Shown here: piece after piece, positions 1 through 64,000 of the stretch | How positions within the stretch are numbered: position 1 is the first letter of the stretch | Layout: each line of letters opens with the position of its first letter | Assembly (NCBI GenBank): GCA_034432775.1 | Contig: DAOUBH010000019.1 | Span: forward strand, 9,719-73,718 | Reading direction: 5' to 3' | DNA: 64,000 bases | From: Chloroflexota bacterium | Lineage (GTDB): Bacteria; Chloroflexota; Chloroflexia; DAOUBH01 | The notes under the pieces: generated by a model | Told to the model about the DNA's origin: nothing | Seen by the model: the letters and a program-made list of their open reading frames with translations, nothing else | Databases searched by the model: none | Position numbers and translations under genes: made by a program

Positions 1-159
1 GCCGTTCTCCTTGAGCATCCGCACCAAGGCATCTGCCGATGAGTAGGTACGAGCAAGCTCCAGGGGATCGCCTTGTGCCGCGCGAACCCAGGCATCTACC
101 CACGGCACCCTTACTTCGAGGTCAGCCAGATGCAGGTGAAAGTCTATGACGTGAGCCAC
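1..159 (-). CDS. Amidohydrolase family protein (amidohydro_2-like), N-terminal part only; runs off window edge
   Basis: Manual translation from GTG at 159: MAHVIDFHLHLADLEVRVPWVDAWVRAAQGDPLELARTYSSADALVRMLKENG. It has the DxHxH metal-binding motif and abuts the stop codon of the upstream ORF. Confidence 0.7.
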   Translation of the reverse strand, partial: MAHVIDFHLHLADLEVRVPWVDAWVRAAQGDPLELARTYSSADALVRMLKENG

Positions 160-450
160 CTAACCCCCTGCCACCAGCTTGAAAAAGTACACCTCATCTC
201 CATCTCTTAGCTCGATATCCGACATCCGGTCCCACTCTACGGATGTCCCATTCAGGGCGACCGCTGTTGGCCAATCCCACTGTGTGGCCTCCTGGCTCAG
301 CTCATCGGAAAGGGCTGGATAGCGGCGGCGAAGCAGGTCCACCAGCTCATCCAGCCCGAGCCTCTCCCGATGGGCGATGTCGACACAGATTTCACTCACC
401 CCCGTGGCGAGCGCCACTGGGCCCCCAAAGCGAACCCGGATGCAACCCAT
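160..450 (-). CDS. MoaD/ThiS-family ubiquitin-like sulfur carrier
   Basis: 96 aa ending ...LRDGDEVYFFKLVAGG with the C-terminal Gly-Gly typical of the beta-grasp sulfur carriers. Confidence 0.85.
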   Translation of the reverse strand: MGCIRVRFGGPVALATGVSEICVDIAHRERLGLDELVDLLRRRYPALSDELSQEATQWDWPTAVALNGTSVEWDRMSDIELRDGDEVYFFKLVAGG

Positions 451-467
451 CTTTCAGGCCGGTGGCC

Positions 468-1568
468 TCACTTTTCCAAGGGTTCGAAGCGGTCGGCTAG
501 ACGCTCCAAGACCTGGGGCATCGTTGTGTATTCCATCTCCGCTTCGGGCAATCGATGCGGCTCGAAGGGACCATGACGCCGCAAGTAGTCTGTAACAACG
601 CTCGCCATACGTCTCGACTCATCGAAAATCGGGTCGTCGAACATATCAGCAGGGCCTATAAGCCGCCCTTCGGAAAGCTGAAACCCTGCGGCCACCACCC
701 TGGGCGGACCATCGAAACGACTAGGATTGGCATCGGCGATGCGGCACGGCATTAGGGGGCCTTGATGAGAACCCCGCATCCATCCCTCGACTATCGCTGG
801 GAAAGCGAAAGCCTCCATTGCCTCTCCTACAGACGGGAAATCGAGCTGACACCGTACTATGCACACGGGGTCGTCCTTTCCCACGTACTTTCCCGCTATC
901 AGTGCGAGCTTCTCCGTGGAAGAAGAGGCACAGATCTCGCCAGTAGCACGGCTGTACACACGTTTCACCATGTAGTGGGACGGCGATCCGATGAGAGCCA
1001 GCAGCAGATACATCTCTTCGGGGCAATCCAGTACAACCTTCTTGTGGCCCTTCACGTCGTGCACTTCAAAGCGAAAGCCCTTCTGCATATTGGGCGATAT
1101 CACTAAACCAGCCGTGTTGAATGGGTCCGCGAACATTCTGAATAGGGGGAGGTTCCAAGCCCCGGCAGAGGTCTTGTCGGCCATGAAGACGATTACTGGT
1201 TCAGACTTCCTCTCCTCGAACTCCATCTCGGCCACTCCCGGTCCCATGCCCCGGACGTTGCCCGAAAAGGCATCGCTGAGGAGGTCCTGGCCGGCCCCAT
1301 AAAGCTTCAACTCCTTGGCAACGGCTGTGCACTGTTTGAATGTCTCCCAGGCCAATCGGTGTATATCCGGATTGTCGGTACCACGGTTATGGGTCATGAT
1401 CAGCTCTAGATCATCTCCCACCCGCGTCACATGGAAATCGATAATGCTTCCCGACTTCTTCGCCTCGGCTAGGACCTCATTGGCCCTCTCCAGAAGGGCT
1501 GGATGTATCCCCCTGTGCCCAGGAAAGCCACCCACGTCGGCCTTGATGACGCTTAAAGTTACTCGCAT
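468..1568 (-). CDS. fbp: Bifunctional fructose-1,6-bisphosphate aldolase/phosphatase (class V FBPase)
   Basis: Start trimmed to MRVTLSVIKADVGGFPGH. Motifs GDDLELIMTH, LYGAGQDLL, GNVRGMGPG, KYVGKDDP, GWMRGSH. Confidence 0.95.
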   Translation of the reverse strand: MRVTLSVIKADVGGFPGHRGIHPALLERANEVLAEAKKSGSIIDFHVTRVGDDLELIMTHNRGTDNPDIHRLAWETFKQCTAVAKELKLYGAGQDLLSDAFSGNVRGMGPGVAEMEFEERKSEPVIVFMADKTSAGAWNLPLFRMFADPFNTAGLVISPNMQKGFRFEVHDVKGHKKVVLDCPEEMYLLLALIGSPSHYMVKRVYSRATGEICASSSTEKLALIAGKYVGKDDPVCIVRCQLDFPSVGEAMEAFAFPAIVEGWMRGSHQGPLMPCRIADANPSRFDGPPRVVAAGFQLSEGRLIGPADMFDDPIFDESRRMASVVTDYLRRHGPFEPHRLPEAEMEYTTMPQVLERLADRFEPLEK

Positions 1569-1639
1569 TTTCTCACCTCCTTGCTCCGCTCGATGCCTAA
1601 CCCAATACGCTGTACCAACCGATCCGGAGTTCGGCTCCT

Positions 1640-2824
1640 CTATGCGACATTCTCGAAAACAGCAGCGATGCCCTGCCCACCGCCGATACACAGCGCAGCC
1701 ACCCCATACCTGAGACCTCGTTCCCGAAGCTCATAGGTAAGGGTGAGGGCCAACCGGGCCCCACTGGCACCAAGAGGATGGCCCAGGGCTATCGCACCAC
1801 CGTTCACGTTTACCCGATCCCAACCCAGACCTAACTCTTTAAGGACCGCCAGCGTCTGGGCAGCGAATGCCTCGTTAATTTCCACCAGGTCCACGTCTTC
1901 CAATCTCAGGTCAGCCCTTGAGAGGGCCTGCCTGATGGCCGGGGCTGGACCTATACCCATGATCTCCGGCTCAACGCCGACCACAGCCCAACTTACCAGC
2001 TTCGCCATCGGCTTAAGGCCCAGCTCTCTAGCTACACCATCAGTCGTAACGACGAGGGCCGCAGCCCCGTCGGAGATCCCGCTGGCATTTCCCGGCGTCA
2101 CTGTCCCCCCATCGCGGAAGCGGGGAGCAAGCCTTGCCAGGGCCTCCAGGCTAGTGTCTTTCCTTGGTCCCTCGTCTTCTCCGATCTGCAGTTGCACCCC
2201 TTTAGGTCCCTTTACCGACACAGGTACGATCTCTCTAGCCAGTCGGCCCGATTCTGTGGCCTTAACTGCCATCAGGTGGCTCCGGAGAGCAAACTCGTCC
2301 TGCTCTTCGCGACTCACCGAATAGCGTTCGGCCAAGTTCTCGGCGGTGATAGCCATAGGCAGCCCACAGTAGTGGTCCACCAGTGTATCCCATAGCATGT
2401 CGCTCAACATATGATTCCCCAGCGGGAGACCCCAACGCCCGTTACGTATCACATGGGGTGACTGGCTCATGTTCTCGCTCCCGCCGGCCAGACAGATGCG
2501 AGCCTCTTGTAAGAGAAGGGACTGAGCAGCTGACACGATGGCCTGTAGCCCCGAACCGCATAGACGGTTCACTGTCAACGCGGGCGTTGAAACCGGGACA
2601 CCTGCTCGGAGAGCTGCATGCCGAGCAATGTAGGCAGCATCGGCGCTGGTCTGCATAACGCTCCCGAAAAAGACCGCGTCTACTAGCCCTGGATCTACCC
2701 GTGACCTTTGTAGGGCTGCCCGCGCAACGTGGGCAGCAAGTTCTGTTGCGGTCACATCGCGAAAGGAGCCGCCAAACCGTCCGAAGGGAGTACGGGCACC
2801 GTCGATCAGCACCACATCAGCCAC
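1640..2824 (-). CDS. Acetyl-CoA C-acyltransferase (thiolase)
   Basis: NRLCGSG, NEAFAAQ, GGAIALGHPLGASG and CIGGGQG catalytic motifs. Confidence 0.95.
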   Translation of the reverse strand: MADVVLIDGARTPFGRFGGSFRDVTATELAAHVARAALQRSRVDPGLVDAVFFGSVMQTSADAAYIARHAALRAGVPVSTPALTVNRLCGSGLQAIVSAAQSLLLQEARICLAGGSENMSQSPHVIRNGRWGLPLGNHMLSDMLWDTLVDHYCGLPMAITAENLAERYSVSREEQDEFALRSHLMAVKATESGRLAREIVPVSVKGPKGVQLQIGEDEGPRKDTSLEALARLAPRFRDGGTVTPGNASGISDGAAALVVTTDGVARELGLKPMAKLVSWAVVGVEPEIMGIGPAPAIRQALSRADLRLEDVDLVEINEAFAAQTLAVLKELGLGWDRVNVNGGAIALGHPLGASGARLALTLTYELRERGLRYGVAALCIGGGQGIAAVFENVA

Positions 2825-2866
2825 GTCGTTACCCCCATTCTCCTCACTGAATTATAATGGCGACCT

Positions 2867-3937
2867 TTAGCCGGCAGCCAAGCGCGTGACTTCTTCAGCC
2901 ACCATGTCCCCTATTTGGGACGTAGAGAGCCCGCTGCGGGCATCCACCGAAGGTATTCGCCCACTGCTTAGAAGGCCGGCTATGGCAGTCTCGATGAGCT
3001 GGTGTCCACGGCTCTCACCGATGTAATCCAGCATCATGGAGGCCGCCGCTATAGTCCCCAAAGGATTGGCCACGTTCTTCCCCGCGTACTTTGGAGAGGA
3101 TCCATGGATCGGCTCGAACATAGATGTCCTCCCAGGATGGATGTTGCCCGACGCGGCGATTCCCATTCCACCCTGTATCATGGCTCCCAAGTCAGTAATG
3201 ATGTCGCCGAACATGTTCGTGGTCACAATGACATCGAACCATTCGGGATTCTTCACAAACCACATGGTACAAGCATCCACGTAGGCGTGATCCTTCTCAA
3301 TATCGGGGTACTCTTCCCCTACCTCTGCAAAGGTCCGGGTCCAAAGGTCATGCGCCATGATGACGTTAGCCTTGTCCACTAGGGTCACCCGCTTCTTGCC
3401 GTTGCGCTTGCGGGCCAGCTCGAAGGCATAGCGGACAACGCGTTCCACACCATGCCGTGTAAAGATCATTTCGGCGATAGCTACCTCATGGGGAGTCCCC
3501 CGCTTAAGGATGCCGCCTCCGCCCGCATAGACATCTTCGGTATTCTCTCGCACCACGACGAAGTTTACGTCCTCTGGCTTCTTGCCCTTTATAGGGCACA
3601 AATGCTCGGAGTAGAGCACAACTGGCCTCAGGTTGACGTACAGATCGAGCCCGAATCTAATGGCCAACAGTATGGAGCGTTCCAGGACGCCCGGCTGGAC
3701 CCTTGGATCTCCAATGGCGCCCAGCAATATAGAATCGTGCTGCCCTAACCTCTGTACGGCATCATCAGGCAAGAGTTCCCCCGTGTCCAGATAATGCTGG
3801 GCGCCATAGGGGTAATGGGTATAGTTCAGCCGAAATCCCACCACCGATGCCGCGGCGTCCAGTACTTTGATGGCCTCGCGCACCACTTCGGGACCGATGC
3901 CGTCCCCCGCAATCACTCCGATACTGTAGTTCCTCAT
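2867..3937 (-). CDS. leuB: 3-isopropylmalate dehydrogenase / beta-decarboxylating dehydrogenase
   Basis: GDGIGPEV, NLRP, RENTED, DKANV, NMFGDIITD and EPIHGSSP motifs; start trimmed to MRNYSIG. Confidence 0.8.
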   Translation of the reverse strand: MRNYSIGVIAGDGIGPEVVREAIKVLDAAASVVGFRLNYTHYPYGAQHYLDTGELLPDDAVQRLGQHDSILLGAIGDPRVQPGVLERSILLAIRFGLDLYVNLRPVVLYSEHLCPIKGKKPEDVNFVVVRENTEDVYAGGGGILKRGTPHEVAIAEMIFTRHGVERVVRYAFELARKRNGKKRVTLVDKANVIMAHDLWTRTFAEVGEEYPDIEKDHAYVDACTMWFVKNPEWFDVIVTTNMFGDIITDLGAMIQGGMGIAASGNIHPGRTSMFEPIHGSSPKYAGKNVANPLGTIAAASMMLDYIGESRGHQLIETAIAGLLSSGRIPSVDARSGLSTSQIGDMVAEEVTRLAAG

Positions 3938-3938
3938 G

Positions 3939-4724
3939 TCACCTACCTTTGAACTGGGGTCTTCGTTTCTCAAGGAACGCGCTGGTGCCTTCCACTCTAT
4001 CCTCTGTAGTAGCCACTAGGCCGAAGGCCTGGGCTTCGAAGGCATTGGCATCGTCCAGAGGCATTTCCAGACCTCTGTTGACAGCCTCTTTGATAAGCGC
4101 TAAGGCAACAGGGGCCTTGGAAGCAATATTTTGAGCCAGCGCTTTGACCTGATCCATCAGTTCGGCAGCAGGCACGACCTTATCGACCAGGCCCAGTCTA
4201 TAGGCCTCGTTGGCATCCACCATTTCTCCCGTGAAGAGGAGCAATTTGGCCCTGCCCCCTCCGACGAGCCTAGGGAGCCTCTGGGTACCACCATAGCCAG
4301 GAAGTATACCCAGGTTTATCTCGGGTTGGCCCAACTTCGCAGTATCCGCCGCAACACGAATGTCGCATGCCATAGCGATTTCACACCCTCCCCCGAGGGC
4401 ATAACCGTTGATGGCCGCAATTACTGGTTTTGGAAGCATCTCGATCCTGCGCAGCACCCGTTGCCCTTCTGCCGCCTTCCTCCGGGCCTCCTGGGCAGTC
4501 TTCAAAGCCCTCAGCTCGTTTATGTCGGCTCCCGAGACGAAAGCTTTAGGGCCTGCCCCGGTGATGACTATCACCCTGACGTCAGGATCATTTCCCAGCT
4601 CCACCAGGGCAGTATCTATCTCCCTTACCGTTTGGTCGTTTAAGGCATTTAGCACCTGAGGTCTGTTTATAGTTATTATCCCGATCGGTCCATCGCGTTC
4701 GACGATCAGGTTTTCATATGCCAT
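3939..4724 (-). CDS. Enoyl-CoA hydratase (crotonase)
   Basis: AFVSGADI, GYALGGGCE and GQPEINLGILPGYGG motifs with both catalytic Glu residues. Confidence 0.95.
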   Translation of the reverse strand: MAYENLIVERDGPIGIITINRPQVLNALNDQTVREIDTALVELGNDPDVRVIVITGAGPKAFVSGADINELRALKTAQEARRKAAEGQRVLRRIEMLPKPVIAAINGYALGGGCEIAMACDIRVAADTAKLGQPEINLGILPGYGGTQRLPRLVGGGRAKLLLFTGEMVDANEAYRLGLVDKVVPAAELMDQVKALAQNIASKAPVALALIKEAVNRGLEMPLDDANAFEAQAFGLVATTEDRVEGTSAFLEKRRPQFKGR

Positions 4725-4739
4725 TGCGTCGTACCTCCA

Positions 4740-5600
4740 TCAACCAGTAGTGTAATCGTAAAAGCCCTTGCCAGTCTTTCGGCCCAGACGGCCGGAAACC
4801 ACCATACGCTTGAGGAGCGGAGGGGGAGCGAAGCGAGGGTCCTTGAATTCCTCATAGAGGACATTGGCAATGTAATACACGGTGTCAATCCCGATGAAGT
4901 CCATTAGCGTGAACGGACCCATGGGATGCCCCAAACCAAGAGTGATGGCCTGATCGATGTCTGCCCTGCTGGCCACGCCCGACTCGAGGGCCCTTACAGC
5001 CTCCATCAAAAAGCTCAAGAGCAAGAGGTTAACTATAAAACCCGGGCTGTCCTTGCTGACAACCACTTTCTTGCCAAGGCTCTCCGCAAAGGCCCTGGCC
5101 GTCTCGAAGATAGCTGGATCTACAAGCTCGGTACGTACCAGTTCCACGAGCTTCATTACTGGTACTGGATTGAAGAAGTGGATCCCTAGAAAGCGTTCGG
5201 GCCTGCGCGTGCTGGCGGCCATCTCTGTCACCGAGAGAGACGATGTGTTGGTAGCGAATATTGTGTCCGGAGGACATATCCCATCCAAGCGCTGAAATAC
5301 CCTCTTTTTCTCGTTCATGAGCTCTATCACAGCTTCGATGACCAGGTCTCTGTCGGCGAAATCCCCGAGATCCGTGGTACCCTTTATGCGCGAAAGCGCT
5401 TCCTCTGCCTGCTGCTGAGAAAGCTTCGACCTTTCCACAGCCTTCCCCAGGGAGCTGCGGATTCGGTGCAGGCCGCGATCGAGAGTAGCCTGGTCAATCT
5501 CCACGACCAGAACATCGTATCCTGACACTGCACAGGTCTCGGCAATGCCCGACCCCATCTGTCCACAACCCACAACCCCAACCTTCCTTATAACTGACAT
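4740..5600 (-). CDS. 3-hydroxybutyryl-CoA / 3-hydroxyacyl-CoA dehydrogenase
   Basis: GCGQMGSGIA Rossmann motif, EAVIE, TNTSS, GIHFFNP, HPMGP, GRKTGKGFY. Confidence 0.95.
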   Translation of the reverse strand: MSVIRKVGVVGCGQMGSGIAETCAVSGYDVLVVEIDQATLDRGLHRIRSSLGKAVERSKLSQQQAEEALSRIKGTTDLGDFADRDLVIEAVIELMNEKKRVFQRLDGICPPDTIFATNTSSLSVTEMAASTRRPERFLGIHFFNPVPVMKLVELVRTELVDPAIFETARAFAESLGKKVVVSKDSPGFIVNLLLLSFLMEAVRALESGVASRADIDQAITLGLGHPMGPFTLMDFIGIDTVYYIANVLYEEFKDPRFAPPPLLKRMVVSGRLGRKTGKGFYDYTTG

Positions 5601-5622
5601 GTGCCCACCTCCGGACAACGGA

Positions 5623-5631
5623 TGCTATAAT
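5623..5631 (+). promoter_or_regulatory. Extended -10 promoter (TGcTATAAT) for the small basic ORF
   Basis: TG at 5623-5624 and TATAAT at 5626-5631, 40 nt upstream of ATG 5672. Confidence 0.65.
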
Positions 5632-5671
5632 ACACCCTTCGGTAGGGGAAAACAAAGTCTGGGAGGGAATT

Positions 5672-5767
5672 ATGAACAAGAGGAAAAAGATGGCCTGGCG
5701 CAAGCATCGCATGAAGGCAAAGAAGACGAAGGAAAAGCGCAAGGCAGGGACGCCGCCCAAAGATTAA
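5672..5767 (+). CDS. 31-aa Lys/Arg-rich small protein MNKRKKMAWRKHRMKAKKTKEKRKAGTPPKD (below the ORF-track cutoff)
   Basis: GGAGG SD 5 nt before the ATG, extended -10 promoter upstream, TAA stop, and it fills the gap between acd and hbd on the opposite strand. Confidence 0.7.
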   Translation: MNKRKKMAWRKHRMKAKKTKEKRKAGTPPKD

Positions 5768-5770
5768 CCC

Positions 5771-6943
5771 TCAGTCTCGGCTCAGCACCATGGGCAGGTC
5801 AAGCCCGGATAGGGCCCTAGCGATAACTACCCTCTGTATCTGATTCGTGCCTTCGAAGATGGCAAATACCACGGCATCGCGCATCATGCGTTCTACCTTG
5901 TAATCCCGAATGAAGCCGTAGCCCCCAAGCACCTGGACCGCATTGAGGCTGACACGCCTGACCATTTCTGTAGCATAAAACTTGGCCATGGACGCGAACT
6001 TGGTTACATCGGGGGCACCTTCATCGTACTTGGTAGCGGCAACGTACGTAAGGTATCGGGCCGCCTGGATCTCGGTCTCCATTTCAGCCAGGAGAGCCTG
6101 GATAGCTTGATGGTAAATGATTGGTCTACCAAACTGCACTCGCGTCTTCGCGTATTCCAGGGCCGCATCGAGAGCGCCCTGGGCAATGCCAACTGCTTGG
6201 GCAGCCACACTGGGCCTTCCCTTGTCCAGGTTGCCAAGGGCTACGCGAAACCCATTTCCCAGGCCCCCCAGAACGTTCTCCTGTGGGACCCTCACGTTAT
6301 CGTACATCATCATGCAGGTGGGAGAACCTTTAAGTCCCATCTTTTCCTCGACTTTGGCCGTGATTACCCCGGGCCAGTCGGATTCAACAATGAAGGCAGT
6401 GGGCTTACCTCTGGCATCACTACCGTCAAAGACCTTGGCGAAGACAACATGCACCTTGGCAACATTGCCTTGGGTGCAGAAAACCTTCGTGCCATTGAGA
6501 ATATAGTGATCCCCATTGGGCACCGCCCTGGTCTCTATAGCGGTGACATCGGAGCCTGCCGCAGGCTCGCTGAGCGCGAAGGCAGGCAGCCATTCCCCAG
6601 TGGCCAATTTGGGCAGGTACTTCCGTTTCTGCTCCTCGGTCCCCCATTTCACGATGGGGCCTGACCCCAAAGCATGAGTTCCGAGGATCATGGACGAACT
6701 CGCGCAAACCCTTGCGATCTCCTCGATGACAAGGCAGTGGGTCAGAAGGGATGCTCCCATCCCGCCGTACTCCTCGGGGATAGGGATCGCCAAAATATCG
6801 TTTTCGGCGAAGAGTTTCGCTACATCCCACGGGAACTCGCCCTTCTTGTCTATCTCCTCGGCCCTGGGAGCAACCTTCTCCTCCATCATCTCTCGAACAG
6901 CCTGCTTCATCATCTGTTGCTCTTCGGTCAGCTTAAAATCCAT
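5771..6943 (-). CDS. Acyl-CoA dehydrogenase
   Basis: FALSEPAAGSD, LNGTKVF, RVQFGRPI, GGYGFIRDY, IFEGTNQIQR (catalytic Glu). Confidence 0.95.
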   Translation of the reverse strand: MDFKLTEEQQMMKQAVREMMEEKVAPRAEEIDKKGEFPWDVAKLFAENDILAIPIPEEYGGMGASLLTHCLVIEEIARVCASSSMILGTHALGSGPIVKWGTEEQKRKYLPKLATGEWLPAFALSEPAAGSDVTAIETRAVPNGDHYILNGTKVFCTQGNVAKVHVVFAKVFDGSDARGKPTAFIVESDWPGVITAKVEEKMGLKGSPTCMMMYDNVRVPQENVLGGLGNGFRVALGNLDKGRPSVAAQAVGIAQGALDAALEYAKTRVQFGRPIIYHQAIQALLAEMETEIQAARYLTYVAATKYDEGAPDVTKFASMAKFYATEMVRRVSLNAVQVLGGYGFIRDYKVERMMRDAVVFAIFEGTNQIQRVVIARALSGLDLPMVLSRD

Positions 6944-6953
6944 GGTTCCCTCC

Positions 6954-9059
6954 TTAGCTTCGGGTGAGGGTCTTAGAGATCACCATAAGAGCATCCACCA
7001 CCGCTGCTCCATCTGGATAGGCAATCACCGGGTTTAGGTCTATCTCTTCTATTTCGGGGTTAGCCAGCATCGCCCGACATACCACCGTAACCAGGCGGCC
7101 AAGGGCCTGCCTGTTTACACCCTCACGTCCCCGGAAGCCCTCCAGCAGCGCCCTTCCCCGGAGCCGGGCTATCATCTGATCCACCTGCTCCTCATCTACG
7201 GGACATAGCTCTATAGCTACGTCATGGAATACTTCGGTCCACACACCGCCCAGTCCCAAAGCAACCATGGGTCCGAAGGTCGCGTCCCGCCTCCCGCCGA
7301 CAATCAACTCCACGCCAGGCGGCGCCATGCGCTGTACCACGTAGGTTCTGCCAGCACCCAAGCGCCCTTCTAGGGCAACCCAAGCCCTTCTCATTCCTTC
7401 CGGATCGTCTATCCCCAGCTCCAATGCCGCCAGTTCGGTCTTATGGGCTACACCATCTTCGCATAGCTTTAAAGCGACAGGGTAGCCTACCTCAGCAGCA
7501 GCCAACAAGGCATCCGTTAAGCTGTGAACGCGCCTTTCCTTCGGTGCCTCCATGCCATATTCAGCAAGCACCAACTTGGCGTCATGCTCGTTTACAACCG
7601 TCACACCCCTAGCTACCAAAGCCGATAGCCTGTTCGAGCGTTGTAGGTCGGGGCTAACAACGACCTTCCGCTGCGACATCCTTGATCTCTGCCGCAATAC
7701 GAGGCCTCTGTAGGCCCATACAGCACGCTCTGGCCCAGGGAAGTTTGGAATACCTGAATCGCGTAGCAGTCCAGTCACCGTAGGGTTGTCCACCGTAAAC
7801 GCCAAAATCGGCTTGCAATGTTTCTCTTTGGCAGCAGCGAGGCCATGGGCGAACTGGGCCACATCCAAACCCACATTGATGGCGATTATCCCGTCCACGT
7901 TAGGATCGGCTGCCACAGCGTCGATGCAGGCACCGTAGTTTTCTGGCGGCATCTGCGGGGTCATGTCCACAGGATTCCCGCTGGCCGCAAAAGATGGCAT
8001 CAACTCCCTTATCCGGTTTACGGTGCTTTCTTCTAACGTGGAGAGCTCAAGCCCTGCTTCCTCGCAGGTATCTGCTGCCACCACGCTGGGGCCTCCCGAA
8101 ATGGTGAGGACCACAACTCGATTGCTTTTAGGTAGGTTGCCACCCCAGGCTGACAGTGCTACAGTGACATCGAACAGTTCTGAACTGTTGTTAACCCACA
8201 CGATGCCCGCCCGTCGAAACGCCGCCTCGTAGGCCTCGGTTTGCCCTGCCATGGAGCCTGTGTGTGATGAAGCTGCCCGTGTCCCTGCCCTCGTCCTACC
8301 ACCCTTGAGGACCACAACCGCTTTCCTTGCGGTGGCCCTCTGGGCAGCCTCCAGAAAACGTCGGCCGTCACCAACGCCTTCCACGAACATGGCGATCACG
8401 CCCGTTTCAGGATCATCGGCCAAGTAATCTAGCAGGTCGGCGTAATCTACATCGATCATGTTCCCGATGCTTACAAACTTCGATATGCCCAACTGGCGCT
8501 CCCTCATTTCGCGGAAGAAGAGGCCGCCAAAGGCACCACTCTGGGAAATGAAGCTGATGTTTCCTGCGACCTTCGGCAACTCCCAGAAATAAGTGCCATT
8601 CAGATTGCCGGACAGATTGTAGATACCCATGCAGTTGGGGCCGACAAGGCGCATTCCAGCCTCCCGGGCCACGCGTCGCATTCGATCCTCGACAGCCTTT
8701 CCCTCTGGACCTGTCTCGCCAAAGCCCGAGCTCAGGATGACACCTGCAGGGACACCCAAACTGGCTGCCTCCTCTACCACTTCCGGGACGGCTGCCGCCG
8801 GCACACTTATTAGGACCAGATCTACAGGTTCAGGGATATGACTCAGGCCTGGGTACACCTTCAGTCCAAAGATCTCGCCACCGGAAGGGTTGACAGGGTA
8901 GATACGGCCGCGGAACCCGTAGTCCACCACGTTTTTCAGAAGTACGTAACCCAGTTTGCCGGGCTTGGGCGACGCGCCCACTACAGCTATGCTCGATGGA
9001 CGGAACAGAGAATCCAGTCCCCTCGCGTCACTATCGGGTCCAGAGCTGACGGCGACCAT
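6954..9059 (-). CDS. ADP-forming acyl-CoA synthetase, fused alpha-beta (acetate--CoA ligase family)
   Basis: CoA-binding N-terminus (SIAVVGAS), GPNCMG, SQSG, phospho-His motif SHTGS, NPVD, and a C-terminal ATP-grasp (ELIVGG, DLNP). Confidence 0.9.
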   Translation of the reverse strand: MVAVSSGPDSDARGLDSLFRPSSIAVVGASPKPGKLGYVLLKNVVDYGFRGRIYPVNPSGGEIFGLKVYPGLSHIPEPVDLVLISVPAAAVPEVVEEAASLGVPAGVILSSGFGETGPEGKAVEDRMRRVAREAGMRLVGPNCMGIYNLSGNLNGTYFWELPKVAGNISFISQSGAFGGLFFREMRERQLGISKFVSIGNMIDVDYADLLDYLADDPETGVIAMFVEGVGDGRRFLEAAQRATARKAVVVLKGGRTRAGTRAASSHTGSMAGQTEAYEAAFRRAGIVWVNNSSELFDVTVALSAWGGNLPKSNRVVVLTISGGPSVVAADTCEEAGLELSTLEESTVNRIRELMPSFAASGNPVDMTPQMPPENYGACIDAVAADPNVDGIIAINVGLDVAQFAHGLAAAKEKHCKPILAFTVDNPTVTGLLRDSGIPNFPGPERAVWAYRGLVLRQRSRMSQRKVVVSPDLQRSNRLSALVARGVTVVNEHDAKLVLAEYGMEAPKERRVHSLTDALLAAAEVGYPVALKLCEDGVAHKTELAALELGIDDPEGMRRAWVALEGRLGAGRTYVVQRMAPPGVELIVGGRRDATFGPMVALGLGGVWTEVFHDVAIELCPVDEEQVDQMIARLRGRALLEGFRGREGVNRQALGRLVTVVCRAMLANPEIEEIDLNPVIAYPDGAAVVDALMVISKTLTRS

Positions 9060-9062
9060 GGC

Positions 9063-9578
9063 TCAGGATGCCCGTCGGGTCACCACAAAATAGCAGTCCT
9101 CTGCCCCCATAGCCCGGCAACGAGTCTCGAGGGCTTCAACGGATCCACCCAATACTATGGTGCCGACCCCAGCGAAGACCCCTCGCACCATGTGGCACAC
9201 AGGATCCTTTGCAGGTCCGTAACCCTGGGCGAACACGGAGTTGACTAGACGAACCGTGAGCACACCGCCCCGCGGATCGCACTCTTCGATCGACAACTTG
9301 CCCCAGCCTATCTGTGCTCCCATACCAGCCATAAACGTGGCAATCTCACCAGCCGACAGATTAAGTTTGTCCCGATAGGTGGAAGCAGAAAGCTTACCCC
9401 CAGTGAACCCTCCACTGAAGAGGATTTCGGCAGTCCGCTGGTAGCCCAACGCCGACTCCATCTCCTTCTGGAGCTGCGCGACCGTCTCAGGCCGGACCAA
9501 GAAGTACCTTACGCCGCGGTAGGTGAGCTGACCCATTTCAGGGTCAAACTCCATGGTTTCCAGTATTTCGTTCCGCAT
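9063..9578 (-). CDS. V4R (4-vinyl reductase-like) domain protein
   Basis: Start trimmed to MRNEILE. GWG, PVCHMVRG and ETRCRAMGAEDCYF give the V4R Cys pattern. Confidence 0.8.
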   Translation of the reverse strand: MRNEILETMEFDPEMGQLTYRGVRYFLVRPETVAQLQKEMESALGYQRTAEILFSGGFTGGKLSASTYRDKLNLSAGEIATFMAGMGAQIGWGKLSIEECDPRGGVLTVRLVNSVFAQGYGPAKDPVCHMVRGVFAGVGTIVLGGSVEALETRCRAMGAEDCYFVVTRRAS

Positions 9579-9588
9579 CCTAGGCCCT

Positions 9589-11337
9589 CTAAGAATCCCC
9601 TGCCGACACCACTGCACCCTTCCGTAGGCGGGCCGTAGCTTCGAGATCCACCGTGAAGTCTTCCCTAATGACAGCCTTGTAATCCTCATAAGCTGACTTT
9701 AAGCTGACTTTCCCATCCCTCACATCCCTACAAAGAGCATCGAGATCGCGTTCCAGAGGATTACCGTATCCTCCTGACCCTGGGAGTCGGAGACTAACAA
9801 CGTCGTTCTCCTTGAGGTAATCTAGCCCCTTGGACCGCAGTCTTGCCTCACCAGGAGTATCGGGATTCAGGACGAAGCTGCCAGGAGTACCGTCCTTACC
9901 GCCGAAGATACCCTTAGGCGCGAACTTTTGCCGGTCACCATATCTGGCGAAGGATACGTTGTCAACCAACATCCTAATGTCCTTCCGCATGGAAAGACCG
10001 CCCCTGTACTTGCCGGCTCCCCCAGAATCGGTGATAAATTCATAGCACTCGATTCGCACGGGAAACTCCAGCTCGGCTGCCTCGATTGGAGTGTTCATGA
10101 AGCGGGCTAGGTGGGAATCCTGACCATCTCTGCCGTCCTTGGTAGGCCTAGCCCCAGCGCCACCGCCTTGGATTTCTGTGTAAACGAACCTCTTACCCGT
10201 CCTCGGGTTGATGCCACTGAACCCGCAAGTGCTTATCTGGGCATGGCTACCCGCCATCACCCTTTCAGGAACAGCGTTGGCCAAAGCCATAAGCATAGCT
10301 TCAACGATCTTCTGGGACGTGTTCGTTCTGGCAGCCACCGCCGCGGGATGCACTGGGTTTACTACCAAACCTGGCTCGATGTGAACCTCCACAGGGCGGT
10401 AACATCCCGAGTTGGGCGGCACGTGCGGGTCCACAACGGCGATGATGGTGTAGTAGACGGCGGCGTGAGCGGTGGCGACCGGGCAGTTAGTATTCCCGCG
10501 AACCTGTCGGCTGGTACCCTCGAAGTCGACGACGGCCCTGTCGCCCTCCTTACGGATGTTTACCTGTATGCGGATAGGTGTATCCGAAACTCCATCGTCG
10601 TCGACGTAGTCGTATCCGGAGTAGTAACCGTCGGGTATGGCTTTAAGCCCTTCCCGAATGCGAGTTTCGCTGTAGTTGAGGAGGGCCTCAACACAGGCAT
10701 TTACCGTCTCCAGCCCATATTTGTCGTAAATTTCCCTCATGCGGCGCACCCCCACGAACCCAGCGGAAACCTGAGCCCTGATGTCGCCGAGGGTCTTGTC
10801 AGGCACCCGAATATTGTTGGCGATTATGGTGAATACATCTTGGTTTTCTTTGCCAGCCTTGAAAAGCTTGACCATAGGTAGGCGAAGACCCTCTTGGTAT
10901 ATCTCCGTCATGCCACCGGCAACGCCAGCTGGCGCGGCACCCCCCATGTCGGCATGATGGGCTATGCTAGCAACCCACCCTGCCAACTTCCCCTTGTAGA
11001 AGACAGGGGTGAAGACTTGGAGGTCCATAATGTGCTGCCCACCCATGTAGGGATCGTTCGAGATGATAACATCGCCGTCTTCCAGCACCTGTTCCGGGAA
11101 CCGCTTCACCAGCTCGCGCATGGTGATCTCGAAACCCGTAAGGAGCATTGGCGCATGGTGTGCCTGAGCTATGGTGCGCCCATCTTTATCGAAAACTGCA
11201 CAAGTTATGTCCATTATCTCCTTGATAATGGTCGACCTCGATGTCCTGACCAAGGTGTATCCCATCTCGTCCGCCACTTGTTCCATTGCATAGCGGACGA
11301 CCTGCATGGTGACTGGGTCCACTCTAACTTCTGTCAT
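9589..11337 (-). CDS. Hydantoinase B / 5-oxoprolinase family subunit
   Basis: SNDPYMGGQH, HHADMGG, EIYQEGL, NTPIEAAE, GGAGKYRGG, GSGGYGNP. Confidence 0.92.
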   Translation of the reverse strand: MTEVRVDPVTMQVVRYAMEQVADEMGYTLVRTSRSTIIKEIMDITCAVFDKDGRTIAQAHHAPMLLTGFEITMRELVKRFPEQVLEDGDVIISNDPYMGGQHIMDLQVFTPVFYKGKLAGWVASIAHHADMGGAAPAGVAGGMTEIYQEGLRLPMVKLFKAGKENQDVFTIIANNIRVPDKTLGDIRAQVSAGFVGVRRMREIYDKYGLETVNACVEALLNYSETRIREGLKAIPDGYYSGYDYVDDDGVSDTPIRIQVNIRKEGDRAVVDFEGTSRQVRGNTNCPVATAHAAVYYTIIAVVDPHVPPNSGCYRPVEVHIEPGLVVNPVHPAAVAARTNTSQKIVEAMLMALANAVPERVMAGSHAQISTCGFSGINPRTGKRFVYTEIQGGGAGARPTKDGRDGQDSHLARFMNTPIEAAELEFPVRIECYEFITDSGGAGKYRGGLSMRKDIRMLVDNVSFARYGDRQKFAPKGIFGGKDGTPGSFVLNPDTPGEARLRSKGLDYLKENDVVSLRLPGSGGYGNPLERDLDALCRDVRDGKVSLKSAYEDYKAVIREDFTVDLEATARLRKGAVVSAGDS

Positions 11338-11354
11338 GGCACTAGACCTCCGCC

Positions 11355-13418
11355 TCAGGCGAACTTGACTATGAGATTGCCGTAAGGATCAACTACAGCC
11401 GAACTTCCCGGAAGCAAAAGCGTGTTCGACACGCGCTCCTCAATCACTGCTGGGCCATCCACCACATTTCCGGCCCTGAGAAGGTCCCGTTCGTAGATGG
11501 GTGTATCGATCCAACCTAGGCCCTCAAACATTACCTTTCTGTGAGCCTTAAGTGCCCCCCTGGGATCAGTACCCTGGAGCTCCTGTTTCGGGAAGTGGAC
11601 GGCAGGTGTCTTACCGATGACCACCACCCTTAGGTTTACGAACTCTATTTGCTCATCGAGAGAGCTATACGCGTATATCCGCTGGTGGGCATCGTGGAAG
11701 GCCCGCTCCACCTCAGCAATATCGTCTCTGGTGAGCTTGGCTTTCCTTGGTACGGGTACCGTGAGTTCGTAAGACTGCCCTTCGTAGCGGAGATCGGCTA
11801 GCCACTGAACCACTATATCGCTATCGGCGACCCTCTCACTGCGGAGCTGTTCAACACCCCTGGCCTCCAGCTCCTGGTAACTCCTCGAAGCGGCTTCTAG
11901 GTCGAGCTTTTGGGATAGCTCAACCATCGTCTGAACGTAGTCGTACCTTCGGTCGGATACAAGAAGCCCAAGGGCAGAGAGATTGCCGCAGAGGGTCGGC
12001 ACCACAACCGACTTCATGGAAAGGTCCTTGGCCAGCTGAACGGCGTGAAGTGGTCCTGCCCCGCCGAAGGCTACGAGGGCGAATTCTCGCACGTCGTATC
12101 CTTTCTGAATGGAATTTATGCTGATCCCCTTCTCCATGTTGGCATCTACCACTTTGATAATGCCGAGGGCCGCCTCCTCCACCGAGATGCCCATGGGTCG
12201 GGCTATCCTTGTCTCGATAGCCTTGTAGGCCAGGTCATAGTCGAGCTCCATTTCGCCGCCCAGAAAGTAAGCAGGATTGATGCGACCCAATACCACGTTC
12301 GCATCGGTGACCGTAGGTTCTGTACCGCCCCTGCGGTAGCACGCGGGGCCAGGATCGGCAGCTGCACTTTGAGGCCCCACATTGAGCACACCACCGACAT
12401 CCAGCCAGGCTATCGATCCGCCACCAGCACCTATGGCATGGACATCCACTATGGGTATCTTTACTGGGAACCCCTCAAACTTGCTGTCGGAGGTAATGCG
12501 CGGTGACCCATCCACGATGAGACCTATGTCAAAGCTGGTTCCGCCCATGTCCACAGAGATGATGTGGTCTTCTTCGGTGAGCCTGCCGATGTAGGCGGCT
12601 GCCATTGCACCGCCTGCCGGCCCCGAGTTCACCATCCTCACTGCGCTAACTCTGGCCATATCGGCTGTCATTGTTCCGCCGCTGGCCTGCATGATGCGCA
12701 AATCTATCTTGTGGCCATATTTGGCCTGCACTCTGCCCAACAGATTGTCTATGTAGCGGATTGTAAGGGGCTGAAGGTAGGCATTCAGCACTGTGGTAGA
12801 AGTGCGCTCGTATTCCCGAAACTCCGGAGCTAGCTCACTGGAGAGCGAGACCAATGCCTCAGGATAGATAGCCTTGCATATCTCGGCAGCCCTCCGCTCA
12901 TGGGAAGGGTTCAGAAAGGAGAAAAGGAAGCAGATGGCTATGGCTTCGACCCCTTCGGCCTTGAAGAAGCGCACAGCCTCTTCTACCTCACTTTCGTTGA
13001 GGGGCACGATGACTTTACCGTCCCTGTCGACCCTTTCAGTCACGCCTTGCCTGAGGTATCGGGGCACTAACGGCAGGGGATTGTCCACATTGAAGTCGTA
13101 AAGGCCCTCGGGAGGGCGCTGCACCCTACCGATTTCCAACACATCCCTGAAACCACGGGTGGTTATCAACCCGACCTTGGCACCCTTGCGTTCGATCAGC
13201 GCATTGGTGCCAATGGTGGACCCATGGGCCCCAACAATGTAGTCTATCTCTTCGAGCTTGGCCCCCGATATCGACAGTATCTTGTCTATGCCGTTGATCA
13301 CGCCCTGGGCCAGGTCCCTGGGCGTTGTAGACGTTTTCGTGTAGTAGACCTTGCCCCTGGCATCATCCACCAGGACCATGTCAGTGAAGGTACCGCCTAC
13401 GTCTATGCCAATCCGCAT
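11355..13418 (-). CDS. Hydantoinase A / 5-oxoprolinase family ATP-binding subunit
   Basis: GIDVGGTFTD, REYERTSTT, SGPAGG, DMGGTSFD, GAGGGSIA, PTVTDAN, FGGAGPLHA. Confidence 0.92.
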   Translation of the reverse strand: MRIGIDVGGTFTDMVLVDDARGKVYYTKTSTTPRDLAQGVINGIDKILSISGAKLEEIDYIVGAHGSTIGTNALIERKGAKVGLITTRGFRDVLEIGRVQRPPEGLYDFNVDNPLPLVPRYLRQGVTERVDRDGKVIVPLNESEVEEAVRFFKAEGVEAIAICFLFSFLNPSHERRAAEICKAIYPEALVSLSSELAPEFREYERTSTTVLNAYLQPLTIRYIDNLLGRVQAKYGHKIDLRIMQASGGTMTADMARVSAVRMVNSGPAGGAMAAAYIGRLTEEDHIISVDMGGTSFDIGLIVDGSPRITSDSKFEGFPVKIPIVDVHAIGAGGGSIAWLDVGGVLNVGPQSAAADPGPACYRRGGTEPTVTDANVVLGRINPAYFLGGEMELDYDLAYKAIETRIARPMGISVEEAALGIIKVVDANMEKGISINSIQKGYDVREFALVAFGGAGPLHAVQLAKDLSMKSVVVPTLCGNLSALGLLVSDRRYDYVQTMVELSQKLDLEAASRSYQELEARGVEQLRSERVADSDIVVQWLADLRYEGQSYELTVPVPRKAKLTRDDIAEVERAFHDAHQRIYAYSSLDEQIEFVNLRVVVIGKTPAVHFPKQELQGTDPRGALKAHRKVMFEGLGWIDTPIYERDLLRAGNVVDGPAVIEERVSNTLLLPGSSAVVDPYGNLIVKFA

Positions 13419-13427
13419 TCTGCAACC

Positions 13428-14378
13428 TCACGATGGAACTTGGTTTACTGCAAATCTTGGCCTTTGGCCATCAAGGAACGCAAGGATCTGTTCTGCTACA
13501 TCCACCGCCACATTCACCTGAGCCTCCTGGGTAGATGCACCCAGATGAGGCGTGACGATAATGCGCTCGTGCCGCAAGAAGGGATGGTCGGCAGGGGGCG
13601 GCTCTTGTTCAAAAACATCGATAGCAGCCCCCGCTAACCTACCCTCGTTCAGGGCCTCGATCAGCGCCGCTTCATCGATAACTCCTCCCCTCGCCACGTT
13701 GAGGATGCGCGCTCCCCTCTTCATCAGACCCAGCTCGGTGCGCCCGATCATCCCCTTGGTCTCGGGCATCAAAGGCACATGGACTGTAACGAAGTCTGAC
13801 CTGCCCAGCAACTCCTGTAAAGACACCACCTCCACTCCGATCTCTCGGGCCCTTTCCTGTGCTGGCGGATACGGATCGCTCCCCAGGACATGCATCTCAA
13901 AGGCCATGGCCCTCTTAGCCACCTCTAGACCGATCTTGCCCAGACCAACGACTCCCAAGGTCTTTCCTTTTAGTTCTACGCCCACAAACTTCGAACGCTT
14001 CCACTCACCCGATCTCAACGACACGTAGGCCTGGGGCACATGCCGAGCCAAGGCAAGCATAAGCGCCCAGGTGTGCTCCACCGCGGCATTCACGTTGCCC
14101 ATAGGTGCATTCACCACCCATATCCCACGACGGGTGGCCGCCTCCACATCCACGTTGTCGACGCCGACGCCCGCCCTGGCTATAATCTTCAAATTGCGTC
14201 CAGCTTCGATTATTTCGGCTGTCACTTTAGTTTCACTTCTCACCACCAGAGCATGGTAGTCCCCCACGATTCGGGACAGTTCCTCTGGGCTGAGGCCAGT
14301 TCTGACATCCACCTCCGTGCGCGTCTTTAATAGCTCGATACCTTCCTGGGCAATCGGGTCAGCAACCAGCACCTTCAT
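13428..14378 (-). CDS. serA: D-3-phosphoglycerate dehydrogenase (short form, no ACT domain)
   Basis: [37 protein letters not shown]; ATG at 14378 overlaps the upstream stop (ATGA). Confidence 0.85.
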
Positions 14379-15535
14379 AGTCGCCATCCTTCCATGACCC
14401 TCCTGTAAGCTGCCTCAGCAGCTGCAACTCCCTCGCCTCTGGGGACAGACACACCCAGTTCGACGAGGGTAGCCTCCAGGGCCGTCAGTGTGTCGGTAAT
14501 ATCTTCAAGAAAAACCCAGCCCATGTGGCCAATGCGGAATAGCTGGCCCTTAGTTTTGCCCATCCCTCCCGCGATGATCACGTTGTGCTTATCCCTCATG
14601 ATGCCTGTGAGCCGCTTGGCATCGACGCCCTCAGGTATATAAGCTGCCGTTACCGTATCCGAAGCGTGGGCCTCATCGGCATAGAGCCTCATACCCATGG
14701 CCTTCAGACCATTCCGCGTTGCGGCACCCACAGCAGCATGTCGTCTAAAGATGCTGTCCCAACCTTCCCGTTCCATCATCCGAAGAGCTACCTGCAAGGC
14801 AACTAGCTGGGGAAGGGCCGGGGTATACGGTGTCTCCCACTCTTCCAGAAAATGCTTTGCCGTGGGAAAATCGAAGTAGTAACGGGGCATCCGAGCCGAC
14901 TTCACAGCTTCCCAGATTCTCGCACCCACCCCGACCATGAGCATGCCGGGAGGTATCATCCAAGCCTTCTGGGATCCTGTAGTGGCAGCATCGATGTTCC
15001 AGGCGTCCATCTCGAACGGCAAGGCTCCCAGTCCACTGACCGCATCTACCAAGAGCAAAGGGCCATATTGGGAAACCACTTGGCCCACTTCCCGCAGAGG
15101 ATTTGTTACACCGGTGCTGGTTTCATTGAAGGTGATAAGCACTGCCTTGATAGAGGGATCGGCTTTGAGGTGTCTCTCCACGTCGGCAGGATCCACTGCC
15201 TTGCCCCATTCGACATCGAGCTTGACCACGTCGGCCCCAAAGGCCCTGGCGGCATCGGCAAACCGATCGCCGAAAACGCCGATAGATACAGATAGAACTC
15301 TGTCACCCGGCGACAGGCTGTTGGTCAGCATTGCTTCCCACCCGCCAGTACCCGAAGAGGGGAAGATCAGCACGTCGTGCTGGGTTCGAAAAGCATCCTT
15401 GAGACGGAATGTCACATCTTTCAACAGCTCCCTGAATTCAGGTCCTCTGTGGTTGAACATCTGCCGGCCCATGGCCTCCAAGACTTCAGGAGGACATGGC
15501 GTCGGACCTGGAATCCGTAGGTTTTGAGGCTTCAT
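14375..15535 (-). CDS. Class V PLP aminotransferase (alanine-glyoxylate/serine-pyruvate type; probable phosphoserine aminotransferase role next to serA)
   Basis: PGPT, HRGPEF, NETSTG, DAVS, GSQK (PLP Lys), FRIGHMG. Confidence 0.88.
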   Translation of the reverse strand: MKPQNLRIPGPTPCPPEVLEAMGRQMFNHRGPEFRELLKDVTFRLKDAFRTQHDVLIFPSSGTGGWEAMLTNSLSPGDRVLSVSIGVFGDRFADAARAFGADVVKLDVEWGKAVDPADVERHLKADPSIKAVLITFNETSTGVTNPLREVGQVVSQYGPLLLVDAVSGLGALPFEMDAWNIDAATTGSQKAWMIPPGMLMVGVGARIWEAVKSARMPRYYFDFPTAKHFLEEWETPYTPALPQLVALQVALRMMEREGWDSIFRRHAAVGAATRNGLKAMGMRLYADEAHASDTVTAAYIPEGVDAKRLTGIMRDKHNVIIAGGMGKTKGQLFRIGHMGWVFLEDITDTLTALEATLVELGVSVPRGEGVAAAEAAYRRVMEGWRL

Positions 15536-15585
15536 CAGGCTACCCCCCGGTGTTTTCTGCACCATTGTATCTTTTTCATCCACAC

Positions 15586-16467
15586 TCATCTACTTGCTGG
15601 GCTCAAAACCTCGCCTATGAGACGCGCCACATCCTTGGGGGTCACTGCTACCCCTATGCCGCACCGCTCAAAGGCCTCTATCTTCGACCGGTATGAGCCC
15701 ATGCCGCGGGTTATGATGGCCCCAGCATGCCCCATCTGTTTTCCCTCTGGAGCTGTCCTGCCGGCGATTATGCCCACTACTGGCTTGGTCACATGGGATG
15801 CCACGTATTCAGCAGCTTCCTCTTCTGCCACACGACCTATTTCCCCAATGATGACTATAGCCTTGGTCTGCTGATCCGCTTCGAACCTCTCCAAGATGTC
15901 CACGAAGGAAACACCTGTTACTGGATCGCCTCCAATGCCAACACAGGTGGACTGGCCGAAACCGGCCTTGGTGAGGGTATCTGCTACCAGGTACGAAAAC
16001 GTACCACTTCGGGAGACGATACCTACAGGACCAGGTCTATAAATGTGGCCCGGCATGAAGCCGATGACGCACTCTCCAGGAGTTATGATGCCAGGAGAAT
16101 TAGGGCCTATCATGACAGCTCCGGTTTCGCGCACCTTGAAGGCCATCATCATGGCGTCCCGCACAGGCACTCCCTCGACCACACAAGCTATGAAGCCGAT
16201 CCCAGCGTCGAGGGCTTCGAAGACGGCATCCAAGGTGTAGGGGGCTGGCACAAAGGTGATAGTCGCATCGGCATGATGATCAGCCAACGCATCCTTCACA
16301 GAATCGTAAATAGGGACCCCATGTACCTCGCTGCCACCCTTGCCAGGGGTAACTCCGGCTACGATGCGCGTCCCGTACTGCATCATGAGGCCGGTATGAT
16401 ACTCGCCGAACCTTCCCGTCATGCCTTGAGCTATCACTCGAGTGTTACGGTCGACGAGTATGCTCAC
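15586..16467 (-). CDS. sucD: Succinyl-CoA synthetase alpha subunit
   Basis: GTG start overlapping the sucC stop; QGMTG, GPNSPG, SRSGT, GIGGDP, MGHAGA (phospho-His). Confidence 0.9.
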   Translation of the reverse strand: MSILVDRNTRVIAQGMTGRFGEYHTGLMMQYGTRIVAGVTPGKGGSEVHGVPIYDSVKDALADHHADATITFVPAPYTLDAVFEALDAGIGFIACVVEGVPVRDAMMMAFKVRETGAVMIGPNSPGIITPGECVIGFMPGHIYRPGPVGIVSRSGTFSYLVADTLTKAGFGQSTCVGIGGDPVTGVSFVDILERFEADQQTKAIVIIGEIGRVAEEEAAEYVASHVTKPVVGIIAGRTAPEGKQMGHAGAIITRGMGSYRSKIEAFERCGIGVAVTPKDVARLIGEVLSPASR

Positions 16468-17603
16468 TCCGTACTCCTCGCCAGCTTCACGACCCGGTCC
16501 ACAGCTGCATAGAAGTCGGGGACGAAGAACAGGTTGGGCCGGCTCGCCTGCTCCATTATCGCCCGGGCCTCGTCGGAATTCCTGCCCTGGAGGCACACCA
16601 CTACAGGCATAGTGAGGTGCGGCAATCTGTCCATGGCATCGACTATCCTCTCAGCAATCACATCGCAACGCACCCCGCCCCCAAAGACGTTGATGAATAT
16701 AGCCTTCACCCTGGGATTGTCTGCCACGATGGTCAAGCCGTCATAGATACCACCAGCCAATATGCGGTCACCTTCGTCCAGGAAATTGGCTGGCCTGCCT
16801 CCGGCCAACTGGATCATGTCCATAGTGGCCATGGTAAGCCCAGCGCCGTTGCTTATGATCCCGATGTCGCCATCCAGTTCAACGTAGCTGAGGCGTGCCT
16901 TGGCCGCTCTCTCTTCTACATCTGAAGTAAAATTGCGTTCCACTTCCGGATGTCTGAAGAGGGCGTTGCCATCCACATTCAGTCTGGCGTCAGCCGCCAA
17001 GAGACGCCCATCGCTAGTCACCACCAAAGGATTTATTTCAGCCAGTTCAGCGTCCATCTCCCAATAGATTCGGTATAGGGAATGGACGATAGGTTCCGCA
17101 GCCTCCCGGAGTCCCGGCGGCAGCCGTTTCAACAGTCCCCGGACTTGGTACCCGAGGAGCCCGTACCTTGGATCGACACGGACCTGTTCCAGGTTTGAGG
17201 GGCTCTCGGCGGCCACCGCCTCTATCTCCACGCCGCCCTCACTGCTGAACATTACCAGCGGAGATGCCGGGATCCGTCGTGCATCGGTAACAACGCCCAG
17301 GTACAGTTCCTGTGCCACGTCAAGCCACTCTTCTACCAGTAGCTTTCGAACTTGCTCGCCCCGAACCTCGCCACCCAGCAAGGCGGCAGCGGCCTCCAGT
17401 GCTTGCTCCAAGCCTTCTACAAGCCGTATACCCCCGGCCTTGCCGCGACCACCCACCAACACTTGGGCCTTAATGGCGACCCTGGGACCTAGCTCAGCCA
17501 GAGCCCCTTCTACCTCAAGAAGAGATTGGCAAACTATGCCTCTAGCCACCGGGATGCCGAACTGAGCAAATATGGCTTTGGCCTGATACTCGTACAGCTT
17601 CAA
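16464..17603 (-). CDS. sucC: Succinyl-CoA synthetase beta subunit
   Basis: TTG start; LYEYQAK, KAQVLVGGRGKAGGI, EINPL, NGAGLTMATMD, PANFLD, NVFGG. Confidence 0.9.
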   Translation of the reverse strand: MKLYEYQAKAIFAQFGIPVARGIVCQSLLEVEGALAELGPRVAIKAQVLVGGRGKAGGIRLVEGLEQALEAAAALLGGEVRGEQVRKLLVEEWLDVAQELYLGVVTDARRIPASPLVMFSSEGGVEIEAVAAESPSNLEQVRVDPRYGLLGYQVRGLLKRLPPGLREAAEPIVHSLYRIYWEMDAELAEINPLVVTSDGRLLAADARLNVDGNALFRHPEVERNFTSDVEERAAKARLSYVELDGDIGIISNGAGLTMATMDMIQLAGGRPANFLDEGDRILAGGIYDGLTIVADNPRVKAIFINVFGGGVRCDVIAERIVDAMDRLPHLTMPVVVCLQGRNSDEARAIMEQASRPNLFFVPDFYAAVDRVVKLARSTE

Positions 17604-18703
17604 GGCCGCCTCATCACCCCCCGACCTGAAACTTGGAATTGCTCGATGACGCTTACAAGTCTGTCGTTCTCCTCAGGAAGCCCGATAGTGACGCGGAACC
17701 AGCCATCATCGGAGAAGGCCCTCACTATTACTCCGTGGCTCAGAAAATACTCTTGAACGGGCGACGTATCCGCTCCTAACCGTACATAGATGAAGTTCCC
17801 CTGAGTTGGCAGAAACTCCAAGCCAAGCCGCCGATACTCGCAGTAGAGCCTATCCCTTTCGCGGGAGTTGAGCATGGCTCGTTCCTTCACGATATCTTGA
17901 TGCCGCAAGCTCTCAACCGCAGCCCTCTGAGCCAGATCGTTCACTGTGAAGGGCCCCTGGGTCTTCCTAACTTCGGCGATCAGCTGGCTGTTGCCAACGG
18001 CATAGCCTATCCTAAGGCCAGCCAGACCGTATATCTTCGAAAAAGTGCGCAACACCAGAACGTTGGGAAGTTGCACAGCAGAAGGCAGCAACTGCGGGAA
18101 GTCAGGTGCATCGGCGTATTCGTAATAAGCTTCGTCCACTATCACCAGCACATCCTCAGGGATTGCCTCTATAAACCTCTTGAGCTCCCTGTGGCTCACG
18201 TAGGTCCCAGTAGGGTTGTTGGGATTGCAGACTATAACGAGGCGGGTTGCATCATCTACCCGGGCTGCCATGGCCTCTAGGTCGTGCCGCCCTTCCCTCA
18301 GGGGCACTGGTACGGGAACTGAACCAAGTATGCGACAATATATAGAGTAGAGCAGGAACGAAGGATGGGCAAATACTACCTTATCGCCAACACTCACGGC
18401 TGCCATAAAGGCCGCCAGCAGCACTTCGCCGGAACCATTCCCTACTATGACGTTGTCCGGACCCACCCCCAGGTGGGCAGCCAGAGCCCTCCGTACTTCC
18501 CAGCAATCGTTGTCTGGATAACGGTTTAACTCAGCAGCCCATTGGGGAAGCAGCTCCAACACGGGACCGAAGGGCGGCAGCGGAGACTCATTAGAGGCCA
18601 GCTTTACCACTCGATCCAGCCCATAGCGGCGCCGGACCTCCTCGATCCGCAGACCTGGGACATAAGGCGGTATTGCTACCAATTGGGGGCGAAGCTTTAC
18701 CAT
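17600..18703 (-). CDS. hisC: Histidinol-phosphate aminotransferase
   Basis: KLASNE, NRYPD, NPNNPTG, DEAY, RTFSKIYGLAGLRIGY. Confidence 0.9.
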   Translation of the reverse strand: MVKLRPQLVAIPPYVPGLRIEEVRRRYGLDRVVKLASNESPLPPFGPVLELLPQWAAELNRYPDNDCWEVRRALAAHLGVGPDNVIVGNGSGEVLLAAFMAAVSVGDKVVFAHPSFLLYSIYCRILGSVPVPVPLREGRHDLEAMAARVDDATRLVIVCNPNNPTGTYVSHRELKRFIEAIPEDVLVIVDEAYYEYADAPDFPQLLPSAVQLPNVLVLRTFSKIYGLAGLRIGYAVGNSQLIAEVRKTQGPFTVNDLAQRAAVESLRHQDIVKERAMLNSRERDRLYCEYRRLGLEFLPTQGNFIYVRLGADTSPVQEYFLSHGVIVRAFSDDGWFRVTIGLPEENDRLVSVIEQFQVSGRGVMRRP

Positions 18704-18716
18704 CTCCTCTGCTCCT

Positions 18717-18742
18717 GGGCGCCAGGCCCTAGCCTGGCGCCC
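18717..18742. repeat. GC-rich 11-bp inverted repeat between trpB2 and hisC
   Basis: GGGCGCCAGGC-ccta-GCCTGGCGCCC. There is no U-tract on the minus (sense) strand, so a stability or processing hairpin is more likely than an intrinsic terminator. Confidence 0.6.
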
Positions 18743-18757
18743 TTCTACGATATGGAA

Positions 18758-20131
18758 TCAGGCCTGCACCCGCGGCACCTGTTCGAGAGCCTTGTGCACC
18801 AGCTCCTCTGGGTACTCGTAATCGGCCAGTTGCCCGGCCAGATACTCTTCGTAGGCCTTCAGGTCGAAATGCCCGTGCCCGCTCAAGTTGAATAGAATGG
18901 TCTTGGCCTCTCCAGCCTCCTTGGCCAGCAGGGCCTGTTCTATGGCCACCAGCACTGCGTGGGCCGATTCGGGTGCGGGAATGATGCCCTCGGCTCGAGC
19001 GAAATTCACCGCAGCCTCAAAGACAGCTGTTTGGGGTACAGCCTTCGCACTGATGATGCCGTGGTAGGCAAGAGCACTCACGATGGGGGCCATGCCGTGG
19101 TAGCGGAGGCCGCCAGCATGAATGGCCGGAGGTATGAAACTGGAACCCAGGGTGTGCATTCGCAGCAAAGGTGTCATCTGGGCGGTGTCCCCAAAATCGA
19201 AAGTGTAAACGCCCTTGGTAACACTGGGGCAAGCCAGGGGCTCCACGGCGATCACCTCTAGTTTCTGGCCCCGGGTCAGCTTATCCATGATGAAGGGGAA
19301 GGTCAGCCCGGCGAAGTTCGAACCGCCCCCTATGCATCCAATTACCACATCGGGGTAATACCCTGCCTTTTCCATCTGCTTCTTGGCCTCAAGCCCCAAT
19401 ATGGTCTGGTGCATGAGAACGTGGTTGAGAACACTACCCAAGGAGTAATGGGTATCCTCCCTTGTCGCCGCGTCCTCAATGGCCTCCGATATGGCAATAC
19501 CCAGGCTCCCTGGATTGTCGGGATCTTTCTCCAACACTGAACGGCCGTAATTGGTGTCAGGGCTGGGGCTCGGCACAACCTTAGCGCCGAAGGTCTCCAT
19601 GATGATCCTTCGGTACGGCTTCTGGAAGTAGCTCACCTTTACCATGTAGACCTTGCACTCCAAGCCAAAGAAGTTGCAGGCCATGGAGAGGGCGCTGCCC
19701 CACTGTCCAGCCCCGGTCTCCGTAGTCAACCGCTTGATTCCCTCTGCTTTGTTGTAGTAAGCCTGGGCCACAGCGGTGTTAGGTTTGTGGCTGCCTACAG
19801 GGCTAACCCCCTCGTACTTGTAGAAGATCCTGGCAGGCGTGTCCAGAGCCCGTTCCAGCCTCCGAGCCCTGAAGAGCGGTGTCGGCCTCCAAAGGCGGTA
19901 CACATCCATCACGGGTTCGGGTATGTCGATCCACTTGTCCCGGCTGACTTCCTGCTTGATCAGCTCCATGGGGAAGAGCGGCGCCAAATCCTGGGGGCCA
20001 ATAGGTTGCCCTGTACCCGGATGGATAACCGGGGGCAGTTCAAAGGGTAGATCAGCTACGATGTTGTACCACTGCTTCGGTATCTCGTTCTCCTCAAGCA
20101 AGTACTTGTACGTCTCCATGTCCGCCTCCAA
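18758..20131 (-). CDS. trpB2: Tryptophan synthase beta chain type 2 (TrpB2, TrpB-like PLP enzyme)
   Basis: [40 protein letters not shown], plus the long N-terminal extension typical of TrpB2. Confidence 0.93.
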
Positions 20132-20255
20132 ACCTCCACTTCTTCTCTGTGTGTCCTAAGACCCGCAGTCGCCTTGCATGATTTCCATCAGCAGACCTTG
20201 CCCTACCGAGTAAGTGCCCATCACCTCCTTCCTGGCCACAGTCAAACCCGAAGCT

Positions 20256-20687
20256 CTACCGGCGAAGGTTAACACGCTCCTCTCCAAAGTGTTCCTTTAG
20301 CCACCTGAGGCCATCCTCAAAGGTACTGCCCGTAGGGAACACCTCGGCCACACCCATCTCTTTGAGCTTAGGAACGTCTTCCAAAGGTATGGTGCCGCCC
20401 ACCAAAACCACCTTGTCGCCTATGCCCTCCTCCCTCATCCTCTGAAGGATGCGCCTCGTGTAGCCTAAGTGGGCCCCCGAAAGTATGTTGAGGACCACCA
20501 CGTCGACGTCCTCTTGCAGGGCTGCGTTGACTATCTGATCCACGGTCTGGTGGAGCCCTGTATAGATGGCCTCCATGCCATGGTCCTTAAAGTACTTGAC
20601 CAGCAGCTTAGCGCTTACATCGTGGCCGTCCAAACCCGGCTTGGCGACCAGTATCCTGAGGGGACGTCTCTCGACCATGCCCATCAC
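20256..20687 (-). CDS. Cobalamin-binding small subunit of an acyl-CoA mutase
   Basis: KPGLDGHD (DxHxxG-type base-off/His-on motif), YTGLHQT, GGTIP. Confidence 0.92.
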   Translation of the reverse strand: MMGMVERRPLRILVAKPGLDGHDVSAKLLVKYFKDHGMEAIYTGLHQTVDQIVNAALQEDVDVVVLNILSGAHLGYTRRILQRMREEGIGDKVVLVGGTIPLEDVPKLKEMGVAEVFPTGSTFEDGLRWLKEHFGEERVNLRR

Positions 20688-22355
20688 CTAAAATATGTTC
20701 ATAGGCTCTCGAAACTCGCCGAAGACATCCCGAAGCACAGCCGTCATCTCGCCGACTGTGCAGTAAGCCTTCACAGCCTCCAAGGTGGCGGGCATTATGT
20801 TCTCGCCGCTCTCGGCAGCCCTCCGCAGCTCCCGAAGGGCTCGGTCTACAGCAGCCTGGCTGCGCATCTCTTTGACCTTACGCAGGGACTCCAATTGTTC
20901 CTCGATGACCCGCTCATCCCGCTTCATGAGCTTCATGGGAGGCTGCTCGTTTTCCTTAACGAAGATGTTCTCCCCCACCACCAGCTGCTCCTTGGTCTCG
21001 TAAATTGCCTTGTACCGCTTGTAACTTTCCTCTAGCACGATCCGCTGTACGTAGCCGTCCTCTATGGATTTGATGATGCCGCCCCGGTCCCAGATGTGCT
21101 GCATGAACTTCTCGATCTCTTCCTGCATGCGGTTGGTCAAGCTCTCGACGAAGTAGGAACCGGCCAAGGGATCTACGGTGTTGGCTACCCCCGACTCGTA
21201 AGCTATGATCTGTTGAGTCCGCAGGGCAATTTCTTGGGCCTCGGGTGTAGGTATAGCGTAGGCCTCGTCCTTAGTGTTGACGGTGAGGGCCTGCACTCCC
21301 CCCAGCACAGTGGCCAAGGCCTCGATGGTGCCCCGGATAATGTTGTTGTCGGGTTGGTGGTAGGTGAAGGTCCCGCCTGGGGTCCCAGCGAACCATCGCC
21401 ACATCCAGGAGGTGGGTTTCTTGGCACCATAGCGGTATCGGATGAGCTTTGCCCAGATACGCCTAGCAGCTCGGAACTTCGCTACCTCTTCGAAAAGATC
21501 CATGTAAGAGGCCATATTGAATGTAACCCTGTGGACGAAGGAATCGATGTCCAACCCTCTGGACAAAGCATTCTCGATGTAGGCACAGGCATTCAGGAAA
21601 CAGAGCCCTACCTCCTGGACGGCATTGGCCCCACTCTCCCTGATATGGTAGCCACAGACACTCACAGGATTGAAGCGAGGCATGTACTTGGAGCAGAACT
21701 CGAACATGTCGCCGATGAGGCGCATGGAATGCTCGAGAGGAAATATCCAGGCACCACGGCCAATGTACTCCTTCAAGATATCGTTCTGTACGGTGCCGGC
21801 TACCCTCTCCATGGGAACACCTTGCTTCTCAGCAACAGCCACGTACATGGCCGTGATGATGGGAGTAATAGCGTTAATGGTGAAGCTAGTGCTCAGTCGA
21901 TCCAGAGGCAGCCCATCGAAGAGGATCTCGAAGTCCAGCAGGCTATCGATGGCCACACCTACGGTGCCCACCTCGTCCTGAAATTCCTCATGGTCGGAGT
22001 CGTAGCCCATCTGAGTGGGTAGATCAAAGGCGCATGACAATCCGGTCTGGCCCTCTTCCAGGAGCCACTTCCAAAGCTGATTGGTGTAGCGAGGTGTGCC
22101 AAAGCCGGAGTACTGGCGCATGGTCCACAGCTTCTTGCGGTACATAGTGGGGTATATGCCTCGGGTGAAGGGGTACTCGCCCGGAAGCCCCATATCCCGC
22201 ATGTAATCCATGCCCTCTACATCTTTGGGTGTGTAGAGAGGTTTGATCTCGATGCCCGATGACGTGTAGACCTTGGGCAGTTCACCGATTTGGTTCTCTT
22301 TCTCCCACCGCTCCAGCTCCTCGTCTAGTGGTCCCACTCCTACCTCGATAGCCAT
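20688..22355 (-). CDS. B12-dependent acyl-CoA mutase large subunit (methylmalonyl-CoA mutase family, divergent barrel residues)
   Basis: PGEYPFTRG, WTMRQYSGF, FDLPTQ, QNDILKE, GYHIRE, ALRTQQI. The usual RFHTQTAG reads RWFAGTPG. Confidence 0.9.
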   Translation of the reverse strand: MAIEVGVGPLDEELERWEKENQIGELPKVYTSSGIEIKPLYTPKDVEGMDYMRDMGLPGEYPFTRGIYPTMYRKKLWTMRQYSGFGTPRYTNQLWKWLLEEGQTGLSCAFDLPTQMGYDSDHEEFQDEVGTVGVAIDSLLDFEILFDGLPLDRLSTSFTINAITPIITAMYVAVAEKQGVPMERVAGTVQNDILKEYIGRGAWIFPLEHSMRLIGDMFEFCSKYMPRFNPVSVCGYHIRESGANAVQEVGLCFLNACAYIENALSRGLDIDSFVHRVTFNMASYMDLFEEVAKFRAARRIWAKLIRYRYGAKKPTSWMWRWFAGTPGGTFTYHQPDNNIIRGTIEALATVLGGVQALTVNTKDEAYAIPTPEAQEIALRTQQIIAYESGVANTVDPLAGSYFVESLTNRMQEEIEKFMQHIWDRGGIIKSIEDGYVQRIVLEESYKRYKAIYETKEQLVVGENIFVKENEQPPMKLMKRDERVIEEQLESLRKVKEMRSQAAVDRALRELRRAAESGENIMPATLEAVKAYCTVGEMTAVLRDVFGEFREPMNIF

Positions 22356-22366
22356 TTGACACCTCC

Positions 22367-23158
22367 CTATAAGTCAGCCCTGAGTGAACCTTCTGGATCG
22401 ACACGAAGCCTGAGCACTTCCAATTCCTCTGCAGTAGGCTCTGGCATGGGATCTATATGATCAGGGACTACCAGCTCAAACCCCGTGTTCTTGACGACGG
22501 TATCAACGTCGACGCCCGGAAAGAGGTGCTTTATGCGCATAGCTTTACTTTCCTCTTCGAAGTCGAAGATGCCCAAGGGTGTCAGCACGTACTCGGGCCC
22601 TCCTCCGGGCAGACCGAGCTTCATGCGCGCATCGGCTCCGCCCGCACCCCAGCCTACAGCAGAAACGTAGTCACACCGCTGCACAAAGACCCTGGGCGAG
22701 TGGCTGTTTGTGTAAATGAAGAACCGTTTGACCATGGACATAACTGTGGATGTACCCACACTGCCTGGACCCCGGAACTTAAGTCGCCGCGGATCGGAAC
22801 CTACGCCGATGAGGTTGCAGTTGCCGAAGCGATCTATCTGTATCCCACCTGCAAAGCACAGGTCCATACGCCTGATGGCGTTGGTGAGCAACTCAAGGGG
22901 CATTATGGCCTCAGCCCACTTCGCCATACGTGGGTCAACGATATGGGCAAGACTCCCCACTTTCTGGACATGGGCCAGATTGGTGAAGTAGGAGAGCACG
23001 TTCAACCTCAGATCCGGAGCGTGGGTAAGATGGGCTAGAAAGACCCCCGCAGTAGGCACCGGAAGGTTCGTACCCACCGAAACATAATCCCCGTTCTTTA
23101 TCTGCCTCGCAATAAATATGGCTATCAGCTCCTTGGCCGATACTTGAGCATGCCCCAT
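22367..23158 (-). CDS. Class I CoA-transferase-like beta subunit (GctB/IpdB/AibB fold) lacking the catalytic Glu
   Basis: VGTNLP, QIDRFGNCN, GSVG, LTPLGIFDF, NTGFEL, VDP. APDLRLNVLS sits where GctB has APDCHIIVES. Confidence 0.85.
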   Translation of the reverse strand: MGHAQVSAKELIAIFIARQIKNGDYVSVGTNLPVPTAGVFLAHLTHAPDLRLNVLSYFTNLAHVQKVGSLAHIVDPRMAKWAEAIMPLELLTNAIRRMDLCFAGGIQIDRFGNCNLIGVGSDPRRLKFRGPGSVGTSTVMSMVKRFFIYTNSHSPRVFVQRCDYVSAVGWGAGGADARMKLGLPGGGPEYVLTPLGIFDFEEESKAMRIKHLFPGVDVDTVVKNTGFELVVPDHIDPMPEPTAEELEVLRLRVDPEGSLRADL

Positions 23159-23160
23159 TC

Positions 23161-24057
23161 CTATTCCACCGTCAGCGCTATGATGCGGTCCATGCCGACC
23201 CGTTCCAGATACTCCCCATGGCTGCGAGGCCCCAAAATGTAGGTCTCCAGGTACTCTCGGAAGGGACCATCGTCGCCCTCCAGAGCCGCCTTTGCCACAG
23301 CCACATATCGGCGCAGATGCTCCTCATCCAACTTGTAGAACCCCTCGAAGGAGAGCGGATGGGCACCGAAGGGAGCAAGCACCACCATGTCTACGAACTC
23401 GCAAGGAACCGTTGTCTCTGTAGGGGCGCGGCGTATTACCTCGTTGGGAACTATGCGCTCAACTTCCACAACCACCTTGTCGGCAGCCTGGGCCAGAAGG
23501 ATATCAGCAAATTGGGCCCCCAAGTGCTGCACATTCCCGTAGATATCGGCCTGCGCCGCATGGAGAAAGACCACATCCAGATGGATCGGAGGTGCCGCTA
23601 CAAGGGGCGGCCCTCCGAAGGGGTCCTCCACCCACTTAAGGCGAGGATTCAAATCGGGGATCGAAGTGCCCACTGGTCCCCGAACAGGCAGGAAGGGCAG
23701 TTCCTGGATCTTGGCCTTCAGTTGGGCAAGGACAAGCCCTAGGTCTACCTCCAGAACTTCGATGGCGCCTTCGGAAGCACGCCTACCGAAGAAGGGTCCT
23801 ATGGGCGCCACGGACTCCAGACCAACATAGGGGGTAGAAACGGTCTTGACGACCCCCAACCCTATCAGAAGGTCGACATCGTAGCTGGAAGGCGGCGCAA
23901 AGACGGTCAGATCCTTTACACCGCGCCTGGCCAGAGCGCGCAGCAATGCCATGGGCTTCGCCGCGGTGATGAAGCCGCCTATCCCTATGGTGTCTCCGTC
24001 CCTTACAAGGCTTACGGCTTCCTCGAAAGTAGCGACAACCGGCGTCCTTTCAGCTAT
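23161..24057 (-). CDS. Class I CoA-transferase-like alpha subunit (GctA fold); probable ATA start
   Basis: TFEEAVSLVRDGDTIGIGGF...KPMALLRAL lies in frame upstream of the first ATG (23952). LPFLPVRG, HAAQADIYGN and PFGAHP are present. GGAGG sits 6 nt before ATA at 24057. Confidence 0.85.
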   Translation of the reverse strand: MAERTPVVATFEEAVSLVRDGDTIGIGGFITAAKPMALLRALARRGVKDLTVFAPPSSYDVDLLIGLGVVKTVSTPYVGLESVAPIGPFFGRRASEGAIEVLEVDLGLVLAQLKAKIQELPFLPVRGPVGTSIPDLNPRLKWVEDPFGGPPLVAAPPIHLDVVFLHAAQADIYGNVQHLGAQFADILLAQAADKVVVEVERIVPNEVIRRAPTETTVPCEFVDMVVLAPFGAHPLSFEGFYKLDEEHLRRYVAVAKAALEGDDGPFREYLETYILGPRSHGEYLERVGMDRIIALTVE

Positions 24058-24068
24058 GGTGCCCCTCC

Positions 24069-24938
24069 CTACGAACCCTTTGTGTAATCGTAGAAGCCTC
24101 TCCGGGTCTTCCTCCCCAGCCTGCCAGAACGAACCATCTGAGTAAGAAGGTAACTCGGCCTGTATTTGGGATCACCGAATTCTTGCATCATGTAGGTCAT
24201 GTTTTCCCAAACGATGCCCACGCCGTTGGTGTAGTCGGCAAGCTCCAACGGACCCATGGGATGCCCGAGGCCCAGTTTGATGGCCTTGTCGATATCCTCG
24301 GCACTTGCTATGCCCTCGGCCAGCATGCAAGCAGCCTCGTTTATGATCACCGATACCATGCGGCTGGTTATAAAACCCGGCGTGTCTTTTATGACCACCG
24401 TCTCCTTGCCCAGCCGTGCGGACAACGCCTTGATGGTCTCTACTGTGTCTTCGTCGGTCTGAGCACCCCGCACGATCTCAACTAGCCGCATTACGGCTAC
24501 AGGGTTGAAGAAGTGCATCCCGATAACCTTGTGGGGACGGCGGGTGGCCGAAGAAATGTCAGTTATGCTCAGGGCCGACGTGTTGCTAGCCAAAATGGTG
24601 TCTGGACGGGTCAGCCGATCTAGGTCGGCGAAGAGAACTTTCTTCAAATCCATTTTCTCAGGTATGGACTCTATCACGAGATCCACATCGCCCACAGCCT
24701 CTTCTAGGGACAGGTAACCACGGAGTCGCCCCATGACCTGGACCGCCTCCTCGGCAGTCATCTTGCCCTTCTCCACGAAAAACTTGCTGAGGTTGTCGGA
24801 TATCCCCTTCAAAGCCCTGTCCAGCAGCACCTGATCGACATCCCTCAGGCTGACCGTAAGGCCTGCCATAGCCATGACTTGGGCGATCTGGCTGCCCATA
24901 ACGCCGGCGCCGACTACGGCAACTCTATTGACTTGCAT
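24069..24938 (-). CDS. 3-hydroxyacyl-CoA dehydrogenase (second paralog)
   Basis: GAGVMGSQIA, ESIPE, SNTS, GMHFFNP, HPMGP, GRKTRRGFY. Confidence 0.95.
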   Translation of the reverse strand: MQVNRVAVVGAGVMGSQIAQVMAMAGLTVSLRDVDQVLLDRALKGISDNLSKFFVEKGKMTAEEAVQVMGRLRGYLSLEEAVGDVDLVIESIPEKMDLKKVLFADLDRLTRPDTILASNTSALSITDISSATRRPHKVIGMHFFNPVAVMRLVEIVRGAQTDEDTVETIKALSARLGKETVVIKDTPGFITSRMVSVIINEAACMLAEGIASAEDIDKAIKLGLGHPMGPLELADYTNGVGIVWENMTYMMQEFGDPKYRPSYLLTQMVRSGRLGRKTRRGFYDYTKGS

Positions 24939-25587
24939 GCTTTACCTCCGGAAGGGTTTCGTGACTGAGGAGAGATCGCAGTACCATGGCCTGACATGTG
25001 GCATAGAGGTCGTCCAAGGCAACTAGGTGGCTCCGTGCCTTCCCAGACTCCGCCATCAGGATTACACCTGTCCACATACCCCAAATGGTATTGGTGACTC
25101 TCCAGCTATCGTCGAGGCGAAAGAGTCCCTGCTGCGCACCGTCCCTCAGAATGCCATCCAGGATGCCGAGACAGATGTTGGCCTTTCCGACAATTACTTC
25201 GTAGAGATGCCGCGGAACCCTTACCAGCTGGCTTCCTTGATGGATGAGAAACATGACATCGAAGTAGGCCCTGTGGTCCTTATAGAAGGTGAGGTACGCT
25301 TCCCCCAGGGCTAGCAGCCGCTCCGTGGGAGAACCCTTCATGCTCCCTACTGGACCCCAATATTGATCGTAGAGGACGTCCAAACCCTCCGCCAATACCC
25401 AGCCATACAGCTCCTCTTTGCTTTGAAAGTGCAGGTATATGGCACCCTTGCTGATGTCTGCTTGGTCAGCTATGTCCTCCATAGTAGCAGCCATAAAGCC
25501 CCTCGAGAAGAAAACATCCCTCGCGGCTGCTAGGATGTCCGCCCGCCGTGCCTGCCGCTCCTTAAGCCTGCGGTCGCCCCCGGCCAA
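24925..25587 (-). CDS. TetR/AcrR family transcriptional regulator
   Basis: TTG start; HTH ATMEDIADQADISKGAIYLHFQSKEEL. Confidence 0.92.
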   Translation of the reverse strand: MAGGDRRLKERQARRADILAAARDVFFSRGFMAATMEDIADQADISKGAIYLHFQSKEELYGWVLAEGLDVLYDQYWGPVGSMKGSPTERLLALGEAYLTFYKDHRAYFDVMFLIHQGSQLVRVPRHLYEVIVGKANICLGILDGILRDGAQQGLFRLDDSWRVTNTIWGMWTGVILMAESGKARSHLVALDDLYATCQAMVLRSLLSHETLPEVKHASQ

Positions 25588-25604
25588 ATTCTATTGCTCC
25601 GTAG

Positions 25605-25648
25605 TGACTGATAGTCAGATTCTAACCGTCGGTCAGAACGCCTGTCAA
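25605..25648 (-). promoter_or_regulatory. Sigma70 promoter (TTGACA-18-TAGAAT) with two overlapping TGAC-N5-GTCA-type operators
   Basis: -35 at 25648-25643 and -10 at 25624-25619. Palindrome TGACTGATAGTCA at 25605-25617 and near-palindrome TAACCGTCGGTCA at 25623-25635. Confidence 0.7.
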
Positions 25649-25864
25649 TAGGTACGAAGAAAAATTCTGTCGATATATCTACGACCGTTATTGTTACGCA
25701 TTAAGTGGCCCATGTCAAGGGATGTTGTCCACGGGGCGAGACGTCGTATGGAGAGAGATCCCATGGCTGTGGTCCGCGAAAGGAAAGTCGGACCCGAGGG
25801 CCAACGTCCTAGTCTATAATTAGAGAATATAATATCCATAAGACACACTCGAGGAGATCAGGCC

Positions 25865-26920
25865 TTGGACGAACGGGAAGCCATCAGACTTACCGAACTG
25901 GCCTCCTGCGCCGGTTGAGCTGCTAAGATAGGTCCTTCGGACCTGGCGCAGGTTCTGCGCCCTCTGCGCAAGTTCACACACCCGGATCTGTTGGTGGGCC
26001 TCCAGTGGGGTGACGATGCCGCCGTATACCGGCTGGACTCCGATAGGGCCCTCATTGCCACTGTCGACTTCTTCCCGCCCATTGTCGACGCCCCCTACAC
26101 CTACGGTGCTATAGCTGCTGCCAACTCCCTCAGCGACATATTTGCCATGGGCGGTGAAGTGTTACTGGCCCTGAACGTCGTGGCCTTTCCCGACACCCTT
26201 TCGAGGTCAATCCTCAGCGAAATCCTTCAAGGTGGCGCCGACAAGGTCGCCGAAGCGGGAGGAATTATCGCTGGAGGACACACTGTGACCGACAGGGAAC
26301 CAAAGTATGGCCTGTGTGCTATCGGTCTAGTCCACCCTGACAAAACAATGACCAAAGCCGCAGCAAGGCCCGGCGATCTGTTGGTCCTGACCAAGCCCTT
26401 GGGGACAGGGGCTATTACCACTGCCCTGAAGGCTAAAGTCGTCGACTCCGAGCACCTGAGGGGCGCCGTGCATTCCATGCTGACCCTCAACCGAAGGCCA
26501 TCGCAGATTTTCGTATCCTTGGGAGTACGAGCCTGTACCGACGTCACAGGCTATGGCCTCTTGGGCCACGCCCTGGAGATGGCTGATGCTTCCGGCGTCA
26601 GTATAGAGATCGATGTGGAAAAGGTGCCCTTACTGCAAGGCGCCTACGAGTATGCCCAGCGGGGCATCCTGCCTGGTGGTGCCTGGCGAAACCGCGATCA
26701 TCTCCTTCCCCCAGACGGAGAGCCCAGAGTGTACTATCCGCCTGGCATCCCAGAGCCGATCTTACACTTGCTTTACGACCCAGAGACTTCGGGGGGGTTG
26801 CTCGCAGCCGTGCCGCTGTCCCGCATCGAGGCTCTGGAAGACCAGTTTGAGGCGTCTAACCTTCCCCTTTGGATAGTGGGAAGAGTCAGAGAGGGCCGCG
26901 ATATCGTCCTGAAACTCTGA
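25865..26920 (+). CDS. selD: Selenide, water dikinase (selenophosphate synthetase), selenoprotein with Sec at codon 18
   Basis: TTG at 25865 after a GAGGAG SD gives MDEREAIRLTELASCAG-U-AAKIGP, with in-frame TGA at 25916-25918, continuous with the 25991 ORF (DDAAVY, TVDFF, NSLSD, GGHT, DVTGYGL, DPETSGGLL). Confidence 0.93.
25920..25951 (+). promoter_or_regulatory. Candidate bacterial SECIS element of selD
   Basis: Stem AGGTCC-ttc-GGACCT begins 11 nt after the UGA, with a lower CTGC/GCAG helix. Confidence 0.6.
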
Positions 26921-26933
26921 CCCCTTAGAGATA

Positions 26934-26961
26934 GGCGGGAGAACGCCGTTGTCCTCCCGCC
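26934..26961. terminator. Hairpin between convergent selD and Mo-hydroxylase genes (possible terminator)
   Basis: GGCGGGAG...CTCCCGCC 8-bp stem; no clear U-tract. Confidence 0.4.
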
Positions 26962-26997
26962 GTCGAAGAATGAGGTAGAAGCGAAAAGTGGAGGGCC

Positions 26998-29820
26998 CTA
27001 CCCAGCCACCTTGCCCAACATGGCAGCCTTAACCTTCTGAGGTTTAGCCGGGATTGCCGTCAGCCTCACACCGATGGCATCATAGATCGCGTTGCAGATC
27101 GCTGCGGCCATGGGTATAAGACCCGCCTCCGATACACCTTTTGCGCCGAAGGGACCAAGGGGATCCTCGTCTTCGATGAGGATCACCCGAAAATCCGGGC
27201 ACTGCTCGATGGTAGGCACCCGCACCTTACCAAAGGTATCGGTCAATACGTAACCACCCTCGACTTTAAACTCCTCTGTCAGGGCGTAACCCATTCCCTG
27301 GAGGGCTGCCCCGATGATCTGACCCTCTACCCCTCTCGGGTTAATCGCCTTTCCTACGTCGTGGACCGATATCACCTTTACCACACGAACCTTGCCAGTG
27401 GCCTCGTCCACTTCAACAATAGCCACTTGAGTGGCGTACGTATAGTTGAAGTGGTAGAAGGAATGTGCCGGGTCGGCATTGGGTATTCCCTTGTCGGCCA
27501 AAGCGGGATCCGGCAAGTGATCCGTCTTCGGCGCTATAAAGACGTACTGCGACTTAAGTTCCTTCCCCTCGGTGACCGTCAATTTGGCCAGCATGTCCAG
27601 GCTCAACAGCCTGTCGCCCTGTCTGGTACGGAACTCACCGTCGGTGTAGACTATATGCTCGTAGGGTATGCCCATTCGTTCGGCCACTTCGATCTTGGCC
27701 TGCCGCTCGATGTCGTCAAGGCAACCCAGAACTGCCTTACCGACGAGCATGGTCATTCTCGAGGCGCAAGTCGACCCAGCGCTGGGAGTATTGCAAGTAT
27801 CCGGCGGCATTACTGCTACGCGATCCAAGGGCACCCCGAACCGCTGACTGGCCATTATGGCCAAGACCGTCTCATGTCCCTGCCCGATCTCGGCGCCTCC
27901 CGTCCGGATCAACAAGCGTCCGTCCTCGGTCATCTCCACGGCAGCGCCCACGGCTTCAGGCACCGCAACTCCCATGCCAGAGTTCTTGAAGCAGGAGGCC
28001 ACTCCTACGCCATACCGTCGGCCAGGCGCTGGAGAGGGCAGCTTTCTGAGTTCTTCTTCTAGGGCTTCTTTCGCAGCCCTGAGGGTTTCGGTCAGCCTTA
28101 CAACTCCAGCTGTACCAACGAGAGGCTGACCCACGGCCGTGACATCCCCAGGCCTCAGAGCATTGAGCTCCCTCACAGTGAAGGGATCCATCCCAAGCAC
28201 TCTGGCCAAAGCGTCCATCTGCTGCTCTACGGCAAAGTGAGCCTGGGGAACGCCGAAGCCCCGAAAGGCGCCTGCCACAGGGTTGTTAGTATAGACGCCT
28301 ATGGCCTCGACCCTAAAGTTGGGCACCCTGTAGGGCCCCCCTCCGAAGATGGTCACCGCTTCGACCACTGCCGATCCCGTGGAAGCGTAGGCCCCCGAGT
28401 CTAGCAGCACCTTAACCTCCATGGCCACGAGAGTCCCATCTCGCTTGGCTCCCAACCTATGATAGATGCGGGTGGGATGCCGCTTTGGATGGTTCTTCAG
28501 CGATTCGTACCGGGAAAACACTAACTTGCAGGGCCGGCCGGTCTTCAGCACACCCAGGGCAAGCATGTTCTGGACAGATATGTCGCACTTGCTGCCGAAG
28601 GATCCCCCTGTAGGCATGTGCACGATCCTGACCTTCTCCACAGGGAGACCTAGTACCTGGGCAACCTGCCTGGCCTCTTCATGGGGATTCTGATCCCCTA
28701 CGTAAATGGTAACGCCTCCGTCTTCGTTGGGCTCGGCCACCCCGGACTCTACTTCGAGGTAAGCGTGTTCCTGCCAAGGGGTGGAATAAAAGCCTTCTAC
28801 GATCACGTCACAATCAGCCCAGGCAGCGTCCGGGTCGCCTTTGAGCACATGACTTCTGAAGAGGATGTTGGTTCCCTGTGGTCCAACAATTGGCGCGTCG
28901 GCCTCCAATGCTCTCTCGGGGGTATCCACCACTTCGAGGGGCCGATAGGTCACCTTAATGCGCTTGACCGCCTCTTCGGCTATCTCGGGTGTCTCGGCAT
29001 ACACTACGGCCACCGGGTCTCCTACATACCTGACCTTGTCGTCGCATAGGGCCGGTTGGTCGTCCACAATCTGGCCATAGCGGTTCTTTCCGGGCACATC
29101 CTTATATGTCAGGACCGCAGCTACCCCAGGCGTGGCTTCGGCCTCGCTCGTGTCGACGTCGAGGATCTCTGCGTGGGGATACTCGGCCCACAGGACTTTG
29201 CCATGAAGGACTCCAGCAGGATAAAGGTCAGCAGAGAACTGCAACCTCCCGGTGACGGTTTCTAAAACCCTCAGCCTGCGGGGGCTGTGTGCAAGTACCG
29301 GATCTTCGATGGGAGGAGGGACTTCGCCCCGGATCCTGGCAGCAGCTATCTGGGTTGCCCTCTGAACCGCAGCGATGATCCTAGGATATTCTCCACACCT
29401 ACAAATGTTGCCTTTGAGCGCCCTTTTTATATCCTGCGGAGTGGGCGATGGGTTCTTTCCCAGGAGGGCAGCCGCAGAAATTATCAGACCAGGCGTACAG
29501 AAGCCGCATTGGAGGGCACCATGCTCTACAAAGGCTTCCTGCACAGGGTGCAACATTCCACCCTCGGCAAGGCCCTCGATGGTAACAACCTCTTTACCTT
29601 GTAGCCTCCCCAGTTTCAGCAGACAGGCCTTTTCCGCTTCTCCATTGACCAGCACCATACAGGTCCCGCAACTTCCTTCCGAACATCCATCCTTAGTTCC
29701 CGTAAGGTGCAGGTGATCCCTCAGGTACGACAACAGGGTCATTTGGGCTGGACCTTCGACCGTGACCTCACGGCCATTGATCGTAAAGGTGACCTGGGTT
29801 GTCTCTGACACCCGCTGCAT
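26998..29820 (-). CDS. Xanthine dehydrogenase/aldehyde oxidoreductase family Mo-hydroxylase, 2x[2Fe-2S] domain fused to the Mo-binding subunit
   Basis: GCSEGSCGTC, QCGFCTPG, CRCG, GGSFGSK, AFRGFG, GAEIGQG, ASR, GAKGVSEAG; start at MQRVSE after a GGAGAGGTGA SD. Confidence 0.9.
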   Translation of the reverse strand: MQRVSETTQVTFTINGREVTVEGPAQMTLLSYLRDHLHLTGTKDGCSEGSCGTCMVLVNGEAEKACLLKLGRLQGKEVVTIEGLAEGGMLHPVQEAFVEHGALQCGFCTPGLIISAAALLGKNPSPTPQDIKRALKGNICRCGEYPRIIAAVQRATQIAAARIRGEVPPPIEDPVLAHSPRRLRVLETVTGRLQFSADLYPAGVLHGKVLWAEYPHAEILDVDTSEAEATPGVAAVLTYKDVPGKNRYGQIVDDQPALCDDKVRYVGDPVAVVYAETPEIAEEAVKRIKVTYRPLEVVDTPERALEADAPIVGPQGTNILFRSHVLKGDPDAAWADCDVIVEGFYSTPWQEHAYLEVESGVAEPNEDGGVTIYVGDQNPHEEARQVAQVLGLPVEKVRIVHMPTGGSFGSKCDISVQNMLALGVLKTGRPCKLVFSRYESLKNHPKRHPTRIYHRLGAKRDGTLVAMEVKVLLDSGAYASTGSAVVEAVTIFGGGPYRVPNFRVEAIGVYTNNPVAGAFRGFGVPQAHFAVEQQMDALARVLGMDPFTVRELNALRPGDVTAVGQPLVGTAGVVRLTETLRAAKEALEEELRKLPSPAPGRRYGVGVASCFKNSGMGVAVPEAVGAAVEMTEDGRLLIRTGGAEIGQGHETVLAIMASQRFGVPLDRVAVMPPDTCNTPSAGSTCASRMTMLVGKAVLGCLDDIERQAKIEVAERMGIPYEHIVYTDGEFRTRQGDRLLSLDMLAKLTVTEGKELKSQYVFIAPKTDHLPDPALADKGIPNADPAHSFYHFNYTYATQVAIVEVDEATGKVRVVKVISVHDVGKAINPRGVEGQIIGAALQGMGYALTEEFKVEGGYVLTDTFGKVRVPTIEQCPDFRVILIEDEDPLGPFGAKGVSEAGLIPMAAAICNAIYDAIGVRLTAIPAKPQKVKAAMLGKVAG

Positions 29821-29860
29821 CGGGAAAATCACCTCTCCTTGCATTGACGATAAGAACTCA

Positions 29861-30682
29861 TTACTGGTGCTCCCACTGTTCCCCCAAAGCCCTGACAATG
29901 TCACCCCGGGTCACAATGCCCACCAGTTTGCCTTCGTGGACCACTGGGAGGCGACGAATGCGGTTAGCCACCATGAGCCTCCCGGCTTCCACAGCTGGTA
30001 CCTCGGGCGACGTAGTGATGACGTGGGTAGTCATAATGTGTCCCACCGTGTCCCTATCTTCGTCGGCGTGAGTCAAGACGTCATGCTCCGTAGCAATACC
30101 GAGAATTTTCCCGCTCTCGTCCACAACAGGGACACCGCTGATACCATACTTGTTGAGGAGCACAGCCAACTGTCCCACACTGCAGTCGGGTCCTACCGTG
30201 ATGACTGGGCTGTTCATTATGTCCGCAACCTTTATCTGGAGAATGCTGAGCTCAGTTCTGACTTGAGGATAGGCCTTGGTGATAACCTGATCCCCCCACT
30301 TCATAGGGGCTTCGGCTTCTTGCGGGCGCCCGACAGCCAGATCGTCCTTGATCTCATCGACCGTTACCTCCACAACAGCGGCAGGGAAGGGCGAACTCTC
30401 CATCTCTTCCTTGACAATACGCGCCCTGCCCCGTATGCTGATGGCCATACCCCTGCCCATGGCTACAAGCCTGACCTTGCCCGACCGACGAATGTTCCGC
30501 AGACTGGCTATATCGCGATGGATGGCCATAGACAGCGTTCGCCTATCCTTCACTTTGATCCACGACATGGGAGCAGTATGGGGCCAACCATCCTCATCCA
30601 CGGTAGCCAAAATGAGCGTTGGAACATGCTCCAGGTTCTGCATGATCTTGTCTGTCAGCTCTCCACCTATCACCTTCCCCAT
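29861..30682 (-). CDS. Pyridoxamine-5'-phosphate-oxidase-like FMN-binding split barrel fused to a CBS pair
   Basis: N-terminus LILATVDEDGWPHTAPMSW...SLRNIRRSGKV; C-terminus VADIMNSPVITV...ISGVPVVD...IRRLPVV...LVGIVTRGD. Confidence 0.75.
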   Translation of the reverse strand: MGKVIGGELTDKIMQNLEHVPTLILATVDEDGWPHTAPMSWIKVKDRRTLSMAIHRDIASLRNIRRSGKVRLVAMGRGMAISIRGRARIVKEEMESSPFPAAVVEVTVDEIKDDLAVGRPQEAEAPMKWGDQVITKAYPQVRTELSILQIKVADIMNSPVITVGPDCSVGQLAVLLNKYGISGVPVVDESGKILGIATEHDVLTHADEDRDTVGHIMTTHVITTSPEVPAVEAGRLMVANRIRRLPVVHEGKLVGIVTRGDIVRALGEQWEHQ

Positions 30683-30852
30683 TTCCCAGCCCTCCCCTTT
30701 GGTTCCCATAGTAACATCGCGGTGCCACGATGTCAATGCCTTGTTTAATTTAGTTCACTGTCATTGAAAACAGCCTACAGCCACTCGAGGGTTACAGCCA
30801 TAGGCCCCCGAAAGCTGTGCTACAATTGGTCAGCACCCGCTGAGGTCAGCCT

Positions 30853-32214
30853 GTGCATTATCCGTGGTGGTATGTACCCTTCCTTACCTCCCCCATGATG
30901 ATAGCGGTCGTGGCCGTCCTCCATGTCTTTGTCTCCTTTTACGCAGTCGGTGGCGGCCTATTCCTGGCCAATGAGACGCGATATGCTTATCGTACCAACA
31001 ATTCAGCTTACCTCAATTATCTGCATCAGCATGCCCGTTTCTTCATATTGGTGACGGTGGTCTATGGAGCCATAACTGGGGTAGGGATCTGGTGGACTAT
31101 AGGCCTAGCTTCGCCCCTTGCTACAGAAGTCCTCATCCACACCTTTGTCTTCGCCTGGGCCATCGAGTACGTCTTCTTCCTCATGGAGCTTGTATCGGCC
31201 TTCATCTTTTACTACCAATGGGGGAAGGTCTCCCCTTCGTTCCATACCGCCGTGGGCTGGATATACGCCTTTTCTGCATGGATGAGTCTGGTTGTCATCA
31301 CGGGCATCACTGCCTTTATGCTGAATCCTGGGCAGTGGACTGAGGCCCACGATTTCTGGAGTGGCTTTTTTAACCCTCAGTTTCTGCCCCAGACCCTGGC
31401 CAGAACGGGTGGCTCCTTCGTACTGGCAGCCCTCTACGTCTATCTCCATGCTTCCTTCACGGTAAAGGAGAGTACCTTACGCGACCTTATCGAAAGCCGT
31501 TCTGCCAGGCCGGCACTTGTGGGAGCCACCCTAATCGTGGCTGGCGGTATAGGCTGGTTGGCTTTCCTGCCGCCGTCGGCTCAGGTGGCCCTAGCGGCGG
31601 CTAGTACCCTCAATATACTTACTGTGCTGCTCTTCGCCGTCACGGCGGGCATCTTCGTTCTGCTGTATGTAGGACCCTATCGCAATCCGGGCTGGCTCAG
31701 CCCAGGTTTCGCCCTAGTGTTGTTCGTCATGGGTCTCGGAGCCGTCGCAACAGGGGAGTTTATCCGCGAAGCTGTAAGGAAGCCGTACGTGATTTACAAT
31801 GTCGTTCTCGGCAACCAAGTCACGACAGATGAGGTCCATAGCTTCCGCGAGCGAGGCTATCTTGAAAGCGGGGTCTGGACCCGTGCCTACTTGACTACCT
31901 ACTATCCTCAGATATACACCGATGGTCGCATTGATCGCGAAAAGCTTTTGCGTTTACCGGAGGCTGACCAGATAAAGCTGGGGGAGGTAATCTTCCAGTA
32001 CCACTGCAATGACTGCCACTCGGCTCAGGGCGGCTACTCGGCCGTGGACCAGCTTATAGTGGGCTGGACCCCACAAATGGTTGACCTCATGGTCCTGAAC
32101 CTAGAAAAGGGCCGATTCTTCATGCCTCCCTGGTCCGGCAACGAAGCAGAAGCAGAACTCCTCACGAAGTACCTGCTAAGTATAGCACCACCCCGGCCAC
32201 CCGGTATGCGGTAG
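30853..32214 (+). CDS. Cytochrome bd oxidase subunit I-like membrane protein fused to a C-terminal c-type cytochrome
   Basis: AVLHVFV (His19-like), GAITGVGIW, FAWAIEY, EFIREAVRKPYVI, and one CxxCH (CNDCH). Confidence 0.8.
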   Translation: MHYPWWYVPFLTSPMMIAVVAVLHVFVSFYAVGGGLFLANETRYAYRTNNSAYLNYLHQHARFFILVTVVYGAITGVGIWWTIGLASPLATEVLIHTFVFAWAIEYVFFLMELVSAFIFYYQWGKVSPSFHTAVGWIYAFSAWMSLVVITGITAFMLNPGQWTEAHDFWSGFFNPQFLPQTLARTGGSFVLAALYVYLHASFTVKESTLRDLIESRSARPALVGATLIVAGGIGWLAFLPPSAQVALAAASTLNILTVLLFAVTAGIFVLLYVGPYRNPGWLSPGFALVLFVMGLGAVATGEFIREAVRKPYVIYNVVLGNQVTTDEVHSFRERGYLESGVWTRAYLTTYYPQIYTDGRIDREKLLRLPEADQIKLGEVIFQYHCNDCHSAQGGYSAVDQLIVGWTPQMVDLMVLNLEKGRFFMPPWSGNEAEAELLTKYLLSIAPPRPPGMR

Positions 32215-32233
32215 CACTTGCGAGGGACTTCTT

Positions 32234-33358
32234 ATGGAACCGTCACAGCTTGTAGCACCACAAAGTCCTCTTGGACTTCCTGCACCATATTGGATGATAG
32301 TGTCCCTCAAGGTCGCGGGTTTCACTTTGCACGCCATTCCGATGAACCTCTGGTATGCTGGCATCCTTGTTGCCATGCTCCTTAGGTTGACCAGTCATCC
32401 GCCCGCCTGCCAATGGTCTGCCAGGTTCATGCGCCAAATGCCCATAATCGTGGCCTTGGGCGTGAACTTTGGCATCGTTCCCCTCCTCTTCTTGCAGGTG
32501 GCCTATTATCGGGTCTTCTACCCAGCCACGGTGCTCACCGCCTGGCCCTGGCTTACCATCATAGCCCTGCTGTTGGTAGCCTACCATGGCATTTACATCT
32601 ATATTGGGGGGCTAAGCGATACGGGACATGTCGGCAGGCTACGGCGAGCCGTCGGTTGGGCATCGGCCGTAGCCTTCATAGCCATCGGCTTCCTCTTTGC
32701 CAACGGGCTTTCCCTGATGACCAACCTCCAAGCCTGGGAAAAACTGTGGGCCTCTAGCCAGGTAGCTGGGGCAGCTTTGGGCACTTCGTTCAATGTAGGG
32801 GACCCAACCTTGTTCCCGAGATGGCTCATGATGTTCGGTCTAGCCCTGACAACTACGGCGGCTTACGCAAGGGTAGACGCCGGACTCTTAGCTGCGTCGG
32901 AAGGCGAGGCGTACCAAAGATGGGTTTCCCGGTTCTCAATAGCGTTGTACTCCTTGGGCTCTTTCTGGTTCGCACTCATGGGCTCCTGGTACGCCTTCGG
33001 TACCTGGCAGCCCAAAGTTCAGGAAACCATGTTCCGACCGCCGACTGCCTTCCTCACCGGAGCCACGGCTCTCAGCCCAGGCCTTGTGTGGCTTCTACTG
33101 GTAAGGAGCTCGCGAGTGTCCTCAAAAAAGCTGATCTGGGCAATCGCCATCTCCCAGCTGGGCGTCCTAGCACTGAATGCCACCAGCAGGCAGCTCGTGC
33201 AAAATCTCGAACTTGCACCCTACGTGGCCATCGGGGCAGAGCCAGTGAATCTCCAACTGGTACCTCTGGTGCTTTTCCTTGTGCTCCTTGCAGCGGGTCT
33301 GGGCACCATCCTATGGATGTTAAGCAACCTGGCTCGGGCTTCCCAGGGCCAGCAGTAA
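32234..33358 (+). CDS. Polytopic membrane protein, probable partner subunit of the bd-like oxidase
   Basis: Multiple hydrophobic helices; FTLHAIPMN, NFGIVPLLFLQV (CydA-like paralogous segment); 19 nt downstream of the preceding gene. Confidence 0.7.
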   Translation: MEPSQLVAPQSPLGLPAPYWMIVSLKVAGFTLHAIPMNLWYAGILVAMLLRLTSHPPACQWSARFMRQMPIIVALGVNFGIVPLLFLQVAYYRVFYPATVLTAWPWLTIIALLLVAYHGIYIYIGGLSDTGHVGRLRRAVGWASAVAFIAIGFLFANGLSLMTNLQAWEKLWASSQVAGAALGTSFNVGDPTLFPRWLMMFGLALTTTAAYARVDAGLLAASEGEAYQRWVSRFSIALYSLGSFWFALMGSWYAFGTWQPKVQETMFRPPTAFLTGATALSPGLVWLLLVRSSRVSSKKLIWAIAISQLGVLALNATSRQLVQNLELAPYVAIGAEPVNLQLVPLVLFLVLLAAGLGTILWMLSNLARASQGQQ

Positions 33359-33365
33359 GCTATGG

Positions 33366-34010
33366 CTACAGAGGACGTGCACCATATTTGAGGGATCTAA
33401 GGAACTCTACCTCCTCAGGTGGAAGTACCTTAGGCATGCCCAACGTCCGGGCTATGTAGTACACCTGACATGCCTCTTCGGCCAGGACAGATACCCCGTA
33501 GGCCTTTTCGACCTCCTCACCCACAGCGACTAATCCGTGGTTTTGAAGCAACACAGCTCGCCTGCCGTCGAGAGCGGAAGCCACGGCCTCGCCCAAGTCC
33601 TGAGTGCCCGTCCGTCGGTAGGGTGCAACCCTGATAGAGCCTCCCACAGATATTACGGTTTCCGCTAAAATCGGCGGAACCTCGTCCACCACCGTGGACA
33701 AAGCAGCAGCATAGACGGAGTGGGTGTGCACCACAGCGCCTATCCCCTCCGAGATAGCTCGGTACAACGATAGGTGCATGGGCAACTCTGTGGACGGATG
33801 CCAGAGTCCTTCCAGCACTTTCCCATCCATATCGACGATAACAATGTCCTCTGGCGCCATAGTCTCATAGGGAACCGCACTGGGCGTGACAGCTATACAC
33901 CTGGTCTCCCTATCGATGGCGCTTACATTTCCAGCTGAAAGCTTTACCATCCCATCAGCTGCCATGCGTCTGGCCACATTGCAAACCCTTTCCCTAAGCT
34001 CTTCTAGCAT
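33366..34010 (-). CDS. Class II aldolase/adducin family protein
   Basis: SAGNVS, PSTELPMH, VHTHS, LQNHG; start trimmed to MLEELRE. Confidence 0.9.
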   Translation of the reverse strand: MLEELRERVCNVARRMAADGMVKLSAGNVSAIDRETRCIAVTPSAVPYETMAPEDIVIVDMDGKVLEGLWHPSTELPMHLSLYRAISEGIGAVVHTHSVYAAALSTVVDEVPPILAETVISVGGSIRVAPYRRTGTQDLGEAVASALDGRRAVLLQNHGLVAVGEEVEKAYGVSVLAEEACQVYYIARTLGMPKVLPPEEVEFLRSLKYGARPL

Positions 34011-34041
34011 CCTACACCTCGCTAGCCATAAGACCAGTGTC

Positions 34042-34755
34042 TCAACAGTGCTGGCCACTGGCCAGTTGCCAGAAACTCAAGGCATCGTCGTACATGGAGA
34101 TATTATTGAAGAAAACGTAACACCGACTGTGTGCGCGGCACAATTCCAGCAGTTCCCTTAAATCATCACCGGTATGTCGATACCGATAGCCTTCCCGTCC
34201 TTGGAGCCGAAAGTAAGCGGTGCCTGTGGCACAAGCCGACTTGAAGGGATCCACAGCATGGATTAATTCAAGTTCCGCACAAAGCGAGGCCATCAGGTCC
34301 CAGGGCCACTCGCCTCTTGGCTCCCAGGCAAAACGCAGCGTCCCTCTTTCGATGCTGGAGAAGAACCGCCTCAGGTTGGCTACGTTAGTTGCCGATGGTA
34401 CAAATTTAGCGGGGCACTGAAAAAGAACGACTTCCGCCCCCAAAGCCAGGGCAGCCTCACGGGTAACTTCCCATGCATCCAGGACCACCTTGTTCCAACG
34501 GAAGGATCCCGCCTCCTCGAGGCCTTCCACCCTCCGACGAAGTCTCCTGTAGGTAGGAGAGCCCGCTTCGTGGGTGATTATTTGCCATGCCTTCAGGGTA
34601 AATCGGAATTTCGGCGGAGCTTCCCTCCTCCAGCGTACGAGCGTGGCCAGAGGCGGCGGATCGTAAAAGGTCTGTTGCACCTCTACAGTAGGTAGATCAG
34701 TATAGTAACGCCCTCGAGCCACAGGGAATCCGCAGCAACCGACCAGAATATTCAA
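34042..34755 (-). CDS. DUF72 domain protein
   Basis: VGCCGF, VEVQQTFY, FTLKAWQ, LFQCP, AWEPRG, YFRLQG, YVFFNN. Confidence 0.88.
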   Translation of the reverse strand: MNILVGCCGFPVARGRYYTDLPTVEVQQTFYDPPPLATLVRWRREAPPKFRFTLKAWQIITHEAGSPTYRRLRRRVEGLEEAGSFRWNKVVLDAWEVTREAALALGAEVVLFQCPAKFVPSATNVANLRRFFSSIERGTLRFAWEPRGEWPWDLMASLCAELELIHAVDPFKSACATGTAYFRLQGREGYRYRHTGDDLRELLELCRAHSRCYVFFNNISMYDDALSFWQLASGQHC

Positions 34756-34779
34756 CTTCCCGCCGACCTGCTCTCAGGC

Positions 34780-35256
34780 CTAGAGATGAACTGCGAAATC
34801 CTTCACTGTGGGGCGCACCAGTCTTTCGTAGTCGGCATACGACATCTTAACGGTTACGGTGTGCGATCCAGCCAAAAAGGCTATCCAGGGATCAGCCCGG
34901 AGGCTAACATCGACGTAGACCGGGACCCTGTATAGGTTTCCAAAAGGCGGCATGGCCCCCACCTCACAGTCAGGGAAGACGGAGCTGAACTCTTGCTCCT
35001 TGGCGAGCCGTACCGCGCTGATCCCCAGTTCAGCCCTCAGTCTGTCCAGGTCAACCCTATGGCTTGCGGGCAGGACCAACATAACTAGCTGATCGCCAGC
35101 GAAGGCCATGACGACCTTGGCATGAAACCTTCCCTTAATGTGCTCGATAGCAGCCAACTCCTGTGCACTGTACGCTGGTGGATGCGTTATTGTCTCGAAC
35201 TCGACCCCCTCAGATTTCAAATAATCTCGCAATTTGTCCAGACAGGCCTGGGCCAT
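34780..35256 (-). CDS. YbaK/ProX-like aminoacyl-tRNA deacylase domain protein
   Basis: AKVVM, LPASHRVDL, FPDCEVGAMPPFG, AGSH; start MAQAC after GGAGGTGG. Confidence 0.85.
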   Translation of the reverse strand: MAQACLDKLRDYLKSEGVEFETITHPPAYSAQELAAIEHIKGRFHAKVVMAFAGDQLVMLVLPASHRVDLDRLRAELGISAVRLAKEQEFSSVFPDCEVGAMPPFGNLYRVPVYVDVSLRADPWIAFLAGSHTVTVKMSYADYERLVRPTVKDFAVHL

Positions 35257-35279
35257 GCTCCACCTCCGCCTCAGCAACA

Positions 35280-35711
35280 CTACAGTTCCTCGGGTTCCTC
35301 CCCCATGACGAAGCGCTTATAGGCCTTATAAATGCAGTAATCCTGCACCACTTCCATGCCGTGTGCTCGGGCAGCCGCCGCCGCCTCCTCGTTGGCGATT
35401 CCTTCCTGCATCCAGATGACCTTTACATCTCTGCGCTCTATGGCCTGCCTCACGATTTCCGGCACATCGTGAGACGGTCTGAAGATATCGACTATTTCCA
35501 CCGGCTCGGCCACATCCCTCAGGGTCGGGTACGACTTTCGGCCCAGGATCTCATCGGCCGTAGGGTTGACAGGTATGACATGGTATCCCTTGCTCATCAG
35601 GAACTTCGGCACCTTTCTGGCCGGTTTATTTGGGTCCTTAGACATGCCAACAACTGCCACCCTTTTGTATGTCTGGAGGATATGTCTTATGCGGTCGCTA
35701 TCTATTTCCAT
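35280..35711 (-). CDS. CoA-binding protein (YccU-like)
   Basis: VAVVGMS, PVNP, IVDIFRP, IWMQEG, VVQDYC. Confidence 0.9.
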   Translation of the reverse strand: MEIDSDRIRHILQTYKRVAVVGMSKDPNKPARKVPKFLMSKGYHVIPVNPTADEILGRKSYPTLRDVAEPVEIVDIFRPSHDVPEIVRQAIERRDVKVIWMQEGIANEEAAAAARAHGMEVVQDYCIYKAYKRFVMGEEPEEL

Positions 35712-35760
35712 GCCCTGATCCTCTGTTCCAGATGGTATCGTAGACTCTACCTTTCAGGTA

Positions 35761-35811
35761 CAGTTTACACCGTGGTTGAAGTTACCTTCACTGTTTCATT
35801 GGTGTAAACTG
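35761..35811. repeat. Nested inverted repeat in the divergent promoter region upstream of pyk
   Basis: Perfect 11-bp arms CAGTTTACACC (35761-35771) and GGTGTAAACTG (35801-35811) enclosing TGAAG-ttac-CTTCA. Confidence 0.65.
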
Positions 35812-35843
35812 AAATCCGCCATCCTCAACCAGGGAGTGACCCC

Positions 35844-37619
35844 ATGGGAAGCTCGTTCCGAAGGACACGCATTGTGTGTACTATTGGGCCTGCCAGCATG
35901 AGCGACGAGGTGATGCTGGGGCTCCTGCAAGCTGGAATGGATGTAGCTCGTATAAACTTCTCCCATTCTGACAGAGCTACAGCCCGAGATGTAGCTCGCA
36001 GACTTCGCCTTCTGGCCGAGCGCCACGGCTACAACGTAGCTCTCTTGGGCGACCTCCAAGGCCCCAGGCTTAGGATAGGATCTGTGCCTGAAGGCGTTAT
36101 CCTTCAAGAGGGCGATACCTTCACCATCACCACTCGCCCCACGGAGGGAAATAAGAGCCAGGCTTCCGTGGATTATCCTCTCCTGCCCGAAGACCTCCGT
36201 CCCGGCGACCTCATCCTCATCGACGATGGCCTGCTACAGCTTAGGGTGTTGTCCACCACCGAGACAGACGTTCATTGCAGGGTGGTTACGGGCGGGCCAC
36301 TGAGATCCCACAAGGGCATCAATGTCCCCGGCGTGACCCTCAAGGTTCCGTCCATAACGGAGAAGGATCGAGACGACCTGCGCACCTGTATAGAAGAGGA
36401 TTTCGAGTTCGTGGCGCTTTCCTTCGTACGGTGCGCTGCCGATGTGCTGCGCGCCAAGGACCTGGCCCGGCAGATGGGGGGCAGGGCCAAGGTTATCGCC
36501 AAGATCGAAAAGCACGAGGCGGTACCCAACTTTCGCGAGATATTGGATGTAGCCGATGGCATTATGGTTGCCCGAGGAGACCTGGGAGTAGAGATGCCAC
36601 CCGAGGAAGTACCGTTGATCCAGAAACGCCTGATACGGGCAGCAAACGAGCTTGGAAAACCGGTCATAACGGCCACCCAGATGCTCAACTCCATGATCGA
36701 CAATCCGAGGCCCACACGCGCCGAGGCCAGCGATGTGGCCAATGCCATATTGGACGGTACCGATGCGGTCATGCTTTCGGGTGAGACCGCGGTGGGTCGC
36801 TACCCCGTGGAAGCGACGCGAATGATGGCTCGAATATCACTGGCCACGGAGGCACAGTTTGACCACAGGGCATGGCTCCGCGCTGCAGCCGACAGGCGAA
36901 CACCCACCATTACCGAAGCCGTTACCCTTACCACCTGCGAAGTAGCTCAGAGCCTCCATGCTGCAGCCATTGTGGCATCCACATACTCGGGCTACACAGC
37001 GCGGATGGTTGCTAAACTCAGACCCGAAGCGCCCATATTGGCGATAACAGACCAGCCCACCACCTACCGCCAACTGGCCCTCACGTGGGGCGTCCGCGCA
37101 GTCCTCTGGCCTCGCGTCAATAACACTGACGAGATGATGGCTGCTGCCACCCAGGCAGCAGTAGAGTCAGGCCTTGCAAGACCGGGCGATGTGCTGGTTA
37201 TCACGGCAGGGCTACCTATCGGCGTCCCAGGTTACACCAACATGATGAAGGTCCAAGTCGTGGGCACTGTCCTTGCAACGGGGCAGGGGTTGGGCAAAGG
37301 CACTGTGACTGGGCCGGTTTTCTTGGTTGAACCCGGTGTGCCACGGGCAGCTCCCCCCAAAGCTGGGTTCATTTTGGTTGCCCCGCGGATCGATGCGACC
37401 ATGGATCCCCTCTTTGAAAAGGCCGTGGCCGTCGTTACCGAGGAGGAGGGCCTCACGTCCTACGCTGCCCTGAAGGCCGTGGAGGCAGGCCTACCCGCTG
37501 TGGTCGGCGTAGCCCGTGCTACTAGCGTACTCAAAGACGGCATAATGGTAACAGTGGATGCTGTGAGAGGTGTCATCTATGAAGGTGGATCGCCCGTAGA
37601 GGGTGGAGGACAGTCATGA
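35844..37619 (+). CDS. pyk: Pyruvate kinase with C-terminal PEP-utilizer swiveling domain
   Basis: TIGPAS, RINFSH, DLQGP, AKIE, MVARGDLG, TRAEASDV, MLSGET. Confidence 0.95.
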   Translation: MGSSFRRTRIVCTIGPASMSDEVMLGLLQAGMDVARINFSHSDRATARDVARRLRLLAERHGYNVALLGDLQGPRLRIGSVPEGVILQEGDTFTITTRPTEGNKSQASVDYPLLPEDLRPGDLILIDDGLLQLRVLSTTETDVHCRVVTGGPLRSHKGINVPGVTLKVPSITEKDRDDLRTCIEEDFEFVALSFVRCAADVLRAKDLARQMGGRAKVIAKIEKHEAVPNFREILDVADGIMVARGDLGVEMPPEEVPLIQKRLIRAANELGKPVITATQMLNSMIDNPRPTRAEASDVANAILDGTDAVMLSGETAVGRYPVEATRMMARISLATEAQFDHRAWLRAAADRRTPTITEAVTLTTCEVAQSLHAAAIVASTYSGYTARMVAKLRPEAPILAITDQPTTYRQLALTWGVRAVLWPRVNNTDEMMAAATQAAVESGLARPGDVLVITAGLPIGVPGYTNMMKVQVVGTVLATGQGLGKGTVTGPVFLVEPGVPRAAPPKAGFILVAPRIDATMDPLFEKAVAVVTEEEGLTSYAALKAVEAGLPAVVGVARATSVLKDGIMVTVDAVRGVIYEGGSPVEGGGQS

Positions 37620-39067
37620 GCTTGGAGAAGCACGGGCTTGTAAAGATCAAAGATTACCTGTGGGAAATACCGAAGCAAGGAGGTATGCGGGTACCGGGGC
37701 GTATTTACGCCAGCGAGAAACTCCTGGCTAAGATCCTGGAAGACAAGAGCTTGGACCAGGTGAGGAACGTCGCGTGCCTTCCCGGCATAGTGAAATACTC
37801 TTTGGCCATGCCCGACATCCACTGGGGATACGGATTCCCAGTTGGAGGCGTGGCAGCCTTCGATCCCGATGCCGGAGGCGTCATATCGCCCGGCGGCATC
37901 GGATACGACATCAACTGTGGGGTCAGGCTGCTCCGAAGCCATCTAAAGCATTCGGATATCAGGGATCGGATGCGAGACTTGGTAGCACAGCTCTTCAGAG
38001 ATGTGCCCGTAGGTCTGGGAGCCCGAGGCACCATTAGGCTATCCCCCTCCGATTATCAGGAGCTGTGCAGAAAGGGCAGTAGATGGGCCGTGGAACGTGG
38101 CTTCGGCCGAAAGGAAGATCTCGACTTCATCGAGGCGGGCGGCGCCCTTCCTGGAGCGGATCCATCGAAGGTCAGCCAGAGGGCCATGGAGCGGGGCAGA
38201 GATGAAATAGGAACTGTGGGCTCGGGCAACCACTTCGTCGAAGTGGATGTGGTGGCTGAGATCTACGACCACGAGGCGGCCCGTGCCATGGGCCTAGCCT
38301 TGGAACAGGTCTGCGTGCTCATCCACTGCGGGTCTCGGGGCTTCGGCCACCAAATATGCGATGACTACCTCAGGATTATGGGTCAGGCGATGAAGCGCTA
38401 TAACATTGAAGTGCCCGACCGACAGCTCGCATGCGCCCCCATCAACTCTCCAGAAGCCCAGGACTACCTGGGAGCAATGGCCAGTGCCGCCAATTACGCT
38501 TGGGCTAACCGTCAGGTGCTGACGCATCTCGTGAGAAAAGCCTTCCAACACTGCCTGAAGATGAGCGAGGATGACCTAGGCATGGCCATCGTTTACGACG
38601 TCGCCCACAATATCGCCAAATTCGAAGAACACGATGTGAACGGCTACCGAAAGAGGCTCTGCGTCCACCGAAAGGGAGCTACCAGGTCCTTCCCACCCGG
38701 TAATCCCGAACTACCTAAGGCATACGGTCACATCGGCCAGCCGGTTCTCATCCCTGGCAGTATGGGGACCGCATCCTATGTCCTTGTGGGGGCACAGAAC
38801 TCGATGCACGAGACCTTCGGCACCACATGTCACGGCGCTGGCAGGGTCCTTAGCCGCAGCAAGGCCAAGAAGGAAGCACCCGGACAGACAGTAAAGCGGC
38901 AGCTAGAAGAGCAAGGCATCTACGTGCTCAGCGACAGCCGCGAAACCCTCAGCGAAGAGATGCCAGCTGCCTATAAGGACGTCAGCGAAGTCGTGGAGGT
39001 TGTCCACCAGGCCGGCCTCGCCTTCAAAGTCGCCAAACTCAGGCCCATAGGCGTAATAAAAGGGTAA
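37616..39067 (+). CDS. rtcB: RNA 2',3'-cyclic phosphate/5'-OH ligase RtcB
   Basis: MPDIHWGYG, GYDINCG, GSGNHF, HCGSRG, HRKGA, HGAGR, EEMPAAYKD. Confidence 0.95.
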   Translation: MSLEKHGLVKIKDYLWEIPKQGGMRVPGRIYASEKLLAKILEDKSLDQVRNVACLPGIVKYSLAMPDIHWGYGFPVGGVAAFDPDAGGVISPGGIGYDINCGVRLLRSHLKHSDIRDRMRDLVAQLFRDVPVGLGARGTIRLSPSDYQELCRKGSRWAVERGFGRKEDLDFIEAGGALPGADPSKVSQRAMERGRDEIGTVGSGNHFVEVDVVAEIYDHEAARAMGLALEQVCVLIHCGSRGFGHQICDDYLRIMGQAMKRYNIEVPDRQLACAPINSPEAQDYLGAMASAANYAWANRQVLTHLVRKAFQHCLKMSEDDLGMAIVYDVAHNIAKFEEHDVNGYRKRLCVHRKGATRSFPPGNPELPKAYGHIGQPVLIPGSMGTASYVLVGAQNSMHETFGTTCHGAGRVLSRSKAKKEAPGQTVKRQLEEQGIYVLSDSRETLSEEMPAAYKDVSEVVEVVHQAGLAFKVAKLRPIGVIKG

Positions 39068-39181
39068 GGCGGCATCTCTAAGTGACCCTCGATCCGGATC
39101 GTTGGCGACTTCCAGGACTTCCCTGAGATCGCGCGGGCGTGGCGGACCACGCCAGTGCCCCGTGCGTCCATTTCAACTGAC

Positions 39182-39210
39182 TTGTCTGTCCGGTAGATAG
39201 CAGCTATAAT
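39182..39210 (+). promoter_or_regulatory. Sigma70 promoter upstream of the methyltransferase
   Basis: TTGTCT (39182-39187), 17-nt spacer, TATAAT (39205-39210). Confidence 0.6.
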
Positions 39211-39299
39211 CTTTTCAAGACTTTGCTTTAGTTTCCGTCCGTAACCCGCAAGTCATGGCCGATTTCGATCATCTGCTTAGTTCGGCGCGGAGCTAAAGT

Positions 39300-40216
39300 A
39301 TGTCACGAGCTGGGGAAGGTTCGAAACACGGGCGTCCGTGCGTACTCTGTGGCTCGGTTGCCCACCGTGTCCTGTTCCACAGCCCAGACCGGCGCTTTGG
39401 TATCCAAGGAGAATTTTCGGTAGCCCAGTGCTGCCGGTGTGGCCTTATGTTTCAGCATCCCTTGCCTGACCCGACCTGGGCTAGGGAAGTCCACGGCACA
39501 GCCATGCCCTCCCCTACCCGCATATATGCGGCATACCGATACCTGGTCAACCGCAGCCGCGTACGCTTCCTCCGGTCCCTTAGACCCCCGGGCAAGTTGC
39601 TCGATGTCGGCTGCGGAGACGGCTCCTTTTTGCTGTCAGCTCGAAGCGAAGGATGGGAATGCACGGGCACCGAGGTCTCCCCAGAAGCTTGTACTTTAGC
39701 GAGATCACGGTCGGGCATACACGTACATCTCGGAGAGCTTCAAGAGCTTTCACTACCCAGCGCTATTTCGATGTCGTCACGCTCCATCATGTCTTTGAAC
39801 ATATTCCAAACCCAGATGAATTTCTCCAGAACGTTAGTCGGGTTCTATATGACGATGGGATCTTGGTTGTAGAGGTACCCCACGTAAACAACATTGTTTT
39901 TAAAATCTTTCGGGGCTATTACTACCATATCGATGTACCGCGCCATAGCTTCTTCTACAAGAAAGATACGCTTTTAGACATCCTCCGTCGGTATGGGTTC
40001 CGCATGCTGAAAGTGGATGCCCCCAGCTGGCATTACCCTGAGGGCATTGCTGAAAGCACACTGTTATGGCTACAAGCCCGCGGGCTGAGGGGCAAGGTGT
40101 TCAAGTCTGCTTGCTACGGCATAATGGCGTTGCCCACCCTCATCTACCTCACCTTGACGTTGGGCCGCCTCTCTTCGGAAGTGGTCCGTGTCGCAGCCGT
40201 AAAGGCTCCAGTTTAG
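39300..40216 (+). pseudogene. Class I SAM-dependent methyltransferase (Cys-rich N-terminus), frameshifted near 39755-39765
   Basis: Frame 1 (CVLCGS, CCRCGL, LLDVGCGDG) and frame 2 (YFDVVTLHHVFEHIP, GILVVEVP, VPRHSFF) are two halves of one family member; adding one base after CTA CCC would join them. Confidence 0.75.
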
Positions 40217-40526
40217 ATCAGCACCGTGACAAGAGTCGAGCTAGTGCTCCAAGGTGTTGCATGGCACTGGACACCAAAGCTTCACCGTCCAAGCCCTTTG
40301 ACATATAGAGCCCATCTCGGCGTTGGACGATATTGGCAACTACAGATATGGTCAGAGCTCCTTCTGGCACAGGCCGATTGCTCTCCACAAATACGGCTAC
40401 ATCCCGTCAGGTTTCCACCAGGGAACCATCGAAAGGGAGGGCTTGCGGTTGGAACTGCGGAGTCACCGTGGAATGCCGTCAGAATTTCTAAGACGAACAG
40501 TCTGGGCCGTGTTTTTGCATCGACAT

Positions 40527-40625
40527 TGGCGGGGATGTATGGGAGTCGAACCCACCCACGACGCCCTCCAGGCGCCGTACTACGGTTTTGAAGACCGCGG
40601 GACCCACCGGGATCCATCCATCCCC
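40527..40625 (-). tRNA. selC: tRNA-Sec (anticodon UCA)
   Basis: GGGGATGG...CGGTCTTCAAAACCG anticodon arm (TCA at 40591-40589), long variable arm, GTGGGTTCGACTCCCAT T-arm, encoded 3' GCCA. Confidence 0.93.
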
Positions 40626-40694
40626 AGATAGATAGTATACTGTGCCGCGGTGAGGTGATATAATGCCTTGACTGCTGCGGAAGGGGGAAGACAC

Positions 40695-41837
40695 TTGCAA
40701 CGGTCTACGGTTGCTGTTCTCCGTACCTCTCCTGACAAGGTATTGGATGACTACGCACACCTTCTCGAGGTGGCAGGCGCTCGCCAGGCCTTGGATCCCA
40801 CAACCACCACTATCCTGAAGGACAACATATCGTGGCACTTTCCATTTCCGTCCGCCAATACCACCCCTTGGCAACTGGAAGGGACCATCCTCGGGCTTAG
40901 GGCTCTGGGCTACGCCGATCTAGTATGCGTGCAAAATAAAACGGTAGTCACCAACGCCTTTAAGGGGGAGGATCTGAACCACTATGTACCCATATTCCGC
41001 TCCTATGGTATCCCTGTCCTCTACAATTTCCGAGAAGACGACATGCGATGGGTGGAATACAGGCCCAGAACCAAAATGCTAGTGCTCCACCACATCTACC
41101 CAGAAGGCATCTACCTGCCCGACTACTTCTTTGGCAAGAACGTCGTACATCTTCCTACGGTCAAGTGCCACATTTACGCCACGACAACGGGCGCAATGAA
41201 GAATGCCTTCGGCGGTCTCTTAAATACAAAACGCCACTACACCCACAGCTGGATACACCAGACCCTGGTAGACCTTCTGGCGATCCAGAAGGAGATACAC
41301 ACCGGCATATTCGCCGTTATGGATGGGACAACGGCAGGGAACGGCCCCGGGCCCCGCACTATGCGTCCCGAGGTCAAGAACGTCATCCTCGCCTCGGCCG
41401 ACCAAGTGGCTATCGATGCCGTAGCAGCCAAGCTGATGGGTTTCGATCCGATGACCATCGACTATATCCGACTAGCCCACGAGGCTGGCTTGGGCTGCGG
41501 CGACCCCAGGGCAATAGAGATCGTTGGTGACACCGACGTAGCCTCCGAATCGTGGAACTTCACTGTGGGCGACAACGGTGCTAGCCTCGTCGGTGACATC
41601 CTGTGGTTCGGCCCCCTAAAGCGCCTCCAGCACATTTTCTTCCGGACCCCGTTGGTCAACCTCTTCATCTTGGGCTCAGAACTCTACCACGACTACTACC
41701 GATGGCCGTTCAAAGACCGCAAGGTCTTTCAGAAATGGCTTCAGGATACGCCTTGGGGACAACTCTTCCAGAAATACGCAGCTGAGGGCCCCCAGGGGTC
41801 CAAGACCGCCACCGCCCAAGGAGCCCTCGCCTCCTGA
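40695..41837 (+). CDS. DUF362 domain protein
   Basis: KDNISWH, NTTPWQLEG, LPTVKCH, TGAMKNAFGG, DQVAIDAVA; start set at TTG 40695 (SD-based; 40668 is the alternative). Confidence 0.8.
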   Translation: MQRSTVAVLRTSPDKVLDDYAHLLEVAGARQALDPTTTTILKDNISWHFPFPSANTTPWQLEGTILGLRALGYADLVCVQNKTVVTNAFKGEDLNHYVPIFRSYGIPVLYNFREDDMRWVEYRPRTKMLVLHHIYPEGIYLPDYFFGKNVVHLPTVKCHIYATTTGAMKNAFGGLLNTKRHYTHSWIHQTLVDLLAIQKEIHTGIFAVMDGTTAGNGPGPRTMRPEVKNVILASADQVAIDAVAAKLMGFDPMTIDYIRLAHEAGLGCGDPRAIEIVGDTDVASESWNFTVGDNGASLVGDILWFGPLKRLQHIFFRTPLVNLFILGSELYHDYYRWPFKDRKVFQKWLQDTPWGQLFQKYAAEGPQGSKTATAQGALAS

Positions 41838-41977
41838 AAAGCCCTAACTCTGGTCCACGATCCCGAAGTTGAGGTTGCAACCCCATCGCACCGGACCGTG
41901 CCACGCGATAGCTCCAATGCCATCGGCCCGTTGAGACTACTAGCGACCCAGGGAAGATACACGGGCAGGGGCTGCCC
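41826..41977 (-). ncRNA. Candidate 6S RNA (ssrS-like long rod RNA)
   Basis: Manual pairing gives nested helices GCCCCTG/CAGGAGGC, CTGGGTC/GACCAG, CAAC/GTTG, GGGCCG/CGGTCC and GATGGC/GCTATC. UCCCUGGGUCG and ACCUCAACUUCGGG resemble 6S elements. No covariance search was possible. Confidence 0.45.
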
Positions 41978-42022
41978 ATGGCCCCGTCATGGGTATCTAG
42001 CCCAACAGCGCGATCCATAGGA

Positions 42023-42086
42023 GGGCAGGGTTAGAGCGAAGTTACCCATTCCTCGGGCAGGGTCAGAGCGAAGTTACCCATTCCTC
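42023..42086. repeat. 32-bp tandem duplication of the hemerythrin gene 3' end
   Basis: GGGCAGGGTTAGAGCGAAGTTACCCATTCCTC (42023-42054) and GGGCAGGGTCAGAGCGAAGTTACCCATTCCTC (42055-42086), one mismatch. Confidence 0.9.
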
Positions 42087-42596
42087 CCAGCGGCGCTTTT
42101 CAGCACCCATGTGCTCCGCATCCGCACTCTCGAATTGCTGGGCCAGTGACAAGTCCTCCTGAACTGAAAGCACACTTTCCGCCATAGGGAATAGTACTTC
42201 GTTCTCCTTGAGGATATGCTGGCGAAGCAACGCAGTGTAGGCGCGGAGCGCTTCGGCCATAGCAGGACCCACTGAGGTATCGCCAGCGCCGTAGCGAGCA
42301 ACCGATTCCCTAAAGGAACGTACCAACTGTCTAGCTGTACCATGTTCCTCTAGCATGGCACCGATGGGGCCACCCTCCACCGGTATCCCCTTCTCCGATA
42401 ATAGAGGAAACAGCAGATCTTCCTCCTTGGCATGGTGACACTGGTCGGCGTATCTTGCAATAAAATCCAGTGCCCGACTTAGAAAGTCGGCAGGCACCGA
42501 TGAGCCGGCCGTAAGGTCGGCTGCCTTGGCATCTAGTTTGTCCAGCATCAGCCAAATGTGGTCATGTTCAGCAACCAATATGTCGATTGATCTCAT
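42063..42596 (-). CDS. Hemerythrin/HHE cation-binding domain protein
   Basis: EHDHI, CHHAKEEDLLFP, EEHG, HILKENEVLFP. Confidence 0.9.
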   Translation of the reverse strand: MRSIDILVAEHDHIWLMLDKLDAKAADLTAGSSVPADFLSRALDFIARYADQCHHAKEEDLLFPLLSEKGIPVEGGPIGAMLEEHGTARQLVRSFRESVARYGAGDTSVGPAMAEALRAYTALLRQHILKENEVLFPMAESVLSVQEDLSLAQQFESADAEHMGAEKRRWEEWVTSL

Positions 42597-42687
42597 CGTC
42601 CACCTCTAAGATCATTTGGTGATGAATTTTACTAGAATATCCCCAGAATGTGCTAGGGTACAATGGTTCGTGGATTAGGAGAGGAAT

Positions 42688-43896
42688 ATGGCATCGAGGA
42701 TAATGCTCTACACAGGCAAGGGCGGGGTAGGAAAGACTACCGTGGCCGCAGCGACGGCCCTGAGATGCGCCGATCTCGGATACAGGACCATAGTCCTCAG
42801 TACCGATGCGGCCCACAGCCTCGGTGATAGTCTGGACAAGGAGCTTGGCCCTGAGCCAGTGAAAGTATCGAAGAACCTGTGGGCCCAAGAAATCGATGTC
42901 TACTATTCCATAGAAAAGCACTGGCGCACCCTCCAGCGCTACTTGTCGGCCATTCTGAGGTGGCAAGGCGCCGAGGGACTGCTCGCCGAGGAGATGAGCG
43001 TCATTCCTGGTATGGAAGAAGGGGCCAGTCTCCTCTGGGTGAACCAGCACCATTCCGAGGGCGAATTCGACGTCATCGTAGTGGACTGCGCTCCAACAGC
43101 AGAGACCCTCAGGCTCCTCAGCCTCCCCGACGTGGGACGATGGTGGTTCGACCACCTCTTCCCCATAGGGAAGAGAGCCACCCTTCTCCTCGGACCGGTG
43201 GCCAGACCCTTCCTGGACAACATGCCTCTACCCGACAAGGAGATTTTCGATGCCGTCGAGGAATTGTTCGACAAGCTAGGCGAAATTCACGGTCTTCTAT
43301 CGGATCCTGAGATCTCCACCGTAAGACTCGTCATGAACCCAGAAAAGATGGTGATCAAGGAAACGCAGCGCACCTATACTTACCTGAACCTCTACGGTTA
43401 CGTGACGGACCTGGCAGCCGTAAACAAGCTCATACCAGAGAACGCAGGAGACTATATGAAGGGTTGGCGGGAGTCCCAGGCCCGATACGTTCAAATGGTC
43501 GAAGAGATATTCAGCCCCCTTCCCATAATTAAGATCCCCCTCCTAGAACAGGAGGCCGTGGGTTTTAAGATGCTCCGAGCGGTCGCCGACGCTGCCTTTG
43601 AAGACCAAGACCCTGTCAGGGTCTTCTATTCGGCACGGGCGCAGGAGTACACCCGTACCGACAGTCACTACGAGCTGCGCCTCAAGCTGCCCTTTGCCAA
43701 GAAGGAGGAACTGTCCCTCCTCCTGCGCGGAGAAGAGATAACCTTGCAGGTGGGCCACTACCGGAGAAATATATTGCTTCCCCGCACCCTCGTGGGACTT
43801 GAGGTGGAGGGCGCCACCTTCGAGGGCGATACCCTGGTCATAACCTTCCTAACCCCCGAAGGGAACACCCAAAGACAGCAGCGCGGCCTCCGCTAA
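42688..43896 (+). CDS. ArsA/GET3-family ATPase with C-terminal HSP20-like domain
   Basis: GKGGVGKTT, STDAAHSL, DCAPT, LVMNPEKMV, and C-terminal YELRLKLPF...GHYRRNILLP. Confidence 0.9.
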   Translation: MASRIMLYTGKGGVGKTTVAAATALRCADLGYRTIVLSTDAAHSLGDSLDKELGPEPVKVSKNLWAQEIDVYYSIEKHWRTLQRYLSAILRWQGAEGLLAEEMSVIPGMEEGASLLWVNQHHSEGEFDVIVVDCAPTAETLRLLSLPDVGRWWFDHLFPIGKRATLLLGPVARPFLDNMPLPDKEIFDAVEELFDKLGEIHGLLSDPEISTVRLVMNPEKMVIKETQRTYTYLNLYGYVTDLAAVNKLIPENAGDYMKGWRESQARYVQMVEEIFSPLPIIKIPLLEQEAVGFKMLRAVADAAFEDQDPVRVFYSARAQEYTRTDSHYELRLKLPFAKKEELSLLLRGEEITLQVGHYRRNILLPRTLVGLEVEGATFEGDTLVITFLTPEGNTQRQQRGLR

Positions 43897-43944
43897 GTTG
43901 ATTTCTTTGATACAATTAATAAAGTAACCCGCGGAGGTGAGGTC

Positions 43945-44505
43945 ATGGAGACGGAGCTCAGGGAAGCTCAAAGGTCATCCCTGGAGAACTACGTCAAAGA
44001 ATTGGTGGAGACCTACTTACAGGAGAGAGAGCGCCGCAAGACCAAACGGCTCGCCATAATTGCCTCCAAGGGAACCTTGGACATGGCGTACCCACCCTTC
44101 ATTTTGGCTACAGCAGCCGCAGCCATGGGCTGGGAGGTAGGCATCTTCTTTACATTCTACGGACTTAACCTCATCCACAGGGAGAAAATGAAGGCCCTTA
44201 AGGTGGCGCCCTTGGGGAATCCTGCAATGCCTATGCCCGTACCGAACCTTGTGGGAGCCCTCCCAGGTATGACCTCCCTGGGAACGGCCATAATGAAGCG
44301 AATGTTCCGCGCCCACAAGGTAGCCAGCATTCAGGAATTGGTCGACATGGCCAAGGAGGCAGGGGTCAAACTCTTCCCCTGCGCTATGACGGCCGAGGTC
44401 TTCGGTTACAAGAAGAGCGACTTCATAGATGGCGTTGAAGATATGGCCGGGGCCGCCGGTTTCCTAGCCTTCGCCGCCGACGCCGACGTCACACTGTTCA
44501 TATAG
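43945..44505 (+). CDS. DsrE/DsrF-like (DrsE_2/DsrE3-type) sulfur relay protein
   Basis: SKGTLDMAYPPFILA, FFTFYGL, FPCAMT, GAAGFL. Confidence 0.88.
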   Translation: METELREAQRSSLENYVKELVETYLQERERRKTKRLAIIASKGTLDMAYPPFILATAAAAMGWEVGIFFTFYGLNLIHREKMKALKVAPLGNPAMPMPVPNLVGALPGMTSLGTAIMKRMFRAHKVASIQELVDMAKEAGVKLFPCAMTAEVFGYKKSDFIDGVEDMAGAAGFLAFAADADVTLFI

Positions 44506-44512
44506 ACGACCG

Positions 44513-44755
44513 TCAAGAAACCTTCTTGATCCAAAACTTGTAGATACCGTCTTCCTCTTCGACGGCTAGGATCTGGTTGCCTGTCTGCTTTTCCCAAGCA
44601 GGTATGTCGGTCTTCGACCCCGGGTCTGTCGCCAACAGCAATATCACCTGCCCAGGCTCAAGCCGCTTCATCGCCTGCATAAGCCTCACCACAGGCACCG
44701 GGCAAAGAGCGTCCCGCGCGTCCAAAATCTCATTGGGTTCTATCTTGGTCGTCAA
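44513..44755 (-). CDS. TusA family sulfurtransferase
   Basis: LDARDALCPVPV, ATDPGSKTDIPAW. Confidence 0.9.
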   Translation of the reverse strand: MTTKIEPNEILDARDALCPVPVVRLMQAMKRLEPGQVILLLATDPGSKTDIPAWEKQTGNQILAVEEEDGIYKFWIKKVS

Positions 44756-44889
44756 GGCGCTTCCTCCAAAAAGTGTAGAAGTTAAATCCAGTTAGTAAAG
44801 TATACCACAGGCCTCAGATATTCTAGAATATTCTGGATACCGGCCATGGGAGCCCGGAAGAAGCCAACATCTTGAACAGGAAAGGAGCT

Positions 44890-46347
44890 ATGATCTTCGA
44901 ACCCCTTAAGATAAACTCCATGCTCCTGGAGAAGCGCATCGTCCTGACGGCTATGGTGACCCGCCTGTCAGGTGAAGACGGATTTGTCAACAAGGATGTA
45001 GAGGACCGCTACATCCGGTATGCTAGGGGAGAGGTCGGTCTCATAGTTATGGAGGCTATGGCCGTCCACAGCAGCAAAAGCGGTCCCCTCCTCCGCATTT
45101 CCGAAGACAAGTTTGTTCCAGGCCTCCGCGCCCTAGTAACGAAGATCCACGACATCAGTCCCTCTAAGGTGGCTGCCCAGATCATTCACTTCCTAAAGAT
45201 ATCCAGGAGCGGATGGCGTCAGAAGATAACTGATCTGACCAAAGAGGACATCCGCACAATAGTTCAGCAGTACGCAGCAGCTGCAGCCCGGGTACGAGAA
45301 GCGGGTTTCGATGCAGTAGAGCTTCACATGGCCCACGCCTACACCTTATCCTCGTTTCTGTCGCGACGTAACGCACGGAAGGATGAATATGGTGGACGGA
45401 CCTTGGAGAACAGAATGCGCCTGATGGCCGAGGTAATAGTCCGCTGCAGGGAGGCCGTAGGTTCAGATTTCCCAATAGGCGTCCGCTTCGACGGGGAAGA
45501 ATGCATAAAGAAGGGTTACACCCTGCAGGACAGTCGAGAGATCGCCCTACGTATGGCACAGCTGGGGGTGGACTACATCTCTGTATCGGCCGGCGGCAAG
45601 TTCGAGGATGCCATCCCCAAGCCAGGAGAGCCGCTGTACCCTTACACAGGGTACAGCGGCGAGAGATGCATGCCTGGGGACTACTATCCCGATGCTGCCA
45701 ATCTCTATCTGGCCGAAGGCATAAAGAAATACATCAATCTTCACGGCTACCATGTGCCCGTCGTGGCTTCTGGGAAAATAAGCCGTCGGGACCTGGCCGA
45801 AGAGATCCTATCTGCAGGACGGGCGGACCTCATTGGGATGGCCAGAGCGCTCCTGGCCGATCCTGACCTACCACGCAAATGGCGCGACGGTCGCGAAGAC
45901 GAAGTCATCCGATGCATATACTGCAACGTCTGTAAGAGCCTGGACGAGAATTTTCAGAAGGTGGTGTGTTTCCTGTGGCCCCGGGGCAGCCTCCACGCAC
46001 CATACACCCCGGCTGACGCCACGCCTCCCCGATGGTCGGCCAAACCCTTCCTGGAAGCGAGGGTGGTGGGCACCCAGGTGCAGCTCAGTTGGCCAGCAGC
46101 CAGCGACGATAACCTCAGGGGCTACCACATCTTCCGGTCCGAAAACAATGGCAATTTCGTTCGCCTCACGGCAACAGTCAGGACCAGCTACTTCGACACC
46201 GATGTAGTGGGTGGCCGGCGCTATAGGTACTATGTTACCGCCTACGACAGTGCAGGCAACCGTTCCGAACCATCGCCCATCGTTGAGGTTGAAGTCCCCA
46301 TGGCCGTTCCCGAGGGGACCACGCTCAAGCCATCGCAGAGCCGGTAG
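44890..46347 (+). CDS. NADH:flavin oxidoreductase (OYE/2,4-dienoyl-CoA reductase-like barrel with Fe-S motif) fused to a fibronectin type III domain
   Basis: GFDAVELHMAHAY, RKDEYGG, ADLIGMARALLADP, CIYCNVC...C; C-terminal VQLSW...GYHIFRS...YRYYVTAYDSAGNRS. Confidence 0.85.
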   Translation: MIFEPLKINSMLLEKRIVLTAMVTRLSGEDGFVNKDVEDRYIRYARGEVGLIVMEAMAVHSSKSGPLLRISEDKFVPGLRALVTKIHDISPSKVAAQIIHFLKISRSGWRQKITDLTKEDIRTIVQQYAAAAARVREAGFDAVELHMAHAYTLSSFLSRRNARKDEYGGRTLENRMRLMAEVIVRCREAVGSDFPIGVRFDGEECIKKGYTLQDSREIALRMAQLGVDYISVSAGGKFEDAIPKPGEPLYPYTGYSGERCMPGDYYPDAANLYLAEGIKKYINLHGYHVPVVASGKISRRDLAEEILSAGRADLIGMARALLADPDLPRKWRDGREDEVIRCIYCNVCKSLDENFQKVVCFLWPRGSLHAPYTPADATPPRWSAKPFLEARVVGTQVQLSWPAASDDNLRGYHIFRSENNGNFVRLTATVRTSYFDTDVVGGRRYRYYVTAYDSAGNRSEPSPIVEVEVPMAVPEGTTLKPSQSR

Positions 46348-46410
46348 TTTCGCACTGGCTCGCCGTCGTGGGCTATAATAGGCCCTGCACCTGGAAGAAG
46401 AGAGGCCCCG

Positions 46411-46758
46411 ATGAGAAGGCTCATACTCGGATGGTTGATAAATGGGTTGGCCGTGGTGGTAGCGGGGTACCTCTTTCCCGATTACATCCGCTACACAGAT
46501 TTCACTTCTGTAGCTTTGTTCGCCATAGTATTGGGGCTTCTCAATGCCTTCCTTCGACCCCTGCTGAAGATCTTCCTGCTACCACTGGCCCTCCTCACCC
46601 TCGGCCTTGCCTTTTTCTTGGTGAACGTTGGCATCTTCTGGCTAGCGGGCGCTTTGGTCCACGGCGTGGAGATGCGTGGACTGTTAGGTGCCATCCTAGG
46701 GTCCCTCACACTGACTGCTGTGAACGTAGTTTTCTCTTGGTTGCTGAGGTCATCCTGA
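46411..46758 (+). CDS. 4-TM 'phage holin family' membrane protein (YvlD/DUF360-like)
   Basis: GLLNAFLRPLL...LTLGLAFFLVN signature; four hydrophobic helices. Confidence 0.85.
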   Translation: MRRLILGWLINGLAVVVAGYLFPDYIRYTDFTSVALFAIVLGLLNAFLRPLLKIFLLPLALLTLGLAFFLVNVGIFWLAGALVHGVEMRGLLGAILGSLTLTAVNVVFSWLLRSS

Positions 46759-46772
46759 ACTTAGATGCTCCC

Positions 46773-47528
46773 TTGGAACACCTTGGCTCGACAGCCCAGG
46801 TAGCAGCAGTTGATCCAGCATGGGGCCGCCGTCGTCCCACTACGGCACTCATCGATGGAACACCACCTACCCTTGGACTTGGTCTGTCTCTGGAACATGT
46901 CCCCCAGTTTCTAATGAAACTAAGCATCGGCAGCATCGTTCTCATAGATGCTCCCCTTACCTCTGGCCATGGGCCCTTCAGGGAATGCGATCTGGCTCTC
47001 ATCCGCAGTGGGATACCCTGCCTGCCGATATGGAAGGGAGCTGACCGAGGCACCAAGCTTCCCCTGGCACTCCAGAACCTCAGACCTGACTTGCACATCT
47101 ACGAGGCCTATCCCTTTCAGATCTACAAAGTGCTGGCATGGCTCTACGCGATAGGTTATCGCTCGTTCCCTCCTATGGGTAGCTACCTTGGTCCCGAGTT
47201 CAGGAGATTCAGACCACCTTCCTATAAGACGGGCACTTCGATGGACAAAGGTGCCGCCGTGGCCCATGCATCGGAAATCCTTCGGCACTTCTGTGGGATC
47301 CATGCTGAGGCAACGCTTGAGAACTGTGTCAACCGTTTCCGAGCCGACGTTCTCGATACCCTGTTCATGATCGGCCTTGGTCGCCTGGCTCGGGACAGAG
47401 AACCCTGGGTACTCGCCCTCGGAGAGACCGAACCTAGCTGGCTTGTACTTGGCGATACATGGCTCCTGGAGCAGCTTTCCAAATCATGCCTCTGCCGGCT
47501 ATACTCAGATACGACCAAGGAGGGTTGA
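46773..47528 (+). CDS. DUF429 domain protein (predicted RNase H-like nuclease); start uncertain (TTG 46773 or CTG 46755)
   Basis: AVDPAW, IDAPL, RECD, EAYP, D-x-L-D-like motifs. The N-terminal 130 aa of the track ORF merely overlap the holin-family gene. Confidence 0.65.
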   Translation: MEHLGSTAQVAAVDPAWGRRRPTTALIDGTPPTLGLGLSLEHVPQFLMKLSIGSIVLIDAPLTSGHGPFRECDLALIRSGIPCLPIWKGADRGTKLPLALQNLRPDLHIYEAYPFQIYKVLAWLYAIGYRSFPPMGSYLGPEFRRFRPPSYKTGTSMDKGAAVAHASEILRHFCGIHAEATLENCVNRFRADVLDTLFMIGLGRLARDREPWVLALGETEPSWLVLGDTWLLEQLSKSCLCRLYSDTTKEG

Positions 47529-47531
47529 TCT

Positions 47532-48935
47532 ATGCCTTTGCAAGCTGACGTTGCCATCATCGGCGGAGGGCCGGGAGGATATGTTGCCGCCATCAGGGCC
47601 GCGCAGTTAGGCTCGAGGGTCATACTGATCGAAAAGGACGAAGTCGGGGGCGTCTGTCTCAATAGAGGATGTATCCCGACGAAAGCCTTGCTGCACATAG
47701 CTCAGATGCTCCGCACAGTGAAGTTGGCCTCCGAATTCGGCATTAACTTAGGCGAAGTATCCCTGGACTACGGACAGGTAGTGAAAAAGAAGGATCAAGC
47801 TGTACAGCGTCTTGTGAACGGGGTCAAGCTGCTCCTCAGAAGCAACGGCGTGGAGACCCTAAAGGCCACCGGCCGCTTGATTTCGCCTACGTCTGTCGAG
47901 GTGGTGAGCGATGGGCAAGTGGACCGGGTCGAAGCCAGGGCTGTCATAGTTGCTACCGGATCGCTGCCGGCTACCCTACCTGTGCCTGGTGCCAACCAAT
48001 TGGACCTATGGGACAGTGACAGGGCCCTGGAAGCCACCCGTGTCCCTTCCAGCATCCTTATCGTGGGAGCCGGTGCCGTGGGTGTCGAGTGGGCCACAGT
48101 TTTCAGCGCCTTTGGCTCACAGGTTATTCTAGTGGAGATGATGCCCCATGTGGTACCCCTGGAAGATGAGGAGATCAGCGGCCTGCTCGAGCGGAGCCTT
48201 AAGCGGAGAGGTATCGAGGTCCTCACCAACTCGAAGGTGTCGTCCTTCCAAAAGTCGGAGAATGGCATAGTGTCCACGATAGCGACCCCTGAAGGTGACA
48301 AACAGGTAGAGACGGAAGAGGTCTTGGTAGCAGTGGGGAGAAGGCCTCACACCCAGGGGCTCGGCCTTGAAACTCTGGGCGTCAACCTCCACCGCGGCTG
48401 GATCCCCGTGGACGACCGCAGACGGACCAACGTGCCTGGTCTCTATGCCATTGGCGACGTCACTGGGGAACACCTCCTGGCCCATGCAGCTAGCCATCAA
48501 GGTATCGTAGCCGTAGAAAACATCATGGGACTTCAGAGCAGGTACGACGCAAGGGTCGTGCCGTCATGTACTTTTACCCAGCCCGAAATAGCCAGCGTCG
48601 GCCTTAGGGAAAGGGAAGCTAGGTCTCAGGGACGAGACATAAAAGTCGGCAAGTTTCCCTTTTCCGCCAACGGAAAGGCCCTGACCATGGGCGAGACGGA
48701 AGGAATGGTTAAGATAATAGCCGATGCCCATACAGAAGAAGTGCTGGGCGTGCACATCTTCGGCCCTGAGGCCAGCAGCATGATCCCAGAGGGCGTGCTG
48801 GCCATGACCCTCGAGGCTACCCTGGAAGAACTCGCGCGTACCATCCACGTGCATCCAACACTACCTGAGGCTATAATGGAGGCAGCTTGGGCAGCCATGG
48901 GAATGCCCATCCACATACCTCCTAAGGGCAGGTAA
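47532..48935 (+). CDS. lpdA: Dihydrolipoyl dehydrogenase
   Basis: GGGPGGY, GGVCLNRGCIPTK, GDV, HVHPTLPE. Confidence 0.95.
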   Translation: MPLQADVAIIGGGPGGYVAAIRAAQLGSRVILIEKDEVGGVCLNRGCIPTKALLHIAQMLRTVKLASEFGINLGEVSLDYGQVVKKKDQAVQRLVNGVKLLLRSNGVETLKATGRLISPTSVEVVSDGQVDRVEARAVIVATGSLPATLPVPGANQLDLWDSDRALEATRVPSSILIVGAGAVGVEWATVFSAFGSQVILVEMMPHVVPLEDEEISGLLERSLKRRGIEVLTNSKVSSFQKSENGIVSTIATPEGDKQVETEEVLVAVGRRPHTQGLGLETLGVNLHRGWIPVDDRRRTNVPGLYAIGDVTGEHLLAHAASHQGIVAVENIMGLQSRYDARVVPSCTFTQPEIASVGLREREARSQGRDIKVGKFPFSANGKALTMGETEGMVKIIADAHTEEVLGVHIFGPEASSMIPEGVLAMTLEATLEELARTIHVHPTLPEAIMEAAWAAMGMPIHIPPKGR

Positions 48936-48939
48936 TGCT

Positions 48940-49683
48940 GTGACACCCAATGTGGTGGAAGAGCTACCGGTACATATAGAGCTCAACGGCAGACGCCTAA
49001 TAACCCTTATGGCTACCCACACCGACCTAGAAGAGCTCGCTATAGGCTGGCTCTTTGCCGAGCATCTGATCGACTCGGTGGAAGATATCGTAAGCTTCTG
49101 GACATGCGGCCGCGGTGAGATAGTCGAGGTCTTTACCCGCGACGAACGACAGTTCGCTCGCAGCCCTTGGCGCGAGATAGTGACATCGGGTTGCGCCTCG
49201 GGGGGACCCGAGGCCCAGGAGCTATGGAAACTTCTGCCCCATGTAGACTCAGACCCGCACATCTCATGGGAAGTACTGGGTGACCTGATGCGAGCCATGT
49301 TGGAGCGCGCAGAAGAGCACCGAGATATCGGTGGCCTGCATAGCGCGGCCCTAGGCAACTGCCACGGCCTGGTAGCCTACGCAGAAGACGTAGGACGGCA
49401 TAACGCTGTAGACAAGGTGATCGGCAGAGCGCTCCTGGAAAGGACTAACTTTTCGGAGCTGGTCCTATTGACTACGGGCCGCATCTCGTCTGAAATGGCC
49501 TACAAGGCCGCCCGCTGTGGCATCGGACTGGCAGCATCTTTAACCGTGCCTACTAGCCTGGCCATCGCCATCGCCGATCGCTCGGGTATCACTTTAGTGG
49601 GAAGGGCCGCAGGACCCCGTAGATACGCCTTCACCCACCCTTACAGGCTTTCCACCGCCATGGCACAGACACAATCAGCCTGA
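48940..49683 (+). CDS. fdhD: FdhD/NarQ family sulfurtransferase (molybdenum cofactor sulfuration accessory)
   Basis: ELAIGWL, SGCASG, GGLHSAAL, EDVGRHNAVDK, TGRISSEM, SLAI. Confidence 0.88.
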   Translation: MTPNVVEELPVHIELNGRRLITLMATHTDLEELAIGWLFAEHLIDSVEDIVSFWTCGRGEIVEVFTRDERQFARSPWREIVTSGCASGGPEAQELWKLLPHVDSDPHISWEVLGDLMRAMLERAEEHRDIGGLHSAALGNCHGLVAYAEDVGRHNAVDKVIGRALLERTNFSELVLLTTGRISSEMAYKAARCGIGLAASLTVPTSLAIAIADRSGITLVGRAAGPRRYAFTHPYRLSTAMAQTQSA

Positions 49684-49980
49684 AAATCAGCAGGTAACTC
49701 GGGCGCGCAAGCATGGTGAGCCACTTGGAGGGGCCCCAGCACGGAAACTCTTTACTTAGCCAGCCCAGCACGATCATGTGGTGGCAGCTTCCAACTCTCG
49801 GTAGACGCCGGACGATAGGGTACTGAGCCTCCAAAGGGATAGATTTCCACCGGACCAATACGCCCAAGGCGCACCTTGCCCATCCATCAGCGAGATGTCT
49901 CCCATGGCACACCACACGCCATTCTTAATGCGATCAACTGATGACGGACAGGCCAATCCTCGGTCTGTCGGCGGATAGCA

Positions 49981-51450
49981 CTATCTGCCAGTGGTGAAGG
50001 ACCATTCATGCCGAAAGCTTACACCGCGGCCATCTCTTCCCGAGATACGGACGACATAGGTAGTCATGGGTTCAAGGGGACGGAGTGGTATCACGTGCAC
50101 CCATTGATCCGGCTCCCCGTAAGGGGACGGCGCTATGCGCACGGCAATGGGATCGGTGCCCCTGCGGTAAATCCCAGCGTCATCGACCCAGGTCCCCCTG
50201 GCCGTAACATCCGGGTAGATCAGCCCCAGACTGACAGGGTATCCCACATAGGTGTACAAATAATGGTCGGGCAACGGGTTGGGAAACTCGTCATCGAACC
50301 ACGCCGGCGGAACCCCGATGGCCCCATCTACTGGCCACTTCACGACCTGCAAGCCCGAGAATGTGGGCTTCCCACCCCAATCGAGGGTCGCCACTTGGTA
50401 AATCCCCCACAACGTGGGACCCACGGCGTTGCCGTACCCGAAGTCGGTGAGAATTGGCGAAAGAAGCGTCGCCCTGTGGTAAGGTGCACCCATGAGCTGC
50501 CGTATCGTCACCTCAGGCAGATTTCCGCCAGTTGCGCTACCCCAGATGAAGGTCTCGCCTATGCTGCGGTCGCTGTAGTAGCCAGCAGCCAGCGCCCTGT
50601 CCCACGGGTGATATCCCGTGTAGAAGGGGTTGCTGGTATCCTCCTCCAGGTGATTGGGCAACCGGCGTCCCCTCTGTAGATCCCAAAGCACATAGTTGCT
50701 GTAGGAAGTGGCCGAGGTATTCAGCGAAGGGTCAAGACGCACCGCGGGAACGCCAGCCACTGATCTAACCTGGTTAAGGAGATCCCGAGCCCTTCGCTGA
50801 TCGTCTGTAAAGGGCTCAACCGGTGGCAGGAAGGGTTCAACAGTAGCGATGCCCTTCTCAGCGGCATCCTGTGCCCCAAGCCTGCCCAACTGGACCCGCC
50901 ACTCGGGCGGCGCCTCTGGATGATACTCGAATCTAGCCCTGGTGAAATATTGGACGGTGTAGTTGACACCGGTATCCGGGTTGGCTTCGTCGAACTCCTC
51001 GCTGATGGGGACACCGAACACAGCCTCCCCACCGTTATGCTCCCAGAAGTAGCGAAAACCGAAACAGAGGCTATGGCCCGTCTCGGCAAAGTAGCGGCAG
51101 CCTTCCGGACTGTCGGGGAAAGGCGGTATCGGGTTGAAGGCAGGGTTTCCAAGGGCACTACCAACGCGCTCCCTGCCTAGCTCTCCGATCCGTGCTTGAC
51201 CATCGGCTCCCAGCTCGAACCTGGCCCGTTCAGTATATTGAATGATCCTCCCATCGGCCATGCGGATGGGGTCAGTTATTACGTAGCCGAAGTTTCGGAT
51301 GCCGCCCTCACCGTAGATGGGCCAGAACTCTCTCAGGAAAGTCGGCGACGCCGCTTGGGCCGGCGGAGCCCCATGCCAGACCAAGGGTACCGTGGAGAAT
51401 ACCAGTACAAAGACGAAGGCCTTTATACTCTTACCCAACCGTCCCCTCAC
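49981..51450 (-). CDS. Secreted CAP (SCP-like) domain protein with Chloroflexota-type surface repeats and a C-terminal Ig-like domain
   Basis: Signal peptide ending AQA; FGYVIT...QYTERARFE and YFAETGHSL...FGVPISEEF...QYFTRARFEYHPE repeats; LNQVR...MGAPYHRATLL. Confidence 0.75.
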   Translation of the reverse strand: MRGRLGKSIKAFVFVLVFSTVPLVWHGAPPAQAASPTFLREFWPIYGEGGIRNFGYVITDPIRMADGRIIQYTERARFELGADGQARIGELGRERVGSALGNPAFNPIPPFPDSPEGCRYFAETGHSLCFGFRYFWEHNGGEAVFGVPISEEFDEANPDTGVNYTVQYFTRARFEYHPEAPPEWRVQLGRLGAQDAAEKGIATVEPFLPPVEPFTDDQRRARDLLNQVRSVAGVPAVRLDPSLNTSATSYSNYVLWDLQRGRRLPNHLEEDTSNPFYTGYHPWDRALAAGYYSDRSIGETFIWGSATGGNLPEVTIRQLMGAPYHRATLLSPILTDFGYGNAVGPTLWGIYQVATLDWGGKPTFSGLQVVKWPVDGAIGVPPAWFDDEFPNPLPDHYLYTYVGYPVSLGLIYPDVTARGTWVDDAGIYRRGTDPIAVRIAPSPYGEPDQWVHVIPLRPLEPMTTYVVRISGRDGRGVSFRHEWSFTTGR

Positions 51451-51459
51451 AGTGCTGCC

Positions 51460-51882
51460 TCACAACCTGACTGTCCGCGCTATACGAGAGAGCGGATGTC
51501 CTTTGGCACGGATCTCCAAAGTGTTAAACCACCCGAAGGGTACCCTCTGCACACTGAAAGCCCTATCCTCCAGCTGCAATGCCATGCTCTTGAGCATTCC
51601 CAAGGCGACCTCAGGTACAGCAAGATCAACGAAGAGATGTGCGAAGGGTACGATCACCACGTTGTCCACCTTCAGTTGGCCCGCTAGCTTAGCTACTTCC
51701 CTGGCAGCCATGGCGGCCACTTCCGTCGCTACAGGCTCATCTTCCCTCTCAGCAGCTGCGAAAATCACCAGTGCCTCCGTTGCCTCCACATATGGACGAT
51801 CGTACGGCTCCACCAGAGGCGACCTCCCCCTCTCCGTTATGGTCGACCTGAAGAAATCAACGTGCCATACCAGCATGCGCAT
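51460..51882 (-). CDS. Free-standing archaeal-type threonyl-tRNA synthetase editing domain
   Basis: MRMLVWHVD, VPFAHL, PFGWFN, KGHPLSRIARTV match the archaeal ThrRS N-terminal editing domain. Confidence 0.85.
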   Translation of the reverse strand: MRMLVWHVDFFRSTITERGRSPLVEPYDRPYVEATEALVIFAAAEREDEPVATEVAAMAAREVAKLAGQLKVDNVVIVPFAHLFVDLAVPEVALGMLKSMALQLEDRAFSVQRVPFGWFNTLEIRAKGHPLSRIARTVRL

Positions 51883-51885
51883 GGC

Positions 51886-53112
51886 TCAGAAAGCCAACCT
51901 GAATATCGCTTCCGACAGAAGCCGGATGCCTGGCATTATCTGCTCTATAGGGGTGAACTCATCGGGACTGTGACTCCGACCCAGGTGGCTAGGCACGAAG
52001 ATCATGGCGGTGGGAAAAGTCTGACCCATCATCTGGGCATCATGAGCAGCCCCGCTGCCCATAACCATGGCATCATATCGCAGTTCTTCCGCCAGAGCCC
52101 TCAGCAGTTCCACCAGCTTAGCATCCAAAGCTGTTGGCTCCGTCTCCGCAAGTGTCCTGTGCTCAACTGCAAGGCCCCTAGCCGACGCAACGGCATAGAC
52201 CTCCTGCACCACGGCATCTACCAGCTTCCGCTTCGTCTCTGCCGAAGTATGTCGGGCATCCACTGTAAAGGCCACTTTCTCAGGAACCACGTTTATCGAA
52301 CCCGGCCACAGCTGCAACCTACCTACGGTGACGACTGCTGGGTCTCCAAAGGAGCGCGCCAAAGCTTCTATGCGCACCACGGCGTCCGCCGCCCCAACCA
52401 GAGCATCCCTCCTCCGCGACATGGGGGTGGTACCAGCGTGATCGGCGCGACCGATGAACACGAACTCAAGATGCGACAGCCCTACAATCTTGTCTACGAT
52501 CCCGATATGATGGCCGCCTTCTTCAAGTTTCGGCCCCTGCTCAATGTGGAGCTCCAAGAAGGCGACGATATCGCGACGACGAGCTGTCTCAACCTGATCT
52601 GGACGAAACCCACAAGCGCGCATGGCTTCAGCAAGGGTAGTTCCCTCTCCATCGGAGATAGAGTGGAGTTCTTCTTGCGTAAGCAGACCTGCCATGGCCC
52701 TGGACCCGGGCATCTTCGCTGGGAACCGGCTGCCCTCTTCTTCGCAGGTGACAACTACTTCAACGTTGCATTTCGGTGTCCCCAGATCCCTTAGAGCCGA
52801 TACAGCGGCCAGACCCGCAACCACACCCAGGCTGCCGTCCAGCCGGCCACCGCCCCTGACCGTGTCCAAATGGGAACCAGTGAGGACCGTCCCCTGCTCC
52901 TGTCCTGACCATCGCCCGAAGAGGTTGCCTACAGCGTCCTCCCACACTTCAAGACCTAACTCCTCCATGCGCCGGGACACGTACCTTCTGGCCTCCATCC
53001 AAGCCTGACCAAAGGCTGGTCTGAAGACACCTCCTTCCGGTATCGCCCCGAAAGTGTAGAGGTCGTCCAAAAGACCTTCGACGTACTGTGGATCTACCTC
53101 ACCTGCAGGCAT
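51886..53112 (-). CDS. M20-family Zn-dependent hydrolase (allantoate amidohydrolase / N-carbamoyl-L-amino acid hydrolase-like)
   Basis: DAVGNL, GSHLDTV, GRLDGSLG, EEGSRF, ELHIEQG, HAGTTPM, SGAAHDA, SHSPDE. Confidence 0.9.
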   Translation of the reverse strand: MPAGEVDPQYVEGLLDDLYTFGAIPEGGVFRPAFGQAWMEARRYVSRRMEELGLEVWEDAVGNLFGRWSGQEQGTVLTGSHLDTVRGGGRLDGSLGVVAGLAAVSALRDLGTPKCNVEVVVTCEEEGSRFPAKMPGSRAMAGLLTQEELHSISDGEGTTLAEAMRACGFRPDQVETARRRDIVAFLELHIEQGPKLEEGGHHIGIVDKIVGLSHLEFVFIGRADHAGTTPMSRRRDALVGAADAVVRIEALARSFGDPAVVTVGRLQLWPGSINVVPEKVAFTVDARHTSAETKRKLVDAVVQEVYAVASARGLAVEHRTLAETEPTALDAKLVELLRALAEELRYDAMVMGSGAAHDAQMMGQTFPTAMIFVPSHLGRSHSPDEFTPIEQIMPGIRLLSEAIFRLAF

Positions 53113-53876
53113 CAGAGCAACCCCGCTAGAAGGTCGGACTCTATGCCAGGAACCGCTACCTGCCCCGGAGCCAGGGTATAGAACTCGACGCTAACAAAAG
53201 GCCCAAACTCGGTGCTTTCCATCGTGTCGAACTCCTGTGGATCTACTTGCGTCCGGTGACACAGTATGGCCTGCCTCTTTACTTGCATGACACCCGATAT
53301 ATCGATGCGCGTCGTTATCAGACTGTCAGGGGTTCCGTATTCTTCGGGTGGCAGATCGGAGACGTCTGAAAGATCGAGGGGTCTGTTGCCCTTGGCACGG
53401 AGCTCTCGCATTCGCTGCATAAAACTCCTGGGGGGACTGTTGTAAAAGAGCCGTGGTCTTGGGCCCGACCAGTTCTCCCATGCCCACTGTACCCATCTAT
53501 GGACAGCAAGATGATCCTTATGCCCGTAAACACCCCATTGGTCGAAGCTAACAATAACGTCGGGCTCCAGCGCCGAAAGCAAGCTCAGTGTTCGATGGGC
53601 AGCCTCCCTCTGGTCCAGAGAGGCCAGGGTCCCATCCACATACCCCATGAAAAGAGGAGGACGAGCACCCAAAACTTGGCATGCGCACTCCAATTCTCGT
53701 TGCCGCACTGAGCCCACGTCGGCCCCACTCGGAATCTGGCTATCTAGCACCTTCCCTGCTTCACCTTTGGTGGCTGACACCACCGTGCACCTCACGCCCT
53801 TTCGAGCGTAAAGGGCAATGGTCCCTCCACAACCAAAAGTTTCATCGTCGGGATGGGCGAATAGGAAGACAATGCG
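53112..53876 (-). CDS. PIG-L family deacetylase (MshB/Mca/BshB-like)
   Basis: AHPDDE, RQRELE, YGHKDH, CHRTQ; GTG start. Confidence 0.9.
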   Translation of the reverse strand, partial: RIVFLFAHPDDETFGCGGTIALYARKGVRCTVVSATKGEAGKVLDSQIPSGADVGSVRQRELECACQVLGARPPLFMGYVDGTLASLDQREAAHRTLSLLSALEPDVIVSFDQWGVYGHKDHLAVHRWVQWAWENWSGPRPRLFYNSPPRSFMQRMRELRAKGNRPLDLSDVSDLPPEEYGTPDSLITTRIDISGVMQVKRQAILCHRTQVDPQEFDTMESTEFGPFVSVEFYTLAPGQVAVPGIESDLLAGLL

Positions 53877-53934
53877 CACCGCTGTACCCCCCAAAGGCTT
53901 TATCTAGTTTACTCCACCCGGCGAAACCGCGAGG

Positions 53935-55023
53935 TCAAGGCAACGTGGCTCCAGACCAGCGCCACTTAGCAAGCACCGCGGCCACGAGGCTGGTCACCGG
54001 TACAGCCGTCACTATCCCCGCACTCCCTACCAAGGTCCTGACTACCTCGACAGCTAGCATCTCCTGGCTTACAAGTGTGTCCCAGCGGCTGCCCCCGATA
54101 GTGAACAGCAGAAGGAGCGGCATCGAGGCCCCAGTGTAGGCCAGTACCAACGTGTTCACCGTGGATGCAATATGATCCCTCCCAACGTTCATACCCCGCC
54201 GGAAGAGCTCGGCGACGCCAAGGGCTGGATTTGCACGCTGCAACTCGAAGACAATAGCGGCCTGGCTGACAGTGACGTCATCTATGACGCCCAACGCACC
54301 CAATATTATTCCTCCCAACAGCAGGCCCCTAATGTCGATGCTTCCGCCGGTGGCCAGTTGAAGGAAAGCGGCTTCCTCAGTACCTAGACCTGTCAGCCTG
54401 GTATAATCCACAGCCCACCCGGCCAAAGCCCCAGTAAAACCCAAGGCCATCAAAGTGCCCAACACGGCAGTTGTGGTTTTCATGCTGAAGCCATGCACTA
54501 GGTACAGCGTGATGAACACGACCAAGCCGCAGGCCACCAAGCTCACAGCAATAGGCGAGTAACCCTGCAAAATGCCAGGTACCAAGACACCTATCACCAC
54601 GGCGAAGGTCACAACCAGCCCCACCAATGACCTGACCCCGTGGAAGCCGCCAGCAGCAACGACCATGATTGCAAAGACCAGAGTGAGCACAATGAGCCAC
54701 GGCGTACGGTAGACATCCACCACCGCGTAGCGGAAGCTTCCGGATACATGCCTGACCTTCGCTACAACAACCTTGTCGCCCGTCCGTAGATCGAGGCCCT
54801 GAGCTTGAAGTGTACTGCCACTGGGATCTACGGCGATCACTTCAGATCCTTCGGGGAAAGCCTGTACACGGACCAGTAGCCGCGCGACACCCGACGCCTC
54901 GTCTCGCTCCACAGCTACAACATCTCCAACGATTGCCTCTTCCCCCTGGGCCACCAACGATCCGGAGCCCAGCACAACACTCATCAACGCCACTAAGATG
55001 GCAAGGAGCGCTCTTTGCCACAT
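53935..55023 (-). CDS. YibE/F family membrane protein
   Basis: GALGVIDDVTVSQA, GRDHIASTVNTLVLAYTG. Confidence 0.9.
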   Translation of the reverse strand: MWQRALLAILVALMSVVLGSGSLVAQGEEAIVGDVVAVERDEASGVARLLVRVQAFPEGSEVIAVDPSGSTLQAQGLDLRTGDKVVVAKVRHVSGSFRYAVVDVYRTPWLIVLTLVFAIMVVAAGGFHGVRSLVGLVVTFAVVIGVLVPGILQGYSPIAVSLVACGLVVFITLYLVHGFSMKTTTAVLGTLMALGFTGALAGWAVDYTRLTGLGTEEAAFLQLATGGSIDIRGLLLGGIILGALGVIDDVTVSQAAIVFELQRANPALGVAELFRRGMNVGRDHIASTVNTLVLAYTGASMPLLLLFTIGGSRWDTLVSQEMLAVEVVRTLVGSAGIVTAVPVTSLVAAVLAKWRWSGATLP

Positions 55024-55111
55024 GGTATCCCCCCAAGCTTTAAGACAATCCCATAATATCCGCAGGGAAGGAGCGATTTCACGAGTTTTTTCGATTCGCA
55101 TCATAAAAAGC

Positions 55112-55140
55112 TTGACATTGACTACCAAGCGCCATATCAT
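55112..55140 (+). promoter_or_regulatory. Sigma70 promoter for the sigma factor gene
   Basis: TTGACA (55112-55117), 17-nt spacer, TATCAT (55135-55140). Confidence 0.7.
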
Positions 55141-55155
55141 TGCAGGTGTAGGGCT

Positions 55156-56682
55156 ATGGACAGCGTCGGCGTCTCGAGGGGGGATCCCATGGCTGGAGAC
55201 GATGTTTTCAGTGAAGTCGATCTCTTAATGGACCGGGAAGGTAGTATCGCTGTCGAGGAAGGTTGGGAATACCCCATCGATCAAGCCACTGAGGCCGAAC
55301 AACTGGCCCAGGAACCAAGCAACGACGTAATCCAGATCTACCTGCGAACTATAAGCCGCGCCCGCCTTCTAACAGCGAGTGAGGAACGCCAACTCGGGAA
55401 GGTAGTGGAGGCAGGCCAGTGGCTCCAACGCTTCATGGAAGAGACAGGGTTACAGGACTCCCAGCGGGTTGGACTCCAGCTGTATGGACGCCTTCTTACC
55501 CTCAGGCCTCTCCTAGACAGTTTGGCTGCGGCCAGCAATGCCGCCGTTCCCGTTCTCCCCCAGATTGCGGCCAGCGACCCACCCTATCTGGATCCTGGAC
55601 CCGGCGACCAACTTCTCAGGCAACTTTCGAAACGTTTAGGTATGCCCACTAAGCGCCTGGATACCTCTTTTCGCGAAGCCTCCATAATCTGCTACGTGTT
55701 GCAGCCACTGTTGCTACAGCTTGACCAATGGATCCAGGAGGAAGGGTTCTCCTCCTTTGCACCTCGCGCAGCCTCTAGGGTCGATGAAGTCCTTCGCGCC
55801 AAAGACGAGGCTAAAGCACGCCTAGTCGAATCCAACCTAAGACTAGTGGTGAGTATTGCCCGAAGGTACATGCACAGAGGAGTGCCCGTACTGGACCTGA
55901 TTCAGGAAGGCAATCTGGGACTTATGCATGCCGCCGAAGTATACGACCATCGCAAGGGCTTCCGGTTTAGCACCTACGCCACCTGGTGGATCCGGCAGGC
56001 AATTCTCCGTGCAATATCGGACCAGGGAAGGGTAATTCGGCTGCCAGCCCACGTAGTGGAGACCTTGACCAAGTTCAACCGTACCGGCCAGGATCTGGTA
56101 CAGATGCTGGGACGCGATCCCCAGCTCGAGGAGATAGCCCTGGCCGTGGGGTTCATCGACCCTTCCACCGAGAAAGCTCTCCTCAGCATTGTGACCGAAG
56201 GAGCCGAGCTCCCACCCGGTGCCGACCCAAAGGCAACCATCCTGCTGTCAGGCATACTAAGACACACCGACGACCTGCCACCCAGAATTCGACGACGTGT
56301 GGCGCATGCGGCTAACCGGGCCAAGAACCTTATCCTCGCCTCCCAATACCCCACGTCCCTGGAGGCACCTCTTCCCGGAGAAGACGACGCCGCGGTTTCA
56401 GATCTCATCGCCGATGTCAGCCAGCCTTTACCTCTCGACCAGATATCCAACGACTTCCTCAGATCCGAACTGGAAGAGGCGCTCCAGCAACTCCCTCCAC
56501 GAGAACGACAGATCATAGCTCTGCGGTTCGGCTTCTACGATGGCGAGGGCAAAACCCTTGAGGAGGTAGCCAGGCTCGTTGGCCTCACCCGCGAGAGGGT
56601 CCGCCAGATTGTAGCGTCGGCTCTCAACGCCCTCAGAAGCAATCAAAGGGTGCGCCAGCTTCAGGAATTTCTGGAGTCCTGA
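55156..56682 (+). CDS. RpoD-family (group 1/2-like) sigma70 factor with an insertion in region 3 and a divergent region 4.2
   Basis: [44 protein letters not shown]...TRERVRQI; start could be 55189. Confidence 0.9.
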
Positions 56683-56700
56683 GAGACAACACACTGCCTG

Positions 56701-56709
56701 TGGTATAAT
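56701..56709 (+). promoter_or_regulatory. Extended -10 promoter upstream of rplS
   Basis: TGgTATAAT at 56701-56709. Confidence 0.6.
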
Positions 56710-56752
56710 CGATCCCTGGTTGCTAACCCTTCCCAGAATTGGAGTTTTTGCC

Positions 56753-57121
56753 GTGTCCGATGAGTTGGTCAGATCAATCGAGACCCCTTTTTTGCGCCAG
56801 GATCTACCGGATTTCGGTCCAGGCGACACGGTGAGGGTCTACTACAAAGTGGTGGAAGCCGGCAAGGAAAGGATCCAGCCCTTCGAAGGCGTGGTGATAG
56901 CCCGCAAACACGGTGGCACGCGTGAAACCTTCACCGTGTACAGGATCGCCTCCCACGGCGTGCCGGTGGAACGCACCTTCCCTCTGCATTCACCTCGCAT
57001 CGAGCGCATAGAGGTTGTGCGAAGGGGCTACGTCCGCAGGGCCAAACTATACTATCTGAGGGGCCGTACCGGTAAGGCTGCCAGGATCAAGGAGAAACGG
57101 ACATCTCCAGTCCAAGGATGA
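56753..57121 (+). CDS. rplS: 50S ribosomal protein L19
   Basis: [39 protein letters not shown]; GTG start. Confidence 0.97.
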
Positions 57122-57127
57122 TGGCCC

Positions 57128-57772
57128 ATGGCCATCATCGCTCTTTCAGAATTTGAGCTGCAGCTCCTGAGCCGGCACAGACTTATAGCAGGTGTCGACG
57201 AAGTAGGACGAGGTGCCCTGGCTGGTCCCGTGGTGGCCGCGGCCATCATCTTGCCTCCACATCTGCTAGGTAACTGCACGCTGCCCATACGCGACTCAAA
57301 AAAACTCACCCCGTCGAAAAGGGCGGAACTTTTCTACATTCTCTTGGATGTCGCAGTAGCGTGCGGATGTGCGGCAGTGCCACCCCAAGTCATCGATCTA
57401 GTGGGTATATCCACGGCCACAAAGCAGGCCATGCAGCGGGCTGTGCTGGCTTTGCACCCACAGCCTGACTACGTGCTGGCGGACGGTTTCCCGCTCCCAG
57501 AGCTGCAAATTCCGAATACAGGCGTGGTCCACGGCGACGATCTATGCATCTCTATTGCCGCAGCTTCTATCGTCGCCAAAGTGATAAGGGACGACATCAT
57601 GGACCACTACGGCCATCGCTACCCTCACTACGGCTTCGGACATCACAAGGGATATGGCACCAAATCACATGTAGAGGCTCTCACGAGATGGGGACCTTCA
57701 CCTATCCACCGCAGGAGCTTCGCTCCCGTCTCGGCCTGCAGCTATGAGCTCAACGCGCAAGCTGTTAGGTAA
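57128..57772 (+). CDS. rnhB: Ribonuclease HII
   Basis: GVDEVGRGALAGPV, DSKKL, SIAAASIVAKVIRD, HKGYGT, HRRSF. Confidence 0.96.
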   Translation: MAIIALSEFELQLLSRHRLIAGVDEVGRGALAGPVVAAAIILPPHLLGNCTLPIRDSKKLTPSKRAELFYILLDVAVACGCAAVPPQVIDLVGISTATKQAMQRAVLALHPQPDYVLADGFPLPELQIPNTGVVHGDDLCISIAAASIVAKVIRDDIMDHYGHRYPHYGFGHHKGYGTKSHVEALTRWGPSPIHRRSFAPVSACSYELNAQAVR

Positions 57773-58112
57773 CCGGGGCGAAGAGATCGCCGCCGAATAT
57801 CTGCAAGAACGGGGGTACACCCTGGTCGACAGGAGGTGGAGATGCCGTTATGGAGAGATAGACCTGATCGCACGCAAGGGCGATACCTTGGTCTTCGTGG
57901 AGGTACGGTCGAGGCGTGGCTCGGTAGACGATGCAGCCCAGTCGGTCGGCCCCCTCAAGCAGAACAGGCTTCAGCTGCTGGCTACAGAGTACCTCGCTGG
58001 CATGGAAGCTCCGCAGAACGCCAGGATCGATGTAGTCTGCGTGGCATGGAAAACCGGGGCACCCCCAGAGGTGGAGCACATCGAGGGTGCTGTCGAGGTT
58101 GATCCCCAGTGA
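57744..58112 (+). CDS. YraN/UPF0102 family protein
   Basis: GNRGE, GEIDLIA, VFVEVR, RIDV. Confidence 0.9.
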   Translation: MSSTRKLLGNRGEEIAAEYLQERGYTLVDRRWRCRYGEIDLIARKGDTLVFVEVRSRRGSVDDAAQSVGPLKQNRLQLLATEYLAGMEAPQNARIDVVCVAWKTGAPPEVEHIEGAVEVDPQ

Positions 58113-58193
58113 CAGATCCCTTTGGGCTCTGATGTATACTTTAGAGTGCTCTGGCCCCCAGTGTGCCTTTACATCATCGCAGGAGGTGATCCC

Positions 58194-58553
58194 ATGATGT
58201 ACAGAGGCCAGGAGGGAATGTATGCCTGGCTGCTCCATCGCATAAGCGGCATAGCTATTCTGGTCTTCCTCATGGCCCACATCATCGACACGTCTTTAGT
58301 AGCTTTTGGCCCCGATGTGTACAACGCCGTGATGTCCATATACCACAATCCTGTGGCTCGCGTGGGCGAGGCCCTTTTGGTGGCCGGCGTCATCTATCAT
58401 GCCCTCAACGGCCTCAGGGTGATACTCATCGACTTCTGGGGCGAAGCTGTCAGAATCCAGCGGCAACTGTGGTGGGCCGCTTTTGTTCTGTCTATCGCCC
58501 TTTTCCTTCCGGCCGCATATATCATGCTAAAACCCGTTTTCTTCGGGGCGTAG
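58194..58553 (+). CDS. sdhC: Succinate dehydrogenase cytochrome b subunit
   Basis: WLLHRISG, HIIDT, YHALNGLR; AGGAGG SD before the ATG. Confidence 0.9.
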   Translation: MMYRGQEGMYAWLLHRISGIAILVFLMAHIIDTSLVAFGPDVYNAVMSIYHNPVARVGEALLVAGVIYHALNGLRVILIDFWGEAVRIQRQLWWAAFVLSIALFLPAAYIMLKPVFFGA

Positions 58554-58564
58554 GAGGGTAGACC

Positions 58565-58957
58565 ATGGCCATCACTGCTGTATCCAGACCGCGACCGGTC
58601 GTCGGCGGCTTCGAGCTTTACTCCTGGGTATTCATGCGAGTTTCAGGGCTTCTCCTAGTGTTCCTGGCCCTGGGCCACTTAGCCATAATGCACATCATCA
58701 ACAGCGTGGAAGCCATCAACTACGCCTTCGTGGCTACACGCTGGGGAAGCCTCTTGTGGCGTTCCTACGACTGGCTTCTCCTGATCCTGGCTTTGCTGCA
58801 CGGCTTCAACGGCCTTAGGATAGTAGTAGAAGACTATATCCACAGCAACGGTTGGAGGGTGCTATCGCTGACCATAGTTTACCTGCTAACCTTCCTGTTT
58901 CTGGTTCTTGGGTCTCTGGTAATCTTCACCTTCCAGCCTGCAGGCGCGAGGGGGTGA
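58565..58957 (+). CDS. sdhD: Succinate dehydrogenase membrane anchor
   Basis: [26 protein letters not shown]. Confidence 0.88.
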
Positions 58958-58965
58958 GCACAAAA

Positions 58966-60690
<1,725 letters not shown>

Positions 60691-60708
60691 ACGAGGTCAG
60701 GGAGAAAC

Positions 60709-61410
60709 ATGAAAGTCACCCTAAAGATACAACGATTCAATCCAGAGCTCGACAAACGGCCCCATTGGCAGGAGTTCGAAGCTGAGGTCGAGCCCACCGA
60801 TAGGCTTCTCGACGCCCTTAACTACGTCAAATGGTACTTGGACGGAAGCCTGGCCTTCCGAAGGTCCTGTGCCCACGGCATCTGTGGCTCCGATGCTATG
60901 ACTGTCAACGGCATCAACAGGCTGGCGTGCAAGGTGCTCATCCGTGACCTTAAGCAGCCCATCGTCATCCAGCCTTTGGTCGGCATGCCTGTCATCAAGG
61001 ACCTCATCGTAGACATGGAGCCTTTCTTTGCTGCTTACCGAACCGTTAAGCCTTACCTCATTACCTACGATCAACCACCTGCCACAGAGCGCCTGCAGAG
61101 CCCGGAGGCTCGTGAACGCTACGACGATACTACAAAATGCATACTGTGCGCTTGCTGCACATCCTCCTGCCCCGCCTATTGGGCCAACAACGAGTTCTTC
61201 GGACCCGCAGCTATAGTCCAGGCTCACCGCTTTATCTTCGATTCGAGGGACCAGGGTGCCCAGGAGAGGTTGGAGATCCTTAACAGGACCATGGGGGTAT
61301 GGCGTTGTCGCACCATCTTCAACTGCACACAGGCCTGCCCCAGAGGCATAGAAGTTACCAAGGCTATCGAGGAGGTAAAGAGGGCAATACTGTACAGCAA
61401 GACCCAGTAG
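60709..61410 (+). CDS. sdhB: Succinate dehydrogenase iron-sulfur subunit
   Basis: SCAHGICGSD, CILCACCTSSCP, CRTIFNCTQACP. Confidence 0.96.
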   Translation: MKVTLKIQRFNPELDKRPHWQEFEAEVEPTDRLLDALNYVKWYLDGSLAFRRSCAHGICGSDAMTVNGINRLACKVLIRDLKQPIVIQPLVGMPVIKDLIVDMEPFFAAYRTVKPYLITYDQPPATERLQSPEARERYDDTTKCILCACCTSSCPAYWANNEFFGPAAIVQAHRFIFDSRDQGAQERLEILNRTMGVWRCRTIFNCTQACPRGIEVTKAIEEVKRAILYSKTQ

Positions 61411-61428
61411 GCGCCCAGTTCCTTGCTC

Positions 61429-62406
61429 TCACCTCATCAGGGCCGGCTGACGGACATCGAAACGCCACAAGCCGGCCTCTCTGGCATATTGGAGCGCCCG
61501 CAAGTACTCCCTCTGCGTTATGCCCCGTCTGAGCTCGGGGTATCGATCCGTAAGCACAACGTTGCCCGCCGGATAGTACTGGGCCATCACGTTGACGTAT
61601 GTGTCCTTGGATACCTCTTCGGCGATCCAGGTGAATATCTTGCGGGAATCCTCCACAAAGCCTGGCATGACCAAATGTCTTATCAACAATCCGCGCCGTG
61701 CCAGACCCGTATCAGGGTCTATCTCAAGGTCGCCCACCTGCCGATGCATCTCCTTGATGCTGCTGCGAGCCACTTCGGGGTAGTCCTTGGCTCCCACGTA
61801 TCTGTGAGCCAAGGCCGGATCCCAAAACTTGAAGTCCGGCATGTATATGTCCACCACACCGTCCATGAGGGCCAGGCTCTCCGGGCCGTCGTAAGCACTG
61901 GTGTTGTACACGATAGGCAGACGCAGCCCTTTAGGGATCGCTAGCTCAAGGGCTTCCAGTATCTGCGGCACCACATGTTCGGGCGTCACCAGGTTCAGAT
62001 TGTGACACCCCATCTCCTGGACCTTTATGAAGATGTTTGCCAATTCCTGGGGACTGACCTGTCGCCCCTGCCGTAGCTGGCTGATATCCCAGTTCTGACA
62101 GAAGACGCATCTCAAGTTGCACGAAGTGAAGAACACCGTGCCAGAGCCCCTCCAGCCGCGCAAGCAGTCCTCTTCTCCAAAGTGTGGGAAGTAGCTGCTT
62201 ACCGCAGCATACCTGCCCAGACGGCAGTAGCCAACTTCATCTTCCGAGCGCGCCACTCGGCAGAAGCGGGGACACACTCTACACACGGGACGCTGTCCTT
62301 CCAGGTGCTCGCCCAGCAGTTCGAGCGCCCTCTCCACCTTCTCACGGAATAGGCCCCTTTCGTAGGTCTCCAGATACACAGGCCAACTGGCACCCATGGC
62401 TGCCAC
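61429..62406 (-). CDS. Radical SAM protein (PflX-like)
   Basis: CRVCPRFC, HFGEE, CNLRCVFCQN (CxxxCxxC), NLNLVTPEH, DIYMPDFK, RHLVMPG. Confidence 0.9.
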   Translation of the reverse strand: MAAMGASWPVYLETYERGLFREKVERALELLGEHLEGQRPVCRVCPRFCRVARSEDEVGYCRLGRYAAVSSYFPHFGEEDCLRGWRGSGTVFFTSCNLRCVFCQNWDISQLRQGRQVSPQELANIFIKVQEMGCHNLNLVTPEHVVPQILEALELAIPKGLRLPIVYNTSAYDGPESLALMDGVVDIYMPDFKFWDPALAHRYVGAKDYPEVARSSIKEMHRQVGDLEIDPDTGLARRGLLIRHLVMPGFVEDSRKIFTWIAEEVSKDTYVNVMAQYYPAGNVVLTDRYPELRRGITQREYLRALQYAREAGLWRFDVRQPALMR

Positions 62407-62498
62407 ACCTCCTAAGCCTATGATACCCAGGCCAGCAAGGCTATGGGCTAAAATTTATAGTGTCGTGGCCGAAAAAGTAACCATCCAGGAGGCGCCTG

Positions 62499-64000
62499 TT
62501 GAAGAACCTTACCGACATCCTCAGTGGACTCGTGCATGCCCGAAGAGAGAACCTGCCCGCTGCGGTCCACCCTAAGGAGATCACCCAGTGCCCCGAGTGT
62601 GGCGAAGACCTCCAGGCCTCAGAACTGTATGCAACCCATAGGGTCTGCCCCTCCTGTCGCCACCACTTCAGCTTGCCAGCCATGGAGCGCATCAGCTCCC
62701 TGGTGGACGACGGCTCTTTCAAGGAGGTCAATAAGTGGCTTGCCTCCATAGATCCCCTCTCCTTCAGCGACAGAGTCCCCTACCGGCAACGACTCCAGGA
62801 AGCCCAGCGGCGAACGGGTCTCATCGACGCCGCAGTGACGGGAACATGCCGCATAGGGGGCATTCCCGCCGTCATAGCCGTGCTGGACTTTGAATTCATG
62901 GGCGGCAGCATGGGATCAGTGGTTGGGGAGAAGATCGCCCTGGCCTTCGAACTGGCCCTAAAAAGCCGTATGCCTATGGTCACTGTGTCCTCCAGCGGCG
63001 GAGCCCGCATGCAGGAGGGGATACTCTCCCTGATGCAGATGGCCAAGACCTCCGCCGCAGCCAGGCGGCTCCGCCAGGCCCGGGTTCCCTTTATCTCCAT
63101 TTTGGCCAACCCAACCACCGGGGGCCTTTTCGCAAGCTTCGCCTCCCTCGGCGACGTGATAATCGCCGAACCCAAGGCCCTCATAGGCTTTGCAGGACCC
63201 CGTGTAGTGGAGCAGACCATGGGCACCCCACTGCCCAAGGGGTCCCACTCTTCAGAGTTTCTCCTGCAGCATGGCCAGATCGATATGGTAGTCGACCGAA
63301 CCAAACTTCGGGAGACCCTGATGGTCTTGTTGGACCTCCTCACCACCAAGTACAGGCTCACCAGCACTGCCAGCCCCGACCGATACGAGGTAAGGAACAA
63401 TCCCTCTATAAGCGCTTGGCACAGGGTGCAGTTAGCGAGGCACCCCGACAGACCTACCACCAAGGACTACATCCGCCTCATGACCTCCACCTTCGTCGAG
63501 CTCCACGGAGACCGCCTCTACGGCGATGATCCGGCCATCGTAGCGGGCATCGGAGAGCTCGCAGGTCAGCCTGTGGCCATCGTCGGCCACGAGCGCGGCC
63601 ACGGCGACGAAACCGCCCTCAGGAGGAACGGCCGTGCCCTTCCGGAGGGTTACCGTAAGGCCCAACGGGTAATGCAGTTGGCTGCCAATTTCGGACTTCC
63701 CATCATAACCCTCATCGATACCCCGGGTGCCTATCCTGGGATAGAGGGCGAGGAAAGAGGTGTCGCTGGCGCCATTGCGGAATCCCTGGCGCTGATGTCG
63801 GAACTCGCCACACCCATAATCTCCGTAGTCATCGGCGAAGGCGGCAGCGGCGGTGCCCTCGCCTTGGCCGTGGCCGACCGCATTTTGATGCAGGAAAACG
63901 CCATCTATGCCGTCATATCGCCGGAGGGGGCTGCGGCGATCCTCTACAGGGACGCCGGAAGGGCCGAGGAGCTCGCTCCGGCCATGAAACTCACCGCCCA
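62499..64000 (+). CDS. accDA: Acetyl-CoA carboxylase carboxyltransferase, fused beta-alpha (AccD-AccA); runs off window edge
   Basis: Manual translation from TTG 62499 (GGAGG SD): zinc ribbon CPEC...CPSC, FMGGSMG, GGARMQEG, then in frame ARHPDRP, ELHGDR, EGYRKA, DTPGAYPG, GEGGSGGAL, ISPEG. Confidence 0.93.
   Translation, partial: MKNLTDILSGLVHARRENLPAAVHPKEITQCPECGEDLQASELYATHRVCPSCRHHFSLPAMERISSLVDDGSFKEVNKWLASIDPLSFSDRVPYRQRLQEAQRRTGLIDAAVTGTCRIGGIPAVIAVLDFEFMGGSMGSVVGEKIALAFELALKSRMPMVTVSSSGGARMQEGILSLMQMAKTSAAARRLRQARVPFISILANPTTGGLFASFASLGDVIIAEPKALIGFAGPRVVEQTMGTPLPKGSHSSEFLLQHGQIDMVVDRTKLRETLMVLLDLLTTKYRLTSTASPDRYEVRNNPSISAWHRVQLARHPDRPTTKDYIRLMTSTFVELHGDRLYGDDPAIVAGIGELAGQPVAIVGHERGHGDETALRRNGRALPEGYRKAQRVMQLAANFGLPIITLIDTPGAYPGIEGEERGVAGAIAESLALMSELATPIISVVIGEGGSGGALALAVADRILMQENAIYAVISPEGAAAILYRDAGRAEELAPAMKLTA

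Follow-up and report, generated by a model that had tools for sequence, protein, structure and literature searches.

A conserved small basic protein gene of Chloroflexota, possibly encoding a divergent relative of ribosomal protein bS22

Ribosomal micro-proteins, at about 30 residues, routinely escape annotation, and to our knowledge they have been found so far only by cryo-EM, in mycobacteria, Bacteroidota, and Borrelia. One of them, bS22, is a helix described as bent, and the small-subunit pocket that it fills is occupied by mS38 (AURKAIP1/Cox24) in mitochondria and by eL41/eS32 in eukaryotes; in E. coli it is not known to have an occupant. The genes for bS22 are typically unannotated and free-standing, and may begin with a non-ATG codon (GTG); the helix sits in the h2/h27/h44/h45/H68 pocket, and the authors who described these genes anticipated that further examples would be found (PMC10618245). 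bS22 is reported to lie beside helix 44, affecting aminoglycoside access in mycobacteria (bioRxiv 10.1101/2023.03.31.535098).

The gene considered here lies in a stretch of 64,000 nucleotides, which we call the window, from a contig of a Chloroflexota bacterium (DAOUBH010000019.1). An earlier sequence-only reading of this DNA remarked that the composition of the gene's 31-residue product recalls bS22, mS38, or eL41, or else nucleic-acid-binding peptides. We have followed the gene through the phylum and compared the resulting family with these proteins.

A small basic gene between acd and hbd

The minus-strand genes hbd and acd are separated by a gap of 170 nt, most of which is filled by the 31-residue open reading frame on the opposite strand. 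The features of the locus are as follows.

5672..5767, plus strand: gene for a 31-residue basic protein, ATG at 5672 and TAA at 5765-5767, product MNKRKKMAWRKHRMKAKKTKEKRKAGTPPKD
5672..5749, plus strand: conserved module (codons 1-26), a predicted single alpha-helix bearing the family motif
5750..5764, plus strand: short variable tail GTPPKD, in place of which relatives have other tails
5623..5631, plus strand: extended -10 element TGcTATAAT with no recognisable -35, read from the sequence
5661..5667, plus strand: Shine-Dalgarno sequence GGGAGGG, 4 nt before the ATG, read from the sequence
4740..5600, minus strand: hbd, 3-hydroxyacyl-CoA dehydrogenase (3HCDH, Pfam)
5771..6943, minus strand: acd, acyl-CoA dehydrogenase (ACAD, Pfam), convergent with the small gene
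3939..4724, minus strand: enoyl-CoA hydratase (ECH, Pfam), beyond hbd
6954..9059, minus strand: ADP-forming acyl-CoA synthetase (Pfam), beyond acd

Eleven lysines and four arginines account for 15 of the 31 residues (48% Lys/Arg), and the TAA of the small gene is separated by 3 nt from the convergent stop codon of acd (5771-5773, minus strand). The sequence-only reading had drawn attention to both of these points, as well as to the extended -10 element and a GGAGG Shine-Dalgarno sequence, and it described all four correctly. A sigma-70 consensus scan did not list TGcTATAAT at 5623-5631 because the element has no -35 hexamer. Transcription is predicted to begin near 5638, which would leave a leader of about 34 nt. 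The -10 element is 23-30 nt away from the start of hbd and the GGAGG of that gene, both on the opposite strand. The sole terminator-like site was a weak minus-strand hairpin within the open reading frame, a find at about the chance rate. A six-frame search found one copy of the gene in its own genome.

The sequence-only reading also noted that a transcript of the small gene would be antisense to any acd-hbd read-through mRNA. Among relatives of this genome, the hydratase gene follows hbd and acd is not found upstream of it, which makes it probable that acd and hbd are transcribed separately here; the arrangement in relatives suggests that the small gene probably lies at the boundary between the two rather than within an operon. 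Apparent in-frame stops in homologues of hbd proved to be natural stop codons. Two further 3-hydroxyacyl-CoA dehydrogenase paralogues are encoded by the genome, at 24075-24932 of the window (minus strand) and on a second contig (C17:169108-169953), and they are 47% and 35% identical, respectively, to the hbd product of 4740-5600.

Conservation, expression signals, and architecture of the family

A profile of the first 27 residues matched 131 of 401 genomes drawn evenly from Chloroflexota, each of them exactly once and none twice; the 130 loci outside the gene's own genome were fetched and their frames read. Open reading frames of the form MNKRKK.A..KHR were found in two other families of the same class when 40 related genomes were searched in six frames. 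A pattern scan tied to an MNKRK start, in which each bacterial and archaeal species was represented by one genome, gave 43 loci. Apart from one "Proteobacteria" MAG, they are all labelled Chloroflexota (Chloroflexia, Dehalococcoidia, and Ktedonobacteria). Among 1.84 billion protein representatives, 138 clusters (50% identity) matched the profile at E <= 0.001; the viral contigs that we searched contained no relatives. Genes of the family are either uncalled in public sources or named "hypothetical protein," and a homologue search with a 40-residue member returned solely entries of that name and no Pfam domain.

The family motif is [M/L/V]-N-K-[RTA]-K-[KR]-V-A-x-x-K-H-[RL], with a near-invariant pattern of N2, K3, K5, a hydrophobic residue at position 7, A8, K11, and H12. 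Conservation across classes reaches 99% for N2, 100% for K3, A8, and K11, and 95% for H12. The synonymous codons at the invariant residues are all in use (four for A8, four for V7, and two each for N2, K3, K11, and H12), nucleotide diversity at codon positions 1, 2, and 3 is 0.35, 0.38, and 0.60, and the start codon, at one aligned position, is ATG in 82 members, TTG in 27, and GTG in 19. The sequence-only reading had proposed a search for the frame across Chloroflexota, and the outcome favors it: the frame is kept in the 131 genomes under constraint at the amino acid level. On these comparisons 5672-5767 is almost certainly a real, conserved protein-coding gene, a member of an unnamed family widespread in the phylum.

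Signals for expression accompany the gene in relatives as well. A Shine-Dalgarno core is present at positions -4 to -18 in 65% of the 130 relatives, against 17% of control positions, and the figures become 75% of loci and 18% of controls when a leaderless-type -10 element upstream is counted as an alternative. The latter arrangement is seen in a soil clade of Chloroflexota (loci L021, L023, L025-L027, L031, and L042, with the ATG at locus position 4001, or 659 in L031), where TAGAAT or TACAAT precedes the ATG by 6-16 nt and no Shine-Dalgarno sequence is present. This spacing suggests that the mRNAs of the soil clade are leaderless or nearly so. In that clade the hexamer directly precedes the start, whereas in the window a strong Shine-Dalgarno sequence is present and the predicted leader is about 34 nt long.

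Only the first 26 residues or so are conserved across the family. From an alignment of 23 members AlphaFold predicts a single helix spanning residues 3-25 (mean pLDDT 86.5, and about 95 over the first 20 residues); as modeled, the functional part of the protein is this N-terminal stretch of about 26 residues, one highly basic alpha-helix. The median member is 39 residues long, and 113 of 130 members have no more than 46 residues and no tail. C-terminal tails range over the family from 0 to about 180-210 residues. One Chloroflexia family has a 52-residue form, and Pro/Ala-rich tails of 60-210 residues occur in other lineages (L032, L035, and L148 among them, with tails of up to about 180 residues). 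In Dehalococcoidia (L039, L043-L049, L051, L053, and L059; L084, L102, L123, L154, and L162), the 26-residue module is followed by a Lys/Ala/Pro-rich tail of 95-130 residues, for whole forms of 120-158 residues. These Dehalococcoidia tails resemble those of histone H1.

The position of the small gene is kept within lineages and differs between them. In the soil clade the gene and glyA are divergent, in Dehalococcoidia it comes after mtnA and MTAP, and in a few genomes it lies upstream of a THEP1 NTPase gene. Chlorohelix-like and apparently Ktedonobacteria-like genomes have a hypothetical or TPR protein on one side and hisD or a PucR-type regulator on the other; HTH, hypothetical, and hisD genes are among the neighbors in some lineages. 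No translation or ribosomal gene stands beside the small gene in the annotated neighborhoods, and the comparison of neighborhoods gave no hint of function.

Two associations were also seen. In 37 genomes (L093 and 36 other loci; L037:3224-3892, for example) the gene directly upstream on the same strand encodes a protein of about 220 residues whose sole recognisable domain is a single TPR repeat. These genomes appear Ktedonobacteria-like and Chlorohelix-like, with a PucR-family regulator downstream, and the linkage may be old. In one Dehalococcoidia MAG (L033:91-2417) the small gene falls between two genes for subunits of ADP-forming acetyl-CoA synthetase, and in the window a fused gene of that family (6954-9059) is one gene away from it, an adjacency that may be a coincidence or a remnant of shared ancestry.

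Similarity to bS22 and competing explanations

Searches with the established models were silent. Neither PF08213 (COX24_C, the bS22/mS38 domain) nor NF047430 (ribo_bS22) found a match at E <= 10 in a six-frame search of the whole genome, which indicates that this genome has no canonical bS22. An hmmscan of the peptide and 13 relatives against Pfam and NCBIfam assigned them to no family, phmmer with the peptide found nothing among PDB chains, a profile search of PDB chains retrieved no bS22 chain, and a BLASTP comparison of the peptide with M. smegmatis bS22 was not significant. The PDB profile search gave only weak hits (E ~0.2) to KAVAIRKHLER, part of a helix in eukaryotic uS15, and these are regarded as chance. 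A literature search for bS22 in Chloroflexota returned nothing relevant.

We then compared profiles by hhalign, with references checked against PDB chains (M. smegmatis bS22, human eL41, and M. smegmatis bL37) and with additional canonical bS22 sequences from Chloroflexota genomes and Flavobacterium/Borrelia bS22 from the supplement of PMC10618245. Residues 3-22 of the family fall on residues 8-27 of bS22 in 20-21 ungapped columns. Against the PF08213-type profile, the first family profile gave a probability of 74% (P = 2.8e-5), and an unbiased profile built from 144 distinct N-termini gave 60% (P = 8.8e-5). As a control, the alignment columns were permuted with composition kept: the real scores of 19.4-21.4 stand against a permutation mean of about 10 (sd 2.2-2.6; z = 4.5), and were reached by 1 of 400 permutations of the first profile and by 0 of 150 of the unbiased one. 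Flavobacterium/Borrelia bS22 aligns in the same register with a score of 17.3 (z = 3.3), equaled in 1 of 200 permutations. For comparison, the two accepted types of bS22 do no better against each other, with a score of 17.1 (z = 2.5). The same treatment gave 9.7 against a permutation mean of 10.2 for eL41 (z = -0.2) and 6.8 against 8.3 for bL37 (z = -0.7). The likeness to eL41 that the sequence-only reading perceived thus does not extend beyond composition (hhalign z = -0.2). Its comparison with bS22 fares better in that an ordered core matches beyond what composition provides, but the curated bS22 models give no match, and the alignment covers about 20 residues of biased composition at an hhalign probability below 75%.

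If the family simply replaced bS22, one might look for the two genes in different genomes. A phylum-wide search found canonical bS22 (PF08213) in 85 of the 401 genomes, with the consensus M[GS]SV[IV]KKRRKKMNKHKHRK.LKRERWQRRHG and often a TTG or GTG start (loci L064-L075 come from this search). Both genes are present in 31 genomes, where 27.8 would be expected (odds ratio 1.24, p = 0.44); the distributions of the family and of canonical bS22 are statistically independent, not complementary. In several genomes the two lie on one contig (G266 C7 and G131 C2, for example), which excludes artefacts of binning. Both genes are missing from about half of the genomes sampled, so that neither protein is essential in the phylum, and the window's genome has the small gene and no canonical bS22. 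The 31 genomes with both indicate that the family is not a simple replacement for bS22. One pocket on one ribosome cannot hold both proteins where both are present; in those genomes the family protein must either alternate with bS22 or bind elsewhere. We infer that divergent paralogue or subtype of bS22 is the better description of the family. The general suggestion of the sequence-only reading, a tiny ribosomal or nucleic-acid-binding protein, remains the best-supported one, but the family is not just this phylum's version of bS22.

Considered together, these comparisons lead us to put at about an even chance the proposal that the family's protein is bS22-like but divergent, and that it binds to rRNA or to the ribosome. 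The positions that are fixed across classes, the small residue at position 8 included, speak for a single, well-defined binding site with close packing and against a loose attachment to polyanions, whereas the ordered match to the two types of bS22 points to rRNA and a bS22-like mode of binding. By sequence the family would be a distant relative of bS22 and, in effect, a third sequence subtype. We count against this proposal the silence of the curated models, the short and biased alignment, the co-occurrence with canonical bS22, and the lack of translation genes among the neighbors.

Three other explanations bear consideration. The first, which is possible but to our minds distinctly less probable, is that the protein is a general nucleic-acid-binding polycation (nucleoid-associated, an RNA chaperone, or a condensing protein), and that the resemblance to bS22 is a convergence of Lys/Arg-rich helices. 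The long Lys/Ala/Pro- or Pro/Ala-rich, histone H1-like tails of several lineages (90-210 residues) would suit such a protein, and so would the presence of canonical bS22 alongside it in 31 genomes, the failure of the curated bS22 models, and the absence of linkage to translation genes. Non-specific polycations tolerate substitution, however, whereas N2, K3, A8, K11, and H12 are 95-100% conserved, and the permutation controls show a match to bS22 in the order of residues, beyond composition, at which the equivalent controls with eL41 and bL37 fail. Moreover, the tails that recall histone H1 are missing from the 113 of 130 members that do not exceed 46 residues.

The second explanation, which we consider unlikely, keeps the protein on the ribosome and moves it out of the bS22 pocket, to another rRNA site or to a role as an assembly, hibernation, or stress factor on a subpopulation of ribosomes. 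A second site, or alternative occupancy, is the easiest explanation of co-occurrence with canonical bS22, and the tails suggest a changed role, in that those of more than 60 residues are commoner in genomes with canonical bS22 (12 of 31) than in genomes that lack it (4 of 99). That association may, however, reflect phylogeny alone, Dehalococcoidia carrying both; the family has no similarity to bL37 or eL41, and no candidate site can be named from the protein sequence. As for the third, that the open reading frame is incidental to an RNA that regulates acd or hbd, by antisense action or otherwise, or has no product at all, the gene does lie on the opposite strand between those two genes and its transcript would enter the 3' end of acd, but a frame kept through synonymous changes in more than 130 genomes with differing neighborhoods, no relevant Rfam match, a predicted RNA fold no better than that of shuffles (z = +0.96), and relatives in which acd is not upstream of hbd make this explanation very improbable, and the conservation data bring it close to refuted.

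Should the bS22-like proposal be correct, the bare helix would insert into a pocket of rRNA and neutralise phosphate charge there, as bS22 does, with the small residue 8 and the hydrophobic residue 7 packing against RNA and any C-terminal tail pointing to solvent. In the present genome, where canonical bS22 is missing, the most probable site would be the bS22 pocket of the 30S subunit, at h2/h27/h44/h45 beside H68. The gene is probably expressed on its own, from the extended -10 promoter and with the strong Shine-Dalgarno sequence, and its location between acd and hbd is probably an accident of gene order with no functional tie to beta-oxidation.

A bolder version of the proposal, which we advance tentatively, is that the family constitutes a third, Chloroflexota-specific subtype of the bS22/mS38/eL41 class at the decoding-centre pocket, and that genomes with both proteins have two kinds of ribosome (alternative occupancy of one pocket) or a second, as yet unseen site for a micro-protein. 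If it is true, the Lys/Ala/Pro tails of Dehalococcoidia would be ribosome-anchored nucleic-acid-binding arms. An unnamed, single-copy relative of bS22 throughout Chloroflexota would mean a new ribosome component for a major environmental phylum and a simple model for annotation pipelines to add. Canonical bS22 co-occurs in about a quarter of the family-bearing genomes, and this overlap is a natural experiment on whether different proteins can serve the same rRNA pocket. Should the protein prove not to be ribosomal, it would still rank among the best-conserved small proteins of the phylum that annotation has missed.

Comparison with known ribosomal micro-proteins

The known micro-proteins differ in how closely the Chloroflexota family resembles them. 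The 24-residue mycobacterial protein bL37, of the large subunit, is alike in size and charge and has no profile similarity to the family. The proteins mS38 and eL41/eS32 are short basic helices in an rRNA pocket, and the family is likewise a short basic helix, as predicted. The long members of the family share with mS38 the combination of a conserved helix and a long extension, although the extension is N-terminal in mS38 and C-terminal in the family; the link to mS38 runs solely through PF08213, which does not match the 31-residue protein.

The two types of bS22 are closer. That of Flavobacterium and Borrelia (PDB 7JIL, 8FMW) has been seen on the ribosome by cryo-EM; this type and the Chloroflexota family have a K-V-A...K core in common and are about 35% identical over 20 residues. 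The mycobacterial type (M. smegmatis and C. acnes; PDB 5O5J, 5O61, 8CRX) is, like the family, about 30 residues long, and both are single, very basic helices (predicted in the case of the family) encoded by a free-standing gene. The family is without the first five residues of bS22, MGSVI, and without its C-terminal RWQRRHG or QRRKLGK; unlike canonical bS22, it has its conserved motif from residue 2 onward, and many of its members are long-tailed. Between these ends the two proteins align in an ungapped core, KRKKMAWRKHRMKAKK of the family on RRKRMSKKKHRKLLRR of bS22, with the common pattern [KR][KR]x[KR]-[VMI]-[AS]-x-x-K-[HKR]-[RK]: in the numbering of the family, a basic run, the hydrophobic V/M7, the small A8, K11, and H12-R13, in that order.

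Follow-up and report, generated by a model that had tools for sequence, protein, structure and literature searches.

The segment at 20256-25648 of the window (the whole stretch of DNA analysed here, 64,000 nucleotides) belongs to a functional unit that is much larger, and we tentatively read it as the regulated start of a catabolic, iaa-like cluster of roughly 25 kb (about 1640-29904) that would carry out the anaerobic breakdown of indole-3-acetate (auxin) or a closely related compound. A CoA-transferase-fold pair encoded in this segment, alpha/beta, would shift CoA between the carboxyls of (2-aminophenyl)succinyl-CoA. The following features were identified in the segment.

25648-25619, minus strand: sigma-70-like promoter, TTGACA-18 nt-TAGAAT, matching 11 of 12 consensus positions
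25605..25638, minus strand: two palindromes, candidate TetR operators, read directly from the sequence
25587-24925, minus strand: TetR-family regulator, first gene of the unit (PF00440, E 2e-17)
24938-24069, minus strand: 3-hydroxyacyl-CoA dehydrogenase of the Hbd type (PF02737 and PF00725)
24057-23161, minus strand: alpha subunit of the GctAB-like CoA-transferase-fold pair, with a predicted ATA start (PF01144)
23158-22367, minus strand: beta subunit, with Leu at the site of the GctB catalytic Glu54 (PDB matches GctB, IpdB and AibB)
22355-20688, minus strand: large subunit of an acyl-CoA mutase, an IaaG-like variant (PF01642, 649 bits)
20687-20256, minus strand: B12-binding small subunit of the mutase (PF02310 and TIGR00640)

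The original prediction described six genes packed tightly on one strand behind a promoter, and this holds: all six lie on the minus strand after a near-consensus promoter with palindromes, and tetR and hbd overlap by 14 nt. Both promoter hexamers are kept in the relatives L001 and L002. The predicted twin operators are plausible, although only one of the two is a clean palindrome. This perfect palindrome, TGACTATCAGTCA (TGACT-ATC-AGTCA, 25617-25605), is kept in L001 and L002, whereas the first and imperfect one, TTCTGACCGACGGTTAGAA (25638-25620), which has a TCTGAC half-site in common with it, is degraded and less palindromic in both. A repeat finder run with a seed of 6 reported neither. By sequence comparison, the regulator is weakly similar to the acyl-CoA-sensing TetRs FasR, FadR, AcuR and KstR. 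On the subfamily model for 3-hydroxybutyryl-CoA dehydrogenase, Hbd reached 348 bits, short of the cut-off of 408. The mechanical ORF start of alpha, ATG at 23952, gives a protein about 35 residues shorter than GctA, IpdA and AibA. The start is most likely the ATA at 24057, 11 nt past the hbd stop, because the frame is open to 24072, GGGAGGGG precedes this ATA, and the same ATA follows AAGGAGG in L001.

The six genes had been taken for a self-contained operon, which proved too narrow, as closely spaced co-directional genes run on to about 1640. These genes, together with one upstream of the segment, are given below.

26998..29904, minus strand: fused [2Fe-2S]/molybdopterin hydroxylase and candidate ring hydroxylase; selenium-dependent XDH is the nearest match
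17603-16464 and 16467-15586, minus strand: SucC and SucD, an ADP-forming dicarboxylate-CoA ligase (NF001913, 397 bits, cut-off 370)
13418-11355 and 11337-9589, minus strand: HydA and HydB, an ATP-dependent lactamase of the hydantoinase/oxoprolinase family
6954..9059, minus strand: ADP-forming acyl-CoA synthetase (PF13607, PF13549, PF13380; NCBIfam)
6943-5771, minus strand: acyl-CoA dehydrogenase family protein (ACAD) with an FEG motif, beta-oxidation set
5618-4740, minus strand: second Hbd, beta-oxidation set
4724-3939, minus strand: crotonase, beta-oxidation set
3973-2867, minus strand: LeuB-like Iso_dh, listed with the beta-oxidation set
2824-1640, minus strand: thiolase, beta-oxidation set

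On the caprolactamase models HydA and HydB scored 665 and 350 bits, and their PDB matches were N-methylhydantoinase and caprolactamase, with acetone carboxylase far worse. The Mo-hydroxylase scored 720 bits on TIGR03311 (cut-off 830); homologues occur in three other variant-mutase loci and one sits in the same position in L176. The acyl-CoA synthetase, with homologues in L089 and L123, may be a CoA ligase for aryl-acetates or an enzyme that cleaves thioesters with a gain of ATP. Genes resembling biosynthetic ones (TrpB2, HisC and SerA/SerC-like) are interleaved in the array, which is not a pure catabolic operon. The predicted lack of an epimerase or MeaB gene in the operon extends to the whole window: nowhere do the 64 kb encode MeaB, an epimerase, a class III CoA-transferase or a further mutase.

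What the comparisons establish is the identity of the genes, their residue patterns, which genes occur together and how the clades are structured. The best solved relatives of alpha were GctA (1poi, E 6e-32), IpdA (8e-31) and AibA (5e-20), and those of beta were GctB (5e-30), IpdB (2e-14) and AibB (1e-10). Beta aligns 'NVLSY' opposite 'IVE54SG' of GctB, placing Leu where GctB has its catalytic Glu54. The loss of this residue, which had been predicted for the window, is family-wide: the catalytic Glu is missing throughout the beta family (>1,200 proteins), none of the 18 members aligned (18/18) has an acidic residue in this column, and the clade of the window conserves a hydrophobic Leu or Met there.

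The mutase large subunit retains Y89, Q197, R207, Y243, H244 and R283 (MCM numbering). Every MCM substrate-contact residue that could be checked is kept, including the carboxylate- and thioester-binding Tyr89, Arg207 and His244. Its substitutions are F287N, H328F, Q330G, H364T and W334G, and the four inward-facing barrel positions that differ (287, 328, 330 and 364) are invariant in MCM and HCM. In a neighbour-joining tree, mutases with N287 and G330 form one clade, separate from canonical split MCM, fused MCM, HcmA and an ECM-like protein, the last of which has a different pattern (H328G, H364Q, N366P). The residues and the tree agree with the prediction of a mutase that is altered around its active site and is not an ordinary MCM. 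In the small subunit, DGHDVS replaces DxHxxG, a change that the window shares only with its nearest relatives.

Conserved synteny of the six genes was seen in part. The alpha-beta-mutase core is kept in about a dozen Bacillota loci, but all six genes, tetR and hbd included, recur as the exact unit only in L001, L002 and L176, the nearest relatives. Across loci that are not phylogenetically independent, 8 of them NFGT loci gathered via the beta subunit, HydA lies within 8 kb of the mutase in 18/25 variant-mutase loci versus 0/34 canonical MCM loci (Fisher p = 7e-10), MeaB was found in 0/25 versus 6/34 and a carboxyltransferase in 0/25 versus 9/34. Ordinary metabolism would be a plain methylmalonyl-CoA mutase beside alpha/beta and SucCD acting as a working propionate/succinate or acetoacetate CoA-transferase system, with HydAB and the rest as unrelated neighbours. 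The presence of Tyr89, Arg207 and His244, the very high Pfam and TIGR00641 scores, the adjoining SucCD and the public annotation of relatives as 'methylmalonyl-CoA mutase' and 'glutaconate CoA-transferase' are all consistent with it. It is nevertheless very improbable, given the separate clade, the four altered MCM/HCM-invariant barrel residues, the strong HydAB association, the absence of MeaB, epimerase and carboxylase, and a beta family without the catalytic Glu; Glu-less IpdAB has no transferase activity (PMC5380842).

Bacillota loci have the arrangement alpha-beta-mutase(-SucCD)-HydAB, and SucCD adjoins alpha/beta or the mutase in L003, L011, L021/L086, L087 and L089. In other phyla, a class III CoA-transferase, HydAB and an ACAD flank the variant mutase; these class III transferases match succinate-dicarboxylate CoA-transferases best, and the ACAD of nine non-Bacillota variant-mutase loci reads GGG in place of YEG. 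The Bacillota alpha/beta loci lack both the class III transferase and the GGG-ACAD, and their ACAD motifs are FEG, FAG or YEG. L090, which has an NFGT mutase like that of the window, carries, in this order, a mutase, GGG-ACAD, class III CoA-transferase, HydA, HydB and B12 subunit; its HydA and HydB share only 41% and 37% identity with those of the window, from which a common substrate specificity does not follow.

Anaerobic indoleacetate breakdown in Aromatoleum proceeds through the iaa pathway (PMC8360864, PMC5214803), for which IaaL (intra- and intermolecular), the mutase IaaGH and IaaF have been described (PMC8360864). GGG is the signature of IaaF, and all IaaF members lie in iaa clusters (PMC8360864). 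The shared set comprises a HydAB-type lactamase, a B12 mutase for substituted succinyl-CoA, CoA transfer, decarboxylation, beta-oxidation and a Mo-hydroxylase. The tie to the Aromatoleum genes rests on gene content and the published GGG motif. The carbon-skeleton pathway that had been called undescribed is already known in outline, and the predicted action of the dehydrogenase on a 3-hydroxyacyl-CoA fits an iaa-like pathway.

An aliphatic substrate was also considered, namely a small substituted succinate (methylsuccinate, itaconate or mesaconate-derived methylsuccinyl-CoA, passing through ethylmalonyl-CoA to butyryl-CoA, for example), perhaps fed by a different lactam such as 5-oxoproline, a pyrimidine or a nicotinate derivative. 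The beta-oxidation genes of the window scored best on short-chain models (crotonase, 3-hydroxybutyryl-CoA dehydrogenase, Bcd/AcrC-like ACAD), related loci have class III transferases similar to succinate-glutarate and mesaconate CoA-transferases, epimerase-like VOC genes lie beside some variant mutases, and accessory genes vary by locus (DHO_dh, fumarate-reductase-like). We regard such a substrate as improbable, however, because the mutase pattern is unlike that of the ECM-like protein and the GGG-ACADs are a specific pointer to benzylmalonyl-type substrates (PMC8360864). L089 likewise points to an aromatic substrate: it encodes an aryl-acetate ligase resembling PaaK, its Mo enzyme is of the aryl-CoA type and comes nearest to 4-hydroxybenzoyl-CoA reductase, and the gene immediately upstream of alpha resembles arylmalonate decarboxylase.

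For alpha/beta, the genomic context slightly favours intramolecular CoA transfer over the cleavage, hydrolysis or decarboxylation proposed originally. A precedent is ThnP, which is one of the family I CoA-transferases, has lost the catalytic Glu and transfers CoA strictly intramolecularly, with an internal anhydride proposed (PMC11659651), but it falls in another family I subgroup (Cat1). Among relatives of alpha/beta that lack the Glu, moreover, the closest ones of known function are the decarboxylase AibAB (PMC7756340) and the hydrolase IpdAB (PMC5380842), not transferases. Outside Bacillota the family occurs in beta-oxidation modules (SDR, SCPx-thiolase/DUF35, ECH, ACAD), the setting in which a substituted-succinate CoA-transferase would be expected.

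The main rival to CoA transfer, which we think unlikely overall, makes alpha/beta an AibAB-type decarboxylase converting (2-aminobenzyl)malonyl-CoA to 3-(2-aminophenyl)propionyl-CoA within an iaa-like pathway. The FEG-type ACAD would then oxidise the product, alpha/beta and this normal ACAD together replacing IaaF, and SucCD would replace IaaL by activating the free diacid. Each step would have a gene in the window, and the GGG-ACADs have a complementary distribution (9 non-Bacillota variant-mutase loci, 0 Bacillota alpha/beta loci). AibAB is in the same GctAB-like lineage and has Cys at the Glu position, where Ala, Ser, Asn or Val are tolerated (PMC7756340), and the Leu or Met conserved in the window's clade is in keeping with this. 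SucCD would, however, have to thioesterify the hindered carboxyl by the aryl-bearing carbon, failing which the regioisomer used by the mutase has no maker. L089 already has its arylmalonate-decarboxylase-like gene and a Glu-less (FAG) ACAD beside alpha/beta; in Metallumcola, the crotonase-family gene upstream of alpha and paired with alpha/beta could itself decarboxylate, and no ACAD is nearby. Most members of the family have no mutase nearby to make malonyl-type CoA esters.

That Metallumcola crotonase, and the Hbd directly upstream of alpha in the window's lineage, would also suit an IpdAB-like C-C hydrolase acting on the 3-oxoacyl-CoA of the adjacent Hbd, for example cleaving 2-aminobenzoylacetyl-CoA to anthranilate and acetyl-CoA or opening a cyclic beta-keto-acyl-CoA. 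Among the solved relatives, IpdA and IpdB rank second, IpdAB likewise lacks both the Glu and CoA-transferase activity (PMC5380842), and family members elsewhere lie in steroid-like clusters with thiolase/DUF35, SDR and ECH. Hydrolysis is quite improbable all the same: a normal thiolase is present in the same array, beta is much nearer to GctB than to IpdB, and the tightest and most widely kept Bacillota neighbours of alpha/beta are the mutase and SucCD, not Hbd.

On the CoA-transfer reading, we infer as follows what the substrate is, which way the pathway runs, what alpha/beta does and what TetR binds. An aryl-acetate such as indole-3-acetate would be converted to its CoA ester and hydroxylated beside the ring nitrogen by the Mo-hydroxylase. 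HydAB with ATP would open the oxindole lactam to (2-aminophenyl)succinyl-CoA, or to a free diacid then activated by SucCD. The thioester would be on the carboxyl remote from the carbon that bears the aryl group, which is not the isomer that the mutase needs. Since alpha/beta has no enzyme glutamate, the substrate's own free carboxylate would serve, and CoA would pass to the other carboxyl via a five-membered cyclic anhydride. SucCD would recycle succinate and hydrolysed diacid, alpha/beta and SucCD thereby substituting for the class III transferase IaaL. The variant mutase would convert the aryl-succinyl-CoA to (2-aminobenzyl)malonyl-CoA, Tyr89, Arg207 and His244 holding the carboxylate and thioester while the altered positions 287, 328, 330 and 364 give the aryl group space. 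Decarboxylation and oxidation, then crotonase, Hbd and thiolase, would yield acetyl-CoA and 2-aminobenzoyl-CoA. The window has no GGG-type IaaF, its sole ACAD carrying the normal FEG motif, so CoA transfer by alpha/beta leaves the decarboxylation without a gene. TetR would be autoregulated at the palindromes, probably sensing a pathway acyl-CoA.

The Glu-less alpha/beta pair is new to this pathway and was previously undescribed there. The new part is the Bacillota version of the pathway, in which this pair and SucCD replace IaaL and the GGG-type IaaF.

The genes for the CoA-transferase-fold pair (alpha/beta) and for the B12-dependent acyl-CoA mutase form one six-gene unit behind a promoter-like site:

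25587-20256, minus strand: six genes, encoding a TetR regulator, an Hbd-type 3-hydroxyacyl-CoA dehydrogenase, alpha, beta, the mutase large subunit and the B12 small subunit
25648-25619, minus strand: promoter-like site, TTGACA-18-TAGAAT

There is a 14-nt overlap between tetR and hbd; 2 nt separate alpha from beta and 11 nt beta from the mutase, and the two mutase genes abut. A profile search found an N-terminal HTH domain in the tetR product (PF00440, E 2e-17). A perfect palindrome, TGACTATCAGTCA, lies downstream of the promoter-like site and is kept in relatives; a second, weaker palindrome overlaps the site itself, and the half-site TCTGAC is common to both. Covering the -10 and +1 region of the tetR promoter, the palindromes constitute a predicted operator; the repeat finder did not report them. 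No cobalamin riboswitch or other RNA was found by an Rfam scan of 15-31 kb of the window. As called mechanically (ATG 23952), the alpha ORF is ~35 N-terminal residues short when compared with GctA, IpdA and AibA. Its frame is open farther upstream, with no in-frame ATG, GTG or TTG between the upstream stop and residue 36, and a rare ATA codon (24055-24057, minus strand) follows 6-7 nt past GGGAGGGG, a strong ribosome-binding site. The same ATA after AAGGAGG is present in L001, one of the nearest relatives of the window (84% identical), where the gene caller picked a later GTG. Because of the short ORF, the open frame, the ribosome-binding site and the matching arrangement in L001, the start of alpha was placed at ATA 24057, which appears to be the true gene start.

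Both subunits, encoded as an adjacent pair, belong to PF01144 (CoA_trans; alpha E 2e-16, beta E 5e-14), and the best PDB match of each is GctAB from Acidaminococcus fermentans (1poi; alpha E 6e-32, beta E 5e-30), followed by IpdAB and AibAB. The two-gene architecture and the QxDxxGN motif are shared with GctAB, to which beta is ~34% identical, but Glu54 of GctB (in 'IVESG') aligns with Leu in beta ('NVLSY'). The GctB-type Glu ((S)ENG-type motif) forms the acyl-enzyme anhydride and is essential for the ping-pong mechanism; with Leu at this position, a ping-pong reaction via an enzyme-bound glutamyl anhydride is therefore not available to alpha/beta. When GctB and IpdB were added to an alignment of 18 family members, none of the 18 had an acidic residue in the Glu54 column. 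The original observation that beta has lost its Glu is thus correct, and the loss extends to a large multi-phylum family: a search returned at least 1,281 relatives, among which are members from Bacillota, Actinomycetota, Acidobacteriota, Binatia, Rokubacteria, Proteobacteria and Asgard archaea.

In most of 80 family loci, from other phyla, alpha-beta occurs without any mutase. Outside Bacillota it is most often found beside SDRs, SCPx-type thiolases with DUF35, ACADs (acyl-CoA dehydrogenases), crotonases, BKACE and OYE enzymes. The closest alpha/beta loci without mutase linkage (L010, L013) have uninformative gene contexts. Asgard archaeal MAGs of the Freyarchaeota and Jordarchaeia (loci L014, L016, L019, L020) carry a Glu-less pair at ~50% identity beside an SCPx-type thiolase and a DUF35 protein. 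In two rokubacterial loci, L017 (6882) and L018 (10790), alpha-beta is directly followed by an ACAD with GAG or GGG, that is, without the catalytic Glu, and no mutase is nearby.

Two solved Glu-less relatives have different activities. IpdA (RHA1) has a conserved catalytic Glu105 in the alpha subunit. In the pairwise alignment, 'GAIEVLEVD' of alpha is matched with 'GAIEAREMDE' of IpdA. IpdAB (Mycobacterium / Rhodococcus, 6co6, 6con), the second-best solved relative, combines the class I fold with a Glu-less beta subunit (IpdB Gly57 at the Glu position) and is a COCHEA-CoA ring-opening hydrolase with no CoA-transferase activity (PMC5380842). A possible reading of alpha/beta, which we rank third, is an IpdAB-like hydrolase acting after Hbd, but IpdB is a far weaker match to beta (2e-14) than GctB, and the window has no steroid ring C/D or KstR2-type context (EchA20, IpdC, IpdF, FadA6, KstR2). 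Like the six-gene unit, the operon of AibAB includes a TetR-type regulator, in its case AibR. AibAB (Myxococcus xanthus, 5mzw) has the same GctAB-like fold and is a 3-methylglutaconyl-CoA decarboxylase with a non-acidic residue, AibB Cys56, at the Glu position (PMC7756340). This Cys is Leu in the window, the match is weaker (E 5e-20 and 1e-10), and the genomic contexts differ: HMG-CoA synthase and reductase in the case of AibAB, mutase, SucCD and HydAB in the window. Neither HMG-CoA synthase nor the AibC reductase, which mark the AibAB context of alternative isovaleryl-CoA biosynthesis, was found in the window or related loci.

The mutase large subunit (PF01642, 649 bits) matches the solved MCM (methylmalonyl-CoA mutase) relatives 1req (P. 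shermanii) and 2xij (human) and the HcmA structure 4r3u at E 3e-141 to 1e-110. It shares with MCM the TIM-barrel large subunit paired with a B12 small subunit, and all MCM carboxylate and thioester contacts are kept (P. shermanii MCM numbering: Tyr75, Thr85, Tyr89, Thr195, Gln197, Arg207, Tyr243, His244 and Arg283), with the motifs 'RQY', 'IGRGAW' and 'GYH' at Tyr89, Arg207 and His244. It departs from MCM in the barrel, and genes for MeaB, an epimerase or a carboxylase are also missing from the window. On barrel strands 6-8, four residues that point inwards and are common to the MCMs of P. shermanii and human, canonical split-type MCMs and HcmA are changed (F287N, H328F, Q330G, H364T; hereafter NFGT), as is W334 (W334G). 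The changes at 287, 328, 330 and 364 are towards smaller or more hydrophobic residues and would fit a pocket taking an aryl substituent. The top solved match is HcmA, but the residues that define HCM (Ile90, Asp117, and a Gln in place of MCM Arg207) are Tyr, Ala and Arg in the window, and an HCM/acetone route of the Desulfococcus-like kind (B12 mutase with Hbd) was rejected on this account. The ECM-like protein from Tritonibacter (L173), probably a true ECM judging from its taxonomy and fused architecture, is changed at overlapping positions in a pattern unlike that of the window (H328G, Q330 kept, H364Q, N366P).

A neighbour-joining tree, calculated with no bootstrap, placed the N287/G330 proteins (signatures NFGT, NIGA and NLGA) and a few odd variants in one clade, apart from canonical split MCM, fused MCM, HcmA-like and ECM-like proteins, the last being the outgroup. 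With its non-canonical barrel residues and separate clade, the mutase is indeed the variant, non-ordinary enzyme first proposed. In the B12 small subunit the DxHxxG motif reads DGHDVS (20613-20630, minus strand), a Ser for Gly exchange seen only in the window and its close relatives L001 and L002; all other small subunits examined have Gly there. Other barrel patterns also occur. The mutase of Metallumcola ferriviriculae CP121694 (L003, 8320-14903) keeps Tyr89, Arg207 and His244 and has Y243A, R283L, H328G and Q330V; the gene order there runs from a TRAP transporter through crotonase, alpha, beta and the mutase to SucCD, and HydAB is absent. Three further non-canonical mutases (L106, L116, L122) likewise keep Tyr89, Arg207 and His244 with different barrel residues, and an HFGS-type mutase has a carboxyltransferase and an epimerase-like gene as neighbours.

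A check for conserved synteny found the order alpha-beta-mutaseL-mutaseS in around twelve Bacillota loci, often followed by SucC-SucD and HydA-HydB; among them are loci of Desulfosporosinus, Desulfitobacteriaceae and Clostridia MAGs, as well as Metallumcola with its different mutase variant. Conservation of all six genes did not extend so far: tetR and hbd upstream of alpha are confined to the nearest relatives of the window, L001, L002 and L176, which share the whole arrangement including a Mo-hydroxylase and SelD. From metagenomes we took 80 loci surrounding relatives of the mutase, classed each mutase by its four-residue signature and tabulated the neighbouring genes.

Co-occurrence of genes within 8 kb of canonical (FHQH, 34 loci) and variant (NFGT, NIGA, NLGA; 25 loci) mutases, counted where the flanking sequence was 5 kb or longer; these loci are not independent of one another, and eight NFGT loci came in through the beta subunit
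HydA: canonical 0/34; variant 18/25 (Fisher p = 7e-10, loci non-independent)
MeaB: canonical 6/34; variant 0/25
Carboxyltransferase: canonical 9/34; variant 0/25

Outside Bacillota, the typical order around the variant mutase is mutase, ACAD, class III CoA-transferase, HydA, HydB and B12 subunit, with Hbd or SDR, crotonase or MaoC, and thiolase genes near. The class III transferases of these loci are closest to succinate-glutarate and succinyl-CoA:mesaconate transferases, and in nine loci the mutase-adjacent ACAD has GGG in place of the usual YEG. A GGG-ACAD and a class III CoA-transferase stand together beside same-clade mutases in L090-L092, L094, L123, L125, L140, L150 and L168. In seven loci (L104, L110, L111, L115 and L127, upstream of McmS; L116 and L122) the gene in front of the variant mutase genes encodes a VOC-family protein of 140 aa that resembles methylmalonyl-CoA epimerase (94 bits, cut-off 115); no such gene occurs in the window.

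Downstream of the six-gene unit runs a closely spaced array on the same strand, in the order TrpB2/HisC, SucCD, aminotransferase/PGDH-like, HydAB, V4R protein and ADP-forming acyl-CoA synthetase, ending with an ACAD (motif FEG, with the normal Glu), a second Hbd, crotonase, LeuB-like dehydrogenase, thiolase and class V FBPase. The principal features of the array and of the region upstream of tetR are:

within 17600-20131, minus strand: TrpB2 and HisC-type aminotransferase
within 13428-15589, minus strand: class V aminotransferase and PGDH-like dehydrogenase (just below the SerA cut-off)
9589-13418, minus strand: HydA and HydB, closest to caprolactamase and N-methylhydantoinase
26998-29904, minus strand: fused 2Fe-2S/molybdopterin hydroxylase, closest to selenium-dependent xanthine dehydrogenase (720 bits, cut-off 830)
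25871-26920, plus strand: SelD, with an in-frame TGA at 25916-25918

The TrpB2, HisC-type, class V aminotransferase and PGDH-like genes are interleaved in the array only in the lineage of the window and look biosynthetic; the set could make phosphoserine, and tryptophan from indole, a possibility that is suggestive beside an auxin-type pathway. These interleaved TrpB2, HisC and SerA/SerC-like genes might link the array to tryptophan/indole metabolism, or might be mere neighbours. Directly after HydB lies a gene (9063-9689, minus strand) for a stand-alone 208-aa protein with XylR_N and V4R small-molecule-binding domains, an adjacency not kept in other loci. A LeuB-type beta-decarboxylating dehydrogenase gene (2867-3973, minus strand), scoring above the 3-isopropylmalate dehydrogenase cut-off, has the crotonase gene, whose stop it overlaps, on one side and the thiolase gene on the other, and a class V (archaeal-type) fructose-1,6-bisphosphate aldolase/phosphatase (468-1691, minus strand) closes the co-directional array. 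The Mo-hydroxylase has no adjacent FAD subunit gene and is followed by a PNPOx-CBS protein (29861-30736); it may be a selenium-dependent enzyme serving the catabolic cluster. The TGA of SelD stands where the E. coli protein has its catalytic Cys17 ('LTELASCAG*AAKIGP'), so that this is a selenocysteine-containing SelD; the gene lies between the Mo-hydroxylase and the tetR operon, as it does in L176. The remainder of the window consists of housekeeping genes, and its 64 kb contain no MeaB, epimerase, propionyl-CoA carboxylase/transcarboxylase, class III transferase or GGG-ACAD.

The anaerobic indoleacetate (iaa) route of Aromatoleum offers the closest parallel. Ebenau-Jehle and colleagues reportedly described in 2012 the iaa gene cluster for anaerobic indoleacetate degradation in Aromatoleum aromaticum. 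The cluster comprises the IaaB ligase, a Hyd-type lactamase, IaaL, the IaaGH mutase and IaaF (PMC8360864, PMC5214803). IaaL is a phenylsuccinyl-CoA transferase of class III with intramolecular and succinate-linked intermolecular activity; IaaGH is a B12 mutase interconverting (2-aminophenyl)succinyl-CoA and (2-aminobenzyl)malonyl-CoA; and IaaF is a decarboxylating benzylmalonyl-CoA dehydrogenase, whose subclass always has GGG rather than YEG and whose members are all in iaa clusters (PMC8360864). By gene content and the published GGG motif, the gene set of the non-Bacillota variant-mutase loci matches the iaa cluster. L090 shows the full iaa-like order including the GGG-ACAD, and its mutase has the NFGT signature of the window and falls in the same clade; other related loci with this mutase also share the GGG-motif ACAD and class III CoA-transferase with iaa. 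The window itself resembles the iaa cluster in its HydAB-type ATP-dependent lactamase in the same array, its split B12 mutase, predicted to act on a carboxylated acyl-CoA, its predicted succinate-linked CoA chemistry, its beta-oxidation genes, and the nearby Mo-hydroxylase. It differs, together with its Bacillota relatives, in having the Glu-less pair, SucCD and a normal-Glu ACAD instead of a class III IaaL and a GGG-type IaaF, and further in its candidate ligase, which is ADP-forming and not PaaK-like, in the interleaved tryptophan- and serine-type genes, and in its HydAB, only ~40% identical to HydAB of canonical-looking loci. A tblastn search of plasmids with a GGG-ACAD query found no close IaaF orthologue. 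The substrate could also be another aryl- or alkyl-substituted succinate.

The proposal of a candidate undescribed pathway accordingly holds in part. Gene order is conserved and neither enzyme is canonical, but in outline the pathway has already been described, as the iaa route. Two features appear to be new: the replacement, in the Bacillota version, of IaaL and IaaF by a Glu-less GctAB-like pair and SucCD, and the residue signature parting this mutase clade from MCM. No paper describing either was found in the literature searched, and nothing was found on the combination of hydantoinase, mutase and glutaconate CoA-transferase.

Several other routes were considered for the cluster. An ethylmalonyl-CoA-type C5 dicarboxylate route with HydAB as the carboxylase was set aside, and is kept only as a low-probability rival, because HydAB is far closer to lactamases than to acetone/acetophenone carboxylases and the mutase residues are unlike those of the ECM-like protein. 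Hydroxyglutarate-type glutamate fermentation (5-oxoprolinase, 2-hydroxyacid dehydrogenase, GctAB) was rejected, there being no dehydratase and the aminotransferase and PGDH genes being lineage-only and biosynthetic-looking. Oxidative pyrimidine or nicotinate routes, prompted by the Mo-hydroxylase and DHO_dh, leave the GGG-ACADs and aryl-type accessory genes unexplained. A 'glutaryl mutase' converting glutaryl-CoA to methylsuccinyl-CoA is a misfit with the conserved Arg207/Tyr89 geometry and with the epimerase-like genes of related loci.

In an iaa-type route, ring opening of the indoleacetyl-CoA product would leave the thioester on the distal carboxyl, the one farther from the carbon that bears the aryl group, and this distal isomer would also be the probable product if a SucCD-type ligase acted on the free diacid. 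The mutase would require the proximal isomer, which would make an isomerising CoA transfer indispensable, and alpha/beta is the sole CoA-transferase-fold candidate for this step. With a succinyl-type substrate, formation of a five-membered anhydride is chemically easy. A precedent is ThnP from anaerobic naphthalene degradation, a family I CoA-transferase without the catalytic Glu that moves CoA between the carboxyls of a dicarboxylic acyl-CoA; the transfer is strictly intramolecular, and an internal anhydride has been proposed (PMC11659651). ThnP is a single chain of the Cat1 subgroup, whereas alpha/beta is a GctAB-type heterodimer. That alpha/beta and SucCD are repeatedly adjacent is in keeping with CoA chemistry linked to succinate.

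The main rival has alpha/beta as an AibAB-like decarboxylase of the benzylmalonyl-type product, which would account for the normal FEG motif of the window ACAD and give every step a gene within the window; the source of the correct regioisomer is left unexplained by it. Elsewhere decarboxylation can be assigned to other genes. In the related locus L089 an arylmalonate-decarboxylase-like gene lies immediately upstream of alpha, accompanied by genes for a PaaK-like ligase, an aryl-CoA-type Mo enzyme and an FAG (Glu-less) ACAD, and in Metallumcola the crotonase-family gene could encode the decarboxylase. Given the need for the proximal isomer, the ThnP precedent, the SucCD adjacency, L089 and Metallumcola, we rank first the reading of alpha/beta as a putative IaaL analogue, ahead of the decarboxylase. 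A broader proposal is tentative, and we regard it as more doubtful than probable: the Glu-less GctAB-like family would be a mechanistically new branch of family I with no enzyme nucleophile, in which the carboxylate of the 1,4-dicarboxylyl-CoA substrate itself forms a cyclic anhydride, allowing CoA transfer within the molecule and between substrate and succinate; with SucCD it would have displaced the class III IaaL in auxin-type catabolism of Bacillota, and the N287/G330 clade would set the sequence rules by which B12 acyl-CoA mutases are specific for aryl-succinyl-CoAs.

For this large group, the gene names 'methylmalonyl-CoA mutase' and 'glutaconate CoA-transferase' are both probably wrong, a misnaming that affects reconstructions of propionate/succinate metabolism in metagenome-assembled genomes. 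The N287/G330 signature, HydAB linkage and MeaB absence tell this mutase type apart from true MCM, and its changed barrel residues are a starting point to understand or engineer B12 mutases for bulky 2-substituted succinyl-CoAs. Alpha/beta represents a large Glu-less branch of a textbook fold in which the three known Glu-less relatives each do different chemistry, and the cluster offers phenylsuccinyl-CoA or benzylmalonyl-CoA as candidate substrates. Anaerobic degradation of the auxin/oxindole type would reach Bacillota and, via related loci, Dormibacteraeota, and the pathway would prove modular, with two solutions for the CoA-transfer and decarboxylation steps.

Follow-up and report, generated by a model that had tools for sequence, protein, structure and literature searches.

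The stretch of DNA analysed here, a window of 64,000 nucleotides from a Chloroflexota bacterium, encodes an acyl-CoA mutase with remodelled barrel strands, and the question is which substrate this enzyme rearranges. Known specificities of acyl-CoA mutases are few, namely MCM (methylmalonyl-CoA mutase), ICM/IcmF, ECM, HCM/RCM and PCM. An aryl-substituted specificity, that of IaaGH, has reportedly been proposed since 2012; the iaa operon with IaaGH is said to have been described by Ebenau-Jehle in 2012 and Schuhle in 2016 for Aromatoleum aromaticum and Azoarcus evansii.

The mutase and its active-site residues

The reading frame of the large, substrate-barrel subunit (Table 1) is open and intact and has a ribosome-binding site (GGGAGGTG). 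Its stop codon is abutted by the start of the small subunit gene. Membership in the PF01642/TIGR00641 mutases was established by a profile score above the curated cut-off together with the TIM-barrel fold. The AlphaFold2 model (pLDDT 84.7, pTM 0.87) is an eight-stranded barrel with TM-scores of 0.88 to HCM (4r3u) and 0.87 to 2xiq, and 4r3u is also the best sequence match among solved structures (474 bits). In this model the three altered motifs fall on strands 277-282, 321-324 and 356-359, and the loop 360-369 has a low confidence. The His-on motif expected of a partner B12-binding domain is DxHxxG. In the alignment, the small subunit presents the atypical DGHDVS (DxHxxS) versus DGHD[RQ]G in five comparators, with Asp-x-His kept.

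Table 1. Features of the window, with positions counted from its first nucleotide
Feature	Position	Strand	Remarks
Acyl-CoA mutase large (substrate-barrel) subunit, FAGT clade	20688..22355	(-)	555 aa; TIGR00641 652.6 bits (cut-off 303.8)
TMRQYSGFG, beta1	22098..22124	(-)	Tyr82 = Tyr89 of P. shermanii MCM (carboxylate ligand), kept
QNDILKEYIGRG	21753..21788	(-)	Gln190 = Gln197, Arg200 = Arg207, both kept
CGYHIRESG	21630..21656	(-)	Tyr236/His237 = Tyr243/His244, kept
RVTFNM, beta6	21513..21530	(-)	Asn280 for invariant Phe287
RWFAGTPG, beta7	21375..21398	(-)	Phe322 for His328, Gly324 for Gln330
ALTVNT, beta8	21273..21290	(-)	Thr358 for His364, Val359 for Thr365
B12-binding small subunit	20256..20687	(-)	143 aa; TIGR00640 121.7 bits
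Two CoA_trans-fold genes	22367-23158 and 23161-23952	(-)	PF01144; directly upstream of mutase
3-Hydroxyacyl-CoA dehydrogenase	24069..24938	(-)	first enzyme gene of the operon; same position in L048
TetR-family regulator	24925..25587	(-)	operon head
Fused [2Fe-2S]/Mo-hydroxylase	26998..29904	(-)	
SucC/SucD-like ADP-forming CoA ligase pair	15586..17603	(-)	second copy in genome
HyuA and HyuB	11355-13418 and 9589-11337	(-)	ATP-dependent lactamase/carboxylase family
V4R-domain protein	9063..9689	(-)	follows HyuB in relatives too; in L046, with HyuB displaced, it follows HyuA
ADP-forming acyl-CoA synthetase	6954-9059	(-)	
Acyl-CoA dehydrogenase	5771-6943	(-)	
3-Hydroxyacyl-CoA dehydrogenase	4740-5618	(-)	
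Enoyl-CoA hydratase	3939-4724	(-)	
Thiolase	1640-2824	(-)	

All motifs named in a preliminary description of the gene (MRQY, QND, the Arg of KEYIGRG, VTFNM, RWFAGTPG and ALTVNT) are present in the reading frame, and the HMMER alignment to solved structures agrees with its statement that the Tyr/Arg pair is kept and the barrel strands are altered. RWFAGTPG aligns with RFHCQTAA in HCM, RAHCQTSG in human MCM and RTHSQTSG in the MCMs of M. tuberculosis and P. shermanii, ALTVNT with SLHTN[SGA], and VTFNM with LSFFW or LAFFV. These substitutions had been taken as foreign to ordinary MCMs, and the characterised human, M. tuberculosis and P. shermanii enzymes do lack them. The P. shermanii numbering was anchored with the Y89F mutant chain 5REQ: compared to 1REQ, its changed residue is the one paired with Tyr82. 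Chain count then yielded R200 = Arg207, N280 = Phe287, F322 = His328, G324 = Gln330, T358 = His364, V359 = Thr365, N360 = Asn366 and E364 = Glu370. Solved MCM and HCM as well as ICM-type sequences carry Phe287, His328, Gln330 and His364 without variation. Beside beta8, Asn360 and Glu364 are kept, and within CGYHIRESG Cys234 stands for the canonical Ser, a change also seen in Iaa-type mutases. According to the preliminary description, the His328/Gln330 region would line the cavity for substrate and cofactor. As a search of the literature for structural roles of Phe287, His328, Gln330 and His364 gave nothing useful, we infer from the sequence that Asn280, Phe322, Gly324 and Thr358 would reshape the barrel interior to admit an aryl ring.

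A clade apart from methylmalonyl-CoA mutase

Counting homologs by alignment, as had been proposed, revealed the four replacements in 103 of the 120 best homologs. They are fixed (at least 90 %) there and absent from 25 canonical MCMs, and hence do not represent chance drift. Eleven alignment columns set this group, the FAGT clade, apart from the 25 canonical MCMs. Aromatoleum-type mutases match seven of the eleven in kind: Cys234, Asn280, hydrophobic 322, small 324, small 358, hydrophobic 359 and Ile368. Members of the FAGT clade span phyla, and the gene for the B12 subunit is always present. Judged by these alignments, it is a large, unstudied clade of B12 acyl-CoA mutases and not a peculiarity of one protein. 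In the IQ-TREE phylogeny the clade is separate with 100 % support. FastTree placed the FAGT and Iaa clades as sisters (support 0.78); in IQ-TREE their relation obtained UFBoot values of 41-47, and both clades fell into a single non-canonical radiation (96/84) distinct from MCM. We make no claim of orthology to IaaG, because the sister pairing appeared in FastTree but not in IQ-TREE.

The reference iaa locus was that of A. buckelii U120 (Aromatoleum buckelii), a stand-in for A. aromaticum. It was located by the 22-mer of an iaaF primer, which matched 29 genomes, a number owed to MDFDLTD being a common ACAD (acyl-CoA dehydrogenase) N-terminus in high-GC DNA; A. aromaticum EbN1 was not among the matches, and only A. 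buckelii was used. Within this genome the mutase of the iaa operon is the best match of the window mutase, with 47 % identity and 543 bits versus 412 bits for the MCM. The reverse search returned the window gene first by a thin margin, 541 versus 500, 493 and 487 bits.

Four PF01642 genes are carried by the Chloroflexota genome. One paralog (L001) is a canonical MCM with the strands FFF, RFHTQTAG and SLHTNS, and is flanked by genes for an epimerase, a B12 subunit, MeaB and biotin carboxylase/BCCP. Another (L002) is of the ICM type, in which Phe takes the place of Tyr89 and Gln that of Arg207, and the fourth gene is of an odd type. Among the annotated window neighbours of the FAGT mutase the context of epimerase, MeaB and propionyl-CoA carboxylase is absent; it flanks L001 instead. 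By motifs and gene context, the mutase of the window is very probably not the ordinary methylmalonyl-CoA mutase of the cell.

Gene neighbourhoods and the indoleacetate pathway

The iaa operon of A. aromaticum encodes the ligase IaaB, the hydantoinase-like 2-oxoindoleacetate hydrolase IaaCE, the transferase IaaL, the proposed phenylsuccinyl-/benzylmalonyl-CoA mutase IaaGH and IaaF (PMC8360864; PMC8453981), for which GGG in place of YEG is diagnostic (PMC8360864). No assay of IaaGH or of any FAGT-clade enzyme and no structure of IaaGH was found in the literature searched, thus the reference function is itself a proposed one. In A. buckelii the ligase gene is followed, in this order, by those for HyuA, HyuB, IaaF, the B12 subunit, the mutase, the FAD/Mo hydroxylase, CoA_transf_3 and a binding protein.

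Among other members of the FAGT clade, hydantoinase-type HyuA and HyuB were clustered with the mutase in seven of seven other contigs with enough flank (L005/6, L009, L007/8, L046, L047 and L048; L045, which ends at the mutase, was left out). Frequent companions are a CoA_trans pair or CoA_transf_3, V4R, ACAD and other beta-oxidation genes, a PaaK-like ligase and a Mo hydroxylase, the latter two in L005 and L009. Four relatives (L009, L045, L046 and L048) have a CoA_trans-fold pair ahead of the mutase. Contig L048 is a near gene-for-gene match of the window, with pairs homologous to the SucC/SucD-like ligase placed between mutase and HyuAB, and encodes in addition the indolepyruvate oxidoreductase subunits IorA (TIGR03336, 789 bits versus a cut-off of 651) and IorB. 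The Dormibacteraeota operons are devoid of Mo hydroxylase and ligase; the ACAD beside their FAGT mutase has the GGG motif diagnostic for IaaF (LLSGGGTSEL in L007, the member tested). By this comparison, the neighbourhoods of the clade correspond in gene content to the anaerobic indoleacetate (iaa) pathway.

In the window itself, HyuAB lies 7-11 kb downstream of the mutase operon on the same strand, with genes for TrpB2, HisC, an aminotransferase and a dehydrogenase in between. The best match of the window HyuA in the Aromatoleum genome is IaaC (530 versus 318 bits). An acetone/ketone carboxylase function of HyuAB was considered and rejected: the subunits score highest against caprolactamase-type lactamases (665 and 350 bits) and lower against acetophenone carboxylase, and the Tyr/Arg pair would find no free carboxylate in acetoacetyl-CoA. 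The SucC/SucD-like pair is a candidate arylsuccinate-CoA ligase, and the beta-oxidation set in 1640..9059 could serve the shortening of arylpropionyl-CoA. An isopropylmalate/tartrate-dehydrogenase-like gene (2867-3973) is also located in this region. The Mo-hydroxylase may be the counterpart of the iaa enzyme, but its 34 % identity to the Mo subunit of the Aromatoleum iaa locus is a family-level likeness. An analogy to nicotinate fermentation, which combines a Mo hydroxylase with a B12 mutase, was dismissed, as the mutase of that pathway is not an acyl-CoA mutase. Neither an IaaF-type ACAD nor IaaL is encoded in the window; the ACAD there reads FEG, and the CoA_trans-fold pair occupies that place. 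The annotated neighbours include no CCR or epimerase. The genome also carries a BcrCBAD-like set, whose BCR-like subunits score below the NCBIfam equivalog cut-offs, and a BadI/Oah-like hydrolase, functions of aryl-CoA ring reduction.

Candidate reaction and alternatives

Since the gene clusters of the clade match the anaerobic indoleacetate route, a bulky aryl-substituted succinyl-CoA is the most likely substrate. With a confidence somewhat better than even, the comparison assigns the mutase and its 143-aa partner to the AdoCbl-dependent carbon-skeleton step of an iaa-like route, as (2-aminophenyl)succinyl-CoA/(2-aminobenzyl)malonyl-CoA mutase. By analogy to the published Aromatoleum pathway, indoleacetate, free or as CoA ester, would be hydroxylated to the 2-oxo (oxindole) form, and the ATP-dependent HyuAB would open its lactam, which gives (2-aminophenyl)succinate, again free or as CoA ester. 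The carboxyl group beside the aryl-bearing carbon would be loaded with CoA by a ligase or transferase. The mutase may then shift the thioester group to the neighbouring carbon, with the free carboxylate held by Arg200 and Tyr82 and the thioester carbonyl by His237, as is the case in MCM, and the resulting (2-aminobenzyl)malonyl-CoA would be decarboxylated and beta-oxidised to 2-aminobenzoyl-CoA and acetyl-CoA. A carboxylated substrate, larger than or unlike methylmalonyl- and succinyl-CoA, had been suggested in the preliminary description; the kept Tyr/Arg and His/Tyr residues, the separate canonical MCM and the iaa-like neighbours support this. Phenylsuccinyl- and benzylmalonyl-CoA are probably better candidates than the ethylmalonyl-, glutaryl- and methylsuccinyl-CoA listed there.

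The window mutase shares with IaaGH, represented by the A. buckelii ortholog, the split subunits, the Tyr/Arg/His/Tyr set, the loss of Phe287, His328, Gln330 and His364, and Asn at position 287. Both clusters contain an HyuAB-type lactam hydrolase, a CoA ligase or transferase, a Mo hydroxylase and beta-oxidation genes. However, the pocket reads Phe/Gly/Thr/Asn in the FAGT clade and Ile/Ala/Ala/Cys in the Iaa type, the FAGT clade is without the oligo-Gly run, and in the window and its Firmicute-like relatives the mutase is accompanied by a CoA_trans-fold pair and a SucCD-like ligase, not by IaaL and IaaF. It is possible, but unlikely, that the mutase is coupled to HyuAB in the turnover of another substituted succinyl- or malonyl-CoA, alkyl or derived from a ring-opened lactam, and not of indoleacetate, comparable to ethylmalonyl-CoA mutase or ActD/MatB. 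The Tyr/Arg pair and the HyuAB coupling need just a dicarboxylate from an ATP-dependent lactamase/carboxylase, and the Dormibacteraeota operons without Mo hydroxylase and ligase as well as the different pocket of the Aromatoleum type would agree with this, but the IaaF-type GGG ACAD in the same operons, IorAB in L048, the PaaK-like ligase with Mo hydroxylase in L005 and L009 and the BCR-like ring reduction of the host all point to an aryl or indole substrate. Large alkylmalonyl-CoA mutases have already been proposed, i.e., the hexylmalonyl-CoA mutases ActD/MatB (PMC5719088). Their likeness and that of ethylmalonyl-CoA mutase is one of concept, not of compared sequences: they are MCM-like, with a substituent on the 'methyl' carbon of malonyl-CoA, but serve, in company with CCR and an epimerase and not with HyuAB, in assimilating acetate or making antibiotics. 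Also unlikely is an undescribed B12 rearrangement in the FAGT clade of a substituted succinyl-CoA other than (2-aminophenyl)succinyl-CoA, originating from an HyuAB-type ATP-dependent ring opening or carboxylation; if true, the clade would stand for a specificity so far missing among acyl-CoA mutases, with a wide occurrence in Dormibacteraeota, Firmicutes and Chloroflexota-like bacteria.

An ordinary MCM isoenzyme that makes or uses up succinyl-CoA in support of the CoA-transferase and SucCD reactions encoded nearby is quite improbable. Compared to MCM (P. shermanii 1REQ, human 2XIJ, M. tuberculosis 6OXC), the window mutase has the same fold (TM 0.87), an identity of about 40 %, every known carboxylate- and thioester-binding residue and the Asn366/Glu370 loop, and the cluster contains a succinyl-CoA synthetase-like pair; yet four of the eleven clade-fixed columns replace residues invariant in all solved mutases and across MCM, ICM and HCM, large and small subunits are separate polypeptides, the cluster is without epimerase and MeaB, and a canonical MCM accompanied by epimerase, MeaB and carboxylase genes is encoded elsewhere in the genome. 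Isobutyryl-CoA mutase differs in having Phe for Tyr89 and Gln for Arg207, whereas the window mutase has Tyr and Arg there. The closest solved structure by sequence and fold, HcmAB (4R3U), also has the split architecture, and the Hbd gene in the operon would suit a 2-hydroxyisobutyryl-/3-hydroxybutyryl-CoA mutase (HCM/RCM type) feeding the adjacent 3-hydroxyacyl-CoA dehydrogenase. We consider this highly improbable: Ile90, Asp117 and the Gln at the Arg207 position of HCM are Tyr, Ala and Arg in the window mutase, and HCM retains the canonical His328, Gln330 and His364. Hardly credible, too, is a catalytically dead or purely structural homolog, to which the loss of otherwise invariant barrel residues, the DxHxxS motif of the partner subunit and the low model confidence of loop 360-369 might point, given that Tyr82, Gln190, Arg200, Tyr236, His237, Asn360 and Glu364 are kept and the clade is conserved across phyla, always with a B12 subunit gene.

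The comparison provides a signature for a large second clade of mutases, which takes the same place in iaa-like clusters as IaaGH: Asn replaces Phe287, a hydrophobic residue His328, Gly or Ala Gln330 and a small residue His364, and both Tyr89 and Arg207 are unchanged. This signature sets the enzymes of the clade apart from true MCMs, both of which are lumped as 'methylmalonyl-CoA mutase' in public annotation. Mutating the four positions that it singles out should switch the pocket size, of use in engineering mutases for bulky substituents. The distribution of the clade suggests that the catabolism of auxin or of oxindole-acetate-type compounds reaches beyond denitrifying Proteobacteria into the abundant soil Dormibacteraeota and into anaerobic Firmicute- and Chloroflexota-like lineages.

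Residue replacements in the two subunits

The large-subunit gene of the mutase is a 555-codon frame without interruption, preceded by the ribosome-binding site GGGAGGTG, and its stop codon directly abuts the start of the 143-aa B12-binding subunit. It matched the acyl-CoA mutase N-terminal (barrel) domain with 652.6 bits (cut-off 303.8), and all motifs quoted in the preliminary description were found in the translation. Alignment to solved structures placed RWFAGTPG on R-x-H-x-Q-T-x-x of 2-hydroxyisobutyryl-CoA mutase (HCM) and of the human, M. tuberculosis and P. shermanii methylmalonyl-CoA mutases (MCM), ALTVNT on SLHTN-x, and VTFNM on LSFFW or LAFFV. The P. shermanii numbering was anchored on the Y89F mutant chain 5REQ, which deviates from 1REQ precisely at the residue aligned with Tyr82 of our enzyme; the other positions were counted along the chain. 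By this count Tyr82, Gln190, Arg200, Asn360 and Glu364 retain Tyr89, Gln197, Arg207, Asn366 and Glu370, and a MAFFT column alignment adds Tyr236/His237 for Tyr243/His244. Substituted are Phe287 (Asn280), His328 (Phe322), Gln330 (Gly324), His364 (Thr358) and Thr365 (Val359). The loss of the His and Gln at 328 and 330, which that description had claimed, is thus borne out. In an AlphaFold2 model (pLDDT 84.7, pTM 0.87; TM 0.87-0.88 on superposition with HCM and MCM) the three variant motifs lie on barrel strands 277-282, 321-324 and 356-359. The sole internal segment with a pLDDT below 50 is the loop after β8, residues 360-369, which holds the Asn366 and Glu370 equivalents; judging from the model, it may become ordered only once cofactor or substrate is bound.

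The replacements are not peculiar to this protein. In a collection of 5.8 billion proteins, 103 of the 120 best homologs carried F-[AG]-G-T at 322-325 (FAGT clade). Nor are they common to ordinary MCMs: eleven columns (158, 175, 202, 234, 280, 320, 322, 324, 358, 359, 368) are fixed at ≥90 % in the clade and hold other fixed residues in 25 canonical MCMs. Phe287, His328, Gln330 and His364 occur also in HCM and in isobutyryl-CoA mutase (ICM)-type sequences, therefore their loss is unusual for the whole family, beyond MCM. Within the clade the window protein is an outlier, its closest relatives being three metagenomic proteins at 95-96 % identity, followed by others at 64-57 %.

Residues 20-25 of the small subunit read DGHDVS, i.e., DxHxxS in place of DxHxxG, while all five comparators (the partner of the genome's own MCM, the Aromatoleum Iaa partner and three clade relatives) have DGHD[RQ]G. 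It is unusual for the motif glycine to be lost, and base-off/His-on binding or the preference for particular cobamides could be influenced by it.

Gene neighbourhood and the iaa locus

On the minus strand the order is TetR regulator, 3-hydroxyacyl-CoA dehydrogenase (Hbd), two CoA_trans-fold genes and both mutase subunits. Beyond a gap of 124 bp follow TrpB2, HisC, SucC/SucD-like genes, a class-V aminotransferase and a 2-hydroxyacid dehydrogenase, then HyuA, HyuB, V4R, an ADP-forming acyl-CoA synthetase, an acyl-CoA dehydrogenase (ACAD), Hbd, enoyl-CoA hydratase and, behind an isopropylmalate/tartrate-DH-like gene, thiolase. On the opposite side of the mutase operon there is a gene for a fused Fe-S/Mo hydroxylase. 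Amino-acid-metabolism genes separate this operon from HyuAB; TrpB2 and HisC may provide a link to tryptophan or indole metabolism if the pathway handles indoles, or else be unrelated biosynthetic genes. The genome encodes another SucC on contig C31 (42 % identity), which makes the SucC/SucD-like pair a second copy; the pair is a candidate arylsuccinate-CoA ligase rather than a housekeeping succinyl-CoA synthetase.

Features and their coordinates (window positions unless a locus is named)
Feature	Coordinates (strand)	Remark
Isopropylmalate/tartrate-DH-like gene	2867-3973	between enoyl-CoA hydratase and thiolase
SucC/SucD-like pair	15586-17603 (-)	
HisC-type aminotransferase	17600-18703 (-)	between mutase operon and SucCD/HyuAB block
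TrpB2	18758-20131 (-)	as HisC
Mutase small subunit	20256-20687 (-)	
Mutase large subunit	20688-22355 (-)	
CoA_trans-fold pair	22367-23952	candidate for malonyl-carboxyl removal; also in clade contigs L009, L045, L046, L048
Carboxyl_trans protein	L005:5093-6652	candidate for malonyl-carboxyl removal; Desulfosporosinus-type contig
IaaF-type GGG ACAD	L007:9640-10812	candidate for malonyl-carboxyl removal; Dormibacteraeota, beside FAGT mutase
HyuA/HyuB	L046:4217-6268 and 11870-12754	split by V4R and five β-oxidation genes
SucC/SucD-like pair	L048:11087-13106	distant relative; 46 % identical to window pair; also between mutase and HyuAB
BcrC/B/A/D-like set, then BadI/Oah-like crotonase	L044:4165-9809	own genome, contig C26; preceded by glutaryl-/cyclohexanecarboxyl-CoA-DH-like ACAD
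Fourth mutase paralog	L003:1474-3165 (-) = G000:C8:74646-76190	own genome; adjoins thiolase

Eight further contexts of clade members were fetched, and HyuA and HyuB stood in the mutase cluster in all seven with enough flank. Desulfosporosinus-type and Clostridia contigs have in addition a PaaK-like ligase, along with a Mo hydroxylase of three subunits, and L046 a full β-oxidation set (ACAD, MaoC, SDR, ChsH2-like OB protein, thiolase). Its position between HyuA and HyuB, together with V4R, suggests that all of these genes work as a single unit. Dormibacteraeota operons read mutase large subunit, ACAD, CoA_transf_3, HyuA, HyuB, B12 subunit. Contig L048 resembles the window almost gene for gene (Hbd, two CoA_trans genes, both mutase subunits, SucC, SucD, HyuA, HyuB, V4R, ADP-forming synthetase) and also encodes an indolepyruvate:ferredoxin oxidoreductase (IorA 789 bits, curated cut-off 651).

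These genes recall the anaerobic indoleacetate (iaa) operon of Aromatoleum aromaticum, which encodes a CoA ligase (IaaB), the hydantoinase-like IaaCE with a proposed ATP-dependent ring opening of 2-oxoindoleacetate, the phenylsuccinyl-CoA transferase IaaL, the B12-dependent 'phenylsuccinyl-CoA / benzylmalonyl-CoA mutase' IaaGH and IaaF, a decarboxylating benzylmalonyl-CoA dehydrogenase from a subclass in which GGG takes the place of the YEG motif (PMC8360864; PMC8453981). GGG is found in the Dormibacteraeota ACAD, FEG in that of the window. A reference locus was located in A. buckelii U120 with the published iaaF primer: ligase, HyuA (708 aa), HyuB, IaaF, B12 subunit, mutase (537 aa), FAD and Mo hydroxylase subunits, CoA_transf_3 and a binding protein. 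Its mutase was the top match of our enzyme in the Aromatoleum genome (47 % identity, 543 bits; Aromatoleum MCM 412 bits), and the reverse search returned the window gene first, narrowly, with 541 against 500, 493 and 487 bits. The window's HyuA matched IaaC best (530 vs 318 bits), and the link of its Mo hydroxylase to the iaa pathway is weak. The strands of Aromatoleum-type mutases read RSYNF / RMIAAGGGG / QTMALCS. These mutases match the FAGT signature in kind at seven of the eleven columns: Cys234, Asn280 and Ile368, hydrophobic residues at 322 and 359, and small ones at 324 and 358. A literature search turned up no assay, either for IaaGH or for a member of the FAGT clade.

Proposed substrate and reaction

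The larger dicarboxylic acyl-CoA substrate that had been suggested gains support from the shared replacements and the iaa-like context, and can be narrowed to a probable arylsuccinyl-CoA. We consider it most likely that the enzyme serves an iaa-like pathway as its arylsuccinyl-CoA mutase, with confidence somewhat better than even. The chemistry is taken from the published pathway and is applied to this enzyme by inference. Lactam opening would convert 2-oxindole-3-acetate to (2-aminophenyl)succinate, which the SucCD-like pair may turn into the CoA ester. Only the isomer whose CoA sits at the carboxyl adjoining the aryl-bearing carbon would lend itself to rearrangement to (2-aminobenzyl)malonyl-CoA: the 5'-deoxyadenosyl radical would take a hydrogen from the CH2 beside the free carboxylate, the thioester would migrate, and hydrogen would be returned to the benzylic radical. 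As in MCM, Arg200 and Tyr82 would bind the carboxylate, and the thioester carbonyl would be held by His237, with the aryl ring carried by the carbon matching the methyl group of methylmalonyl-CoA. Strand periodicity and the AlphaFold2 model suggest that Asn280, Phe322, Gly324 and Thr358, at alternate positions of β6-8, face the barrel interior, and their changes would make room for the ring. The role of IaaL, of IaaF or of both may fall to the CoA_trans-fold pair; processing of the side chain would be finished by the ACAD, hydratase, Hbd and thiolase encoded downstream. The aryl-CoA product could then pass to the BcrCBAD-like set and BadI/Oah-like hydrolase elsewhere in the genome, a dearomatising module of class-I benzoyl-CoA-reductase-like type with every subunit below the NCBIfam equivalog cut-offs.

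Paralogs and family placement

The host assembly (2.40 Mb, 90 % complete) contains four mutase large-subunit genes, and the window mutase is an extra paralog. One is canonical and has genes for a glyoxalase-fold epimerase, a B12 subunit, MeaB and BCCP/biotin carboxylase as neighbours, and another has the Phe/Gln pair of ICM. The fourth, divergent paralog (L003) keeps Tyr, Arg, Tyr and His, reads VIWVFF / RFLSFSAG / QTHHASS on the same strands and clusters with the uncharacterised representatives P0170, P0186 and P0228; it probably represents another uncharacterised specificity.

In FastTree the FAGT clade (support 0.998) and the Iaa clade came out as sister groups, with a support of 0.78. In IQ-TREE (LG+G4, 1000 UFBoot and SH-aLRT) the clades received 100/100 and 99/100, both within one non-canonical radiation (96/84) apart from canonical MCMs. 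Their mutual placement had a UFBoot of only 41-47, thus what we claim, from context and shared replacements, is functional equivalence to the Iaa mutase and not proven orthology. Among the 50 %-identity cluster representatives in the tree, dozens have the Tyr/Arg pair but differ from one another at positions 287, 328, 330 and 364 (e.g., RFGTSTLG, RVFAGGNG, RTGASSGG). The FAGT clade is a large, unrecognised group labelled methylmalonyl-CoA mutase in databases, and there seem to be many uncharacterised clades with carboxylate substrates in the acyl-CoA mutase family.

Follow-up and report, generated by a model that had tools for sequence, protein, structure and literature searches.

A GctAB-like subunit pair lacking both known catalytic glutamates is encoded beside a B12-dependent acyl-CoA mutase

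Background

Thousands of database proteins are labelled 'glutaconate CoA-transferase', most of them without the catalytic glutamate of that enzyme, and the alternative chemistries characterised to date are, to our knowledge, just two: those of the hydrolase IpdAB and the decarboxylase AibAB. The window analysed here, a 64,000-nucleotide stretch of a contig from a Chloroflexota bacterium, encodes an alpha/beta pair of this kind in a long string of catabolic genes (Table 1). The question raised by this locus is what such a pair may do when the catalytic glutamates of the transferase and of the hydrolase are both replaced.

Table 1. Positions of the alpha/beta pair, its motifs and neighbouring genes in the window
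Feature	Positions	Strand	Remarks
Beta subunit, GctB/IpdB/AibB-like	22367-23158	minus	263 aa; Leu55 in the catalytic Glu column
Beta motif APDLRLNVLSYF	22985-23020	minus	opposite GctB APDCHIIVESGL; sequence alignment and ungapped register on the shared A-P-D
Alpha subunit, GctA/IpdA-like	23161-24057	minus	298 aa; begins at non-canonical ATA (24057-24055)
Alpha motif EVDLG	23737-23751	minus	Leu106 (counted from the ATA codon) opposite IpdA Glu105
Shine-Dalgarno sequence GGGAGGGG	24062-24069	minus	overlap with hbd stop codon; GGAGG core finishes 6 nt before the alpha ATA
Fused [2Fe-2S]/molybdopterin hydroxylase	26998-29904	minus	968 aa; closest to selenium-dependent xanthine dehydrogenase, below its cut-off
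TetR-family regulator	24925-25587	minus	operon head
3-Hydroxyacyl-CoA dehydrogenase (hbd)	24069-24938	minus	directly upstream of alpha
Acyl-CoA mutase large subunit	20688-22355	minus	555 aa; MCM-type Tyr (RQY) and Arg (GRGAWI); Ala at HCM Asp117
Mutase small, B12-binding subunit	20256-20687	minus	143 aa
SucC-like ADP-forming succinate-CoA ligase beta subunit	16464-17603	minus	above NCBIfam cut-off
SucD-like ligase alpha subunit	15586-16470	minus	start approximate
Hydantoinase-A-type subunit, ATP-dependent lactamase	11355-13418	minus	closest family caprolactamase CapA
Hydantoinase-B-type subunit	9589-11337	minus	nearer N-methylhydantoinase/caprolactamase than acetone carboxylase
Distal section of this gene string	1640-9059	minus	six genes
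NDP-forming acyl-CoA synthetase	6954-9059	minus	distal gene string
Acyl-CoA dehydrogenase	5771-6943	minus	distal gene string; canonical FEG motif
Second 3-hydroxyacyl-CoA dehydrogenase	4740-5618	minus	distal gene string
Crotonase	3939-4724	minus	distal gene string
Isopropylmalate/tartrate-dehydrogenase-like gene	2867-3973	minus	distal gene string
Thiolase	1640-2824	minus	distal gene string

Replacement of the catalytic glutamates

The beta ORF matches PF01144 in a profile search (4.6e-14), as does alpha, and matches GctB (PDB 1poi_B) with E=5e-30 across residues 6-256. An earlier note on this DNA had claimed that leucine replaces the glutamate with which GctB forms the CoA thioester; alignment and ungapped register bear this out, with Leu55 (codon 22994-22996) facing Glu54 of GctB, a residue of the beta subunit that is catalytically essential (PMC5380842). 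The same register places Cys56 of AibB and a glycine of IpdB in this column, in agreement with the published descriptions of both proteins. The loss is not remarkable alone, because most GctB-like proteins share it: just 20 of 138 representatives retain the glutamate when the column is located by an ungapped count from the conserved proline (the MAFFT alignment of distant representatives is off by one or two residues). None of the 120 closest beta homologues has glutamate at this position, which is occupied instead by Leu (51), Ser (28), Ala (14), Met (9), Gly (7) or Thr (3). Two positions past Leu55, at the active-site strand, the clade has a specific tyrosine (Tyr57) where transferases have the glycine of E-x-G, and a comparison of the clade with its relatives yielded no clade-specific acidic residue able to substitute for the lost glutamate.

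The ATG-based alpha ORF (23161-23952) is shorter than the actual gene, and the public annotation, which begins at this ATG (23952), omits 35 residues including the N-terminal motif GDTIGIGGF; the annotated ORF, if expressed, would give a truncated and probably inactive protein. The alpha subunit is equally similar to GctA (3.8e-39) and IpdA (1.5e-38). Its EVDLG aligns with REMDEG of IpdA, and the leucine faces the residue that is alanine in PDB 6coj (title 'IpdAB E105A'), which upholds the earlier reading that the catalytic Glu105 of IpdA is missing here. Glu103 and Asp105, flanking the lost residue, are conserved family-wide, also in AibA. Across the clade, the IpdA-Glu column holds Leu, Asn, Val, Gln or Ala, and the beta column varies among Leu, Met and Tyr. 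Loss of both glutamates has a precedent in AibAB (Cys in AibB and Gly in AibA at the two columns). As judged from the sequences, the informative feature is the loss of the alpha glutamate, which marks a distinct clade tied to a B12 mutase.

Conservation and predicted structure

Both genes have a pN of 0.09 and a pS of 0.70-0.74 relative to the 87%-identical relative L089. When the beta sequence is compared with homologues 47-87% identical to it, 33 columns are invariant, and many residues near the former active site are unchanged. AF2 single-chain models were confident (pLDDT 88.5 for beta and 96.7 for alpha), and these single chains superpose on GctAB, IpdAB and AibAB with TM of 0.75-0.92. 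The alpha and beta genes are intact and under purifying selection, and the argument of that note against decay, from the intactness of the remaining fold, evidently stands. On the basis of pN/pS, the invariant columns and the AF2 models, both proteins are predicted to be functional.

Distribution and gene context

Among 83 related loci, the IpdA-type alpha glutamate is kept in 68 and lost in 15. A mutase gene adjoins none of the 68 and 11 of the 15, with the order almost always alpha, beta, mutase large subunit, mutase small subunit (Fisher p=8e-11 over the 83 loci, a test that ignores phylogeny). Around three actinobacterial members of the Glu-less-alpha clade, no mutase gene lies within 10 kb, which counts against a decarboxylase role for the pair. 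The clade, whose signature is N-V-L-S-Y-F in beta and E-V-D-L-G in alpha, is nested among relatives that already lack the beta glutamate but have the IpdA-type base; the nearest large sister clade keeps E-x-D-E-G and has crotonase and acyl-CoA dehydrogenase genes as neighbours.

In mutase-linked clusters, an ATP-dependent lactamase and a SucCD-like (succinyl-CoA-ligase-like) pair are usually present, and a Mo-hydroxylase is frequent. The combination of Mo-hydroxylase, Hyd-type lactamase and carboxylate-type B12 mutase is found in the window and in clusters L010, L011 and L089. L008 has an IOR-alpha equivalog and L011 a PaaK-like ligase, indicative of arylacetate activation. The gene set of L004 comprises a crotonase, alpha, beta, the mutase and SucCD; this crotonase could be a YgfG-type decarboxylase, and the MmdA-like carboxyltransferases encoded in L001, L010 and L014 could likewise decarboxylate, two further points against a decarboxylase role for alpha/beta. 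The relatives found by a plasmid search were all 40% identical or less and bore generic names. Literature searches found no published work on the combination of hydantoinase, mutase and glutaconate CoA-transferase genes.

The mutase large subunit retains the equivalents of the carboxylate-binding Tyr89 and Arg207 of MCM and has no counterpart of Asp117 of HCM; therefore, its substrate would have a free carboxylate. A 2-hydroxyisobutyryl-CoA mutase/acetone pathway, suggested by the adjacent Hbd gene and by HcmA as the best PDB match, was ruled out by the same comparison (MCM-type Tyr, Arg and Ala versus Ile90, Gln and Asp117 of HCM). The motif RGAW was judged uninformative about mutase specificity: R-G-A-[C/W/F/Y] is widespread in split-subunit mutase homologues. 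The hydantoinase-type proteins were rejected as an acetone or acetophenone carboxylase, HydB scoring 1e-84 to 1e-96 against N-methylhydantoinase and caprolactamase and 1e-16 against acetone carboxylase. A hydroxyglutarate pathway of glutamate fermentation, suggested by a 2-hydroxyacid dehydrogenase, aminotransferases and the Gct-like genes, was also rejected: a 2-hydroxyacyl-CoA dehydratase is absent here, and the dehydrogenase and aminotransferase genes, which the window shares with its 87% relative alone, resemble those of serine/tryptophan biosynthesis (PGDH-like, class-V aminotransferase, TrpB2, HisC-like).

Predicted function

Because the pair is intact, lacks both glutamates and is tied to a B12 mutase, it most likely decarboxylates the substrate of the mutase or shifts CoA within it. 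We infer, tentatively and with rather less than even confidence, that alpha/beta is a cofactor-free decarboxylase of the AibAB type acting on a substituted malonyl-CoA made by the mutase, an inference that extends to the substrate, the reaction and the role assigned to Tyr57. Mo-hydroxylase, ATP-dependent lactamase and ligase would probably yield an arylsuccinyl-CoA, and the mutase would rearrange the 2-substituted succinyl-CoA to a 2-substituted malonyl-CoA. The pocket of alpha/beta that takes up this malonyl-type thioester and its free carboxylate would owe its hydrophobic character to beta-Leu55 and alpha-Leu106. Release of CO2 would leave a thioester enolate, to be protonated possibly by beta-Tyr57 or by water, and the acyl-CoA product would enter the beta-oxidation encoded in the operon (FEG-type acyl-CoA dehydrogenase, crotonase, 3-hydroxyacyl-CoA dehydrogenase and thiolase).

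The analogy with AibAB, a proven acyl-CoA decarboxylase of this fold that shares the doubly Glu-less state, favours decarboxylation, and the tolerance of AibB at the Glu column fits the variable non-polar residues in the beta column of the clade. IpdAB-type C-C cleavage and malonyl-type decarboxylation would both give a thioester-stabilised carbanion at C-alpha, so that losing the water-activating base may have been a short evolutionary step. We know of no enzyme of this fold that decarboxylates a malonyl-type thioester; the AibAB substrate, 3-methylglutaconyl-CoA, is vinylogous. The acyl-CoA dehydrogenases examined in the clusters carry FEG (window) or YEG (L029), and none has the GGG found in place of YEG in the decarboxylating IaaF type (PMC8360864); therefore, a separate decarboxylase would be needed.

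The main alternative, though on balance unlikely, is that the pair instead acts as an analogue of IaaL in an intramolecular CoA shift, interconverting the regio-isomers of a 2-substituted succinyl-CoA and giving the mutase the isomer with CoA on the carboxyl beside the substituted carbon. The free carboxylate of the substrate, replacing glutamate, would attack the thioester, forming a cyclic anhydride and leaving CoA bound as a thiolate, which would in turn attack the other carbonyl, with the two Glu-to-Leu changes excluding water from the anhydride. This is exactly the step that the anaerobic indoleacetate (iaa) pathway needs, performed there by the intramolecular phenylsuccinyl-CoA transferase IaaL (PMC8360864). 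An IaaL-like family-III CoA-transferase is not recurrent among the 126 neighbouring ORFs of the related clusters (a single occurrence would escape this count), and the activating enzymes of L008 and L011 put CoA on the arylacetate first, so that lactam opening would then yield the wrong regio-isomer. The alpha and beta subunits are nearest in sequence to the true CoA-transferase GctAB, and in mutase-linked loci their genes directly precede those of the mutase. Although MmdA-like carboxyltransferases could supply decarboxylation in three clusters, a CoA shift leaves this step without an enzyme in most, and the nesting of the clade among relatives with the IpdA-type base means that transferase-like chemistry would have to have been regained. 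We know of no family-I enzyme that transfers CoA intramolecularly, nor of one that dispenses with its nucleophile; the intramolecular transferases known to us (IaaL and mesaconyl-CoA C1-C4 transferase) belong to family III and keep their aspartate. A nucleophile-free 'CoA shuttle' on a family-I scaffold, operating via an enzyme-shielded cyclic anhydride and feeding a B12 mutase in Gram-positive anaerobic degradation of auxin or indole derivatives, is likewise unlikely.

Equal similarity of alpha to IpdA and GctA, the family-wide conservation of Glu103 and Asp105, and a sister clade that retains the IpdA glutamate beside crotonases and acyl-CoA dehydrogenases would accord with an IpdAB-like hydrolase or lyase, using another base for retro-Claisen or retro-aldol C-C cleavage of a beta-oxo or cyclic acyl-CoA to a dicarboxyl-CoA that the mutase rearranges. 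This is improbable, as the clade has lost throughout the only residue to which the role of IpdAB base has been assigned, AibA, a non-hydrolase, likewise conserves Glu103 and Asp105, and the surrounding genes are not those of steroid or ring breakdown. Intermolecular CoA transfer (succinyl-CoA:arylsuccinate or propionyl-CoA:succinate) by another nucleophile or in a ternary complex would accord with the source annotations, which name these proteins CoA-transferases; the SucCD pair, above curated succinate-CoA-ligase cut-offs, could regenerate the CoA donor, and the gene set of L004 mirrors the logic of sbm/ygfDGH, propionyl-CoA:succinate CoA transfer belonging to the sbm operon of E. coli. All characterised family-I transferases known to us use the beta glutamate. 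Replacement of both the Glu and the Gly of E-x-G (L-S-Y), the failure of the comparison to reveal a clade-specific acidic residue and the absence of CoA-transferase activity in IpdAB, also devoid of the beta glutamate (PMC5380842), make such a transferase quite improbable. Least credible is a non-catalytic partner, a CoA-ester-binding pseudo-enzyme that would shield a labile succinyl-type thioester or deliver it to the mutase: both known catalytic residues are lost, the genes adjoin those of the mutase and phenylsuccinyl-CoA isomers are reported to be labile (PMC8360864), but many residues around the former active site are invariant, clade-specific residues such as beta-Tyr57 lie at the active-site strand, and AibAB proves the doubly Glu-less state catalytically competent.

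With its clear signature and its constant partners, namely B12 mutase, SucCD-like ligase and ATP-dependent lactamase, the clade makes a third function of this fold directly testable, and the question is open to experiment because two isolates, Paradesulfitobacterium ferrireducens and Metallumcola ferriviriculae, carry the cluster. The cluster suggests that Bacillota degrade heterocyclic or aryl-substituted acids, indoleacetate possibly among them, by an anaerobic route not yet described, in which IaaL and/or IaaF would be replaced by a different protein fold.

Comparison with characterised systems

GctAB of Acidaminococcus fermentans (PDB 1POI) is the best match in sequence and structure (TM 0.80 for beta and 0.92 for alpha), sharing subunit sizes, the GxGGF N-terminal motif of alpha, and A-P-D, QID..GN.N and GLPG of beta. 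The E-S-G of GctB (Glu54 and the Gly two residues on) is L-S-Y in the window; therefore, the covalent Glu-CoA ping-pong mechanism is unavailable. The COCHEA-CoA hydrolase IpdAB of Mycobacterium tuberculosis and Rhodococcus jostii (PDB 6CO6, 6CO9, 6COJ, 6CON) has the same fold, IpdA being 32-34% identical to the window alpha (TM 0.88-0.90) and IpdB more distant from beta (E=2e-14). IpdB likewise lacks the beta glutamate (Gly57; PMC5380842), but IpdA has Glu105 of E-M-D-E-G as catalytic base where the window alpha has leucine. The steroid/HIP context of IpdAB (EchA20, IpdC, IpdF, FadA6, KstR2) is absent from the window, where the neighbours are the mutase, SucCD, the lactamase, Hbd and the TetR regulator.

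[quoted passage not shown] Sequence identity is 20-22% for beta and 31% for alpha, and AibA has 265 residues versus 298 in the window alpha. The residue of AibB at the Glu column is dispensable, since C56A, S, N and V variants are still active (PMC7756340). Glu72 of AibB, the proposed proton relay to the enolate, has no acidic residue opposite it in the window beta in an HMMER alignment that is gapped in this loop; the lack of a clear counterpart is a further observation against a decarboxylase, and the family-conserved beta residues Asp75 and Glu83 lie near the aligned loop. AibAB serves HMG-CoA-derived isovaleryl-CoA synthesis, the genes of which (the aib operon) do not occur within the window, in contrast to the mutase, SucCD and lactamase genes that surround the window pair.

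At the level of pathways, the closest parallel is the anaerobic degradation of indoleacetate by Aromatoleum aromaticum, which proceeds through a Mo-hydroxylase, a Hyd-type gamma-lactamase, an arylsuccinyl-CoA, the IaaGH mutase and then the decarboxylating benzylmalonyl-CoA dehydrogenase IaaF (PMC8360864; PMC5214803). The window shares with it, as family-level gene content only, a Mo-hydroxylase, a Hyd-type ATP-dependent lactamase, a B12 mutase and beta-oxidation, and related clusters encode arylacetate-activating enzymes as the iaa pathway does. Where that pathway has IaaL and IaaF, the window cluster has the alpha/beta pair and a SucCD-like ligase instead, and its substrate may be another heterocyclic compound or substituted succinate.

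Loss of the catalytic glutamates

Of the solved structures, GctB of glutaconate CoA-transferase is closest to the beta subunit (1poi_B, E=5e-30); IpdB of the hydrolase IpdAB (2e-14) and AibB of 3-methylglutaconyl-CoA decarboxylase (3e-10) come next. Glu54-beta of GctB is catalytically essential and makes an anhydride with CoA (PMC5380842). Both an HMMER alignment and an ungapped register anchored on the common Ala-Pro-Asp place Leu55 of beta opposite this residue, in agreement with the earlier note, which had read Leu at the catalytic Glu; the register is sound because AibB Cys56 and IpdB Gly come out of it as published. The transferase E-x-G reads L-S-Y in the window, with the Gly lost as well as the Glu. 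Absence of the beta Glu is not unusual; it is found in none of the 120 closest homologues, and E-x-G is kept in only 20 of 138 full-length GctB-like representatives of the wider family (one per 50% cluster). Tyr57, two residues past Leu55 at the position of the transferase Gly, is clade-specific (90% of the window's clade has Tyr there, the sister clade Thr or Ala), whereas no acidic residue specific to the clade emerged from the sequence comparison. In the wider family, alpha and beta also occur naturally joined in one chain of 559-606 aa (representatives P0147, P0163, P0172, P0187, P0218, P0225, P0228 and P0244), the beta part being residues ~305-600.

The deposited IpdA sequences 6co6_A and 6coj_A differ at a single residue, with which the Leu of the alpha motif coincides; 6COJ is listed by Foldseek as 'IpdAB E105A', which identifies the lost residue as Glu105 and upholds the contrast with IpdA drawn in the earlier note. 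Among 83 related loci, drawn from one genome per species, this column holds Glu in 68 (E-C-D/E-E-G and similar) and Leu (10), Asn (3), Gln (1) or Ser (1) in the other 15; another sample, of 119 alpha homologues, splits likewise, with L, N, V, Q or A in the ~45 closest and E in the remainder. For judging Glu loss the alpha position is more informative than that of beta. The neighbouring Glu103 and Asp105 of alpha are kept family-wide, and AibA and IpdA have both. AibA has Gly, likewise non-acidic, at the IpdA-105 column, so the window enzyme shares a doubly Glu-less state with AibAB, the only member of the fold proven to be a decarboxylase.

Neither gene is decaying, as the earlier note had argued from intact fold motifs. 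Over 32 sequences sharing 47-87% identity with the query, the beta subunit has 33 invariant columns. Compared with L089, the relative at 87% identity, both genes show 0.09 non-synonymous and 0.70-0.74 synonymous changes per site; dS is saturated, so the resulting dN/dS of 0.03-0.05 is only indicative. AlphaFold2 (AF2) models are confident for beta (pLDDT 88.5, pTM 0.89) and alpha (pLDDT 96.7, pTM 0.93), and superpose on GctB, AibB and IpdB with TM 0.75-0.80 (beta) and on GctA, IpdA and AibA with TM 0.92, 0.88-0.90 and 0.78, respectively (alpha).

Features of the alpha/beta operon and its surroundings
Feature	Position	Strand	Remarks
Beta subunit	22367-23158	-	263-codon ORF, Pfam CoA_trans match
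Beta motif APDLRLNVLSYF	22985-23020	-	opposite GctB APDCHIIVESGL
Alpha subunit	23161-24057	-	extent as concluded in the text
Alpha motif EVDLG	23737-23751	-	aligns with IpdA R-E-M-D-E-G
Shine-Dalgarno GGGAGGGG	24069-24062	-	overlaps hbd stop codon
Operon, first block		-	TetR regulator, Hbd, alpha, beta, mutase large, mutase small
Operon, second block		-	TrpB2-like, HisC-like, SucC, SucD, class-V aminotransferase, PGDH-like
Operon, third block		-	HydA, HydB, V4R protein, NDP-forming acyl-CoA synthetase, ACAD, second Hbd, crotonase
Operon, last block		-	IPMDH-like gene, thiolase
TrpB2-like, HisC-like, class-V aminotransferase and PGDH-like genes	13428-15589 and 17600-20131	-	amid core catabolic genes
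SelD (selenide, water dikinase)	25865-26920	+	in-frame TGA 25916-25918
tRNA-Sec gene	40531-40625	-	Rfam RF01852, 71 bits

The start of the alpha gene

Alpha sits two bases upstream of beta. An ATG-based ORF call and the public contig record both start it at ATG 23952 (263 aa), and the public annotation thereby omits 35 conserved residues. The 35 in-frame codons ahead of this ATG encode IAERTPVVATFEEAVSLVRDGDTIGIGGFITAAKP, the canonical N-terminus present in GctA, IpdA, AibA and every close homologue, and contain no ATG, GTG or TTG. The GGAGG core of the Shine-Dalgarno sequence is followed, 6 nt further on, by an ATA codon at 24057. In the 87% relative the equivalent codon is ATC, preceded by GGGAGGG, and a more distant relative has GTG ahead of the identical AERTPVV. 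Codon differences from L089 within this stretch are 14 synonymous and 9 non-synonymous, and AF2 builds its residues confidently into the alpha domain. We conclude that alpha is a protein of 298 aa starting at a near-cognate AUA codon. Since the hbd stop overlaps the Shine-Dalgarno sequence, translational coupling or deliberately low expression of alpha is possible.

Gene neighbourhood and partner enzymes

Of the 15 Glu-less loci, 11 adjoin a B12 acyl-CoA mutase, arranged almost without exception as alpha-beta-mutL-mutS, whereas no mutase lies near any of the 68 loci with a Glu-containing alpha (Fisher p=8e-11, loci being counted without correction for shared ancestry); there the neighbours are crotonases, acyl-CoA dehydrogenases and at times a second alpha/beta pair. 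De novo clustering of neighbour proteins of 17 clade loci gave alpha, beta, mutS (10 loci), mutL (9), SucC (8), SucD (8), HydA (8) and HydB (6) as the core, with 3-hydroxyacyl-CoA dehydrogenase, Mo-hydroxylase, V4R protein, PucR regulator, crotonase and MmdA-like carboxyltransferase as recurrent extras. Locus L008 encodes an indolepyruvate:ferredoxin oxidoreductase (IOR) alpha subunit whose score exceeds the equivalog cut-off, L011 a TRAP transporter along with an arylacetate-CoA ligase of the PaaK family, and L010 and L011 three-subunit Mo-hydroxylases. The clusters with IOR or PaaK-type activation in place of SucCD (L008, L009 and L011) share a 364-aa NAD(P) dehydrogenase of the Octopine_DH family, which matches no NCBIfam entry and lies directly upstream of hbd-alpha-beta.

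At substrate-reading positions the mutase is methylmalonyl-CoA mutase-like, with Tyr in R-Q-Y, Arg in G-R-G-A-W-I and Ala at the positions of Ile, Gln and Asp117, respectively, of 2-hydroxyisobutyryl-CoA mutase; its substrate would therefore bear a free carboxylate (succinyl-, methylsuccinyl- or arylsuccinyl-CoA type). SucC and SucD exceed the NCBI cut-offs for succinate-CoA ligase. HydAB is nearest to caprolactamase and N-methylhydantoinase, not acetone carboxylase, and is therefore a predicted ATP-dependent lactam hydrolase. The embedded TrpB2-, HisC-, aminotransferase and PGDH-like genes, confined to the window and its 87% relative, may be an unrelated insertion, or may tie the operon to the metabolism of tryptophan, indole or serine.

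Immediately upstream of the operon are SelD and a Mo-hydroxylase whose closest family is selenium-dependent xanthine dehydrogenase. SelD proteins carry Cys or Sec at the position where this one has its TGA (...LASCAG-TGA-AAKIG), and it appears to be a selenoprotein, likely with a TTG start at 25865; ORF callers therefore shorten the gene to 25991. Together with the tRNA-Sec gene, this suggests a selenium-dependent hydroxylase beside the operon.

Other arrangements were observed among the related loci. Tandem pairs (L034, L042, L045, L047, L052, L055, L064 and L068, acidobacterial and related) are ordered ECH-ACAD-alpha-beta-ACAD-alpha'-beta', ECH being a crotonase and each pair following an acyl-CoA dehydrogenase, and retain the IpdA-type Glu in alpha. 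Asgard archaeal MAGs (Freyarchaeota, Jordarchaeia; L018, L023, L026 and L028) encode pairs ~50% identical to the window's, with motifs E-C-D-E-A (alpha) and A-P-N-M-R-W (beta). In a Desulfosporosinus MAG (L029, 12231-13700; L088, 13149-14620), a truncated HydB runs on in frame into an acyl-CoA dehydrogenase that itself has a frameshift near its C-terminus, the outcome of either pseudogenisation or an assembly error.

Possible function of alpha/beta

Alpha/beta is not mechanistically a family-I CoA-transferase, because the defining Glu is absent, nor an IpdAB hydrolase, because alpha Glu105 is absent and the gene context differs; the earlier suspicion that the IpdAB mechanism is missing thus holds. 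Its active site is in a state like that of AibAB, from which it is distant in sequence and differs in subunit length and gene context. Alpha/beta is best classed as a new clade of the Gct/IpdAB/AibAB fold, one linked to a mutase. We tentatively propose, at somewhat less than even probability, that the mutase makes a 2-substituted malonyl-CoA from which alpha/beta would remove CO2. This is favoured because both former Glu positions are now hydrophobic, because AibAB has non-acidic residues in both columns and its AibB C56A, S, N and V variants remain active (PMC7756340), because an ordinary-type acyl-CoA dehydrogenase leaves a need for a decarboxylase, and because the clade nests among IpdA-type relatives. 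IpdA-type C-C cleavage would give a thioester-stabilised carbanion, and decarboxylation would differ mainly in needing no water-activating base.

An intramolecular CoA shift like that of IaaL, with the substrate's free carboxylate standing in for the lost Glu, is a second role that fits, at lower probability. It would suit the lack of a recurrent IaaL in the clusters, the prior loading of CoA on arylacetate in some of them (IOR, PaaK) and the placement of alpha/beta directly ahead of the mutase genes, and MmdA-like carboxyltransferases in three clusters could cover decarboxylation; however, the lineage had apparently left transferase chemistry beforehand, and we know of no family-I enzyme that works in this way. 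Most of the remaining probability lies with hydrolysis, true CoA transfer or the role of a non-catalytic partner.

Comparison with anaerobic indoleacetate degradation

In the iaa pathway of Aromatoleum, IaaB activates and a Mo-enzyme hydroxylates, Hyd-type gamma-lactamases open the 2-oxoindole lactam to (2-aminophenyl)succinyl-CoA, IaaL shifts CoA intramolecularly, the mutase IaaGH forms (2-aminobenzyl)malonyl-CoA, and IaaF catalyzes oxidative decarboxylation, followed by beta-oxidation (PMC8360864; PMC5214803). IaaF carries GGG, whereas the acyl-CoA dehydrogenases of the clade clusters carry FEG or YEG as their catalytic motif, the ordinary type, and no family-III CoA-transferase (IaaL type) was recurrent among 126 neighbouring ORFs. 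Likened by enzyme families rather than Iaa sequences, the clade clusters appear to hold the same enzyme set, and alpha/beta is their only conserved protein without an assigned function.
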